Shown: positions 1-64,000 of the stretch, in pieces | Layout of the letters: every line of letters begins with the position of its first letter | How positions within the stretch are numbered: the stretch's first letter is position 1 | Source of the DNA: Heterodontus francisci | Lineage: Eukaryota | Direction of reading: 5' to 3' | DNA: 64,000 nucleotides | Assembly (NCBI RefSeq): GCF_036365525.1 | Contig: NC_090415.1 | Location: forward strand, 13,020,001 to 13,084,000 | Notes under the pieces: model-generated | What the model saw: only the letters and a program-made list of their open reading frames with translations | What the model was told of the DNA's origin: nothing | Database searches by the model: none | Position numbers and translations under genes: made by a program

Positions 1-355
1 ATTAGTTGGTACAGTTTGCTGACCCACCTTTTTTTCCATGTTGGTACTTGTGGCTATTCAATTTTCATCCATTAACACCCTATCTGTGCTAATGCTTTGT
101 CTTTCAACACGCCATTAACATAATGTTTGCCTTTGCTCCATGACCTTCTGGTCAGCTATTCTGTGACGTTGTCCTTTCTACACCTTCTCCTTTGTTATCT
201 CTTGCCCCAGCGCCGGTTTACTTGCTTAAAACCTTTCACATTTCTAATATTTACCAGTTCTGAAGAAGGGTCACTGACCTGAAACGTTAACTCTGCTTCT
301 GTCTCCACAGATGCTGCCAAACCAGCTCAGTATATCCAGAATTTCTTGTTTTTAT
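1..355 (+). mobile_element. 3' end (pseudo-LTR region) of a Penelope-like element, from the preceding repeat unit
   Basis: Closely similar to 63640-63992 and to the reverse complement of ~43180-43545, both of which follow a GIY-YIG ORF; ends just before ATGAAAGATTTATA. Confidence 0.85.
256..292 (+). ncRNA. Minimal type I hammerhead ribozyme motif (Penelope-associated)
   Basis: AGTT-CTGAAGA-A-GGGTC ACT GACCT-GAAA-CGTT-AACT: CUGANGA and GAAA core, stem II hairpin, palindromic AACGTT stem III, AGTT/AACT stem I. Confidence 0.7.
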
Positions 356-839
356 TATGAAAGATTTATATAGTGGCAATTACATAATTCTGGCTGAAAC
401 TAGGCGAGGCAAGGGAACTTATTATTACTGGCTACAACCATTCAGGAAAGATAGGTCTGAAAACATATGGAGGATTGTGGAACGGAAAGAATTGATCAAA
501 TATAATATGATAACACTGGCAGGGATGACGTTTTGAGTTGTTAACAAAAGAATCGATTTGGTCATAGATGCGGAATATGGCAGGAGGAAGTGCATGGACA
601 TTCTGGGTCGTGAAATGTTTGTCCTTCCCTGCAGGACATGTGAGTGTGGGATTCATTCTGTGCCCATCAGTATGTGATATTTACCCGTGGCTTGTGAATT
701 TTATTCTGTATGCCAATTTCTGGTATGTGAGTGTGTGTTTTTTCTGTCCTGTCACTTTCTGCTGAACTGTATGGTGGATTTGCTTTGGATCTGTGAATTT
801 CTGCTATGTGAATGTTGGCTTTCCTTTACATTTGTCATA

Positions 840-3595
840 GAGTTATACAGCACAGAAACAGGCCCTTTGGCCCACTGTGTCTTTGCCTCCCATCAAGCAT
901 GAATCTATTCGAATCACATTTTCCAGCACTTGACCCATAGTCTTGTATGCTATGACGTTTCACGTGTTCATCGAAATCCTTCTCAAATGCTATGAGGGGT
1001 CCTGCCTCTACCAGCCCTTCAGGTAGTGTGTTCCAGATTCCAACCACACTCAGCGTGAAATATTTTCTCCTCAAGTCCCCTCTAAACCTGCTGCCCACTA
1101 CTTAAATCTATCTCCCCTGGTTGTTGATCCCTCCGCTGAGGGAACGTTTTCTTCCTATCTGTACTATCAATGTCCCGTGTAATTTTGTATACCTCAATCA
1201 GTTCCCCCCTCAGCCTTCTCTGCTCCAAGGAAAACAACCCTAGCCTCTCCAGTCTCTCTTCATAACTGAAATGCCACAGCCCAGGAAACATCCTGGTAAA
1301 TCTCCTCTGCACGCTCTCCATTGCAATCCCGTCCTTCCTTTGGTGAGTTGACCAGAACTGTACACAGTACTCCAGCTGTGGCCTAACTAGCATTTCATTC
1401 AGCTCCCTCATAACCTCCCTGCTCTTATATTCTATGCCTCGGCTAATAAAGACAAGTATCCCATATGCCTTCCTAACCACCTTATCTACCCGTGCTGCTG
1501 CCTTCAGTGATAGATGGACAAGTACACCAATGTCCCTCAGACCCTCTGTACATCTTAGGATCTGACCATTCATTCTATATTCTCTTGCCTTGTTAGGCCT
1601 CCCAAAATGCATCACCTCACATTTTCGCACTTCTCTGGATTAAATTCCATTTGCCACTGCCCCACCCATCTTACCAGCCCATCTATATCATCCTGTAATC
1701 TAAGGCTTTCCTCCTCACTATTTATGACACCAATTTTCGTGTCATCTGTGAACTTACTGATCATATCTACTACATTCACGTCTAAATCATTCATGTACAC
1801 TACAAACAGCAATGGTCCCAGCACCGATCGCTGTGGTACACCACTGGTCACAAACTTCAACTCACAAAAACAACGCTCGACCATCACCCTCTGCCTCCTG
1901 CCACTAAGCCAATTCTGAATCCAATTTACCAAATTGCCCTGGATCCCATGGGCTCTTACCTTCTTAACCAATCTCCCATGTGGGACCTTATCTGAAGCCT
2001 TACTGAAGTCCATGTAGACAACATCAACTGCCTTACCCTCATCTACACATCGAGTCACCTCCTCAAAAAATTCAATCAACTTAGTTAGACACTATATTTT
2101 TTCAAGTCACCTCCTCTCTCTGCTAATTATTCTTATTTTTTTTCCAAGTGCCACACCGAACCCCACCCCCCCCCCCCCCTTTACATTTTCTGTACTCCTC
2201 TCGGGCCTCCGCTGTTTTCTGTCCTAAGCCTCTTTTTTTACTTCTCCAATCCTCTATATCCCTTGACATCCAGGGTTCCCTGGATTTGTTGGTCCTACAC
2301 TTCACCTTTATGGGAACATGTTGGCCCTGAACTCTCATTATTTCCTTTTTGAATGACTCCCACTAGTCTGATGTAGACTTTCCTATAAGTAGCTTCTCGC
2401 AGTCCACTTTGGCCAGATCCTGTTTTATCATATTGAAATCGGTCTTCCCCAAATTGAGTACATTTATTTCAGGTATCTCTTTGTCCTTTTCCATAACTAC
2501 CTTAAATATTACAGAGTTATGGCCACTATCCCCGAAATGCTCCCCCACTGACACTCCTACCACTTGTCCGGCTTCACTCCCTAGGATTAGGTCGAGCACG
2601 GCTCCTTCTTTTGTAGGACTTTCTACCTGCTGGCTCAAAAAGATCTCCTGTATGAACTGAAGAATTCTGCATCCTTTAAGCCATTTGCACTAAGACGATC
2701 TAGGTTGATATTGGGTAAGTTGAAATCCCCTACAATTATTACCCTATTATTTTTACACCTCTCTGAGATTTGCCTACATATCTGCTCTTCTATCTCTCCC
2801 TGACTGTTTGGAGGCCTGTCGATCACTCCCAGCCAGGTGATTACCCCCCTTTTTGTATTTATGTTCTACCCATATGGATCATTTGAGGAATGTGTGAAGA
2901 TATCATCCCTCCTTATACAGTAATTGACTCCTTGATCAACAGTGCACTGCCACCTCCTATGTTATACCCTCCCCTGTCATGCCTGAAGTTTCTGGACCCT
3001 GGAATATTGAGCTGCCAGTCCTGCCCTTCCTTCAACCATGTCTCCGTGAAAACAATAATATCATATTCCCATGTGTTAATAAATGGCCTCAATTCATCTG
3101 CCTTACTAGTAAGATTCCTTGCGTTAAAATAGATGCAATCCAGCCTTGCATTGTTAGCTTGTGTCTTAACATGTCTGCCTTTTCTCTGCCTTGCAGACTG
3201 ACTCAGTTTCTCTTCTATATTTGACTGTACATCAACCCTTACTGCACGTCCCCTCTGTATCCCACCCCCTTGCCAAATTAGTTTACAACCACCACCCACC
3301 CCTCACCCCCCTCCCCCAAAAGCACGTGCAAACCTCCCAGCAAGGCTGTTGGTCCCGATCCAGTTCAGGTGCAATCTGTCCAACTTGTACAATTCCCACC
3401 TTGGCCAGAAACAGACCCAGTGATCCAGGAAATTAAAGCCCTCCCTCCTGCACTATCTCTTCAGCCACACATTCATCTGCTCTATCCTCCTATTCCTATA
3501 CTCACCTGCACGTGGCAGCGGGGGTCATCCAGCGATTACAACCTTTGCGGACCCCTTTTCTTTAATCTGCTACCGACCTTCCGAAGTTCATGTTG
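840..3595 (-). mobile_element. Decayed CR1-clade LINE (ORF1 esterase end, APE endonuclease, RT, 3' tail)
   Basis: ORF fragments with YFNARNL..TETWL, VGDFNLP, VYMDFSKA, GVPQ.SVLGP, SKFTDDTK and RPQLEYCVQFW; many frameshifts. Confidence 0.92.
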
Positions 3596-3599
3596 CATG

Positions 3600-4260
3600 A
3601 CCTCATCCCTCTTTGTACCTGTCAGTTTCTGGTATGGAATAAAGATCTTTACTCTGTACCTGCTAGTTGCTGGCAAGTAATTGTGGCATCAATCCATATC
3701 TGTCAGAGTGTGATGTTACTTCAGATTTTACTCTTCAGCTGTCAGTTTCTGACATGTGAATATGGATTTTCCTCATTCTGGTCACTTACTGCAATGTAAG
3801 TCACTCCTTTATTCTGTGCCTGTCAGTTTCAGGTCTGGAAGAAAGATTTTTTTCATTACCTTTTATAATCTGGCAAGTGAATGTGAGATCACCCTGTATC
3901 TGTCAGTTTGTGACATATGACTGTGACTTTTACTCTTCACTTGTCAGTTTCTGATACGTGAATGTGTATTTTATTCTGGGTACCTGTCAGATACTAAAAT
4001 GCAAGTATGTATTCTATTCTGTTCTTGTTTGTTACTTGTAATTAATTGGAGTGTTTACTCTTGATCTGTCAGTCTCTGGAATGTGAATGTGGCTCTTACT
4101 CTGTGTCTGTCTGTATTGGATTTGCCAGCAAGTGTTTTTCTTTCCTTTCTGTTCCTGATATGTGAATGTGAATTTTACTATGTACCTCTCAGTTACTGGT
4201 ATGTGATTGTGGTTTTATTCTGTCTCCATGAGCCTATGATTAATGATTGCAGCTTGTGTC
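3600..4260. repeat. Degenerate ~41-bp tandem satellite block
   Basis: Recurring TCTGTACCTGTCAGTTTCTGATATGTGAATGTGGATTTTAC-like units (e.g. starts at 3612 and 3653). Confidence 0.7.
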
Positions 4261-4422
4261 CAAGGCATGTCAGTATCTTGTTTGCACATGCCCATTCTTA
4301 TGTGCATGTTGCTTTATGGGAAATGACTAAAGGATTTACTCTTTTTTCTGCCATATTACTTCTATGGCTTCAAGGGCTGGTCAGAGACTGGGAATTCTAT
4401 GATGAGCAACTCATGTCCTAAC

Positions 4423-4683
4423 TTAGTTTAGTTTAGAGATACAGCACTGAAACAGGCCCTTCGGCCCACCGAGTCTGTGCCGAACATCAACCACCCATTT
4501 GTACTAATCCTACACTAATTCCATGTTCCTACCACATCCCCACCTGTCCCTATATTTCCCTACCACCTACCTATGCTAGGGGCAATTTATAATGGCCAAT
4601 TTACCTATCAACCTGCAAGTCATTGGCATGTGGGAGGAAACCGGAGCACCCGGAGAAAACCCACGCAGACACAGGGAGAACTT
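4423..4683 (-). mobile_element. V-SINE (HE1-like), 5' truncated
   Basis: V-domain plus CR1-type tail GGGCCGAAGGGCCTGTTTCAGTGCTGTATCTCTAAACTAAAC on the minus strand. Confidence 0.85.
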
Positions 4684-5095
4684 CCCAAAGTCTTTCCACC
4701 ACCTACAAGCCACAAGTCAGAATTCTGATGGATTACTCTCCACTTGCTTGGTTGAGTGTAGCTCTAAAAACACTGAAGAAGCTTGATACCATCCAGGACA
4801 AATCAGCAGGCTTGATTATCATACCATTCACCAGGTTATGCATTTACTCCCTCCACCCACCAGTGCACACTGTGTCCCATCTAAAAGATGTACTGCATCA
4901 ACCTGAGGAAGTACCGTACAACAACACCTTCCAAACCCATGACATCTGCTACTGACTGGAACATGGGCAGGAAGCTTATGAGAACATTACCACCTGCAAT
5001 TTCATCTCTAGTTTGCACAACATCCTGACTTCAAAATATAACACCATTCCTTCATCATCACTCAGCCCAAATTCTGGAACTCCCTGCCAATCACC
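4684..5095 (+). mobile_element. 3' fragment of the second LINE family (same family as 18590-20655)
   Basis: YKPQVRILMDYSPLAW...KKLDTIQDK matches MMEYSPLAWMCAAPTTLKKLDTSQD at 20150. Confidence 0.75.
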
Positions 5096-5536
5096 ACTTT
5101 TATGAATGACATTCATTCTGTAGCTGTTCATCAATGGTACAGTCTGAGTGCAGAACGTATTCTGCATCTGCCACTCTGATGGACAGGATCTGTTTGTTTA
5201 TTTGTAAGGAACAATGCAGGAACTCTTTCACACCTAGATCTGTCCAAATATCTGTCCCTCTTTGTATGGTATGTGTGTGAGGGATTCATTCTTTATCTCA
5301 GAATGTGGAATGTGACTATATTTATCTCTGTCACTTACTGATATGTGCATGTGCACTTTTCACTCTACCTGCCAGCTTCTGATGTGAGTGGATTTTTTTA
5401 TGTACCTGTCATTTACTGATGAATTGAACGGTGGTTTTGGTTTGAATCGCTCACTTTCTGTTACGTGAATATGAGTATTCCTTCGTACTTGTCAATTACT
5501 GGTATTGAAGTAAGATCTTTAAACTGCACCTAATAC

Positions 5537-5776
5537 AAAGCAAAATACTGTTAATGCTGGAAATTGGAAATAAAAGCAGAAAATTCTGTAAATACACAGC
5601 AGGACTGCCAGCATCTGTGGAGACACAAACAGAGTTAGCCTTTCAGGTCAATGACCTTTCATCAGAAAGGTCTGTCCTGATCAAAGGTCATTGACCTGAA
5701 ATGTGAACGGAATTTCTCTCTCCACAGGTGCTGCCAGACTTGCTGAGTATTTCCAGCATTTTCCATTTTCATTTAC
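5537..5776. mobile_element. Head-to-head inverted pair of Penelope terminal fragments (~240-bp palindrome) with a hammerhead-like core in each arm
   Basis: Left arm is the reverse complement of the right arm around ~5670; orthologous copy at 31368-31556. Confidence 0.7.
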
Positions 5777-5779
5777 ACT

Positions 5780-6640
5780 GTACATGGAGATGTACATGTT
5801 CTGGCAAGTGAATGTGGGATCAATATTTAACCTTTCAGTTCTGATATGCAAATGAGGATTTTACCCAGCATGTTGTCAGTTCCTGCAGTGCAATTATCTG
5901 ATTTATTCTGTAACTTTATGATTGTGGTAATTGATTGTGGGTTTGACCCTACATCTACCAGTCTCTGTAATGTGAATGTGGCTATTACTCTGTATTTATC
6001 GGTGTACAATTTGTGAGTGTGTGTTTTGCTCTCTGTGTCTCTTTCTGACATGTAAATGTGGATTTTGCTATGTACCTCAGTTACTTTATGTGTATGTGCT
6101 TCATTCTGTTTCTGTCCATCTGTGGTGAGCTTCACATTTTCCCTGTACCTATCAGCATCACACTTCTTTGTATGGCCATTATTCTGCACTTGTTGGTTTA
6201 TGGTAGTGCTTGAATTACTCTTTCCCTCTCATTCCCTGATATGCTACTGTAAATTTTCCTCTGTACTTGGAAGATTCCACTCTGTGATAATGTTGTTTCT
6301 CTGTCTGTCTGCGTCTGGTATGCTATTGTAAGATTCACTGTGTGCCCATCAGCTTCTGGTATTTAATTATGGAGTTCACATTGTAACATTCAATTTGATC
6401 TGTGTGAATCTGCTTCTACCTTGAACTGACAGTTTCTATTCTGTGAGTGTACATTTGCAAGTGCGCTTGTTAATTTCTGCTAAATAACTGTTTGTTTTAC
6501 TCTGTGCATGTCAGTTGCTGCAATGGGAAGATGGGAAAGGTTTTTAATTCTGAAAATGGCAATTACCGATACGTAAATGTGGGTTTTACTCGGTAACTCT
6601 CATTCTCTGGTATTTGAGTTTGTTTCTTTTTATTCTGGTT
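5780..6640. repeat. Degenerate ~41-bp satellite block
   Basis: Same T/G-rich unit; orthologous to 31557-32320. Confidence 0.65.
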
Positions 6641-6644
6641 AGCT

Positions 6645-8822
6645 GTCACACTCACTTCTCTGAAGTAAACATCTCATGAACCGTCTCCAACACATTTACT
6701 TCCTTCATTAAATAAGGAGTCCAAAACTGCACACAGTATTCTAGATGTGGTCTCACCAATGCCCTGTATAACTGAAGTACAACAGGCGTATTTTCATTTT
6801 CAATTCCTCTCGTAATACTGGATAGCATTCCATTTGCCTTCCTTCTGTCTTGCTGTAACTGCACACTAACTTTTTTGACTCATGCACTAGAACACCTAGA
6901 TCCCTCTCCAGAATTCTGCAGTCGCTCAGCACTGAAGTATTTTTTAATCTTCCTGACAAAGTGAACAACTTCCCATTTTCGCACATTGTACATCATCTGC
7001 CAGATTTCTGCCCACTCACTCAACCTACATATATCAGTCTTCAACTTCCTTATGTCCTCCTCACTACATACATTCCTACCTATCTTTGTTTCATCTGCAA
7101 ATTTAGCTGCCATGTCATCACTCCCCTCATCTACGTCATTGATATAAATTGTAAAAAGTTGAGGCCCCAGCACTCGTCACATCCTGCCAATCAGAAAAGG
7201 GCCCATTTCTTCATTCTCTGTGTTCTGCCAGCCAGTCAATCTTCTATCCATGCCAATATGTTACCCATGAGCTCCTACTTTGCACAATAACCTTTTATGT
7301 GGCAACTTGTCAAATGCCTTCTGGAAATCCAGGTACTGTCTGTCAAACAGGTTCCCCTTTATCCACAGTGCATGTTAGTCCTTCAAGGAACTTCAATAAA
7401 TAGGTTAAACATGATTTCCCCTTCACAAAACCATGTTGACTATTCCTGATGACCTTATGTTTCTCAAAATGCCCAGCTATAGCCTCCTCATCGATCAATT
7501 CTACCACCTTCCTCATGACAGGGGTCAAGCGAACTGGCCTATAGTTAATGTTAACTTTGCATCTCTCTCCACAGATGCTGCCAGACCTGAGTATTTCCAG
7601 CACTTTTTGTTTTGTTTCAAATTTCCAGCATCTGCAGTATTTTGCTTTTATATTACTGTAGTTACCCTGTCTCTGCTTCCACACCTTCTCGAATAGAGGG
7701 ATTATATTTTCTACTTTCCAGTCTGATGTAACCCAGTTCACTTCAGCTAGCTCAACTTTCATGCCCACATAGCTGTCCTTATTTAAGTTTAAAATACTAG
7801 TCTTAGATCCACTCCTCTCATTTTCAAACTGGATGTAAACCTCAATCATATTGTGATCATTGCTACCAAGAGGTGCAGATACTCTGAGGTCATTAATTAA
7901 TCCTGTCAAATTACACAATACCAAGTCTAATATAACCTGCTCGCTGGATGGTTCTAGAAGATGCTGCTCAAAGAAACTATTTCGAAAGCATTCTATGAAA
8001 TCCTCATACAGGCTTCTGTTACCAATCTGATTTTTTCCAGTTTTTATGAAGATTAAAATCACCCATGATTATTTCCATCCCTTTATCACAAGCACCCATT
8101 AGTTATTCTTGTAGACTTCATCCTACATTGTGATTACTGTCTGCGGGCCTGTAGACTACTCCCACTAGTGCCTTTTTTCCCTGACTGTTCCTCATCTCCA
8201 CCCAAACCAATTCTACATACTGATCTCCTGAACCAAGGACATGTCTAACTATTGCACTAATGCCATCCTTGATTAACAGTGCCACCCCTCCAACTTTACC
8301 TAGCTTCCTATTCTTCTTGAATGTTACACATCCCTCAATATTGAGGACACAATCCTTGTCATCCTGCAGCCATGTCTCCATAATGGCTATTAGATCATAT
8401 TTATTTACTTCAACATGTGCTATCAGTTTCTTTACTTTGTTATGAATGCTCCGTGCATTCACATACAGAGCCTTTAGTTTTATCTTTTTATCCTTGTAAC
8501 ATCTAGTGTTGACTGTTGGTCTGCTCTTAGTTTTTTTTTCCTCTGTGTCCCTTCCTGTCATTCTCTGGCTTTCATTTCCCCGGTTTCTATTCTGTTTTCC
8601 TGCCTTGACTTTATCCCTTGGTTTGTTACATCTGCTAAAGCTTGTTCCCCTCCCCCTTTGTTTAGATCAAGTACCTCTCTACATCCCTAGTTATATGGTT
8701 TTCTCGAACACTGGTCACAGCTTGGTTCAGGTATAGACTGTCCGAATGGTACAGCCTCCACTTTCCCTAGTACTGGTGCCAGTGCCCCACAAACTGAACC
8801 TGACTTCTCCCACACCAGTCTT
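6645..8822 (-). mobile_element. Decayed CR1 LINE carrying a short Penelope-terminus insertion at ~7547-7655
   Basis: LYVNARSI..METWL, VILDLVLCN, KFADETKIG, RPHLEYCVQFW; insertion flanked by CTATAGTTA/CTGTAGTTA. Confidence 0.9.
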
Positions 8823-8869
8823 GGCAGGTGTAAATTTCACTGTTAATCTCTCAATCCCTAGTCTACAAT

Positions 8870-10650
8870 TTACCTCTGTTATTTTCGGATTTTGAGTGTG
8901 GCTTTATCTGTACCTGTCAGTTTGTTTTGTGTGAGTAACGCCTTATTCAGTACCTTTCAGCTTCAGTTGTGTGTGTGTTCTGGCTTGTAATTTGTCCCCC
9001 TCAGTATATGGTATGTGAGAGTGGATTTGACAGTTAATATTACATTCTTGTGTATATGAGTGGGAGTTCAAACTTTATCTTTGATTGTCTAGTAGCCAAT
9101 TTAAGGTTTAACCTGCGCCCTTAAATGTCTCATGTGTAGCTGTGGTTTTTAACCTGTCTCTGTCACTGTCTGATATAAGAGTAAGGGTTTCAGTCTGGTT
9201 TTTGAGTGTGGATTTTCCACCACATCTCTACATTCTCTCGGATGTGAATGTGAATTTTAATCTATACATGCCAGTTTCTGACATTTGGCTGTGAGATTTA
9301 CTTTGTACATTGTCATTCTCTGATATGTGACTGACAATTTTATTCTGAACATGTCAGTTTATATTCTATCTGTGTGAGTTTTAACCTGTATCTGTCAGTA
9401 TCTGATATCTGAATCTTCTTAATTATGTTTGTGTTGCTCTGTATCTGTCAGTGTCTGAAGTGCAATTGTCAGGTTTACTTTGTACCTGTCAGTGTCTGTT
9501 GTGGATGAGAGACTTTCACTCTCTAACTGTTAACTTCTTGCAATTCATTATTGATTTCACTCTGTGTTTGTCAGTCTCTGGTAGTTAAGTACAGCATTTA
9601 TACTGTATCTCCTCATTTCTGATATGTGGATGTAGATATTAATGTGTACCTGTTGGTTTCTCCTATGAGAGTCTGGGCTAAAATCAATTTCTGCCAGTTT
9701 CTCATATGTGAGGGTGGCATTTATTCTGTACCTGTTACTGTCTGAATTGTGAGAAGGTTTTAATCTTTCTCTGTCAGTTGCTGGTATGTTAATGTGGGTT
9801 CATTCTGGATCTTTCAATCTTTGGAATTTGAGTCTGTGCTTTACCCTATTTTGTTTCTGTTAAGTGAATGAGGGATTAAATTTGTACCTGCGCATTGATA
9901 GTAAATGAATGTAGTTTTTAGTCTGTACCTGTCAGTTTATGAAAAAATGAAGGTGGTTTTATTTCTCTATCTGCCAGATTCTGATATGTGACTGTTGTTT
10001 TATTCTGTACCTGTTATTTTCTGGGATATGATTGTGGTTTTTGATCTGTATCTGTCAGTTTCTATTACTTGAGTGAGTTTTACTTTGCACCAGTTGTCTT
10101 CTGGTATGTGTGTATCGGTTTTAAGCTGGACCCGTAATGTAAAGGTAATATAGTGTGGATTATTCTGTATCTTTCAAACTCTAGTGTATGACATGGGGCC
10201 TTTCTCTGAATCTGTTGATTTCAGCTCTGTAACTGTAAGTTTTAATCTGCAACTTACAGTTCCTGATAGGTGTGTGAGCTCATTTTCTTTTCTTCTGCAG
10301 CTATCAATGTCTGGTACAGAGGATGTGTGTTATTCTTATCTTTCAATTTCTGTCATTGAAGAATTGCTTTTCCTTTGAACTTCTCAGTCTCTGCAATGTG
10401 TCCATGGGTTTTACATGGTAACTGTCTCTGTTAAGTGACTCTGGTGTGATTCTCTATCTGACAGTCTCTTGCCTGTGAGTGGTTTTATTTTCTTCTCTGT
10501 AACTGTCAGTTTCCCTTCAGTGGCTGGAGGTTTTAATCTTCACTTAAACTCTTTAATAATTTGTAAATGTGAATTTCACTCTGTGTCTGTCTGTTTATAT
10601 TATATGAATGAGTTTATTTTCATTTTGTAATCATCAGTTTCAGGTATGTG
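8870..10650. repeat. Largest block of the degenerate ~40-42-bp satellite
   Basis: TCTGTAC-like anchors at 9725, 9764, 9804 and 9922, 9964, 10004, 10045. Confidence 0.75.
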
Positions 10651-11319
10651 AGGGTGAGATTCACTGTCTCCAGGATGCACCCTCTTGTGAAATTGACAGA
10701 CTGCCTTTTAATCTGATAGTGGGTTCTGCTTTTGAACTTTACCTAACTTTCAGCAGTATTGATTTGGAATGGATTGGATACAATGTCTGTCTCTTCTGCT
10801 TTGTTTGATTGCTGAATTGGAAATGTGTCTCTGAACTTGGGATCAGTGAGAGTTTCACTACATCTGCTCCTTGTGACTATGGAATGAAATGAAGGCCTAA
10901 AGGAGTGGTACTGTACCTTGTCAGTGATGGAAGGAGCCGACTGCACTTTCCCTTGTTCCTGGGAATCATCACATTCATTCTGCTCCCTTGAACTATTCAC
11001 CGACAGTAAGGAAGAAAACTATGTATTGTAAGTCACGAGCAGTTGAGGTGGAAGCTGGAAAAGAGATTAATGTAACATTTCAATTAATAATCATTATGAC
11101 TAATCACAAATGCTAACCAGAAATACAAAGAATATCACTGTCTGATTCCACTGCAGCTCTCAGCATCTGCTGACGAGGTGTCCTGGCAGTTCCATAACAA
11201 TTTTGAGACATCCAGAAACAAGCCAACATCTACACTGCTCCAAGGTTGGAACGATCTGATGGAGCAGGGATATTTGTGCAGGTCAGCTTTCTATTTCCAT
11301 CTGGCATTATAATATAATG

Positions 11320-11935
11320 ACCCAAGAACTAGGAGCATGAGTAAGCCATTCAGCCTCTCGCGCCTGATCCACCATTCAATAAGATCATGTCGAATTTGAT
11401 CTTGGCTTCATTTCCATTATCCTGCCTGGCCAATAACCCATTACTCCCTTGTAGATCAAAAGTTTAACTCATCCTTGAATATATTTCATTTTCCAGCCCC
11501 CACTACTCTCTGGTGCAGAGAATTCCATCGATTAATGACGCTTTGAGAGAAGAAATTCTTCCTTACCTCTGTCTAAAATGGTAGACCCCTTATTCTGAAA
11601 CTGTGCAACGTGGTTCTTGATTCCCTCAAGAGGGGAGTCATCTTCTCAGCATCTACTCTGTCAAGACCCCTCAGAATCTTACACTTTTCAATAAGATTAG
11701 CTCTGATTATTACGAACTCCAATGAGTGTAACACAACCTGCTCAACCTTTTGCTCATAAGACAGCCTCTTCATCTCAGGAACCAACTGAACGAATCTTGC
11801 CTGAACTGCATCCGATGCACATATGCACGAAGGAGACCACAACTGTATCCACTATTCCAGGTAATGTCTCACCAACACCCCGCAAATTTGTAGCAAAACT
11901 TTCCTCCATTTATATTCCAGCCCCCTTGCAGGTAA
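11320..11935 (-). mobile_element. CR1 LINE 3' fragment
   Basis: DAVQARFVQLVPEMKRLSYE..ILRGLDRVDAEK and CR1 tail; duplicated at 16295-16875. Confidence 0.85.
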
Positions 11936-12024
11936 TGTCAAAAGTTTTCACTATTCACTTTTCAATAACAACAAACAGCGTGAAACCGGAGCTAAACCAG
12001 GAACAAGCATTACAGGTTTGAGAA

Positions 12025-13832
12025 GCAATTTTTTTGTTCATTACTTCTGCCATTTCCTTATTACCAAACTTGAACTTCCAATTTACATTCTCAACACTCA
12101 CTTTACTTACACTTTTCTTTTTCAAATGCCTGCAGAAACCCTTGCTATCCGTTATTGCATTTCCAGCCAGCTTACTCCCATGCTCTAATTTCTTTGCCCC
12201 TGATTAACCTTTGGTCAGAATATATAGAATGGCACAGAATGACTCAATCATCTGACCTACCACTCATCTTTGCACAATTCTCTGCCTTTTCATTCAGGTT
12301 GATGCCTTCCTTAACTTCTTTAATCAACCATGGATGGAAGGTCCTCCCCTTGGAATTATTCTTTACAGTAGGGATATACTTATTTTAAGTATTCTGAAAT
12401 ATCCACTTAAATGTCTGCCACTGCTTCTCAATTGATCCCAGTTCACTTCAGCTAGCTCAGCTTTCATGCCCACATAGTTGTCCTTATTTAAGCTTAAAAT
12501 ATTAGTCTTAGACCCACTCCTCTCACTTTCAAACTGGATGCAAACTTCAATCATATTGTGATCATTGCTACCAAGAGGTGCATTTACTCTGAGGTCATTA
12601 ATTAATCCTGTCAAATTGCACAATGTCAAGTCGAGCAAGTTCTAGAACATGCTGCTGGAAGAAACTATCTCGAAAGCACTCTATGAACTCCTCATACAGG
12701 CTTCTATTACCAATCTCATTCTTTCCAGTTTATAATTATTTACTTTAGACATACAGCACTGAAACAGGCCCTTCAGTCCACCGAGTCTGTACCAACCATC
12801 AACCACCCATTTATACTAATCCTACATTAATCCCATATTCCTACCCCATCCCCACCTTTCCTCAATTCTCCTATCACCTACCGAAACTCGGGGCAATTTA
12901 TAATAGCCAATTTACCTATCAACCTGCAAGCCTTTGGCTGTGGGAGGAAACTGGAGCACCCGGCGAAAACCCACAGAGTCACAAGGAGAACTTGCAAACT
13001 CCGCACAGGCAGTACACTGAATTGGACCTGGGTCGCTGGAGCTGTGAGGCTGCGGTGCTAACCACTGTGTTGATTAAAACACCTGTGTTTCTTTCCATCT
13101 CATTATCACAAGCACCCAATAGATATTCTTGTATCCTTCATCCTAAATTGTGATGACTGTCTGGGGGCCTGTAGACTGTTCCGACTAGTGCCTCTTTCCC
13201 CGACTAGTCCTCATCTCCACTCAAACCGATTCTACATCCTGATCTCCTGAACCAAGGTCATGTCTAACAATTGCACCAATACGATCCTTGATTAACAGTG
13301 CCAAACATCCACCTTTACCTCGCTTCCTATTCTTCTTGAATGTTACATATCCCTCAATATTGAGGACCTAATCCTTGTTATCCTGCAGCCATGTCTCCAT
13401 AATGACTATTAGATCATATTTATTTACTTCAACGTGTGCTATCAGTTCCTCTACTTTGTTATGAATTCTACATGCATTCACATAAAGAGCCTTTGGTGTT
13501 ATCTTTTTGTTATCTTTGTCACATCTAGTGTTGACTGTTGGTCTGCTCTTAGGTTATTTCTCTCTGCCCCTTCCTGCCCTTCATTTCCCATATAACTATT
13601 GTGTTCTCCTGCCTTGACTCTACCCCTTGATTTGTTACATCTACTAAAGCTTGATGCCTCTACCCCTTTGTTTAGATCAAGTACCTCTCTACATCCCTAG
13701 TTATATGGTTTTCTCGAACACTGGTCCCAGCTTGTTTCAGGTGTAGACTGTCCAAACGGTACAGCCTCCACTTTCCCTAGTCCTGGTGCCAGTGCCCCAC
13801 AAACTGAACCTGACTTCTCCCACACCAGTCTT
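12025..13832 (-). mobile_element. Decayed CR1 LINE (5' ORF2 part) interrupted by a V-SINE
   Basis: LDLTLCNLTGLINDLRVNAPLGSNDHNMIE; paralogous to 7730-8822. Confidence 0.85.
12736..13069 (-). mobile_element. V-SINE (HE1-like), near full length
   Basis: tRNA-like head, V-domain and CR1-like tail; absent from the paralogous site near 8050. Confidence 0.88.
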
Positions 13833-13879
13833 GGCGGGTGTAAGTTTCACTGTATATCTCACTCCCTGGTCTACAATTT

Positions 13880-15630
13880 ACCTCTGTCAGTTTCAGTTTT
13901 TGAATGTGGCTTTATCTGTACCTGTCAGTTTGTTTTATGTGAGAAACGTCTTATTCAGTACCTTTCAGCTTCTGGTGTATGTGTATCTGCCTTGTACTTT
14001 GTTCCCATCAGTATATGGTATGTGATTGTGGATTTGACACAATATTACATTCTTGTGTATATGAGTGGGGGTTCACACTTTATCTTTGATTGTCTAGTAT
14101 GCCAATTTAAGGTTTAACCTGTGACCTTAAATGTCTAATGTGTAGCTGAGGCCTTGAACCTGTCCCTGTCTGGTATAAGAGTAAGAGTTTCAGTGTGGAT
14201 TTTACACCACATCTCTCCACGCTCTCGGATGTGAATGTGATTTTTAATCTGTACATGCCAGTTTCTGACACTGGCTGTGAGGTTTACTTTGTACATTGTC
14301 ATTCTCTGAAATGTGACTGCCAATTTTATTCTGAACCTGTCAGTTTTTTTTTCTCTGTGTGTGAGTTTTAGCCTGTATCTGTCAGTATCTGGTATATGAA
14401 TGTTCTTAATTATGTGTGTGTTGTTCTGTATCTATCAGTGTCTGAAGTGCAATTGTCAGGTTTACTTTGTACCTGTCAGTGTCTGTTATGGATGAGAGGC
14501 TTTCACTCTCTGTTAACTTCTTGCAGTTCATTATGGATTTCACTCTGTGTCTGTCAGTCTCTGGTAGATAAATGTGGCAGTTATACTGTATCTCCTAATT
14601 TCTGATATGTGAATGTAGATTTTAATGTGTACCTCTTGGTTTCTCCTATGTGAGTCTTTTTACAATCTGTTTCTGCCAGTTTCTCATATGTGAGGGTGGC
14701 ATTTATTCTGTACCTGTTACTTTCCGAAATGTGGGAAGAATTTACTCTTTCCCTGTCAGTTGCTGATATGTGAATGTGAGTTTATTCTGGATCTTTCAAT
14801 CTTTGGAATTTGAGAACATGCTTTACCCTATATCTGTTTGCTTCTGTTAAGTGAATGAGGGATTAAATCTGTACCTGTCCATTGATAGTAAATGAATGTA
14901 GTTTTTAGTCTGTACCTGTCAGTTTATGGAAAATGAAAGTGGATTTATTTCACTCTCTGACAGATTCTGATATCTGACTGTTGTTTTATTCTTTACCTGT
15001 TATTTTCTGGGATATGATTGTGGTTTTTGATCTGTACCTATCAGTTTCTGTTACTTGAGTGTTACTTGCACCAGTTGTCTTCTGGTATGTGAGTGTCAGT
15101 TTTAAGCTGCACCTGTATGATAGGTTAAACCCTAAGGTATGATATTGTGGGTTTATTCTGTGACATGGGGCCTTTCTCTGAATCAGTCGATTTCTGCTCT
15201 GTAACTGTACGTTTTAATATGCAGCTTACAGTTCCTGATAGGTGTATGAGCATATTTTCTTTGTACGCAGTTATCAATGTCTATTACATGAGGATGTGTG
15301 TTATTCCTAGATTTCAATTTCTGTTATTGAAGAAGAGATTTTCCTTTGTACTTCTCTGTCTCTGCAATGTGTCCATGTCTGTTACTGGTAACTGTCTGTC
15401 TCTGTTAGGTGACTCTGGTTTTATTCTCTATCGGACAGCCTCTTGCCTGTGAGGGGTTTTATTTTCTTCTCTGTATCTGTCAGTTTCCTTTCTGTGGCTG
15501 AATGTTTTAATCTTGACTTGAACTTTTTAATAATTTGTAAATGTGAATTTCACTTTGTGCCTGTCTGTTTACATTATATGAATGTGTTTATTTTTATTTT
15601 GTCAACATCAGTTTCAGGCATGTGAGGGTG
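13880..15630. repeat. Degenerate ~41-bp satellite block (duplicate of 8870-10650)
   Basis: Same unit, colinear with copy A. Confidence 0.75.
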
Positions 15631-16294
15631 AGATTCACTGTCTCCAGGATGCACCCTCTTGTGAGACTGACAGAGTGCCTTTTAATCTGATAGTGGGTTC
15701 TGCTTTTGAACTTTACCTAACTTTCAGCAGTATTGATTTGGAATGGATTGGATACAATGTCTGTCTCTTCTGATTTGTTTGATTGCTGAATTGGAAATGT
15801 GTCTCTAAACTTAGGATCAGTGAAACTTTGACTACATCTGCTTCTTGTGACAATGCCATGAACTGAAGGCCTATGGGAGTGGTACTGTACCTTGTCTGTG
15901 ATGGAAGGAGCCGACTGCACTTTCCCTTGTGCCTGGGAATCATCACATTCATTCTGCTCCCTTGAACTTTTCAACGACAGAAAGGAAGAAAACTATGTCT
16001 TGTAAGTCACGAGCAGTTGAGTTGGAAGCTAGAAAAGAGATTAATGTAACATTTCAATTAATAATCATTATGACTAATTACAAATGCTAACCAAAAATAC
16101 AAAGAATATCACTGTCTGATTCCACTGCAGCTCTCAGCATCTGCTGACGAGATGTCTTGGCAGTTTCACAACAATTTTTGGACATCCAGAAACAAGCCAA
16201 CATCTACACTGCTCCAAGGTTGGGACGACCTGATGGAGCAGGGATATTTGTGCAGGTCAGGTTTCTATTTCCATCTGGCATTATAATTTAATAA

Positions 16295-16875
16295 CCTAAG
16301 AACTAGGAGCAGGAGTCAGCCATTCAGCCTCTCCAGCCTGATCCACCATTCAATAAAATCATGTCTGATTTGATCTTGGCTTCAGCTCCATTATCCTGCC
16401 TGGCTAAAAACCCATTACTCCCTTGTAGATAAAAAAATTAACTCATCCTTGAATATATTTCATCATCCAGCCTCCACTGCTCTCAAGGGTAGAAAATTCC
16501 ATAGATTAATGACACTTTGAGAGAAGAAATTCTTCCTTACCTCCGTCTAAAATGGGAGACCCCTTATTCTGAAACTGTACGGCGTGGTTCTTGATTCCCT
16601 CGAGGGGAGATATCTTCTCAGCATCTACTCTGTCAAGACCCCTCAGAATTTTACACTTTGCAATAAGATTAGCTCTGATTATTACAAACTCCAATGAGTG
16701 TAACACAACCTGCTCAACCTTTTCCTCAAAGCGCAACCTATTCATCGCAGGAAGCAACCGAACGAACCTTGCCTGAACTGCATCCAATGCGAAGGAGACC
16801 ACAACTGTATCCAATACTCCAGGTGAGGTCTCACCAACAACTGACGTTTATATTCCATCCCCCTTGCAATAAATG
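16295..16875 (-). mobile_element. CR1 LINE 3' fragment
   Basis: LDAVQARFVRLLPAM..KILRGLDRVDAEK. Confidence 0.85.
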
Positions 16876-17019
16876 CCAACAGTCCGGCTCTGTTTTCACT
16901 ATTCACTTGTCAATAACAACAAACAGCGTGAAATAGGAGCTAAACCACGAACAAGCATTACAGGTTTGAGGAGAGAAAACAGCCATGAATTTCAACAGCA
17001 GCTTCTTCACCTTTTGTCT

Positions 17020-17400
17020 CACTTACGCAGTGCACACGCAGCCCAAGAAATGCCTCTGCCTTCCGCCGCTCACTCCATGTTACCGGATCACTTCCTGCCT
17101 CACTCTGTCTCTTGCAAACAACTCGCAACCCTCCTGAACTTGCCCCAAAGTCAATGACGATCTCTGAGCCAGATTGCGGACAAGTTTCCCCAAACAAAGT
17201 GCTGCTGGAAGGAGACTGCTGTTTGCTGACTTACCCCGATACTGTAATATCTCCATTCCCTCTGTTAAAAACAAACGCTTTCCCCTCTTTGAATAAATGC
17301 CGTTCAATGGCCTTGCAGGCACAGGGGAGCGCATGCGCTCAGTCGGTCAACAACTCTCAAAGGTGTGGGCGGGGCTTTACCGCGCATGCGCTTCTTTCGG
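17020..17400 (-). promoter_or_regulatory. CpG-rich promoter-like region with candidate first exon of an unannotated transcript (unit 1)
   Basis: GCGCATGCGC at 17329 and 17382, GC box at 17367, ETS-like CACTTCCTG at 17089, minus-strand ATG at 17256 with GTAAGT donor at 17234, second GTAAGT at 17026. Confidence 0.55.
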
Positions 17401-17924
17401 CAACGCTTTGAAAAACAAAAATACAAACAATTGGAACTTTATTCAGTTCAGTTTTATCACATTGTGAGCGATGGAACAGGGGCTGCGGGTAAGATAGAGA
17501 AGGTTCACATCTGGGAGATTACCCCTTTATAAAGTTCAATTTGAGATTATTCTCTGCAGTATGTTTGCCCAGTTTCTCAAAGCAATCCTTGGAGGGAGTC
17601 GGTGTGTTTGCTGGGATCGCGCAGGATTTAATATCTGACAGTAACAGTCCTAGATTCATGTAATCACATTGAAAATGTCTGTCACTGAGTGTCAGAGCGA
17701 ACGGTTCGAGCTGAAACATTGCAGAGACCTCAACAGGGCAGAAAAAAAGTTACATTTGGGACATTGTGTGACTCACTTTCGGACACGTCCTCAGATTGTG
17801 AGATTAATAATGTGGCTGCTTGTGGCACCATATAAGTGAGAGATAAGTTTGTATCGTCGGTCTCCCCGGGTGGATCTTTCGAGATAAAACGAATCTGACA
17901 TTTCAGCCCACAACTCAATAATTA

Positions 17925-18585
17925 CAGTTCAGTCAGTCTAACCTCAGTAGTGAGCAAAATATTGGAATCATTCTGAGAGACAGGATAAACTGTCACTTAG
18001 AAAGGCATCCATGAGGGTCTGTGGGCCATTCGGATTAATGTGTACAGTACTGGTCTCCTTATTTAAGGAATGGTGTAAATGCATTGGAGGCAGTACAGAG
18101 AAGGTTCACGAGGCTAATTCCTGGAATGGACGAGCTGTCTTACGAGGAAGGATTGGACAAGCTAGGCTTGTATCCACTGGAATTTAGAGTAAGATGTGAC
18201 TTGATTGAAACATATAATATCCTGAGGGGTCTTGACAGGGTGGATGTGGAAAGGATGTTTCCCCTTGTGGGAGAATCTATAACTAGGGGTCACTGTTTAG
18301 AAATAAGGGGTCGCAAATTTATGACAGAGATAAGGAGATTTTTATTTTCTTTCGGAGGGTCGTGAGCCTTTGGAATTCTCATCCTCAAAAGGCAATATAA
18401 GCAGAGTCTTTGAATATTTTTAAGGCAGTGTAAATAGTTTCTTGACGAACAAGGGAGTGGAGGATTACCGGGGGGTGCTGGAAATGTGAAGTAATCAGTA
18501 GAGACAAAAACTTATTGAATGGCATGGCAGAGCAGGCTCGAAGGACCGAGTGGCCTACTCCTGATCATAATTCGTATGTTCGTAC
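17925..18585 (+). mobile_element. CR1 LINE 3' fragment with internal deletion
   Basis: EAVQRRFTRLIPGMDELSYEE..ILRGLDRVD and CR1 tail. Confidence 0.88.
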
Positions 18586-18589
18586 ATGA

Positions 18590-20655
18590 GGATCGAGTTA
18601 CCAACAGCAGCAGAATTGTACTCAACTGCAATCTGTAATCTCATGGCCCGGCATATCCCCCAGTCTACCATTACCATCAAGGCAGGTGACCAAACGTGGT
18701 TCAATGAAGAGTACAGCAGGGCATGCCAGGAGCAGCACCCGGCATACCTCAAAATGAGGTGTCAACCTGGGGAAGCTACAACACAGGATTATTTGGGGGC
18801 CAAATTGTGTAAGCAGCATGCGATAGACAGAGTCAAGTGATCTCATAACCAACAGATCAGATCTAAGCTCTGCAGTCTTGTCACATCCAGCCATGAATGG
18901 TGGTGCACAATTAAAAGACTAACTGAAGGAGGTGGCTCCACAAATATCCCCATCTTCAATGATGAGGGAGCCCAACACATCAGTGTGAAAGATAAGGTTG
19001 AAGCATTTGCAACAATCTTCGCTCGAGGTGCCGAGTTGATGATTCATCTCGGACTCCTCCTGAATGCATCAGCTATTTCGATTCACTCCGTGTGACATCA
19101 AGTAACGACTAAAGGCACTGGAGACTGCAAAGGCTCTGGGCTCCAACAATGTTCTGGCAATAGTTCTGAAGACCTATTCTCCAGAACTTGATCTGCCCCT
19201 AGCCAAGTTGTTCCAGTACAGCTACAACATTGGCATGTACCTGACAATGTGGAATATTCCCCAAGTATGTCTTTGACACCAAAAGCAGGTCATGTCCAAG
19301 CTGGACAATCAGCCTACTCTCAATCATCATAAAAGTGATGGAAGATGTCATCAACAGTGCCATCAAACGGCATTTGCTTTGTAATAACCTGCTCAGTGAC
19401 GCTCAGTTGGGATTGCGCCAGTGCCAATCAGCTCCTGACCACATTACAGCCGGAGTTCAAACATGGACAAAAGAGCTGAATTCAAGAAGTGAAGAGAAAG
19501 TGACTGCCCTTGACATCAAGGCAGCATTTGACCGACTATGGCATCAAGGAACCCTTGCAAAACTGGGGTCAATGGGAATCAGTGGGAAAACTCTCCGCTG
19601 GCTGGAGTCATACCTAGTGCAAAGGAAGATGGTTGTGGTTGTTCGAGGTCAATCATCTCAGCTCCAGGACTTCACTGCAGGAGTTCCTCAGGGTAATGTC
19701 CTCGGCCCAACCATCTTCAGCTGCTTCATCAATGACCTTCCTTCAATCATAACGTCAGAAGTGGGGATGTTCACTGATGATTCTCCAATGTTCAGCATGA
19801 TTCGTGACACCTCAGCTACTGAAGCAATCCGTGTAGAAATGCAGCAAGACCAGGACATTATCCAGGCTTGTGCTGATAAGTGGCAAGTAACATTCGTGCC
19901 ACACAAGTGCCAGGCAACTACCATCTCCAACAAGAGAGAATCTAACCATCTCCCCTTAACATTCAATGGCAATTAGCATCGCTAAATCCCCCACTATCAA
20001 TATCCCAGGAGCTACCATTGACCAGAAACTGAACTGGAGTAGCCATATAAATACCGTGGCTACAAGAGAGGATAGGAATCCTGCGACGAGCAAATAACCT
20101 GCTGACTCCCCAAAGCCTGTCCACCATTTACAAGGCAGAAGTCTGGAGTGTGATGGAATACTCTCCACTTGCCTGGATGTGTGCAGCTCCAACAACACTC
20201 AAGAAGCTCGACACCAGCCAGGACGAAGCAGCCCACTTGATTGCCACCCCATGCACAAACATTCACTCCCGCCACCACCGGTACACATCAGAGCAGTGTG
20301 TAACATTTACAATATGCACTGCAGCAACGAACCAAGGCTCTTTCGACAGCACTTTCCAAACCCGCGACCTCAACCAACTAGAATCTCAAGGGCAGCTGAT
20401 GCATGGGAACACCACCACCTGCAAGTTCCGCTCCAAGTCACACATCATTCTGACTTAGAATTATATTGCTGTTCATTCACTGTCACTGTGTCAAAATCCT
20501 GGAACTCCCTTCCTAACAGCACTGTGGCTGTACCTACCTCACATGGAGTGCAGCAGTTCAAGAAGCCATTTCACCACAACCTCCTCAAGGGCAGTGAGGG
20601 ATGGGCAATAAATGCTGGCCGAGCCAGCAACACCCACATCATATGAATGAATTTG
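18590..20655 (+). mobile_element. Decayed non-LTR retrotransposon of a second family (CR1/L2-group RT)
   Basis: ALDIKAAFDRLWH, GVPQGNVLGP..FINDL, MFTDD; tail GGCAATAAATGCTGGCC..CCCACATC..TGAATGAA. Confidence 0.85.
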
Positions 20656-20659
20656 AAAA

Positions 20660-20890
20660 AAAGTGTGGCGGTGTTCTGGAACTCACTACCTGAAAGGGTA
20701 GTTGAGGCATAAACCTTCAACTCATACAAAAGAGGTCTGGATATGCATCTCAAGTGCCGTAATCTGCGGGTTACGGACCAAATGCTGGCAGCTGGGATTA
20801 GAATAGGTGGAATTCTTTTCGGCTGGCACAGACACGATGGGCCAAGTGGCTTCTTTCTGTGCCATAAAATTTCGATGCTTCTATGATTCT
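20660..20890 (+). mobile_element. CR1 3' tail fragment
   Basis: TGGAACTCACTACCTGAAAGGGTAGTTGAGGCA...GATGGGCCAAGTGGCTTCTTTCTGTGCC, similar to 25005-25200. Confidence 0.7.
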
Positions 20891-21883
20891 AAGTGAATAC
20901 ATATCTCTCTATCTCACCATCCTCCAAGCCTCTCCCCCAATCCAGATCTTTCTCTCTCTCTGCCTTTTTCTCGCTATTGATGCTGTCTCTCTCCCTCTGC
21001 CTTTGGTGCTGTATCTATGTTGGAGATACAGTTACTAAGTGTTATATGTATGCATTCTATTGTAGTACTGATAGTCTCTCTCTCTGAATATTCAGGTGAA
21101 GGTGAAATACTGTTATTCAGTGTGAAAGGGACACACAGTTGGAAATTGTAAGACTGAAACGGTCTGTCTCCTTCCCTCTCTCACCCCTCTCTCTCTTTCA
21201 CTCTCCCTCTCTCTGTCGCTCTGTTGTTGTATATGAAAGAGGAATGAAGTTATTGAGCGTGTTATGGACACGCTGAAGAGACGTACGGTATTGGAACAGT
21301 GAACACGCCACCGGTGCCGCAGGTGAGACGGTCACTGTCACTTCTCCGCTCGGATGTTCGAATCTGACGGTGTGTTTATCTGTCTTCAGTCCTGAATCTA
21401 AGCACGGAGAGAACCAGCCTGTCACTGCCTGGAACAAAATAAAAACACTGTGTATGAATGTGGGATTATTGTGCAACTGGACGTCTCTCCTTGAGAATGG
21501 GATGTCTAGGACACCTAGAAAAAAATATGGATGGAATGTAGGGACAGACAGGGCATAATTTGTATTTTCACCGTCAGGAAACATGCTTGTGTGTGATCAA
21601 TATAATAACATCAAAGCCGATATTGGTTTGAACAGATTCAAAGCTGTGATTGGCTCTTGACGCCAAATCTGGGAAACAGACAACATTCGCAGCGCCAGTC
21701 TCAGAGTGTTTAACACTTGCTGAGCCTAGAAAATGCAAATACCCACCGTGAATCCGCAGCACAGGCCGAGCGGAGGGGAAATCCTGTCCTGGAAACGCTA
21801 AATTTAACGACCTGAGATTGTGTGGATGTGAATATTGTGGAAGAGAGTGTATTAAAGGGGCGGGCGCGTTAGTCTAATGCCAC

Positions 21884-22310
21884 TGTGTTTGTGGGTCTGG
21901 TCTCATCGCCGGATTTCCGAGTCCCTCTTGCGTAAAATAACAAGATTTTCCAGTCAAAGAAGCACTTTGCTCCCCTTCTAATCCTCAAAGTGGGAATTCA
22001 GTGTTGTTTGTTTGTTGATTTCAAGATTTTAGTCGAAAAGTATGGAACATGTCAGCGATCGGCTGAGAGAGAGTCATCAGTGCAGCAATGAAACGGGTTT
22101 CAGTCGAAAATGGAGTCTTTACTTCAAGCGAAACCTTTGTGACAGCAAACATTCTGATGTCAGAGACAGGAAGGATCTAGCCTGGGACTCTGGAATACCC
22201 GAATTTCAGTGGAATTGGAGAGTTTAGGACCAGAGAGAAACACAGAGAGGCAGCAGGAGCCGGGAGCTGACAGCAGGTTGTCTCCGCCCCGTCCGCTCGC
22301 TGCCTTTAAG
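21884..22310 (+). promoter_or_regulatory. H1 promoter: TG box, H1/AC box, GC box and weak TATA-like element
   Basis: TGTGTTT 21884-21890, AAACACA 22238-22244, CCGCCCC 22284-22290, TTTAAG 22305-22310. Confidence 0.7.
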
Positions 22311-22388
22311 TTGCTCAGTGCCGCCACCACCAGCTTCATTTCTCACCCAGTTCTGACTGACAGAGAGACTTTGTGCAGAGTCCTGGAC

Positions 22389-23102
22389 ATGACCGATACT
22401 GCAGCCGCCGAAACGGCTCCTCCAGCCGCCGCCGCTCAAGTCAAGACTCCCAAGAAGAAGAAAGCGGCTCCCCGGAAGGGGTCATGCGGTCCCAAGTTGG
22501 GCGAGCTGATCCTCAAGACTGTGGCGGAATGCAGTGTCCGCAGTGGGATGTCACTGCAGGCAATAAAGAAGGCTCTGCGTGTTAAAGGTGTCGATGTGGA
22601 GAAGGGCAAGTTCCAAATCAAGCAAAGTATCAAGCGGCTTGTGGCGAAAGACTTCCTGGTGCAGACGAAGGGCACGGGGGCGTCCGGCAGCTTCAAAATC
22701 GCGAAACAGGAAAAGAAGGGAAATGTGGTGAAGAAGATTAAGACAGGAGCAGCCAAGAGATCTTTAGTGAAGAAAACAGCTGCCAAGAAACAGATAACAA
22801 AGAAAACAGCCAAGAAATCCCCAGGGAAGAAAATAGTCGCCAAGAAAGTGAGCAGCAAGAAGACAGCAGCCAAGAAAGTGAGCAGCAAGAAGACAGCAGC
22901 CAAGAAAGTGAGCACCAAGAAGGCGGCAACGCCAAAGAAGGCGGTAAAGAAAGCAACGCTTCCAAAAAAATCTCCAGCGAAGAATGCCAATAAAGCCAAG
23001 AGGGCCACGGGCGGAAAGCCGCCCAAGAAAGTCCAATCATCAAGGGGCGGGAAGAAGCCGAAAGCAGCAAAGGCTCAGAAAGCAGCTCCTGGAAAGAAGT
23101 GA
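22389..23102 (+). CDS. H1: Linker histone H1, 237 aa, replication-dependent, divergent globular domain
   Basis: ATG 22389 (MTDTAAAETAPP); LVQTKGTGASGSFK motif; K/A-rich tail with S/TPxK motifs; stem-loop downstream. Confidence 0.96.
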   Translation: MTDTAAAETAPPAAAAQVKTPKKKKAAPRKGSCGPKLGELILKTVAECSVRSGMSLQAIKKALRVKGVDVEKGKFQIKQSIKRLVAKDFLVQTKGTGASGSFKIAKQEKKGNVVKKIKTGAAKRSLVKKTAAKKQITKKTAKKSPGKKIVAKKVSSKKTAAKKVSSKKTAAKKVSTKKAATPKKAVKKATLPKKSPAKNANKAKRATGGKPPKKVQSSRGGKKPKAAKAQKAAPGKK

Positions 23103-23138
23103 AACAGCACGGGAAACCTGTAGACATCTGAACCCAAA

Positions 23139-23179
23139 GGCTCTTTTCAGAGCCACCCACGTCTCTCAGGAAAGAGCTG
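23139..23179 (+). terminator. H1 3' stem-loop and U7 downstream element
   Basis: GGCTCTTTTCAGAGCC 23139-23154, ACCCA, then AAAGAGCTG at 23171. Confidence 0.95.
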
Positions 23180-23689
23180 ATCCGCCGATCAAATGATCCC
23201 TGTCCCGCAGTCGTGTGCACATTTCACCTAGAAATGATTTGAAGTAAATCCAGGTTCCCTGGTGACTCTCAACCCAGCCCTTCCTCACTCTCTGCAACAA
23301 ATCAGGGATGTCCGGGCCTCACTGTACCCGGGTATATGTTCGGTGAAGTCTCAGTTCATGCTCGTTTCAGGGTGACAGCCTGTAACACAGTAACACGGGC
23401 GAGATACCCCACGTCACATCTCAAACTCCAATACATGATTTTGTATAATTCAGCTGGGGTTCGGTTTCAGTAAACTGCTCAATCCGTCTGGGAGGAGAGG
23501 TGTGCGGAAACAGGTTGACTTGTGATCGGAAGCACTGCACTTAGGCGGGTGTATTACGAACTTTTAATTGTAACAGATCCTTATTTAAAGCGCTAATTTC
23601 TGTTATCTGTGACTATCAATGCCGAATCTCCAGGTTTTATGCTGAGCTCTAATGTCGAGAACTGTTTTTTCTTGAATTGGCGGTTCGAG

Positions 23690-23815
23690 CAAGTGGGAGG
23701 CGGAGCGAGAGGATCAAAGACATTTCTCTGCTCTGTCTGTCACTCAGTTTCCTCCAGACCCGCCTCTGGCTCTCTGTCTCTTTCTCAGTCAGGTCGGGGC
23801 AGGCTGTATAAAAAG
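23690..23815 (+). promoter_or_regulatory. H4 promoter
   Basis: GC-rich boxes, site II-like TCAGTCAGGTC at ~23785-23795, TATAAAA 23807-23813. Confidence 0.65.
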
Positions 23816-23860
23816 GCAGCAGAAACTACTCGTTTCTCATTCAGAATTAGGTTTGTCTGA

Positions 23861-24181
<321 letters not shown>

Positions 24182-24211
24182 ACAAATCGACCTTGTCTAC
24201 CAAAAACAAAA

Positions 24212-24227
24212 GGCTCTTCTAAGAGCC
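24212..24227 (+). terminator. H4 3' stem-loop
   Basis: GGCTCT-TCTA-AGAGCC followed by ACCCA. Confidence 0.93.
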
Positions 24228-24389
24228 ACCCAAAACCTCACATAGAGATAACTGACCTTGAAACTAAAACGGGGATGTCTTGGGATGTGAAATTGTTGGA
24301 GCTCATCCAATGTTATGTGGACTTTATCAGATCAGTATTGAATTCTCTTATAGTCACTTCACGTCTCGCACATTTTTTCACTTTCTTCT

Positions 24390-24733
24390 TCTGTTCCATG
24401 TTTAATAACCGCGTCATGAATTAAAAGGTTGCATTTGATAATGTCCATTGCCGACCTGAACTGCCGGTAAAGATGCAGAAAAGGATTTACTCCCGTTAGA
24501 GTAAGAAATGGCCGGAGCTTTATTCCCGCCAGAGACCGAACAGGGAATGAACCCCTATTCAAACCGTGTTGGAAGACACAGAGGGGAATCTAGGGCGGAT
24601 AAAAATGACGCTAAAAGCAATGAGATTTTATAATCGGTCCCGCCAAATTAGGTTTTCTTTAATCTTTGCGTCGTTTATAATTTGAAAATGGCGGGCTTTT
24701 TGAAATTGATTCAATTTCAGTTGCAGTTCAACC
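24390..24733 (+). repeat. Duplicated copy of the H3 upstream region, truncated at the distal CCAAT box
   Basis: Colinear with ~25715-26046; breaks at CAACC|GG into a CR1 fragment. Confidence 0.85.
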
Positions 24734-25715
24734 GGATGTTGCCGGGACTGGAAAAAATGCAGCTATGAGGAAAGATTGAATGGTCCGTGGTTGTTCTCTG
24801 TGGCACAGAGAATGCTGAGGAGAGATCTGATTGAATTGGATAACATTTTGAGAGGCCTGGATAGAGTGTAGGTGAAGGGCCAATTTACCTTCATACAGAG
24901 GTCACTGACTAGGGGTCAAAGACTTAAAGCGTTTGGTAGAATAATTAGAGGGAAGATGAGGACAAGGTTTTTTTCCCCCTCTCATCTAGAGGATGGTGGG
25001 GGTCTGGAACTCAATGCCTGAAAGGGTAGTTGAGGCAGAAATCTTCAAATGATTCAAAAGAAGTCTGGAAATGCACCTCAAGTGCATATTCTACAGGATT
25101 ACAGACCAAATGCTGGCAGGTGGGATTAGAATGGGTGGAGAGCTTTCCGGCTGGCACAGACACGATGGTCCAAGTGGCTTCTTTCTGTGCCATAAACTTT
25201 CAATTATTTTCAGAAAAGAGAAGGCTGAGGGGGGACATGATTGAGGTATCCAAAATTATGAAGGTCATTGATAGGTTAGACAGGAATAAACTTTTTGTTT
25301 TTCCTTTGCGGAGGGATCAATAAGTAGGTAAGGGGCAGGAGGTTTAATGGAGATGTGAGGGGGAAAGAAACACTCATCATGTGGTTGGAATCTGGAACAC
25401 ACTGCCTGAATAGGTGGTAGAGGCAGGAACCCTCACAACATTTAAGAGGTATTTAGATGAGCACTTGAAACGCCATAGCATACAAGAATACGGGCCAAGT
25501 GCTGGAAAATGGGATTAGAATAGTTAGATGCTTGAAGAAATACTTGCAGGTTTATAGGTCAATTGCCCCTAGTGTAGGTAGATGGTAGGAGAATGGTGGG
25601 GATGCCGTAGGGAATATGGGATTAATGGAGGATTGGTATAAATGGGTGGTTGTTGGACGGCACAGACTCGGTGGGCCGAAGGGCCTGTTTCTGTGCTGTG
25701 TAACTCCATGACTCT
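24733..25715 (+). mobile_element. Patch of two CR1 3' fragments and a truncated V-SINE
   Basis: GGATGTTGCCGGGACTGG..AGCTATGAGGAAAGA, EKRRLRGDMIEV, and SINE tail at 25660-25715. Confidence 0.82.
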
Positions 25716-26001
25716 CTGTTTAGTTATCGCGTCATGAATTAAACGGTTGCATTTGACAATGTCCATTGACGACCTGAACTGCCGGTGAAGATGCAGGATT
25801 TATTCCCGTTAGAGTAAGCAATGACCGGAGCTTTATTCCCGCCTGAGACCCAACAAGGAATGAACCCCAATTCAAACCGTGTTGGAAGAAACGGAGGTGG
25901 AATCGAGGGCCGAAAGATGAAGCTCCAAGCAGTGAGATTTTATAATTGTTCCTGCCGAATTAGGTTTTATTTAATCTTTCAGTAGTTTGCTAATTTGAAA
26001 T

Positions 26002-26160
26002 TGGCGGGCTTTTTGAAATTGATGAAATTTCAGTTGCAGTTCAACCAATCAGGGAGCAGCAATTCCCACCGCCCTTTTCCATCCTTTCAAATTGGATGAT
26101 GGACGGGGCTTCATCCAATCACAACATTAGGGCGGTCCTTCGACTGTCTTAAATAGGCAG
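26002..26160 (+). promoter_or_regulatory. H3 promoter: CDE/CHR-like element, CCAAT boxes and TATA-like TTAAATA
   Basis: TGGCGG-GCTT-TTTGAA 26002-26017, CCAAT 26045 and 26115, ATTGG ~26090, TTAAATA ~26149. Confidence 0.7.
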
Positions 26161-26210
26161 TCCCTGAGCAGCTTCAGCATTAAACGTGACATTGTGTAAG
26201 GTCTCCGTAG

Positions 26211-26624
<414 letters not shown>

Positions 26625-26667
26625 ACTGACCCTGCCCGGAACTGAGTTCGGCATCAAATACCACATC

Positions 26668-26710
26668 GGCTCTTTTAAGAGCCACAAAATGGACAAAAGA
26701 AAGAGTTGTG
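26668..26710 (+). terminator. H3 3' stem-loop and downstream element
   Basis: GGCTCTTTTAAGAGCC 26668-26683; AAAGAGTTG at 26701. Confidence 0.94.
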
Positions 26711-26930
26711 ATCTCTTGTTCATTCCAGCACATAAACGTCTCAGAAGGTTTTGACCACATATTTACTCAAAACCGGGAAACACAAATGCGTTTGTCTGCA
26801 TTCCGAATATGGTCTGAGGCAATTTGAATGCATTTCATCTTTTGAGCAACTAAATACCAAAATCCAGTACACTTCATTCCAACACAAAACAATGATAACT
26901 GTATAATATTACAGTCTCTCAGACAGTAAC

Positions 26931-26971
26931 GAGCCCTTTCACAGATAAAGTGGGTGGCTCTGAAAAGAGCC
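26931..26971 (-). terminator. H2A 3' stem-loop and downstream element
   Basis: Minus-strand GGCTCTTTTCAGAGCC (26956-26971) then GAAAGGGCT. Confidence 0.94.
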
Positions 26972-27001
26972 TTTGGGTTCACAGATTCAAGTCAGGCCGC
27001 T

Positions 27002-27650
<649 letters not shown>

Positions 27651-28233
27651 TATTTGTAAAACAAGGGGCGGCTTCAATATAGAATATCACATTTATAGGT
27701 TATATTGTTTTACAGAAAACATTGCAAAAATATTTTCATTTTTTTATTCCACATTTTGTCCCAGATTCGCTTTTGTCATCCGCCATGTATTCTGCTTTAT
27801 TCTTTTTCATGATACAGTCTAACCAGCGGCTGAAAGACTCATTCACAGCATTTTGTAACCGGACACATTTCAGGTCAATCTTCGTAATTATACTGTCTCA
27901 CTGATTATAGATTGATCCCTTTTCGTGGGAGACAAAAGCGGAGTATAGATTTTCAGTGTCACCGGTTAGAGACTGAGGGTGCCTAAACCAACGGGGTTTC
28001 TTAATGTGCTTATTCGTAAAGATAGCCAAACTTCAACACGGCAACCAAGTAACTGAGAACATCTTTAAATCATGCGTTAAATCAGCTTTCATTTTCGAAA
28101 TATAGCAAAGGGGCCGAATGAATCTGTATTAACATGAACTGACCGGATTTAAACAGAGATTTACAACCGCCATCAAAAATTTGCAGAGTATTCGTATTAA
28201 CATAAAAAGAATTCGATAATCATGATGATGTTG

Positions 28234-28274
28234 TAGCTATTTCAGAGAAGTTGTGGGTGGCTCTTAAAAGAGCC
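28234..28274 (-). terminator. H2B 3' stem-loop and downstream element
   Basis: Minus-strand GGCTCTTTTAAGAGCC (28259-28274) then GAAATAGCT. Confidence 0.93.
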
Positions 28275-28312
28275 TTTTTTGTATATTGTGTTTTTCAGTC
28301 CATGGCGGATAT

Positions 28313-28693
28313 TTACTTGGAGCTGGTGTACTTGGTGACCGCCTTTGTACCTTCTGACACGGCGTGTTTGGCCAGCTCCCCGGGCAGCAGCAGGCGCACG
28401 GCGGTCTGGATCTCCCGGGAGCTGATGGTGCTGCGTTTGTTGTAATGGGCCAGGCGGGAAGCCTCACCCGCGATTCGCTCGAAAATATCATTCACAAACG
28501 AATTCATGATGCTCATGGCCTTGGAGGAGATGCCGGTGTCAGGGTGAACCTGCTTCATCACTTTGTACACGTAGATGGAGTAACTTTCTCTCCTGGATCT
28601 TCTACGTTTCTTGCTGCCCTTCGTTGGCGCCTTCTTCTGAGTTTTCTTGGCGCCTTTCTTGGAAGGTGCTGCTGTTTTCTTGTCATCAACCAT
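28313..28693 (-). CDS. H2B: Histone H2B, copy 1 (126 aa)
   Basis: ATG at 28693; [41 protein letters not shown]. Confidence 0.98.
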
Positions 28694-28744
28694 GATCGCG
28701 ATCAACTTCAGACACAGAATAACCGAAATTTCGCTCCAAGCTCG

Positions 28745-28835
28745 CATTTTATAGACATCCCCAGAAACCTATGCTAATGCAGGATGGGAGAAGACCATGC
28801 TCATGATTGGCTGGTTTACAATGATGTCACTGCCT
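28745..28835 (-). promoter_or_regulatory. H2B proximal promoter: TATA, octamer variant, CCAAT and CRE-like site
   Basis: TATAAAA (minus) 28747-28753, ATGCTAAT 28771-28778, ATTGG ~28806, TGATGTCA 28822. Confidence 0.8.
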
Positions 28836-28841
28836 GATGTT

Positions 28842-29147
28842 GGGCGGCACAGTGGCGCAGCGGTTCGCACCGCAGCCTCTCAGCTCCAGTGACCCGAGTT
28901 CAATTCCAGGCACTGCCTGTGTGGAGTTTGCAATTTCTCCCTGTGTCTGCGTGGTTTTCCTCCAGGTGCTCCGGTTTCCTCCCACATGCTGGTTGACAGG
29001 TTAATTGGCCATTATAAAAATAGGTGGGGATGTGGTAGGAATATGGAATTAGTGAAGGATTAGTATAAATGGGTGGTTGATGGTCGGCACAGACTCGGTG
29101 GGCCGAAGGGCCTGTTTCAGTGCTGTATCTCTAAAACTAAAAGCTAA
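28842..29147 (+). mobile_element. V-SINE (HE1-like) inserted in the H2B promoter
   Basis: Full tRNA-like head, V-domain and tail; empty site at ~61551 in unit 2. Confidence 0.9.
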
Positions 29148-29789
29148 ATCTGTCTGATTGGATATCTAAAGTAACCAATCACACTTCATGCCTATCACAG
29201 CCACAAACCGACGCAGCAGTCAGATCGTCCAACCCCCTTTGCCCGCCCTTAACCATGACTTTCTCAGTCCCTCTGCCTCTTCATCCATTTCCATTTTGCT
29301 GGTACGAACACGTCTATTTTTTCACTCTGTACATATAATTTCTCGACACTTCCATTCCTTATCAGGATGTTCCGGCCTGCTGCACTTCCGTTCATCACCA
29401 GGACGGAACCGTCCAGTATAGTTGGGGTCAGACATGGGCAAGTGCAAGCATTGAAGTGCAAGTCTTTAAATCTATGTTGCGTGCCAAATAAGGTTGGTCA
29501 GCTGCAGCTACAAGTCACCACATGAAAGATTTATATAGTGGCAATTACATAATTCTGGCTGAAACTAGGCGAGGCATGGGAACTTATTATTACTGGCTAC
29601 AAATATTCAGCAAGACAGGTCTGAAAAAATATGGAGGGTTGTGGAGTGGAAAGAGTTGATCAAATATAATATGACAACACTGGCAGCGATGATGTTTTTG
29701 AGCTGTTAACAAAAGAATCTATTTGGTCATATATACGGAATATGGCAGGAGGAAATGCATGGACATTCTGGGTCGTGTCATGTTTGTCT

Positions 29790-30780
29790 TTCCCTGCAGG
29801 ACATGTGAGTGTGGGTTTCATTCTGTGCCTATCAGTATGTGATATTTAACTGTGGCTTTTACTCCGTATCTGTCAATCTATGGTCAATGATTTTGTGATT
29901 TAATTCAGTAATTTCAATCTTCAATAGGTGATTCTGTTTTTTTTTCTTTCTCTGTAACATTCAGTTTCTAAGTGGATGATTATGGGTTTTGTTCTGTACC
30001 TATGAGCTTCTACTGAGTGAGTGTGGGTTTTGTTATGCATCTGTTAATATCTGATTTTGGAGTCTGGGCATTTCTCTTTATCTGTCAATTTCTGAATTGT
30101 GAATTTGGATTTTAATCTGCACCTGTCAGTTTCTGGGATGAAAGGTTGTTTGATTTTGTCTCTGTATCTGTTAGTAAGTGGCATTTTTGTGTAGCTTTAC
30201 ACTGCACATGTTAATTGATGACATGTCAGCATTGTTTTCACTCGACATGTCAGTCTCTGGTTTGGAGGCCTCACCTGTGTTCTGTCCCCATCAGACGTCT
30301 TCATATAAGGATGGGTTTTAACCTGTTCCTTTCAATCTGTTGTATGTAAGTACTGTTTATTATCTGTATCTGTAAGTTTCTGATGAATGAATGTGGACTG
30401 TATCACGTCCCTGTCAGTGGTTCATTAAGAGATATTTTACACTGTACCTGCCTGTTCTGATATGTGAGTGTGGGTTGTGATCTACGGCTGGCCGTTTCTG
30501 GTATGAGACATGAGCATTGTTTTTACTCTGTGCATGTTAGCCTCAAGTGCAGAAGCTGGGTTTAATAGTACTGCTCACTCTCTGCTGTATGATTATGGAT
30601 TTTCATCTGGACAAGTTAATTTCTGGTACGGGCATGTGAATTTTATTCTCTATGCCAATTTATGGTATGTGATTATGTGTTCTTTCTGTTCTGTCAGTTT
30701 CTGCTGAACTGTATGGTGGATTTGCTTTCAATCTGCCAAGTTCTGCGATGTGAATGTTGGTATTACTTTGTATTTGTCAT
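29790..30780. repeat. Degenerate ~41-bp satellite block
   Basis: Same unit; unit 1 lacks ~780 bp of this block (junction near 690). Confidence 0.7.
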
Positions 30781-30789
30781 CGAGAGATA

Positions 30790-31365
30790 GAGTCATAGAG
30801 TTATACAGCACAGAAACAGGCCCTTAGACACATTGATGGCCGGCACAGGCACAATCAGTGATCTATTCTAATCCCATTTTCCAGCACTTGGCCCATAGCC
30901 TTGTATGCTATGGCCTTTCAAATGTATATCTAAATACTTCTTAAATGTTGTGTGGGGTCCTGCCTCTACCACCCCTTTCAGGTAATGTGTTCCAGATTCC
31001 AACCACCATCTGGGTAAAAATGAAATTTAAAAAAAAAATCCTCAAATCCACTCTAAACCTCCTGCTGAGGCCTCCTGCTGAGGTTAAATCATGGCTGATC
31101 TGTTTCTGACTTGAATTCCACACTCCTATCTCCTCCCAATAATCTTTGATTCCCTTGCCGAACAAGAATCTATCAAGACCTGTCTCACCAAAGCCCCGTA
31201 TAACTGAAGCATAACATCCTTAGATTAATTTTCAATTCCTGTTGTAATAAAGGATAACTTTCCAATTGCCTTTGTGATTTGCCATACCTGCATACTAACT
31301 TTTTGTGACTCAAGCACAAGAACACCTGGATCCCTCTGCACCTCAGAATTCTGCAGTCATTCTCC
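30790..31365 (-). mobile_element. CR1 3' fragments
   Basis: Tail orthologous to 840-1095, followed by pieces of another CR1. Confidence 0.75.
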
Positions 31366-31367
31366 GC

Positions 31368-31556
31368 AGATACTCAGCAGGCCTGCCAGCATCTGTGGAG
31401 ACAGAAACAGAGATAACCATTCAGGTCAATGGTCTTTCATCAGAAAGGTCCGTTCTGATCGAAGGTCATTGACCTGAAATGTTAACTCACTTTCTCTCTC
31501 TACAGGTGCTGCCAGACTTGCAGATTATTTCCAGCATTTTCTGTTTTTATTTCCAC
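31368..31556. mobile_element. Head-to-head Penelope-terminus palindrome (orthologue of 5537-5776)
   Basis: TTCAGGTCAATGGTCTTTCATCAGAA-AGGTCCG-TTCTGATCGAAGGTCATTGACCTGAA. Confidence 0.7.
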
Positions 31557-32334
31557 TGTACATCGTATATTCTGGCAAATGAATGTGGGATTAATCTTTA
31601 ACCTTTGGTTTCTGATATGCAAATGTGGATTTTACCTAGCATGTTGTCAGTTACTGCAATGCAAATATCTGTTTTATTCTGTAACATTTTGTTTGTGGTA
31701 ATTGATTGTGGGTTTTACTCTGTATCTGCCACTCTCTGTAATGTGAATGTGGCTTTTGTCTGTGCATGATTTGTGAGTATGTGTTTTACTTTCCCTGTAT
31801 GTTTCTCAATGTGGATTTTGCTATGTACCTCAGTTACTTTATGTGTATATGTTGTATTCTGTTTCTGTGCATGTATGGTGAGTGTAACATTTCCCCTGTA
31901 TCTATCAGAATCACTCTTGTGAGGATGGTCATTATTCTGTACATGTTGGTTTATGGTAGTGCTTGATTTACACTTTTACGGTCACTCTCTGATATGCTAC
32001 TATACAGTTTACTCTGCACTTGTCAGATTCTGCTATGTGATATTGTCTTTTATCTATCTGTCTGTGTCTGGTATCCTATTGCAAGTTTTACAGTACACCC
32101 ATCAGCTTCTGGTATTTAAGTATGAGGTTCACATTGTATCTTTCATCTTGTTGTGTGTGAATCTGCTTCTGCCTTGAACTGACAGTTTCTACTCTGTGAG
32201 TGTACATTTGAAGGGTGCTTGTGAATTTCTGCTAAATAGATGATAGTTTTACTCTGTGCATGTCAGTCACTGCAATGGGAAGTTGGGATTCATGCTGTAT
32301 CTGCCATTTGATTTATTGATCTATTCTGGTTTTT

Positions 32335-33372
32335 GGCTGGCCCATAGAAGACAGAGGGTGGTAGTAGATGGAAAGTATTCAGCATGGAGCTCGGTGACCA
32401 GTGGTGTTCCGCAGGGATCTGTTCTGGGACCTCTGCTCTTTGTGATTTTTATAAATGATATGGATGAGGAAGTGGAAGGCTGGGTTAGCAAGTTGCTGAT
32501 GACACGAAGATTGCTGGAGTTGTGGATAGTGTGGAAGGCTGTTGTAGGTTGCAACGGGACATTGACAGGATGCAGAGCTGGGCTGAGAAGTGGCAGATGG
32601 AGTTCAACCTGGAAAAGTGTGAAGTGATTCATTTTGGAAGGTCGAATTTGAATGCAGAATACAGGCTTAAAGACAGGATTCTTGGTAGTGCGGAGTAACA
32701 GAGGGATCTTGGGGTCCATGTCCATAGATCGCTCAAAGTTGCCACCCAAGTTGATAAGGGTTGTTAAAAGGCGTACGGTGTGTTGGCTTTCATTAACAGG
32801 GGGATTGAGTTTAAGAGCCGCGAGGTTATGCTGCAGCTCTATAAAGCCCTGGTTAGACCACACTTGGAATATTGTGTTCAGTTCTGGTCGCCTCATTATA
32901 GGAAGGATGTGGAAGCTTTAGAGAGGGTGCAGAAGAGATTTACCAGGATGCTGCCTGGACTGGAGGGCATGTCTTACGAAGAAAGGTTGAGGGAGCTAGG
33001 GCTTTTCTCATTGGAGCGAAGAAGGATGAGAGGTGACTTGATAGAGGGGTAGAAGATGATGAGAGGTATAGATAGAGTGGATAGCCAGAGACTTTTTCCC
33101 AGGGTGGAAAGGGCTATCACAAGGGGGCATAATTTTAAGGTGATTGGAGGAATGTTTCGGAGAGATGTCAGAGGTAGGGTCTTTACACAGAGAGTGGTGG
33201 GTGCGTGGAATGCACTGCCAGTGGTGGTAGTAGAAGCAGATACATTAGGAACATTTAAGCGACTCTTGGATAGGTACATGGATGATAGTAGAAAGAAGGG
33301 TATGCAGGTAGTTTGATCTTAGAGTAGGTTAAAGGTTCGGCACAACATCATGGGCCGAAGGGCCTGTACTGT
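32335..33372 (+). mobile_element. Relatively well preserved CR1 LINE 3' portion
   Basis: [42 protein letters not shown], and tail. Confidence 0.92.
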
Positions 33373-33721
33373 TTAGTTTAGTTTAGAGATACAGCACTGA
33401 AACAGGCCCTTCGGCCCACCGAGTCTGTGCCGACCATCAACCACCCATTTATACTAATCCTACACTAATCCCATATTCCTACCACATCCCCACCTGTCCC
33501 TATATTTCCCTACCACCTACCTATACTAGGGGCAATTTATAATGGCCAATTAACCTATCAACCTGCAAGCCTTTCTTTAGCTGTGGGAGGAAACCAGAGC
33601 ACCCGGAGGAAACCCACGCAGACACAGGGAGAACTTGCAAACTCCACACAGGCAGTACCCAGAATTGAACCTGGGTCGCTGGAGCTGTGAGGCTGCGGAG
33701 CTAACCACTGCGCCACTGTGC
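33372..33721 (-). mobile_element. V-SINE (HE1-like), full length, inserted in a CR1 tail
   Basis: Complete head, V-domain and (TAAAC)n tail. Confidence 0.9.
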
Positions 33722-33734
33722 TGTACTGTTCTAT

Positions 33735-35277
33735 ACCCCGTATCCTGAGACTGTGACCTCTGGTTCTGGACTCCCCAGCCATCGGGAACATCCTCCCTGC
33801 ATTCAGCATGAATCCTGTTAGAATTTTATTGGTTTCTGTGAGATCCCCTCTCATTCTTCTAAACTAAAGTAAATGTCGGCCTACTTGACCCAATCTCTCC
33901 TCCGACATCAATCCTGCCATCCCAGGAACCAAGGCGAGAACAAAATTCCGAAGATAAATAGACCAAAACTACACACAATACGGTGGCACAGTGGTTAGCA
34001 CCACAGCCTCACAGCTCCAGCGACATGGGTTTGGTTCTGGGTACTGCTTGTGCGGAGTTTGCAAGTTCTTCCTGTGACCATGTGGGTTTCCGCTGGGTGC
34101 TCTGATTTACTCCCACAGCCAAAGACTTGCAGGTTGATAGGTAAATTGGCCATTGTAAATTGCCCCGAGTATAGGTTGGTGGAAGGGAAGGTGGTTAGAG
34201 GTAGGGAATATGGGATTAATGTAGGATTAGTATAAATAGGTGATTGTTGGTCAGATGGGGTTAATGTAGGATTAGTATAAAAATGGGTGGTTGTTGGTCA
34301 GCACAGACTCGGTTGCCCAAAGGGCCTGGTTCAGTGCTGTATCACTCTATGACTCTAAATACTCCAGATGAGTCTCACCAATGCCTTGTATAACTGCAGT
34401 AAGACATCTGTGCTCCTGTACTCAAATCCTCTTGCAATGAAGGCCAACATACCATTTTCCTTCCTAATTGCTTGCTGCACCTGAATGCTTGCTTTCAGCG
34501 ACTGGTGTACAAGGACACCCAGGTCTCGTTGCACCTCCCCCTTTCCTTATCTATCACTATTCAGATAATAATCTGTTTTACTGTTTTAAAACCAAAGTGG
34601 ATAAATTCACTTTTATCCAATTTATATTTCATCTGCCACGCAATTGCCGACTCACCCAACTTGTCCAAATCACATTGGAGCCTTTTGCATCCTCCTCACA
34701 GCTCACAATCCGCCCCCCCCCCAAACCCCACCCCCAGCTCTGTGTCATCTGCAAACCTGGAAATGTTACATTTACTTCCCTCACCCAAGTCTCTAAGATA
34801 TATTGTGAATAGCTGGGGCTCAAGCACAGTTTCCTGCAGTACCCCACTGGACCCTGCCTGCCACCCAGAAATATCCCCATTTATTCCTACTCTGTTTCCT
34901 GTCTGTCAACTAATTCCCAATCCCTGCCAGTATATTACCCCCAATCCCATGTGCTTTAATTTTGCACACTAACCTCTTATGTGGGACCTTGTCAAAAGCC
35001 TTCTGAAAATCCAAATGCACCACATCCACTAGTTCTCCATTATCGAGTCTGCTAGTTACATCCTCAAAAAACTCCTGTGGATTTGTTAAGCATGACTTCT
35101 CTTTTGTAAAACTATCACATCCTTTATAATAGACTCCAGCATTTTCCCCACCACTGATGTAAGGTTCTGTCTGTAATTCCTTTTTTTCTCTCCCTCCTTG
35201 TTTTAAATAGTGAGGTTACATTTTCCACCCTCCAATCTGTACGAACTGCTCCAGAGTCTGCAGAATTTTGGAATATC
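33735..35277 (-). mobile_element. Decayed CR1 LINE interrupted by a plus-strand V-SINE (33982-34356)
   Basis: MRGDLTETNKILTG, DWRVENVTSLFK and RT remnants. Confidence 0.82.
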
Positions 35278-35279
35278 CG

Positions 35280-36400
35280 GTACTTCATATGTATCTCAGG
35301 CATTGTGGTGACAACTCTTTGTTTCACACGTTAATGTATCAATATGTGTTTACTTGTGTTTAATTTAAAATATGGATTAACAATGTTTTATTGCTGTAGG
35401 TTTTATTCAATTCTTGTTTGTGAGTTGTAGCTTTTTATCCAATTTGTATCTCTGCAAAAGCAATTGTGAATGACAATCTTTCAATTTTAGAGTATGACCT
35501 GACATGTAATGTTAAATTCCATCGGTTTGTAGTAAATGAACAAATCCTGTATGTTTTTGTCTGACCCTTAGTGACATGTTTACACTGATGTGTAATTTGT
35601 AGCTCAGTTTATATTGTGGGGTATGTTATTGGGATTCATTCTGTAGCTTTCAATCAGGTACATTTTGTCTGTTCTGTTTAAGATTTGGTATTTGAATTGT
35701 AGCCAAGGCGACACAGTGTATTTAAATCAGATAATGTGTGTGTTTTTAGACTGTGATTCATGTATCTACCAGTCAGTTGGAGAGAAATAGAAACAAATAC
35801 TATCTCTATGCTCTGTTTGACTATTGGATTGATAATGTGTCTCTTTGGGATCAGTGTGGGTCTGACTACTTCTTTTGTTTGTTCCAGTGGAAATGATGAC
35901 CTGACCGTGTCACTGTACTTTGTGACTGATACTGTACCTAATATGTGTTGGAACGAGCTGGAGGTACTTTTCCATCTATTGATGAGTCATGACTTTCGTT
36001 CTGGTTCCTTTGAGTGTTTGCCTGGCAGATAAAAAAGGTAACTCTTACACTTGAAGAACAGGTGAGTGAGAAGACACAATAGTGATTAATGTAATATTTT
36101 CAATAATAATCATTCTGAGCAATCACAAAAGGAAAGTTCACACATAAGCAGTGTCAGTGTCTGAGTCCACTGCAGTACTGCAGCACTCTGCTTCTGTTTC
36201 CCAGGTACTTGGAGCAGTTTTACCGCAATTTTGTGACATTCAGAAACAACCCATGCCCAGCACTGCTCAATGACTCGGACGACTCAATGGAGAAGTGACA
36301 TTTGCACAAGCCAGAGTTCTATTTCCATGTCAAATTGTTCAATGGTCAAGAAGTAATAACTGTTTAAAAAAGTGTCCTTAATTTCCTCTTGATCCTGCAA
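35280..36400. repeat. Internal duplication in unit 2, copy 1 (contains the conserved module)
   Basis: Colinear with 40945-42030; module also related to 10780-11310 and 15760-16290. Confidence 0.85.
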
Positions 36401-36464
36401 TAGACAGTCTTGGAAAGTCTGCCATGTCTTGATTATTCAGCCATTTTTTTTCCGCCATTCATAG

Positions 36465-36689
36465 TCAGGTACAGTTCCAAACAGGCCCTTCAGCCCATCG
36501 AGTCCATGTTGACCATCAACCACCCATTTATACCAATCTATATTTATCCCATTTTTCCCTCTAATGTCCCCACTATTTTCCTACAACATACCTACACCAG
36601 GGGCATTTTTTTTTTTTACAAATGGCTAATTTACCCATCAACTTGCAAGTCATTGGCATGTGGAAGGAAACCAGAGCACCCAGCGGAAA
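36465..36689 (-). mobile_element. V-SINE fragment
   Basis: Tail plus part of the V-domain. Confidence 0.75.
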
Positions 36690-36834
36690 TTCTGTCTCTC
36701 TCTCCCTGTCCAGACAGTGCCCGAGAAAGACCTCTCCCTTTCACCTGGATCACTCCATGTTCCGGGTCCAGTTCCTGCTTCACAGTGCATATTACAAACA
36801 GTCCCCCAGTCCCGCTGAATTAGCAATAGTAGAC

Positions 36835-39800
36835 CATTCAGCCGCTCGAGCATTGTTCATGGCTGATCAATTTCTGAGTTGAATTCCACACTCCCATCTA
36901 TGCCTGATAATCTTAGATTCCCTTGCCTAACAAGAATCTATCTACCCCTGCCTTAAAAATATTCAATTACCCCACCTCCACCACCTTCTGAGGCAGAGAA
37001 TTCCAAAGTTGCACAACCCTCGGAGAGAAAGAAATCTCATCTCTGTCCTAAAATGGTGACCCCTGATTCGAAAACAGCACCCCTGAGTTCTGAACTCATC
37101 CACAAGAGGAAACATCCTTTCCCCATCCACTTGTTAAGACCATTCAGGATGTTATACACTTCAATCAAGTCTCCCCTCACTCTTCTAAACTCCAGTGAAG
37201 AAAAGCCCAGTCTGTCCAACCTTTCCTCATAAGACAACCCACTCATTCCAGGTATCAATCTAATAAACCTCCTGTGAAACGCCTCCAACACATTTACTTC
37301 CTTCCTTAAATATGGAGACTAAAACTGCACGCAGTATTCAAGATGTGGTCACACCAATGCCCTGTGAAACTGAAGCAGAACATTCTTACATTTATTTTCA
37401 ATTCCTCTCATGATAAAGGATAGCATTCCATTTTCCTTCTTGATGACTTGCTGTACCTGCATACTAACTTTTCATGACTCATGCACCAGAACACCTAGAT
37501 CCCTCTGCACCTCGGAATTATGCAGTTGTTCTCCATTTAAGTAATACTTTGTTTTTTAAATCTTCCAGACAAAGTGAACAACTTCACATTTTTTCACATT
37601 ATACTTCATCTGCCAGATTTCTGACCACTCACTCAACCATCTATCAAGGTCTGCAACCTCCTTCTGTCCTCTTCACAACACACTTTCCTACCGATCTGTG
37701 TGTCATCTGTAAATTTAACTGCCATGCCATTGCTCCCCTCATCTAGGTTATGGATATAAACTGTAAAAAGTTGTGGGCCCAGCACAGACCCCTGTGTTAC
37801 TCCACTTAACACATCCTCCCGATCAGAATGTTTTCTGTCAGCCAGCCAATCTTCTATCCATGCTAATTAAGTTACCCACTACACCATGAACTCCTGCTTT
37901 GCACAATAACCTTTCATGTGGCACCTTGACAAAGGCCTTCTTGAAAACCAAATACTATATGTCAATGGGCTCCCATTTATCCCCAGTGCATTTTCCTCCT
38001 TGAAAGAACTCTAATACTTTGGTTAACCATGATTTTCCTTTCACATAGCCATGCTGAACATTTCCAATGACCTTGTGTTTTTCTAAATGCCCAGCTATAG
38101 CCTCCTTAATGATCAATTCTAATGCCTACCCTGAATCAGGGGTCAAGCTAACTGGCCTATAGTTACCCAATTTCTGCCTCTCCACCTTCTTGAATAGAGG
38201 GGTTATATTTGCTACTTTCCAGTCTGATGGAACCTTTTTGGAATCTAGCGAATCTTGAAAAAATAACGAGTCAACTATTTCAGCAGCCATAACTTTAAGT
38301 ACCCGAGGATGAAGCCCATCAGGACCCAGAGACTTGTCAGCCAGCAGCTCCATCGGTTTACTCAGTACCACTTACCTGGTGATTGTAACTTCACCAAGTT
38401 CCTCTCTTCCTTCCACCTCCTGATTAACTGCTATTACTGAAATATTTTGTGTATCCTCTAGTGAAGACAGAAGCCAAATAATTGTTCATTTCAACCACCA
38501 TTTCCTTATTCGCTACTATTAACTCCCCATTCTCATTCTCTAGAGGACCAACACTCACTTTACTTACACTTTTCCTTTTTAAATACCTATAGAAACACTT
38601 GCTATCCGTTTTTACATTTCTGGCTAATTTTCTGTCATAATCTAATTTATTTTCTCCTGATTAACCTTTTAGACATTCTCTGCCTTTCATTATATTCTGA
38701 CCAATCATCTGACCTGCCACTCGTGTTTGCACTATTATATGCATTTTCTTTAAGGTTGAGGTTATCATTAACTTCTTTAGTTAACCATGGATGGTGGGTC
38801 CTCCCCTTGGAATTTTACTTTACTGTAGGAATATACTTTGAGTATTCAGAAATATCCCCTTAAATGTCTGCCACTGCTTCTCTATTAATTTATCTCCAAG
38901 CCTAGAAACCCCGTTCAATTCAGCTAGCTCAGCTTGCATGCCCACATTGTTGTCCTTATTTAAGTTTAAAATACTAGTCTTAGACCCAATCCTCTCAATT
39001 TCAAACTGGATGCAAAATTCAATCATATTGTGGTTGCTGCTACCTCGAGGTTCCTTTACTCTGAGGTCATTAATGAACCCTGTTAAATTACACAATACCA
39101 AATCTAATATAACCCTGGCTGGATGGTTCCAGAATGTACTGCTCTAAGAAACTATCTCAAAAAGCATTCTATGAACTCCTCGTCCAGGCTGCTATAACCA
39201 ATCTGAATTTTCCAGTTGAAATGTTGAACAAAATCCTCATTATTATTTCTATCCCTTTATCACAAGCACCCAAAATTCGTTCTTGTATACTTCACCCTAC
39301 ACTGTCATTATTGCTTGGGGGCCTGTACACAACTCCCACGAGTGACTTCTTTCTCCGACTATTCCTCATCATCACCCAAACCAATTCTACATCCTGATCT
39401 CCTGAAGCAAGGTCATCTCTAACTATTGCACCAATGCCATCCTTGATTAACATTGCAACCCCTCCACCTTTACCTAGCTTCCTATTCTTCTTGAATGCTG
39501 TATACCCCTCAATATTCAGGACCCAACCATTGTTGTCTTGTAGCCATGTCTCTGTAATGGCTATTATATCATATTGATTTACTTCAATGTGCACTATCTG
39601 TTCCTCTACCTTGTTATGAATGCTATGTGCATTCACATACAGAGCCTTATATTTTTATTATCTTTGTAACACCTCGTGTTGACTGTTGGTGTGTTCTTCG
39701 GTTTTTTTCTCTCTGTCCCTTCCGCCATTCACTGGTCTTCATTTCCCATATTACTATTCTGCTCTCATGCCTTGACTCTACCCCTTGATTTGTTACATCT

Positions 39801-39980
39801 ACCCAAGCTTGATCCCTCTGTTTAGTTCAAAGCCCTCTCTATTTCCCTAGTTATGCAGTTTGCCAGAACACTGGTTCAAGCCATTTCAGGTGCAGACCGT
39901 CAGAATGGTACAGCCCCCATTTTCTCCGGTAATGGTGCCAGTGCCCCATGAACTGAACCCCACTTCTCCCACACCAGTCT
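36835..39980 (-). mobile_element. Decayed CR1 LINE (ORF1 end, endonuclease, RT, tail)
   Basis: MNAHSI..AITETWL, KSLGPDGLHPRVLK, DWKVANITPLFKK..GNYRPVSLT, MSGLSYEERL; 5' part orthologous to 7750-8822. Confidence 0.92.
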
Positions 39981-40531
39981 TTTGGAGTGTAAGTGTCAAT
40001 GTATACCTCTCAATTCCCTAATCTACAATTTATCTCTGTCAGTTTCTGATTTTGAGTGTGTTTTTCTGTACCTGTTTCATGTGGGAATCATCTTATTCTG
40101 ACCCTTTCAAATTTTGATGTGTCTGTGTGTCTGGCTTGTACTTTATCCCCATCAGTTTAGGGTATGTGAGTGTGGATTTGACTGTTAATATTACATTCTT
40201 GGGAATATATATATAAAAAAAAAGATATGGGGGTTCACATTTCATCTTTGATTGTCTAGAAGGCCAATTTAAGGTTTTAACCTGTGCCCTTAAATTTCTA
40301 ACATGTAGCTGTGGTTTTTAACCTGTCACTGTCACTATCTGTTATAAGAGTAAGGATATCATTCTAGTTTTTAATTGTGGATTTTTCACCACATCTCTAC
40401 ATTGTCTCGGAAGTGAATGTGATCTTCAGTCTGTACATGCCTGTTTCTAACATATGGCTCTGAGGTTTAATTTGTACATGTCATTCCCTGGTATGTGATG
40501 GCCAATTCTATTCTGAACCTGTCAGTTTTTG

Positions 40532-40800
40532 TCTGTGCGGAGTTTGCAAGTTCTCCCTGTGACCGCATGGTTTTCCGCCAGGTGCTCTGGTTTCCTCCCA
40601 CAGCCAAAGACTTGCAGGTTGATAGGTGAATTGGCCATTGTAAATTCCCTCTAGTGTTGGTAGGAGAATGGTGGGGATGTGGTAGGGAATATGGGGTTAA
40701 TGTAGGATTGGTATAAATGGGTGGTTGTTGGTCGGCAGAGACTTGGTGGGCCGAAGGGCCTGTTTCAGTGCTGCATCTCTAAATAAATAAAATAAATAAA
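40532..40800 (+). mobile_element. V-SINE, 5' truncated
   Basis: V-domain and tail ending in (TAAA)n. Confidence 0.85.
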
Positions 40801-40944
40801 TATATGTAAGTTACTGATACTGTGTCTGTATATTTGATTCATTCCTGATCTGTGAGGCTCTGGCACCCTGGTTGAGTGTAGGATTCACTCTGCATCTATG
40901 TGTCTTTGTGCTGTATGTGAGTTGAGATCCTGCTGTATTCAGGA

Positions 40945-42030
40945 CTTAATATATATTTCAGGCATTGTGTTGTCATCGCTTTGTTTCACACGTTAATGTA
41001 TCAAAAAGTGTGTAATTTAAAATATGGATAAACAAAATTTGATTGCTGTAGGTTTTATGCAATTCTTGTTTGAGTTGCAGCTTGGTATCCAATTGTAGCT
41101 CTGCAAAAGCAATTATGAATGACGAGCTTTTAATTTTAGAGCATGACCTGATATGTAATGTCAAATTCCATCCGTTTGTAGAGAATGAATTAATCCTATG
41201 TGTTTTTGTCTGACCCTGAGTGACATGTTTGGACTGATGTGTAATTTGTAGCTCAGTTTATATTGTGGGGTACGTTATTGGGATTCATTCTGTAGTTTCA
41301 GTCAGGTACATTTTGTGTGTTCTACTTAAGATTTGGTAATTGATTTGTAGTCAAGGCAACACAATGTATTTAAATCTGATAATGTGTGTGTTTTTGGACT
41401 GTGATTGATGTATCTACCAGTCAGTTGGAGTGAAATAGCAATGACGACTATCTCTACTGCTCTGTTTGACTATTGAATTGTTAATGCATCTCTTGGAATC
41501 AGTGTTGGTCTACTTCTTTTGTTTGTTACACTGAAAATGATAATCTGACCGTGTCACTGTGCTTTGTGAGTTACACTGTACCTACTGTGTATTGGAACGA
41601 GCTGGATGCACATTTCCTTCTGTCGAGGAGTCATGCCTTTCCATCTGGTTCCTTCAACTGTTTGCCTGCAGAAAAAGAAAGTTAACTTTTATACTTGAAT
41701 AACAGCTGAGTGAGAAGACAGAAAAGTGATCAATGTAATCTTTACAATAATAAACATTCTGAACAATCACAAAAGGAAAGTCAACAACACAAGTAGTGTC
41801 AGTGTCTGAGTCCACTGCAGTACTGCAGAACTCTGCTTCTACTTGCCAGATATTTGGAACGGTTTTATAACAATTTTGTGACATTCAAAAACAACCCAAG
41901 CCCCGCACTGCTCCATGAATTGGAATACCCGATCGAGTAGTGACATTTGTGTAAGCCAGATTTCTATTTCCATGTTCCATTGTTCAACGGACAACAAGTA
42001 AGCACTGTTTAAAAAAGTGTCTTTAATCTT
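40945..42030. repeat. Internal duplication in unit 2, copy 2
   Basis: Colinear with 35280-36400. Confidence 0.85.
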
Positions 42031-42148
42031 CTCACCTGGTCCCTTCAAATCTGCCGCATCTTTATTGTTCAGACTTTTTTTTTCTGCTGTTCACTATCCA
42101 ATAACAATAAATAGTGAGATACTGGATCTGAACCAGGAACATTTATTA

Positions 42149-42284
42149 CTGAAGAAGGGTCACTGACCTGAAACGTTAACTCTGCTTCTCTCTCCACAGA
42201 TACAGCCAGACCTGCTGAGTATTTACAACATTTCTTGTTTTTATTACAGATTTCCAGCATCCGCAGTATTTTGCTTTTAATTAT
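42149..42284 (+). mobile_element. Short Penelope-terminus insertion with hammerhead core and 13-bp target-site duplication
   Basis: CTGAAGA-A-GGGTCACTGACCT-GAAACGTT; flanks AACATTTATTACT / AACATTCATTACT; empty site at ~16950. Confidence 0.8.
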
Positions 42285-42559
42285 AACATTCATTACTGTT
42301 TGGAGAGAGAAATCAGCAATGATTTTCAATAGTGAGTTCATCATATTCTGTCTCTCTCTCCCTGTCCAGACACTGCCTGAGAAAGACCTCTCCCTTCCCC
42401 CCCAGCTCACTCCATGTTCCAGGACCAGTTCCTGCTCCACAATACACATTACAAACTGTCCCCCACTCCCGCTGAATGGACCCGGTAATCAATGCTAATC
42501 TATGAGCACATCGGCAGACACGGGCCCAAATCTGTTGTACTGCTGTGAGCAGATACTGT

Positions 42560-42715
42560 TTGTTCACTTACCCCAGGCTTGTAATGTCTCCATTTGCAGC
42601 TGATTTAAACAATCACAGTGAATGGCGCTCAGAGGCAGAGCTGGGGGATGGGGTGCGCATGCGCTCTTCTCCGCGTTATGACGTCATATTCGACTGGCCT
42701 TTCTCGCGCGTGAGC
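42560..42715 (-). promoter_or_regulatory. CpG-rich promoter-like region with candidate first exon (unit 2 orthologue of 17225-17400)
   Basis: TGCGCATGCGC at 42654, TGACGTCA at 42679, minus-strand ATG at 42593 with GTAAGT donor at 42571. Confidence 0.55.
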
Positions 42716-43139
42716 AGATCTCTGCAATAATTCAGCAAATAAACATCAATGAGAACATCTCCCAATGTCCACATTGAAAAGTCAAACATGGGGTTAGGGT
42801 GGAGGGAGGGAGGGGAAGTGTGGGGGAACATGCAACATATAAAACTGGCAGCTGGTCCCATTTAGATGCTCAAATTGCGGACTCTGTCTGCAGGGTGTTT
42901 GTTACTATTGAGCCCCTCTTCTCAAAGCGACAGAAACATGGGAAGAATGAGGGAGCCGGTGTGTTTGCTGGGACTTTGCAGAGTTAATATCAGCCAGCAA
43001 CATTTTATTTTACCCGAGTGAAAACCCAGGTCAATGAGAGTAATACCGGACGGTAATCTTCATCGTTTTATTTTAAACAAGAGACATGTGGAAGTACCGC
43101 GATTACACCGGACACACAAGCACAGTGAGAATAGAGCTG

Positions 43140-44995
43140 AAATAAAAGCAAAATACTGCGGATGCTGGAAATCTGAAACAAAAACAAGAAATGCTGGATT
43201 CACTCAGCAGGTCTGGCAGCATCTGTGGAAAGAGAAGCAGAGTTAACGTTTCGGGTCAGTGACCCTTCTTTGGAACTGACAAATATTAGAAAAGTCACAG
43301 ATTATAAACAAGTGAGGTGGGGGTTGGGCAAGAGATAACAAAGGAGAAGGTGCAGATTGGACCAGGCCACATAGCTGACCAAAAGGTCACGGAGCAAAGG
43401 CAAACAATGTGTTAATGGTGTGTTGAAAGACAAAGCATTAGTACAGATTAGGTGTAAATATACTGAATATAGAACATCAGCAAGTGCAAACCTGAAGAAA
43501 AACAACCTGAAAAAAACAGTGGGTAAGCAAACTGAACAAACTAAGATGAAATGAAATAAATGCAAAAAATGTAAAAAGGAATGCAAAAAAAAAGGAAGAA
43601 AAATAACTAAAAATGACTAAAAATGAAAGTAAAGTGGGGGGCTGTCATGCTCTGAAATTATTGAACTCAATGTTCAGTCCGGCAGGCTGTAGTGTGCCTA
43701 ATCGGTAGATGAGATGCTGTTCCTCGAGCTTGCATTGATGTTCACTGGAACACTGCAGCAATCCCAGGACAGAGATGTGAGCATGAGAGCAGGGGGGAGT
43801 GTTGAAATGGCAAGCAACCAGAAGCTCAGGGTCCTGCTTGCGGACTGAGTGGAGATGTTCCGCAAAGCGGTCACCCAGTCTGCGCTTGGTCTCCCCAATG
43901 TAGAGGAGACCACACTGTGAGCAGCGAATACAGTATACTACATTGAAAGAAGTACAAGTAAATCGCTGCTTCACCTGAAAGGAGTGTTTGGGGCCTGGGA
44001 TAGTGAGGAGAGAGGAGGTAAATGGGCAGGTATTACACCTCCTGCGATTGCAAGGGAAGGTGCCCTGGGACGGGGACGAGGTGGTGGGGGTAATGGAGGA
44101 GTGGACCAGGGTGTCGCGGAGGGAACGATCCCTTCGGAATGCTGACAGGGGAAGGGAGGGGAAGATGCGACTGGTAGTGGCATCACGCTGGAGGTGGCGA
44201 AAATGGCAGAGGATGATCCTTTGGATATGGAGGCTGGTGGGATGAAAAGTGAGGACAAGGGGAACCCTGTCACGGTTCTGGGAGGGAGGGGAAGGCGTGA
44301 GGGTAGAGGTGCGGGGAATGGGTCGGACACGGTTGAGGGCCCTGTCAACCACAGTGGGGGGAAATCCTCGGTTGAGGAAAAAGGAGGTCATATCCGAAGC
44401 ACCGTCATGGAAGGTAGCATCATCAGAGCAGATGCGTCGGAGACGGAGAAACTGGGAGAATGGAATGGAATCCTTACAGGAGGTAGGGTGTGAAGAAGTG
44501 TAGTCGAGGTAGCTGTGGGAGTCAGTGGGCTTATAATGGATATTGGTAGACAACCTATCCCCAGAGATGGAGACAGAGAAGTCGAGGAAGGGGAGGGAAG
44601 TGTCAGAGATGGACCATGTAAAGGTGAGAGAAGGGTGGAAATTGGAAGCAAAGTTGATAAAGTTTTCTAGTTCGGGGCGGGAGCAGGAAACGGCACCGAT
44701 ACAGTCATCAATGTACCGGAAAAAGAGTTGGGGGAGGGGGCCTGAGTAGGACTGGAACAAAGAATGCTCGACATATCCCACAAAAAGACAGGTATAACTA
44801 GGACCCATGCAGGTACCCATAGCGACACCTTTTACTTGAAGGAAGTGCGTGGAGTTGAAGGAGAAGTTGTTCAATGTGAGAACAAGTTCAGCCAGGCGGA
44901 GGAGGGTGGTGGTGGATGGGGACTGGTTGGGCCTCTGTTCCAGGAAGAAGCGGAGAGCCCTCAAACCATCCTGGTGGGGGATGGAGGTGTAGAGC
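43140..44995 (-). mobile_element. Penelope-like retroelement, 5' truncated (RT + GIY-YIG endonuclease, ORF end 43645)
   Basis: ~450 uninterrupted codons: SLYTSIPH, QVKGVAMG, FFRYIDD, LPFLD, VYCIRCSQCGLLYIGET..RFAEH. Confidence 0.95.
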
Positions 44996-44996
44996 G

Positions 44997-47155
44997 AAGA
45001 GCCCATGGGATCCAGGGCAATTTGGCAAATTGGATCCAAAATTGTCTTAGTGGCAAGATGGTCGAGGGTTGTTTTTGCAGTTGGAAGCCTGTGACCAGTG
45101 GTGTACTGCAGGGATTGATGCTGGGACCCTTGCTGTTTGTAGTGTCTTACTCTTCTCTCTACTCTTTGGCCTCCTTGTTTCGAGAGACAATGGGTATGCG
45201 CCTGGAGGTGGTCAGTGAATTGTGAAGCAGTGCCTGGAGTGGCTATAAAGGCTAATTCTAGAGTGACAGACTCTTCCACAGGCACTGCAGATAAAATTGG
45301 TTGTCAGGGCTGTTACACAGTTGGCTCTCTCCTTGCACTTCTGTCATTTTTCCTGCCAACAGCTAAGTCTCTTCAACTCGCCACTCTTTAGTCCCACCTT
45401 TATGGCTGTCCACCAGCTCTAGCGATCACTGGCAACTGACTCCCATGACTTGTGATCAATGTCACAGGACTTCATGACACGTTTGCAGAAGTCTTTAAAG
45501 CTGAGACATGGACGGCCAGTGGGTCTGATACCAGTGACTAGCTCGCTGTACAATGTGTCCTTGGGGATCCTGCCATCTTCCATGCGGCTCACATGGCCAA
45601 GCCAACTCAAGCGCTGCTGGCTCAGTAGGATGTACATGCTGGGGATGTTGGCCGCCGCCTTCTGTGTTGGAGATACGGTCCTGCCCCTGATGCCAAGGAT
45701 TCTCCGGAGGCAGCGAAGATGGAATGAATTGAGACGTCGCTCTTGGCTGACATACGTTGTCCAGGCCTCGTTGCCGTAGAGCAAGGTACTGAGGACACAG
45801 GCTTGATACACTCGGACTTTTGTGTTCCGTGTCAGTGCGCCATTTTCCCACACCCTCTTGGCCAGTCTGGACATAGCAGTGGAAGCCTTTCCCATGTGCT
45901 TGTTGATTTCTGCATCTAGAGACAGGTTACTGGTGATAGCTGAGCCTAGGTAGGTGAACTCTTCAACCACTTCCATATTGCCGATATTGATGGATGGAGC
46001 ATTTCTGACGTCCTGTCCCATGATGTTAATTTTCTTGAGGCTGATGGTTAGGCCAAATTCATTGCAGGCAGCCGCATTCCTGTCCATGAGTCTCTGCAGA
46101 CACTCTTCTGTGTGGGAGTTAATGCAGCATCGTCAGCAAAGAGGAGTTCCCTGATGAGGACCTTCCGTACTTTGGTCTTCAGTCTTAGATGGGCAAGGTT
46201 GAACAACCTGCCATCTGCATTAATGAATTAGACGTGAATATAGGAGGTATGATCAGTAAGTTCGCAGATGACACGAAAATTGGTGGTGTCGTAAATAGCG
46301 AGGAGGAAAGCCTTAGATTACAGGACGATATAGATGGACTGGTAAGGTGGGCAGAGCAGTGGCAAATGGAATTTAATCTTGAGAAGTGTGAGGTGACGCA
46401 TTTTGGGAGGTCTAACAAGGCAAGGGAATATACAATGGGTGGTAGGACTCTAGCAAGTACAGAGGGTCAGAGGGACCTTGGTGTACTTGTCCATAGATCA
46501 CTGAAAGCAGCAGCACAGGTAGATAAGATGGTTAGGAAGGCATATGGGATACTTGCCTTTATTAGCCGAGGCACAGAATATAAGAGCAGGGAGGTTATGA
46601 TGGAGCTGTATAAGACGCTAGTTAGGCCACAGCTAGAGTACTGTGTACAGTTCTGGACGCCACACTGTAGGAAGGATGTGATTACACTGGAGAGGATGCA
46701 GAGGAGATTCACCAGGATGTTGCCTGGGCTGGAGCTTTTCAGCTATGAAGAGACGGGATAGGCTGGTGTTGTTTTCCTTTAGAGCAGAGAAGGCTGAGGG
46801 GGGACCTGATTGAGGTATTCAAAATTATGAGGGGCATAGATAGGGTTGATAGGAAGAAACTTTTTCCATTAGCGGAGGTTTCAATAACCAGGGGTATAGC
46901 TTTAAGGTAAGGGGCAGGAGAGAGGATTTGAGGGAAAAAAAATTTCACCCAGTGGGTGGTCGGGATCTCAAACACATTGCCTGAAGGGGTGTAGAGGCAG
47001 GAACCCTCACAACATTTAAGAAGTATTTAGATGAGCACTTGAAACGCCGCAACATACAAGGCTATGGGCCAAGTGCTGGGAAGTAGGATTACAATGATGG
47101 CTGGTATGGACATGATGGGCTGAAGGGCCTGTTTCTGTTCTGTATAACTCTATGA
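44997..47155 (+). mobile_element. CR1 LINE 3' portion split by the RTE insertion at 45147-46217
   Basis: RAHGIQGNLANWIQN..LGPLLFVV resumes as INELDVNIGGMISKFADDTKIG at 46218. Confidence 0.88.
45147..46217 (-). mobile_element. RTE-clade LINE, 5' truncated
   Basis: FGLTISLKK, EFTYLGS, TKVRVYQACVLSTLLYG.EAWT, WLGHVSRMEDGRIPK. Confidence 0.92.
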
Positions 47156-47159
47156 AACT

Positions 47160-49050
47160 TCTAGAAGCAATAATTTGGGACCAAATTAATAGTCACATGG
47201 ACAAATGTGGGTTAATTAAAGAAAACCAGGACTGATTTGTTGAGGAAAAGTCATGTTTATTAATTTGCTGGAGTTTTTTGAAGAGGTAACAGAGAGGGTT
47301 GATGAGGGCAATGCTGTTGATGTGGTGTACATGGACTTCCAAAAGGCATTTGATACAGTGTCACACAACAGACTTGTGAGCAAAATTATAGCTCATAGAA
47401 TAAAAGGGACAATAGCAACATTGATACGAAATTGGCTGAGTGAAAGGAAACAGAAGTAGTGGTTAATGGATGTTCTTCGGGCTGGAGGAAGGTTTGAAGT
47501 GGAGTTCCTCGGGTCAGTATTGGGACCCTTGCTCTTCGTGATGTATATTAATGGCCTAGACCTTGGTGTATAAGGCACAATTTCAAAATTTGCAGATGAT
47601 ACGAATCTTGGAACAATTATGAACTGTGAGGAGGATAGTGTAGCACTTCAAAAGGACATAGACAAGTTGGGGGAATGGGCAGACAAGTGGCAGATGAAGT
47701 TCAATGCGGAGAAATGTGACGTGATTCAGAAAGAACATGGAGAGTCAATGTAATATAAAGGGTACATCTCTAAAGGGGTTGCAAGAGCAGAGAGACTTGG
47801 GGAGATATGTGCATAAGTCATTGAAGATAAATAAAAAGTTGAGAGAGCGGTTAACAAAGCATGCAGTATCCTGGGCTTTATTAATAGGGCATAGAGTACA
47901 AGAGCAAGGAAGTTATGTTGAACTTGTATATGATGCTGCTTCGGCCTCAGCTGGAGTATTCGGTCCAGTTCTGGACGCTGCACTTTAGGAAAAATGTGAA
48001 GGCATTGGAGAGAGTACAGAGAAGGTTCACGAGAATGGTTCCAGGGATGAGGAACTTCAGTTATGGAGGTAGATTGGAGGAGTTGGGACAGTTTTCCTTG
48101 AAGGGAAGGCAGAGAGGAGATTTGATAGAGGTATTCAAAATCATGAAGGGTCTGGACAGAGTAGATAGAGAGAAACTGTTCCCACTTGTGAAAGGATCGA
48201 GAACGAGAGAGCACAGATTTAAAATGATTGGCAAAAGAAGCAAAAGTAACCTGAGGAAAAACAACTTCACGCAGCGAGAGGTTAGAATCTGGAATGCACT
48301 GCCTGAGAGTGTGGTGGAGGCAGGTTCAATCGAGGCATTCAAAAGGGAATTGGACTGTTATCTGAAAAGGACGAATGTACAAGGTTATGGGGAGAGGGCA
48401 GGGGGGACTGGCATTAGGTGAATTGCTCATTCAGAGAGCTGGTGCAGATATGATGGGCTGAATGCCCTCCTTCTGTGCTGTAACAATTCTGTGATTCTGT
48501 AAACAGTGGTTCGGCCTCATCTGGAATATTGTGTCCAGTTCTGGGCACTGCACCTTAGGAAAGATGTGAAGGCTTTTGAGAGGGTGCAGACAAGATTTAT
48601 GAGAATGGCTCCAGCTCCATATATGAGGGACTTCAGTTATGTGGATAGATTGGAGAATCTGGGGCTGTTCTGCTTAGAGAAGAGAAGGTTGGAAGACATT
48701 TGATAGAATCATGAAGGGTCTGGACAAAGTAGACAGAGAGAAACTGTTCCCATTGACGGAAGGGTCGAGAACTAGAGGACACTGACTGCAGGTGAATGGC
48801 AAAAGAGGGAAATGATATGAGGGAAAAACTTTCTTTATGCAGTGAGTGGTTAGTATCTGGAATGCACTGCCTGAAAGGGTGGGGGAGGCAGATTCAATCA
48901 TGGCTTTCAAAAGGGAATTAGATAAGCACCTGAATAGAAAAAAATTGCGGGACTACAAGGAAAGGGTGGCTGAGTTGCTGTGCAGAGAGCCGGTACAGAG
49001 ATGATGGGCCAAATGGCTTCCTCCTGTGCTGTAACCATTCTATGATTCTT
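47160..49050 (+). mobile_element. Two tandem CR1 fragments (47160-48500 and 48505-49050)
   Basis: NLLEFFEEVT..VDVVYMDFQKAFD, RPQLEYSVQFW, RPHLEYCVQFW, each with a tail. Confidence 0.88.
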
Positions 49051-49116
49051 TCCAATAGCTTGTACATGTGTGGTGTCTTGCTGCCATTGCTGTAGATTCC
49101 TCTTGCCGCATAACTG

Positions 49117-49510
49117 GCGGTAGCGTAGTGGTAATGTCACTAAACTAGTAATCCAGAGGTCCACATTACTGTCCTGGGGACACGGGTTCAAATCCCACCA
49201 CAGCAGTTGGTGGAATTTAAATTCAATTACTTAATAAATTCAATTTATTAAAAAAACCTGAAATTGAAAGCTAGTCTCAGTAATGGTGCCATGAAGCTAT
49301 CGATTGTAGTAAAAACCCATCTGGTTCACTAATGTCCTTTAGGGAAGGAAATCTGCTGTTCTTCCCATGTCTGGCCTACATGTGACTCCAGACCCACAAC
49401 CATTAAGTGCCCTCTGAAATGGCCTAGCAAGCCACTCACTTGCCAAAAGCAATTGGGAATAGGCAACAAATGCTGGCCTTGCCAGTGACGCCCACATCCT
49501 ATGAAAGAAT
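49117..49510 (+). mobile_element. tRNA-headed SINE sharing its 3' tail with the second LINE family
   Basis: A box GTAGTGG, B box GGTTCAAATCC; tail AAATGCTGGCCTTGCCAGTGACGCCCACATCC matches 20605-20645; second copy at 55126-55487. Confidence 0.8.
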
Positions 49511-49844
49511 ATTTTTTTAAAAACTATGTGGATTTCACAGCACAGGCAGTTGCTGCTACTTACTCTGGATTTGCAGTATAAACATTGCGTTAGATTAGAA
49601 CCATAGAATGGTTGCAGTGTGGCCATGCCAGCTCTTTGCACGAGTAACTCCGTTAGTCCCAAGCCCCCACTCTTTCCCTGTAACCCTGCCATTTTTTTTT
49701 CTTCAATTAGACAACTACATGTTAAACTCGAAAGGACTCTGAGTGAGTGATCATGTGCTGAGATACTGAATCGTACAGACCAGAGAGTCCAAGGCCCGGT
49801 CCTCTATCTCTGCTGACTTCAAGCCCCCTGCCGGATGTGGGAAC

Positions 49845-50170
49845 ACAATCTAAGCTGAAGTACTGCAGTAGCGAGGGAGTGCTGCATTGTAAATGTCATC
49901 CGTTGGTTAAGATATTAAACTGAGGCCCAGTCTGCCTATTCTGCGGCGATGTGGAAGATCCCACAAAAACTATTTGTAGGAGAGCGGGGGATTCTGGCGA
50001 CCTGGCCAACATTTGTATTCAACCAACACACCCAAAACAGCAATCTGGTCATTCATCCATGCTTTAGGTCTTTCAGTGTGCAAATTGGCTGTCACTTTTA
50101 CCTGTACTTTCAAACTTGTCAGACGTGAAGCACATTGGGATGTTTATGGTGCTGTATGAATGCCATTTCT
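49845..50170 (+). mobile_element. Old Deu-domain SINE (SacSINE1/AmnSINE1-like) remnant
   Basis: TTAAACTGAGGCCCAGTCTGCC..AAGATCCCA..CTATTTG..CCTGGCCAACATTT..TCAACCAACA resembles the Deu domain as I recall it. Confidence 0.6.
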
Positions 50171-50873
50171 TCCTTATATTTCTTTTATCAGCCAGAGCAA
50201 CAGGAGTGGGTGATTTTGCCCCTCTCCAGCCCAGAGCTGCTGAGCTGCGGGCAGGCTGAACTCCTCTCAGAATGGGAAAGCCAAAAACCTTTGGGAAGTG
50301 TTCCTGCTCCAAGTCACTACCCTGCTACTCTTGCTAGTAAACCATATGCATGTAATTGTCAGGTGAATGCAGGATGTGATGCCTCATGCAGTGGAATAAC
50401 CATCTGATCCTCACTGTCTAAGGTCACCTAGAACAAATCATGACCTTGCTGAGCCCTGCAAATCTGGTCCTCAAAGCCTAGCTAACCTGGTGCTATTTTG
50501 ACTGAAATATCTTACTAGCTGGCTTGTCCTGTTTAAATTTCATGGCCCTGGGGGTGGTGGTGGTGTTTAGAAAGAGCTGTAATTGACACTGATGCCCCAC
50601 TGGTGGAAAAAGTCAAGGCAGAGCAAGATCTGTTGGTATCAACAACAAGTATCAGGAAATTCCTGGGTCAAAGATTTATACTTTGTATGTGGCCCCTGAG
50701 GCTTCAGGCTGTGCAAAGATACAGAGCTGGGACAGCTTTGCTTAGCGTGAATGGGTGGCTATGTATAATGACAGCACTGTTCCCAGCCAGAATGGAGATT
50801 GGGTCATTCCAGCATCAACATCGCCTGGAGACCGTACTGTTATAAGGTGACTGAAATTGATTTTATGCACGTA

Positions 50874-52573
50874 CTGTATATATTTATGTAAAAGTCAAAG
50901 TTTTGAGACCAATTTTTGGGGCTAAAATTTGGGGGGGGTGTCAACATTTACACAAGTCATGTTTTTGAACTTTAACAAAATAATAGCCACCATGGAGGCA
51001 GACATAATTAGTGTAAAATCATTTATTTAAACAAAAGTTATATACAATTTTTATTACAGTAAGTGGAACAATTTAATAACGTAAACTAGTTAGAACTGAA
51101 CATGCACTAAAATCCATCAAAATCACTCTGGTCTGCAACTCCGAATAATTCTCCTGAATCATCTGCTTGAATGGCATCATCATATGGATCATCAATAGCA
51201 GTTATGCCATCATCGTTTTCATTATTCCACAAATAATCATCCTCTACCATTGGGTGCATTGGAAATTCCACATTTCTTGAAGGATCTTACGACAATGTCG
51301 GTTTTGAGCTAATTTCAAGCATCCACAACCCATTCACGCAAAGCTGCTAGTGTTGGAGCTTGCGTGCTGCCTCCTTTGGTGAAGGTTTTCCCTCCCTCAA
51401 GCATCCAGTTGCTTTATTTCTGATGCTGTCCTTGAAGGGCTTGTTGATACTGACATCTAATGGTTGGACCACGCTGGTAAGGCTGCTGGGAATCACTGCA
51501 ATACTGGTGTTCTGTGATCCAACCCCAGCAACAACATCATCCACTAGGTGCGATTTAAACATGTCCCGGATGAGCAAGCTTTTCTCTTTGCATCGTCCAC
51601 CTGGTCGTAAATTCCACACTTTCCTCAGCCATATTTTGCAGCCACCTTAAACCATCCATCCTTTTTCATGAACATGGACAACAATGCCTCTTGAAAATTT
51701 CTGTTTGGGGATGGTTTTCCTCTTAAATATCACCATCGCGTTTAGCTTTGTCCCGTCAGACATACAATAAAGTCTGACAGTGAATCTAGTCTTCTCACGG
51801 CTAGTCATCTTGACTAGTACTTTTTTTTTCTCCAATTTTGTTCACCCTTCAATTTGCCAGCATATCAAAATTCATGGGAGTTTCGTCCGTGTTGCCAATG
51901 CAAGCCAAATTGTAGCCATTTTTCTCTTGATGTGTTGGGTGTAAATGGGTGGAATTCAGTGATCTTGTTGTCAAGTTCAGTAGGTAGACGCTGTGAAATC
52001 TTTAGGTCTATAGTAGTCTTTAGGTGAAGTACAAAATTGCATCTCTGCATGAACCTGATGTACCAAACAGCACTGGCCTTGAAATCTGCTACGCCTTCTT
52101 TGCTTCTTTCAGCGCGTAGAATCGAATGGATGTGCGAGAAACTACATATCCATTCTGGCAAAGGTCACTGGGACCATTCTGCAACTTTACCATCTAATTG
52201 CGGCCACTTGCTAGGCTTTCCCCGATTAGCACTTTCATTCTTTGGCATCTTCATGAGCTGTGTGGAAAGCTTTCTCCAGTCTCTGACATTCTTCTCCAAT
52301 GCTGTGAATTCTCTTGCTGCCACACAATTATTCGCCTTCTCTGCACAAGCAGTGACTTGTGGTTTAAACTGCACTGAGTATTTGTTGTTCTTCCTTGGCA
52401 CCATATTGAAAAAATGTGGGGGATCCTAGCTGAACGTTCGGGTATTCATACTAGTGCTTGATTAGAATGTTCTGCGTTCTGAAAATTAAGGTTGACTTTT
52501 ACACAAGATATCAGAAAAATTCAAGATTTTTTGGCCTAAAGTCATGGATCGACTTTTACATGAGTATATACGG
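50874..52573 (-). mobile_element. pogo/Tc2-type (POGK-like) DNA transposon with decayed transposase
   Basis: Imperfect ~23-bp TIRs CTGTATATATTTATGTAAAAGTC / GACTTTTACATGAGTATATACGG, TA on both sides; KYSVQFK..VRDWRK, FKAS..FMQR, QPLDVSINKPFKD. Confidence 0.9.
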
Positions 52574-53489
52574 TAATTTGTATTACCTAACGATCTTTCA
52601 CTCACTGCATTCTGTTGGAGCAATAACTCTGCCTTTATTTGGGAGACATTGCTGCAGTTTCAGTCATAGTTCTGTTTACTGTAATTAGTAGAGACCCTTT
52701 TAAAATTTCTGTTTGCTGTCATGTGCTCTTTGAATCGACTCTGCTGATGAAATAGACTTGGCTATAAAATAGACTGTTTGCTGTGAGTCCTGATGTAGGT
52801 CCAGCCCCATCTCTAACTCATTGGCTGCTACAGTAGTGTCATTGACAGTCTGTAAATGGGAACCTTCAGGACACTGATTTAGCTCCTGGTCGCAACCTTG
52901 TGCAGAATATAAAAGCACTGGAGAGTGCACAGTGTGTGAGGTTGTTAATGCAACAAAGGATAGTAATAGGATTCAGGGTAGTCTGCCTGCAAGGCTCCAA
53001 TTTCAGCTTGGCTCAGATCAGATGTGTGTTCTTTTGAGCCTAGTCCTTTAAATATGATTAAGAGCCTGTTTGCGAAGGCTAATATCCTTCTGGTGACCTT
53101 TCCAATAGCAGTAAGCTTCACTGCTGTTCAGAGATGGCTTAAAATGTATGTCAGTGGGATGCGGAGCAGCAGTGACAAATCACTTGCCTAATTTAGAACC
53201 ATTTGATCCAAGGCAGCTGCCTCTGAAAGCTTGGCTGACGCCCAGTGTAATGGAGACTAGGAACCCAACCCGGGCTTTCGATAATTTCCAGATTCACTTG
53301 AGAGCAGCCTCTCTTGATTGGAGCTGAATCTGTGTCAGCTACGCTCCTGTCTGGCACTAATGCTACTCTATATTGCACCGCCACTTCCTCTGGCTGCTGC
53401 AGCTCTCAATGCTCCAGGAATTGCCCTATTTGTATTGTTCAAGAATCCAGATGAAACCAAGTGCATATGGAGTTGCTGTCCTGGCCAGC

Positions 53490-53687
53490 CTCTCAACTTG
53501 TATCGCTGTCGCTGGGTCAAAATCCCAGAATTCCCTTCCTAACAGCACTGTTGGTGTACCTACATCCCGAGGACTGCAGAGGTTCAAGAGGGCAGCTCAA
53601 CCACCTTCTCCAGAGCAATTAGGTATGGGCAATAAATGCTGGCTGAGCCAACAATACCCACATCCCACAAACGAATAAAAAAAAAAC
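53490..53687 (+). mobile_element. 3' tail of the second LINE family
   Basis: Matches 20480-20655. Confidence 0.75.
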
Positions 53688-53714
53688 TTCTATAAAATTG
53701 AGCTCATCTATAGC

Positions 53715-54265
53715 TCTGCTGCCCATAGCCTAACTTGCACTCATCACCCCTGTGCTTGCTGATTTACGTTGACTCCCAGTCAGGCAGCGCCTCAATTTAA
53801 AGATTCTCATCCTTGTTTTTACATGTCTTTCCATGACCTTGCCCCTCCCTCCATCTGTAACCTCTTCCAGCCCTCCAATTCACCAAGATCTCTGCTTCTG
53901 ATGAAAGGTCACAGACCTGAAATGTTAACTCTGTTTCTCTCTCCACAGATGCTGCCAGACCTGCTGAGTATTTCCAGCACTTCCTGTATTTATTTCAGAT
54001 TTCTGGTATCTGCCGTATTTTGCTTTTAAGGTCTCTGTGCTGTTTCATTTCTGGCCTCTTGCCCGTGTTTTCATTACTGCATCCTTGGCGGCCATGCCTT
54101 CAGCTGCCTCAGCTCTAAGCTCTGGAATTCTCTCTCCAAATCTCTCTCCCTCTATCTCCTTTAAAACCTCCCACTTTAACCAAGCATTTAGTCCTAATAT
54201 CGCAATAATATATAGCAATTTTTTGTTTCATAACGCTCTTGTAAAGTGTCTTGGGACATTTTACT
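53715..54265 (+). mobile_element. L2-type LINE 3' remnant with a Penelope-terminus insertion (~53894-54027) carrying a hammerhead core
   Basis: ITPVLADL..LP..QRLNLKILILVF-like frame; CTGATGA-A-AGGTCACAGACCT-GAAATGTT at 53898-53926. Confidence 0.65.
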
Positions 54266-54540
54266 AACTGCCAAATCACTTCCAAGTTGTTATTGATGGT
54301 GCAATGCACAGAACACCTCCCCTCGTTGCCTTCTGCACTTTCTTTTCACTTTCCTCCTCTCCTGCACTGCGAGGTTACAGCTCACCTGTATCCTGCCATG
54401 CGCGAGTGCTCCCAGGCTTTTGGGCCACATGAGAAACGACAGTCAAATTTAATTGTTTTCTTCCAACATCTTCACACGTGCACGTTTCAGTGGGGGTCAC
54501 GGATAGTGAACAGGAATGGAAACCCTGTCTGATTTTGCTA

Positions 54541-54748
54541 TTTCTCTCTCTCGCGCTCTCTTTCTCTCCCGCGCTCTCTTTCTCTCGCCCGCTCTCTTTC
54601 TCTCGCCCGCTCTCTTTCTCTCGCCCGCTCTCTTTCTCTCGCCCACTCTCTTTCTCTCGCCCACTCTCTCTCGCTGTCTCACTGGCTCTCTCGCTCGCGC
54701 TCTCGTTGGCCCTCCAGCTCTCTCGCTTGCTCTCCCACTCGCTCTCAC
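54541..54748. repeat. CT-rich 18-bp minisatellite (TCTCTTTCTCTCGCCCGC)n
   Basis: About 6 near-perfect units; explains the RPLSFS/RESGREK repetitive ORFs. Confidence 0.92.
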
Positions 54749-54859
54749 AACCCTTGCTCAGGGACATTTAAGTCAGTTGTGTCTCCCAACCCCTGTCTCA
54801 GGTAAGGTTGCGAGCTGCATGGATCAGGGATTTTAGGTCTCTTTGTGTCGTGGTATCAG

Positions 54860-55926
54860 CCTCGTTTAATGGTAGCACACTCACCTTAACTCAACTCAAG
54901 GTTGAGGGCTCAAGGCCCACTTACGAATTTGAGCATATAATCTCTGCGGACAGTTCACTGCAGTTCTTACGTGATGCAGCACTGTTAGAGGTACTGTTTT
55001 TTGAATTTGACATTGAATTGAGACCCTGTCCTCTTGTTCAGGTGCCTCTATTCAAGAGGAGCAGGTGAGTTCTCCTACTGTCCTGGTCCAATGTTGTTCC
55101 TTCAACCAGCATCATCAAAGCTTTAGGGGAGACAATGGTGTAGTGGTAATACTGCTGAACTCGTAATCTAGAGGCCTAGGTTAATGCTCTTGTGACAAGG
55201 GTTCAAATCCCACCATGGCAGCTGGTGGAATTTAAATTAAATTAATAATGGAATTGAAAGCTAGTCTCAGCCATGAAACTATCATCGATTGTCATAAAAA
55301 CCCGTCTGGTTCGCTGGTCCTTACCTGGTCTGGCCTACATGTAACTCCAGACCCACAGCAATGTGGTTGACTCCTAAATGCCCTCTGAGATGGCTGAGCA
55401 AGCCATTCAGTTGTCAAGGGCAATTGAGAATGGGAACAAATGTTGGCCTTGCCAGCGATGCCCACATCCCATGAAAGAATAAAAAAAATTGGTTAACTGA
55501 TCATTTATCTCATTGCTGTTTGTGTTTAAATTAAGACTACAAGTGGGAGCAGAAGTAGGCCATTCCGCCCCTTGAGCCTGCTCTGCCATTCAGGAAGATC
55601 ATGGCTAATTTCCATCCTATCTCCATATTCCTTGATTCCCTTATTAAAAATTATCGATCTCACTGTAAAATACACATAACAACTGAGCAGCCACAGCCCT
55701 CTGGGGCAGAGAATTCCAAAGATATAAAACTCTCTGAGTGAAAAATGTCTGACCCCTTATCCTGAGATTGACCCCTAGTTCTAGACTCCATCCAGGGGAA
55801 ACAGCAACATTCCACCATGTAACAACAGTGACAGCACTTCAAATGTAATTCGTTGGCTGTGAGCACTTTAGGCTAACCTGAGGATGTGAAAGGTGGTTTA
55901 TAAATGCAAATTCCTTTCTTTCTTTC
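54860..55926 (+). mobile_element. Old Deu-domain SINE split by a younger SINE (55126-55487) and a minus-strand CR1 tail (~55530-55800)
   Basis: tRNA-like head at 54865, CTATTCAAGAGGAGCAGG..GTCCTGGTCCAAT..TCAACCAGCATC, tail GTGAAAGG..ATAAATGCAA-(TTTC)n. Confidence 0.6.
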
Positions 55927-56331
55927 ACAGCCTCCGGTGCACTTGCATGCTCAATGAGGACTAAGAACTGGGGTGAATGAGGGACCTTCTGGTTTAGATG
56001 GCTACCTTTGTCAATAGAGCCATTTAGGTGTAGTTTTACCTGGGTAGACAATATTGCCTTTCATGCATGCAGCTGAAAGAGTATTTTATACAACTTTCAT
56101 TTGTGTAGCACCTTGAGTCTGATTGGATGTTGAGAAGATTTTGTAAGCTTTCTTTCTGAATTTGCATTGACATTTTTAAGCTGCAAAATTCCACAGCACA
56201 CTTGACCATCAACTTTAAGGGAGAAGAACATGGATGTTGAGAATATTTGTCGACTTCAATTCAGTCATGGCTTTTCATTTGTCACATTCTATGGCAAGGT
56301 TGCAGAAATATATTTGACCGCGAGTGGGCAT

Positions 56332-56403
56332 TGCGATGACCGGGAATCTAATCTGGGTCAATTGTTTGGAAGGCAGATATACTCACCACTATACCAGCAT
56401 CGC
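56332..56403 (-). pseudogene. tRNA-Gly(TCC) pseudogene
   Basis: 72-nt GCGATGCTGGTATAGTGGTGAGTATATCTGCCTTCCAAACAATTGACCCAGATTAGATTCCCGGTCATCGCA, colinear with vertebrate tRNA-Gly-TCC (about 11 mismatches); B box broken (GTTCGA to ATTAGA). Confidence 0.85.
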
Positions 56404-56547
56404 TGGCATACATGTAGCTCGTCATTTATACAGTATACACACCAGAGCTCATTGGAACTCAAATGTCATTTCAACCATTTCAATCTGCACCTTAACACCA
56501 CGTTCATGTTCCCATTGGAGGATAGAATCATGGAATGGTTACATCAT

Positions 56548-56775
56548 CTCCTAGAAACCGACAAAATTCTAACAGGACTGGACAGACTAGATGTAGGAAG
56601 GATGTTCCTGATGGCGGGGGAGTCCAGGACCAGGGATGACAGTCTAAAGATAAGGGGTAAGACATTTAGGACTGAGATGAGGAGGGATTTCTTCACCCAG
56701 GGAGTGGTGAACCTGTGGAATTCTCTACCACAGAAAAGAGTTGAGGCCAAATTATTAAATAAATTCATAAAAGAG
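56548..56775 (+). mobile_element. CR1 fragment
   Basis: LLETDKILTGLDRLDVGRMF..VVNLWNSLP. Confidence 0.82.
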
Positions 56776-56879
56776 TTTGTACTACTGGATTCGGGCATTT
56801 AGATGCTCATTAGATGGAATGCGTTTTAATTTCCTCTGATATTTGTAAGGCTTTTTTTTTTTAACAGTACTCCCTTTTA

Positions 56880-57212
56880 GGGACATGCAGTGATGAACAC
56901 CGCAAACTCACAGCCCCAGCGACCCGGGTTCAGTTCTGGGTACTGCCTGTGCGGAGTTTGCAAGTTCTCCCTGTGAATGCTTGGGTTTCCGCCAGGTGCT
57001 CCAGTTTGCTCCCACAGCCAAACACTTGCAGGTTGATAGGCAAATTAGCAATCGTAAATTGCCCCTAGTACAGGTAGGAGAATTGAGGGAAGAAAGGAAT
57101 GTGGTAGGGAATATGGGATTAATGTAAGAATAGTATGAATGGGTGGTTGATGATCGGCACAGACTCGGTGGGCCGAAGGAACTGTTTCAGTGTTGTATCT
57201 CTCTATGACTCT
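56880..57212 (+). mobile_element. V-SINE (HE1-like)
   Basis: Head, V-domain and tail. Confidence 0.85.
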
Positions 57213-58412
57213 TTCTTTGGCCTCCTTATCTCAACAGACAATGGGTAAGTGCCTGGAGGTGGTCAGTGGTGTGTGGAGCAGCGCCTGGAGTGGCTATAAA
57301 GGCCAATTCTAGAGTGACAGGCTCTTCCACAGGTGCTGCAGAAAAATTTGTTTGTCAGGGCTATTACACAGTTGGCTGTCTCCTTGCGCCTCTGTCTTTT
57401 TTCCTGCCAACTGCTGAGTCTCTTCGACTCGTCACACTTTAGCCCCGCCTTTATGGCTGCCCGCCAGCTCTGGCGGACGCTGGCAATTGACTCCCACGAC
57501 TTGTGATGAATGTCACAGGACTTCATGTCGCATTTGCAGATGTCTTTAAAGCGGAGACATGGATGGCCAATGGGTCTCATACCAGAGGCGAGCTCGCTGT
57601 ACAATGTGTCTTTGGGGATCCTGCCATCTTCCATGCGGCTCACATGGCCAAGCCATCTCAAGCGCCGCTGACTCAGTAGTGTGTATAAGCTGGGGATGTT
57701 GGCCGCCTCGAGGACTTCTGTGTTGGAGATACGGTCCTGCCACCTGATGCCAAGTATTCTCCGGAGGCACGAAGATGGAATGAATTGAGACGTCGTTCTT
57801 GGCTGACATACGTTGTCCAGGCCTCGCTGCCATAGAGCAAGGTACTGAGGACACAGGCCTGATACACTCGGACTTTTGTGTTCCGTGTCAGTGCGCCATT
57901 TTCCCACACTCTCTTGGCCAGTCTGGACATAGCAGTGGAAGCCTTTCCCATGCGCTTGTTGATTTCTGCATCTAGAGACAGGTTCCTGGTGATAGTTGAG
58001 CCTAGGTAGGTGAACTCTTGAACCACTTCCAGAGCGTGGTCGCCAATATTGATGGATGGAGCATTTCTGACGTCTTGCCCCATGATGTTCGTTTTCTTGA
58101 GGCTGATGGTTAGGCCAAATTCATTGCAGGCACCGCAAACCTGTCGATGAGACTCTGCAAGCACTCTTCAGTGTGAGATGTTAAAGCAGCATCGTCAGCA
58201 AAGAGGAGTTCCCTGATGAAGACTTTCCGTACTTTGGACTTCGTTCTTAGACAGGCAAGGTTGAACAACCTGCCCCCTGATCTTGTGTGGAGGAAAATTC
58301 CTTCTTCAGAGGACTTGAACGCATGTGAAAGCAGCAGGGAGAAGAAAATCCCAAAAAGTGTGGGTGCGAGAACACAGCCCTGTTTCACACCACTCAGGAT
58401 AGGAAAGGGGTC
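57213..58412 (-). mobile_element. RTE-clade LINE, 5' truncated (second copy)
   Basis: KQGCVLAPTLF, ELLFADDAA, WLGHVSRMEDGRIPK, C-terminal CSTCGRACHSRIGLYSH. Confidence 0.93.
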
Positions 58413-58459
58413 TCTGACTCTCTGTACTACTAAAGCGTGTCTTTAGTTCCAAAATGATC

Positions 58460-58775
58460 GCCGCTTATGTCTAAAGGGATCAAGGGATACGCGGACAAAG
58501 CGCGAACAGGGGACTGAGTTTGGATGATCAGCCATGATCATATTGACTGGCGGTACAGGCTCGAAGCACCGAATGGCTTACTCCTGCTCCTATCTTTCTA
58601 TGTTTTTGTTAAGTTGGTCATTCGGCCCGTCGTGTCGCGGCCGGCTCTCTGCAAGACCAGTTCACCTCCTCCCACCGACCCGCCTTTTCTCCATTGCCCT
58701 GCAGTTTTGTTTTATTCTCGATATAATTATCCAATTCTGTTTTCAGGGTCTCGATTGAATCTGCCCCCAACACAC
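58460..58775. mobile_element. Two CR1 tail remnants in opposite orientations, CpG-rich
   Basis: GATCAGCCATGATCATATTGA..TACTCCTGCTCCTAT (+) then ATTCGGCCCGTCGTGTC..GGCTCTCTGCAAGA (-). Confidence 0.6.
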
Positions 58776-58845
58776 TCGATGTTATTCCTCTCCAATTTCA
58801 GATATTTCTGAAGGAATGGGAATATTCTTGCATGACTCACTTTTA

Positions 58846-58861
58846 GCCAGTAGATGGCATC
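58846..58861 (+). promoter_or_regulatory. Candidate CTCF site
   Basis: GCCAGTAGATGGCATC fits the CCASYAGRKGGC core. Confidence 0.45.
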
Positions 58862-59088
58862 AGTCTACAATCATTTGGATCTTGTGATTTGTGTACACAC
58901 ATATCGACCGCAATGGGTCTGCTGCTGCCCGGGGAGTTCTCCAAGCACGCCGCCTTGGCAGGGACAAAAACACTGACGAATTATCCCAGTTCCTTGTAGA
59001 TCTCCACAATGTACAGAAATAAAACTCGAAACCCCACATCTCTTTTAAAATCCGCCTTCAGCTTCTTTGAAACAACTGCCCTGAAAAA

Positions 59089-59225
59089 AAAACTGACCCT
59101 GCCCGGAACTGAGTTTGGCATCAGATAACACAACGGCTCTTCAAAGAGACATCAAACTGGCAAAAGATAGAGCTGCTATCTCTTGTTGATTCCAGCACAT
59201 AAACGTCTCAGAAGGATTTGACCAC
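59089..59225 (+). pseudogene. Orphan H3 3' UTR with degenerate stem-loop, no coding sequence
   Basis: Colinear with 26622-26758; stem-loop GGCTCT-TCAA-AGAGAC at 59135-59150. Confidence 0.88.
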
Positions 59226-59563
59226 CCTCTTTACTGTCCACTGATAACTCTCGAAGCAGAGTGACCCAGATTCCTTTGTCTCCATATTGTAGCTGGGAAT
59301 TTCAGGACCTTGCAGTTCTCAGTGTGAGAGCAGTGACACCATTGTTTACAATACATTTTATCAGAATAGCTCATTTTAGAACTCAAGACACGCCTTAGTG
59401 GTATATAAACGGTAGAATTGTAAAAAAAAATTCTTGCAAATATGGCAAGAGAAAATTAAAAGGCATTCCATTTGATGAGCAGATAAAAGCTTGACTCCAG
59501 TACAATTCATAGCAACACAAAATAACGCGAACAGTATAACATTACCGTCTCTCAGACAGTAAC

Positions 59564-59604
59564 CAGCCCTTTCACAGATAAAGTGGGTGGCTCTGAAAAG
59601 AGCC
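59564..59604 (-). terminator. H2A copy 2 stem-loop and downstream element
   Basis: Minus-strand GGCTCTTTTCAGAGCC at 59589-59604 then GAAAGGGCTG. Confidence 0.94.
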
Positions 59605-59634
59605 TTTGGGTTGACAAATTCAGGTCAGGCCGCT

Positions 59635-60249
<615 letters not shown>

Positions 60250-60942
60250 TCAAATTTGAAAAACCCGCCAATATATTGGGACGGCTTCAATATGGAATAT
60301 CACATTTATAGTTCTTTTTGTCCGGTTAAATAAATAAAACCTTTTTGATATTGTGTTATTCTACATTTGGTAACAAGTTCCAGATTGGCTTTTACATTCT
60401 GACATCTATTCGGGTTTACTCTCTGTCCTTTTTGAAACCAGCGAGCAGAAAGTCTCTTTCACAACATTCTCCAACCGGGCACATTTCATGTCAATTTTCA
60501 TAATAATACCGCATCACTGATGAACGATTGTTTGTTATTCGTGGGAGACAACAGCGGAGTGTAGATTTTCAGTGTCAGGTGTCAGCGTGTGAGACGGAGG
60601 GTTCCGACAACACCGGGGGGTTCTAGATAATGTAATTATTAATTTGTGAGGTCAAACTTGAACTGGGGAAATAAGTGACTGCGAACTGATGTATGTGCGT
60701 TAAATCAGCTTTTATTGTCGAAATACAAAAAAGGGGCCGAATATGAACACGTCCGAGAACAAACCTCACAAATGGTCAGTGGTCAGTAATTTATGTCCGG
60801 GACATTATTAGTTAGAGACAGAAAGATCGCACGGGCAGTGAAACTGCATTAACCAGAATCTATGGGAGTAAAACAGAGATCACAAAGGCAAGGACACTTG
60901 ATATATAAATCAATATAAGTCGATACTATACAGACAATGTTG

Positions 60943-60983
60943 TAGCTTTTTCAGAGGAGTTGTGGGTGGCTCTTAAAAGAGCC
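60943..60983 (-). terminator. H2B copy 2 stem-loop and downstream element
   Basis: Minus-strand GGCTCTTTTAAGAGCC at 60968-60983 then GAAAAAGCT. Confidence 0.93.
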
Positions 60984-61022
60984 TTTTTGTGTTTTGGGTG
61001 TGTTTCAGTACATTGCGGATAT

Positions 61023-61403
61023 TTACTTGGAGCTGGTGTACTTGGTGACCGCCTTTGTACCTTCCGACACGGCGTGTTTGGCCAGCTCCCCGGGCAGCAG
61101 CAGGCGCACGGCGGTCTGGATCTCCCGGGAGCTGATGGTGCTGCGTTTGTTGTAATGGGCCAGGCGGGAAGCCTCACGGGCGATTCGCTCGAAAATATCA
61201 TTCACAAACGAATTCATGATGCTCATGGCCTTGGAGGAGATGCCGGTGTCAGGGTGAACCTGCTTCATCACTTTGTACACGTAGATGGAGTAACTTTCTT
61301 TCCTGGATCTTCTCCGTTTCTTGCTGCCCTTTGTTGGCGCTTTCTTCAGAACTTTCTTGGCGCCCTTCTTGGAAGGTGCTGCAGTTTTCTTCTCGTCAAC
61401 CAT
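61023..61403 (-). CDS. H2B: Histone H2B, copy 2 (126 aa; G75R by human numbering)
   Basis: ATG at 61403; [21 protein letters not shown]. Confidence 0.97.
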
Positions 61404-61454
61404 GATCACGATCAATCTCAGACACAGAATAAACAAAATTTCGCTCCAAGCTCG

Positions 61455-61592
61455 CTTTTTATAGACATCCCCTGAACCCTATGCTAATGAGGAATGGGAG
61501 AAGACCATGTTTATGATTGGCTGGTTTACAATGATGTCACTGCCTGATGTTCTGTATCTATCTGATTGGGTGTCTAAAGTAACCAATCACAT
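61455..61592 (-). promoter_or_regulatory. Uninterrupted H2B promoter
   Basis: TATAAAA (minus) ~61457-61463, ATGCTAAT 61481, CCAAT motifs near 61516, 61565 and 61583, TGATGTCA 61532. Confidence 0.8.
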
Positions 61593-61835
61593 TTTGTGCT
61601 TCTCACAGACACAAACTGTCGCAGCAGTCAGATCGTCCAAACCCCTTTGCCGGCCCTTATCCATCTGCATCAGTGACTTTCTGAGTCCCTCTTCCTCATC
61701 AACCATTTCTATTTTGCGAGTACGAACTCGTCTCTTTTTTCACTCTCTATAGTTCCCTTCCTTATCAGGATGTCGCGCCCCTCTGCACTTCCGTCCATCA
61801 ACAGGACCGAATCGTCCAGTATCGTGGGTGTCAGA

Positions 61836-62799
61836 TACATAAATGATTTGGAGGAAAGTATAGGTGGTCTGATTAGCAAGTTTGCAGACGACACTAAGAT
61901 TGGTGGAGTAGCAGATAGTGAAGGGGTCTGTCAGAGAATACAGCAGAATATAAATAGATTGGAGAGTTGGGCAGAAAAATGGCAGATGGAGTTCAATCAG
62001 GGCAAATGCGAGGTGATGCATTTTGGAAGATCCAATTCAAGAGTGAATTATACAGTAAATGGAAAAGTCCTGGGGAAAATTGATGTACAGAGAGACTTGG
62101 GTGTTCAGGTCCATTGTTCCCTGAAGGTGGCAAAGCAGGTCAATAGGGTGGTCAAGAAGGCATACGGCATGCTTTCCTTCATCGGACGGGGTATTGAGTA
62201 CAAGGGTTGGCAGGTCATGTTACAGTTGTCTAAGACTTTGGTTCGGCCACATTTGGAATACTGCGTGCAGTTCTGGTCGCCACATTACCAAAAGGATGTA
62301 GATGCTTTGGAGAGGGTGCAGAGGAGGTTCACCAGGATGTTGCCTGGTATGGAGGGCGTTAGCTATGAAGAGAGGTTGAGCAGATTAGGATTATTTTCAT
62401 TAGAAAGACGGAGGTTGAGGGGGGACCTGATTGAGGTGTACAAAATCATGAGAGGAATAGACAGGGTGGATAGCAAGAAGCTTTTTCCCCAGAGTGGGGG
62501 ACTCAATTACTAGGGGTCACAAGTTCAAAGTGAGAGGAGAAAAGTTTAGGGGGGATATGCGTGGAAAATTCTTTACACAGAGGGTGGTGGGTGCCTGGAA
62601 TGTGTTGCCAGCGGAGGTGGTAGACGCGGGCACGATAGCGTCTTTTAAGATGTATCTAGACAGATACATGAATGGGCAGGAAGCAAAGAGATACAGACCC
62701 TAAGAAAATAGGCGACATGTTTAGATAGAGGATCTGGATCGGCGCAGGCTTGGAGGGCCGAAGGGCCTGTTCCTGTGCTGTAATTTTCTTTGTTCTTTG
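61836..62799 (+). mobile_element. Well preserved 5'-truncated CR1 LINE specific to unit 2
   Basis: Open frame YINDLEESIGGLISKFADDTKIG..RGDLIEVYKIM; empty site at ~29432. Confidence 0.93.
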
Positions 62800-62904
62800 A
62801 GTGGGGCAAATGCGAGCATTGAAGTGCAAGTCCTTATCTCCATGTAGCGTGCCAAATAAGGTTGGTCAGCTGCAGTCAAAAGTAACCACATGAAAGATTT
62901 ATAT

Positions 62905-63992
62905 GACAGCGCTTCTGATATGTCTTCCTTTTTCCTCAACCGAGGATACCCATGTCCTCCCTTTCCACCCCATCAGCCTCCACATCCAAAGAATCATCCT
63001 CCGCCATTTCTGCCACCTCCAGCGTGATGCCACTACCAAATACATCTTCCCCTCCCTTCCCCTGTCAGCATTCCGAAGGGATCATTCCCTCCGCGACACC
63101 CTGGTCCACTCCTCCATTACCCCCACCACCTTGTCCCCTTCACATGGCACCTTCCCCTGCAATCACAGGAGATGTAATACCTGCCCATTTTACTCCTCTC
63201 TACTCACAATCCCAGGCCCCAAACACTCCTTTCGAGTGAAGCAGCGATTTACTTGTACTTCTTTCAATATGGTATACTGTATTCGCTGCTCACAATGTGG
63301 TCTCCTCTACATTGGGGAGACCAAACATATAATGGGTGACCGCTTTGCGTAACACCTCCGCTCAGTCCGAAAGCATGACCCCGAGCTTCCGGTTGCTTGT
63401 CATTACAACACTACCCCCTGCTTACATCTCTGTCCTGGGATTGCTGCAGTGTTCCAGTGAACATCAAGGTAAGCTCGAGGTACAGCATCTCATTTACTGA
63501 TTAGGCACAATGCAACCTGCCAGACTGAGCATTGAGTTCAATAATTTCAGAGCATGACGGGCCCCCCAATTTACTTTTATTTTTAATTATTCTTTCCTTT
63601 TTATCTTTATTTTTATCTTTATTTTATTTTATATCACCTCAGTTGGTTCAGTTTGCTTACCCACTTTTTTTTCATATTTGTACTTGCGGCTGTTCAATTT
63701 TCATCCATTAACACCCTATCTGTACGAATGCTTTGTCTTTCAACACACCATTAACATAATGTTTGCCTTTGTTCCATGACCTTCTGGTCAGCTATTCTGT
63801 GACATTTCCCTTTCTACACCTTCTCCCATGTTATCTCTTGCCCCACCCCCGCTTTACTTGCTTAAAACCTTTCACATTTCTAATATTTACCAGTTCTGAA
63901 GAAGGGTCACTGACCTGAAATGTTAACTCTGCTTCTCTCTCCACAAATGCTGCCAAACCAGCTGAGTATATCCAGCATTTCTTGTTTTCATT
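62905..63992 (+). mobile_element. 5'-truncated Penelope-like element with GIY-YIG and hammerhead motif (63892-63928)
   Basis: VYCIRCSQCGLLYIGETK; flanked by ATGAAAGATTTATA (62890) and ATGAAAGA (63993, window end); empty site at 29522. Confidence 0.92.
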
Positions 63993-64000
63993 ATGAAAGA

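Follow-up and report, generated by a model that had tools for sequence, protein, structure and literature searches.

Promoter and first two exons of a probable multi-copy spliced non-coding RNA in shark histone repeats

Histone repeats are generally regarded as containing intronless histone genes only, at most with rRNA passengers. What, then, is a CpG-rich, non-histone segment doing head to head with H1 in a shark histone repeat? The window analysed here, a 64-kb stretch on contig C45 of a 6.0-Gb genome, spans about one period of a higher-order repeat. It contains a quintet in the order H1(+), H4(+), H3(+), H2A(-) and H2B(-) at 22389-28747, with a stem-loop on each gene, and an H2A/H2B pair at 59635-61403 with stem-loops on both. 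The H1 gene of the quintet faces the segment of interest, here called unit 1; a related copy, unit 2, lies elsewhere in the window. A preliminary description had proposed that every histone repeat unit carries a sixth, intron-containing transcription unit, either a spliced gene or a lncRNA. The reading that we favour, and consider reasonably probable, is that unit 1 supplies the promoter, exon 1 and exon 2 of a spliced non-coding RNA, present in many copies and co-amplified with the histone repeats, and that selection likely acts on both promoter and transcription, not on the RNA sequence.

The segment at 17020-17400 is indeed a CpG-rich island, as described. Its observed/expected CpG ratio was 0.75, whereas the flanks had 0.26 and 0.13 and the window as a whole 0.39; its GC content was 0.53. 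CpG islands are delimited by a CpG ratio above 0.6, a GC content above 50% and a length of at least 200 nt, and the segment lies above all three thresholds (0.75, 53% and 381 nt). The NRF1-type palindrome GCGCATGCGC is present only three times in the 64 kb: twice in unit 1 (17329-17338 and 17382-17391, no strand assigned) and once, at 42655, upstream of the unit 2 ATG. Between the two unit 1 palindromes lies an SP/KLF-type GC box (17374-17367, minus strand). On the minus strand unit 1 reads ATG GAG ATA TTA CAG TAT CGG G/GTAAGT (17256-17229) and unit 2 reads ATG GAG ACA TTA CAA GCC TGG G/GTAAGT (42593-42566), such that ATG, spacing and GTAAGT donor agree within promoters that are 62% identical. 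The motifs themselves had been noted beforehand, and each was confirmed at the position given.

The bare ATG-N19-GTAAGT pattern has a third match in the window, at 49585, that lacks an NRF1 site; the spacing may therefore arise by chance, but the composite does not. A composite running from the NRF1 site to AATGGAGA gave 205 exact matches in the genome, and one joining AATGGAGA, GGGGTAAG and CAAACA gave 292; the reversed-pattern control was 0 in each case. The first 100 places listed fell on contigs C21, C28 and C45; the 292 matches lie mostly in the histone arrays of one contig. When the segment at 16950-17450 was used as a query, the 40 scored among 1146 candidates comprised 36 matches at 93-100% within C45 8.8-14.1 Mb, one at 86% and three at 80%. 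The copies form four subfamilies, 62-82% alike. Subfamily a is unit 1, head to head with H1; a distant form of it is 82% identical, subfamily b (unit 2) 62% and subfamily c 63%. All four have in common the pair of NRF1 sites upstream, the two ATGG elements, the first donor, exon 2 and the repeats that follow. In unit 2, the promoter and exon 1 occupy 42331-42760 (minus strand), for which all 40 genome matches scored were at least 96% identical, and an 84-nt exon 2, CAG/GCAAAC ... TAG/GTACAG, occupies 41582-41665 (minus strand). A partial duplicate of unit 2 at 35938-36820 (minus strand) retains the end of exon 1 (36820-36689) and exon 2 (36021-35938), without the NRF1 part. Many copies of the family are damaged by insertions, deletions or partial duplication. 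Many subfamily c copies carry within exon 1 a GC-rich element with hAT-like features (C45:18326900-18327100), and a frame that by eye resembles a hAT transposase lies near subfamily c copies.

Within type-a copies the ATG was kept in 30/30 near and 29/30 distant copies, and the first GT in 29/30 and 30/30, respectively; the single 86% copy had lost both. The upstream palindrome was kept in 30/30 near copies and in 8/10 columns across the four subfamilies, the downstream palindrome in 9/10 columns across subfamilies; the GC box was exact in 27/30 near copies and kept 3/8 columns across subfamilies. The ATG at 17256 lies within AATGGAGA (17250-17257, minus strand), an 8-nt run invariant in all four subfamilies. 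This run has a presumed likeness to the YY1 motif, and we infer from the sequence that it would be a YY1-like promoter element rather than a start codon. The first donor, GGG/GTAAGT (17229-17237, minus strand), is a conserved putative U1-binding site that keeps 8/9 columns across subfamilies; GGGGTAAG, at this donor, is invariant in all four and among the best-kept sites. Finally, an ETS-like CAGGAAGTG and AACATGGAGTGAGC occupy 17068-17097 (minus strand), likely a second, stronger start region; no run invariant across subfamilies is longer than AACATGGAGTGAGC (14 nt).

Taken together, the promoter motifs and first U1 site were better kept than background, a comparison that the preliminary description had proposed for the ATG, donor and NRF1 positions: 31/40 columns of the named motifs were invariant across four subfamilies versus 227/488 background columns (Fisher p 2e-4), in a test that is biased because the motifs had been picked as shared ones. 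Motif by motif, NRF1 kept 17/20 columns, and the GC box (3/8) and ETS site (5/9) were not above background. In human promoters, according to the accessible text of a recent preprint, direction is set by YY1 and U1 motifs that lie downstream of the start and show conservation at that place (10.1101/2023.06.27.546584). By analogy, AATGGAGA and GGGGTAAG may be promoter-proximal elements. The folding of exon 1 was not unusual (z 0.77). A block of 60-70 nt recurs, in matching orientation, at 21873-21946 (+), about 520 nt upstream of the H1 start, and at 43135-43062 (-); the copies are 73-81% identical, and in subfamilies b and c the block precedes the ATG by about 540 nt. We rejected an origin of the unit from the H1 promoter, since outside this block nothing aligned (z -1.0 to 1.7) and the positive control was clear.

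Is the unit transcribed? Contigs from four of six likely-RNA runs were placed on 13900-17750 at 85% likeness, the histone genes lying outside that stretch. Three runs (X1, X2 and X4) represent one sample of organism A, and X3 comes from organism B in a separate study. Such contigs reveal neither strand nor start nor level, the joints listed are 15 of 28, and the junction sides are 22-30 nt; owing to these short sides and the 85% likeness, no junction is assignable to the unit 1 copy or to this species. At the level of the family, the predicted transcription was borne out: spliced contigs with canonical minus-strand junctions came from likely-RNA runs of both studies, as expected of a transcribed and spliced multi-exon lncRNA. 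The joint 16028-17011 skips 982 nt, reads CT..AC on the plus and so GT..AG on the minus strand, and had a depth of 349, 364 and 131 in X1, X2 and X4. Joints 15968-17010 and 15968-17026, with five letters between their sides, fit copies with the acceptor TAG/GCAAAT and donors 17011 and 17027. In X3, the joint 15966-17048 (depth 82) carries 34 bridging letters, which correspond to a paralogous exon 1 end and the acceptor TAG/GCAAAT. The longest form of exon 1 accordingly spans 17011-17333 (minus strand), with donors used at 17011/17010 and 17027/17026, and is followed by an intron 1 of 982 nt with GT..AG ends (16029-17010, minus strand) that contains a LINE fragment.

The expected junction leaving the first donor at 17235 did not appear among the 15 of 28 joints listed. 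Instead, the donors were those at 17011 and 17027, and two contigs, both about 90% paralogues, read through 17235 (X4 record 32, 17054-17333, and an X2 record, 17054-17270). The used donors keep 2/9 columns across subfamilies, unlike the first donor. One X1 joint, 17094-17187, ends at the AG before 17094 and may represent an upstream mini-exon in some copies.

Contig depth was 813/734/79/45 in the four runs in the bin 16996-17124 and 41/36/22/194 in the next bin upstream (17125-17253), which a junction from 17235 would make intronic, lower still in bin 17254-17382 (3-13, compared with 22-194), and 0-2.4 over 17383-17750, approximately zero upstream of the NRF1 sites. As the latter stretch is part of the same repeat and yet nearly blank, the runs behave like RNA and unlike genomic DNA. 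Cover ended near 17333 and stepped up near 17100 in contigs that by their nature cannot show starts; the furthest 5' contig end among the records listed, 17333, falls inside the downstream NRF1-type palindrome. In the intron, the bin 16093-16221 had depths of 11, 21, 9 and 0, and the LINE-derived bins were high and uninformative. A 391-nt contig covers exon 1 and extends another 110 nt. The long forms of exons 1 and 2 together measure 442-458 nt, above 200 nt. Summed depth in the exon 2 bin 15835-15963 was 2041/1042/1145/28 in the four runs. In X1 the cover dropped from 2041 to 111 at the exon 2 donor, and no joint from exon 2 back into 13900-17750 was found among the joints listed. A further exon outside that stretch is therefore likely, and it could be coding.

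Exon 2 of unit 1 (15891-16028, minus strand, 138 nt) contains the 84-nt core common to the family (15974-15891) and ends at AAG/GTACAG, a putative donor. Its acceptor AG at 16030-16029 was kept in 30/30 near copies. The common acceptor survives in only 3/30 near copies, but the substitute at 16028 is present in 30/30, indicating that splicing persists while its boundaries move.

Neither exon showed a conserved coding frame. Over the 84-nt core of exon 2, in six related sequences, pN/pS was 0.96, 0.87 and 1.13 in the three frames, and 13, 12 and 15 of 28 columns each varied by codon position; the H2A control for this test gave a pN of 0.035 and a pS of 0.106. Exon 2 was no better kept than its flanking introns (identity 0.63-0.87 versus 0.69-0.89). 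Weak tests for protein relatives found none: one exon 2 frame, at 61-196 aa, yielded no candidate, and neither the 28 candidates for another frame (161-2000 aa) nor the 95 for an alignment of five sequences (78-2000 aa) reached E 1. Pfam gave three matches for 107 stop-free minus-strand frames of at least 36 aa, all below cut-off. A coding gene starting at the ATG at 17256 was rejected: no frame that begins at this ATG is conserved, its continuation through exon 2 measures 33 or 58 codons in unit 1 depending on the donor, and frames and lengths, read by hand, differ in subfamilies b and c. Of the two forms first proposed, only the lncRNA agrees with these results. The frame from an ATG at 15954 within exon 2 is open to the donor in 5/6 representatives, and a short coding start is therefore possible. 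Rfam found no match to E 0.1 in 8900-17800, and so no known small RNA for which the unit might be a snoRNA or microRNA host gene; over the 64-kb window it reported histone stem-loops and one weak tRNA-like match only, and ARAGORN found 0. It is likely that the RNA encodes no protein, and likely also that the act of transcription among the histone genes is kept, rather than the product.

Downstream of exon 2 lie degenerate A-rich repeats of about 41 bp (13900-15700, minus strand), in which AATAAA occurs 10 times on the minus and 0 times on the plus strand. Continuous contig cover over them was low (0-45 in organism A, 9-125 in organism B). Further tracts of such repeats were seen at 8900-10800, 3600-4400 and 29800-32300. 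AATAAA was counted 6 versus 0 times on the transcribed versus the opposite strand in 8900-10800, and 0 versus 2 times in 40000-41500. The repeats also carry AG/GTAC on the transcribed strand, AGGTAC being a match to the exon 2 donor, with 8 minus-strand and 0 plus-strand occurrences in each of two A-rich tracts. A tandem duplicate of exon 2 (10917-11054, minus strand) lies inside an 88%-identical 4-kb duplication (8051-12025 against 13072-16973), and unit 2 has its own duplicate of the exon 2 region (35777-36820 against 41000-42435, 84-88%). Since both units possess such a duplicate, exon 2 could be used twice in one RNA.

How is the unit arranged with respect to the histone genes? The 294 kb around the window contain 10 promoters (2 of them internally deleted), all on the H2A/H2B strand, and a second array on C45 at 17.4-17.6 Mb contains 10 in 200 kb. 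Hence the proposal of a sixth unit per histone repeat survives in part: the unit is minus-strand, intron-containing, non-histone, directed away from H1 and array-wide, but it does not occur once per quintet. It is a non-histone unit co-amplified with histone genes, and is neither a 5S rRNA nor an rDNA cistron, Rfam having found no rRNA family in the 64-kb window. Most H2A genes of the first array have TACAAGG (27460-27445 in the window) where second-array copies have TATAAAT, and from sequence the first-array TATA box is possibly weakened. In one unit of the second array (C45:17430001-17630000) the TATA region of H2B passes directly into the stem-loop, the coding part missing as if excised cleanly.

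The orientation of the promoters raises an alternative that we think unlikely, namely that they are far-upstream alternative promoters, with exons 1 and 2 serving as a 5' leader that splicing would join to H2B or H2A across 13-33 kb, yielding histone mRNA outside S phase. Indeed, all 10 promoters in the window's array point at a same-strand H2B (7) or H2A (3), 13.6-33 kb away, exon 2 seems to be spliced to something outside 13900-17750, and H2B 5' UTRs contain a possible weak acceptor, TTATTCTGTGTCTGAAG. However, orientation towards H2B or H2A is automatic in a head-to-tail array. Furthermore, no H2B match was found within the 200 kb of the second array, where the first thing faced is an intact H2A for three promoters, an H2A fragment for one and a convergent unit of the same kind for six; copies outside the arrays lead into satellite DNA; no fusion protein was found in the weak tests above; and no contig placed on 13900-17750, which contains no histone gene, showed a junction into one.

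The dispersed copies bear on a second alternative. The preliminary description had asked whether the unit is always linked to histone clusters, and this was not the case: among seven dispersed loci, three had no histone gene in 60-70 kb, three lay by a lone H1 and one by H2B (an eighth stretch, 10 kb on C50, was too short to judge and was left out). Six of the seven run into satellite arrays, and the dispersed copies look like pieces of array moved by segmental duplication, not transposon insertions. Those on C21 adjoin very long satellite arrays with units of 29 bp (about 48 kb) or 42 bp and 171 bp. Downstream of one dispersed copy of subfamily b, at 16 and 37 kb and on its strand, are two frames that by eye look GPCR-like. 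The unit might be a passenger left over from the 5' part of a coding gene since lost (e.g. a zinc-finger gene), caught in the histone repeat, amplified with it and transcribed without function. That exon 2 evolves like an intron, that so many copies are damaged and that the lengths of exon 2 (84, 93 and 138 nt) are each divisible by three would suit this idea. We nevertheless consider it quite improbable: the promoter motifs outlast 37% divergence, splicing is kept despite the change of acceptor, the two arrays, over 494 kb, contain no C2H2 motif, there is no Pfam remnant, and no intact parent gene was found at the seven dispersed loci.

LTRs often carry NRF1/SP/ETS-type promoter motifs. About 300 copies on several contigs might suggest an LTR or another transposable element that brings its own promoter, but this reading is largely refuted and very improbable, because homology between subfamilies extends from about 550-750 nt upstream to more than 2.5 kb downstream, over intron, exon 2 and degenerate repeats, and is broken by differing LINE and SINE insertions, the position of copies with respect to H1 and H2A/H2B is constant on three contigs, kilobases of array flank accompany the dispersed copies, and the ORFs between copies are LINE-, Penelope- and hAT-like by eye, with no gag/pol/env-like frame.

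A co-amplified non-coding RNA, the reading that we prefer, suggests the following model. NRF1, SP and ETS sites would open a TATA-less CpG promoter, and the two YY1-like elements together with the U1 site at 17235 would set its direction away from H1. Most molecules would start near 17100 and fewer near 17330, and would be spliced at donors and acceptors that shift between subfamilies. The AATAAA-rich repeats may then end part of the transcripts before H2B/H2A. The unit could serve to maintain, within every histone repeat unit and its load of transposons, an island that stays open to Pol II independently of the cell cycle. A more specific and doubtful proposal is that it acts as a second housekeeping-type promoter of the shark histone repeat, either supplying a leader over 13-33 kb into H2B/H2A outside S phase or holding the array open for the histone locus body. 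We know of no description of such a control layer for vertebrate histone clusters.

Transcription of newt lampbrush satellites has reportedly been linked to histone clusters. The shark unit resembles newt satellite read-through in producing RNA from repeat-rich spacer DNA, but newt read-through, as the accessible text has it, results from failed termination of upstream genes, whereas the shark unit is spliced, is directed away from H1 and carries a promoter of its own (PMC5615363, PMC12046345). The accessible part of a histone review describes quintets interspersed with rRNA genes, namely 5S genes in Artemia and Mytilus and the rDNA cistron in the boll weevil (PMC13525598). There, too, the histone unit is repeated together with a non-histone unit whose activity presumably does not depend on S phase; the shark passenger differs from rRNA in being a spliced RNA of Pol II type that has a CpG promoter of its own. 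The words 'shark' and 'noncoding' each have 0 occurrences in the main text of that review as accessible. In the stingray, histone clusters lie beside tRNA clusters, according to the accessible text (10.1101/2025.06.08.657570). Our literature search, in which subscription journals were thinly covered, found no description of such a unit in shark histone arrays.

As regards its promoter, TATA-less vertebrate promoters are described in the accessible text as carrying NRF1, SP, ETS, CREB, YY1 and U1 motifs and tending to ubiquitous activity, and the shark unit shares with them the bidirectional NRF1/SP/ETS motifs and the downstream YY1 and U1 motifs that give direction; it differs in being present in about 300 copies in tandem histone arrays and in being known from its sequence motifs (10.1101/2023.06.27.546584). 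The retention of the promoter while exon sequence and splice sites drift is like that of lncRNAs conserved in the act of transcription, although those, in the text available, are single-copy mammalian orthologues from a pipeline that removes duplication clusters (10.1101/031385). Spliced, polyadenylated mammalian replication-dependent histone mRNAs likewise tie splicing to histone loci and to expression outside S phase; in the accessible text their intron follows the stop codon and they use a histone promoter, whereas the shark exons lie at least 13 kb upstream of histone genes, have their own promoter and are only candidates for a histone join (PMC5100578).

These results raise a question about the shark histone locus. 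A spliced RNA with a promoter of cell-cycle-independent type, in about 300 copies and several old subfamilies, asks how always-on and S-phase genes share a locus, a question that, in its accessible text, a recent review leaves open for rRNA-linked arrays (PMC13525598). Should the leader join H2B or H2A, it would represent a new way of making replication-independent histone mRNA. If the unit is a passenger, it would still account for a class of unannotated shark transcripts.
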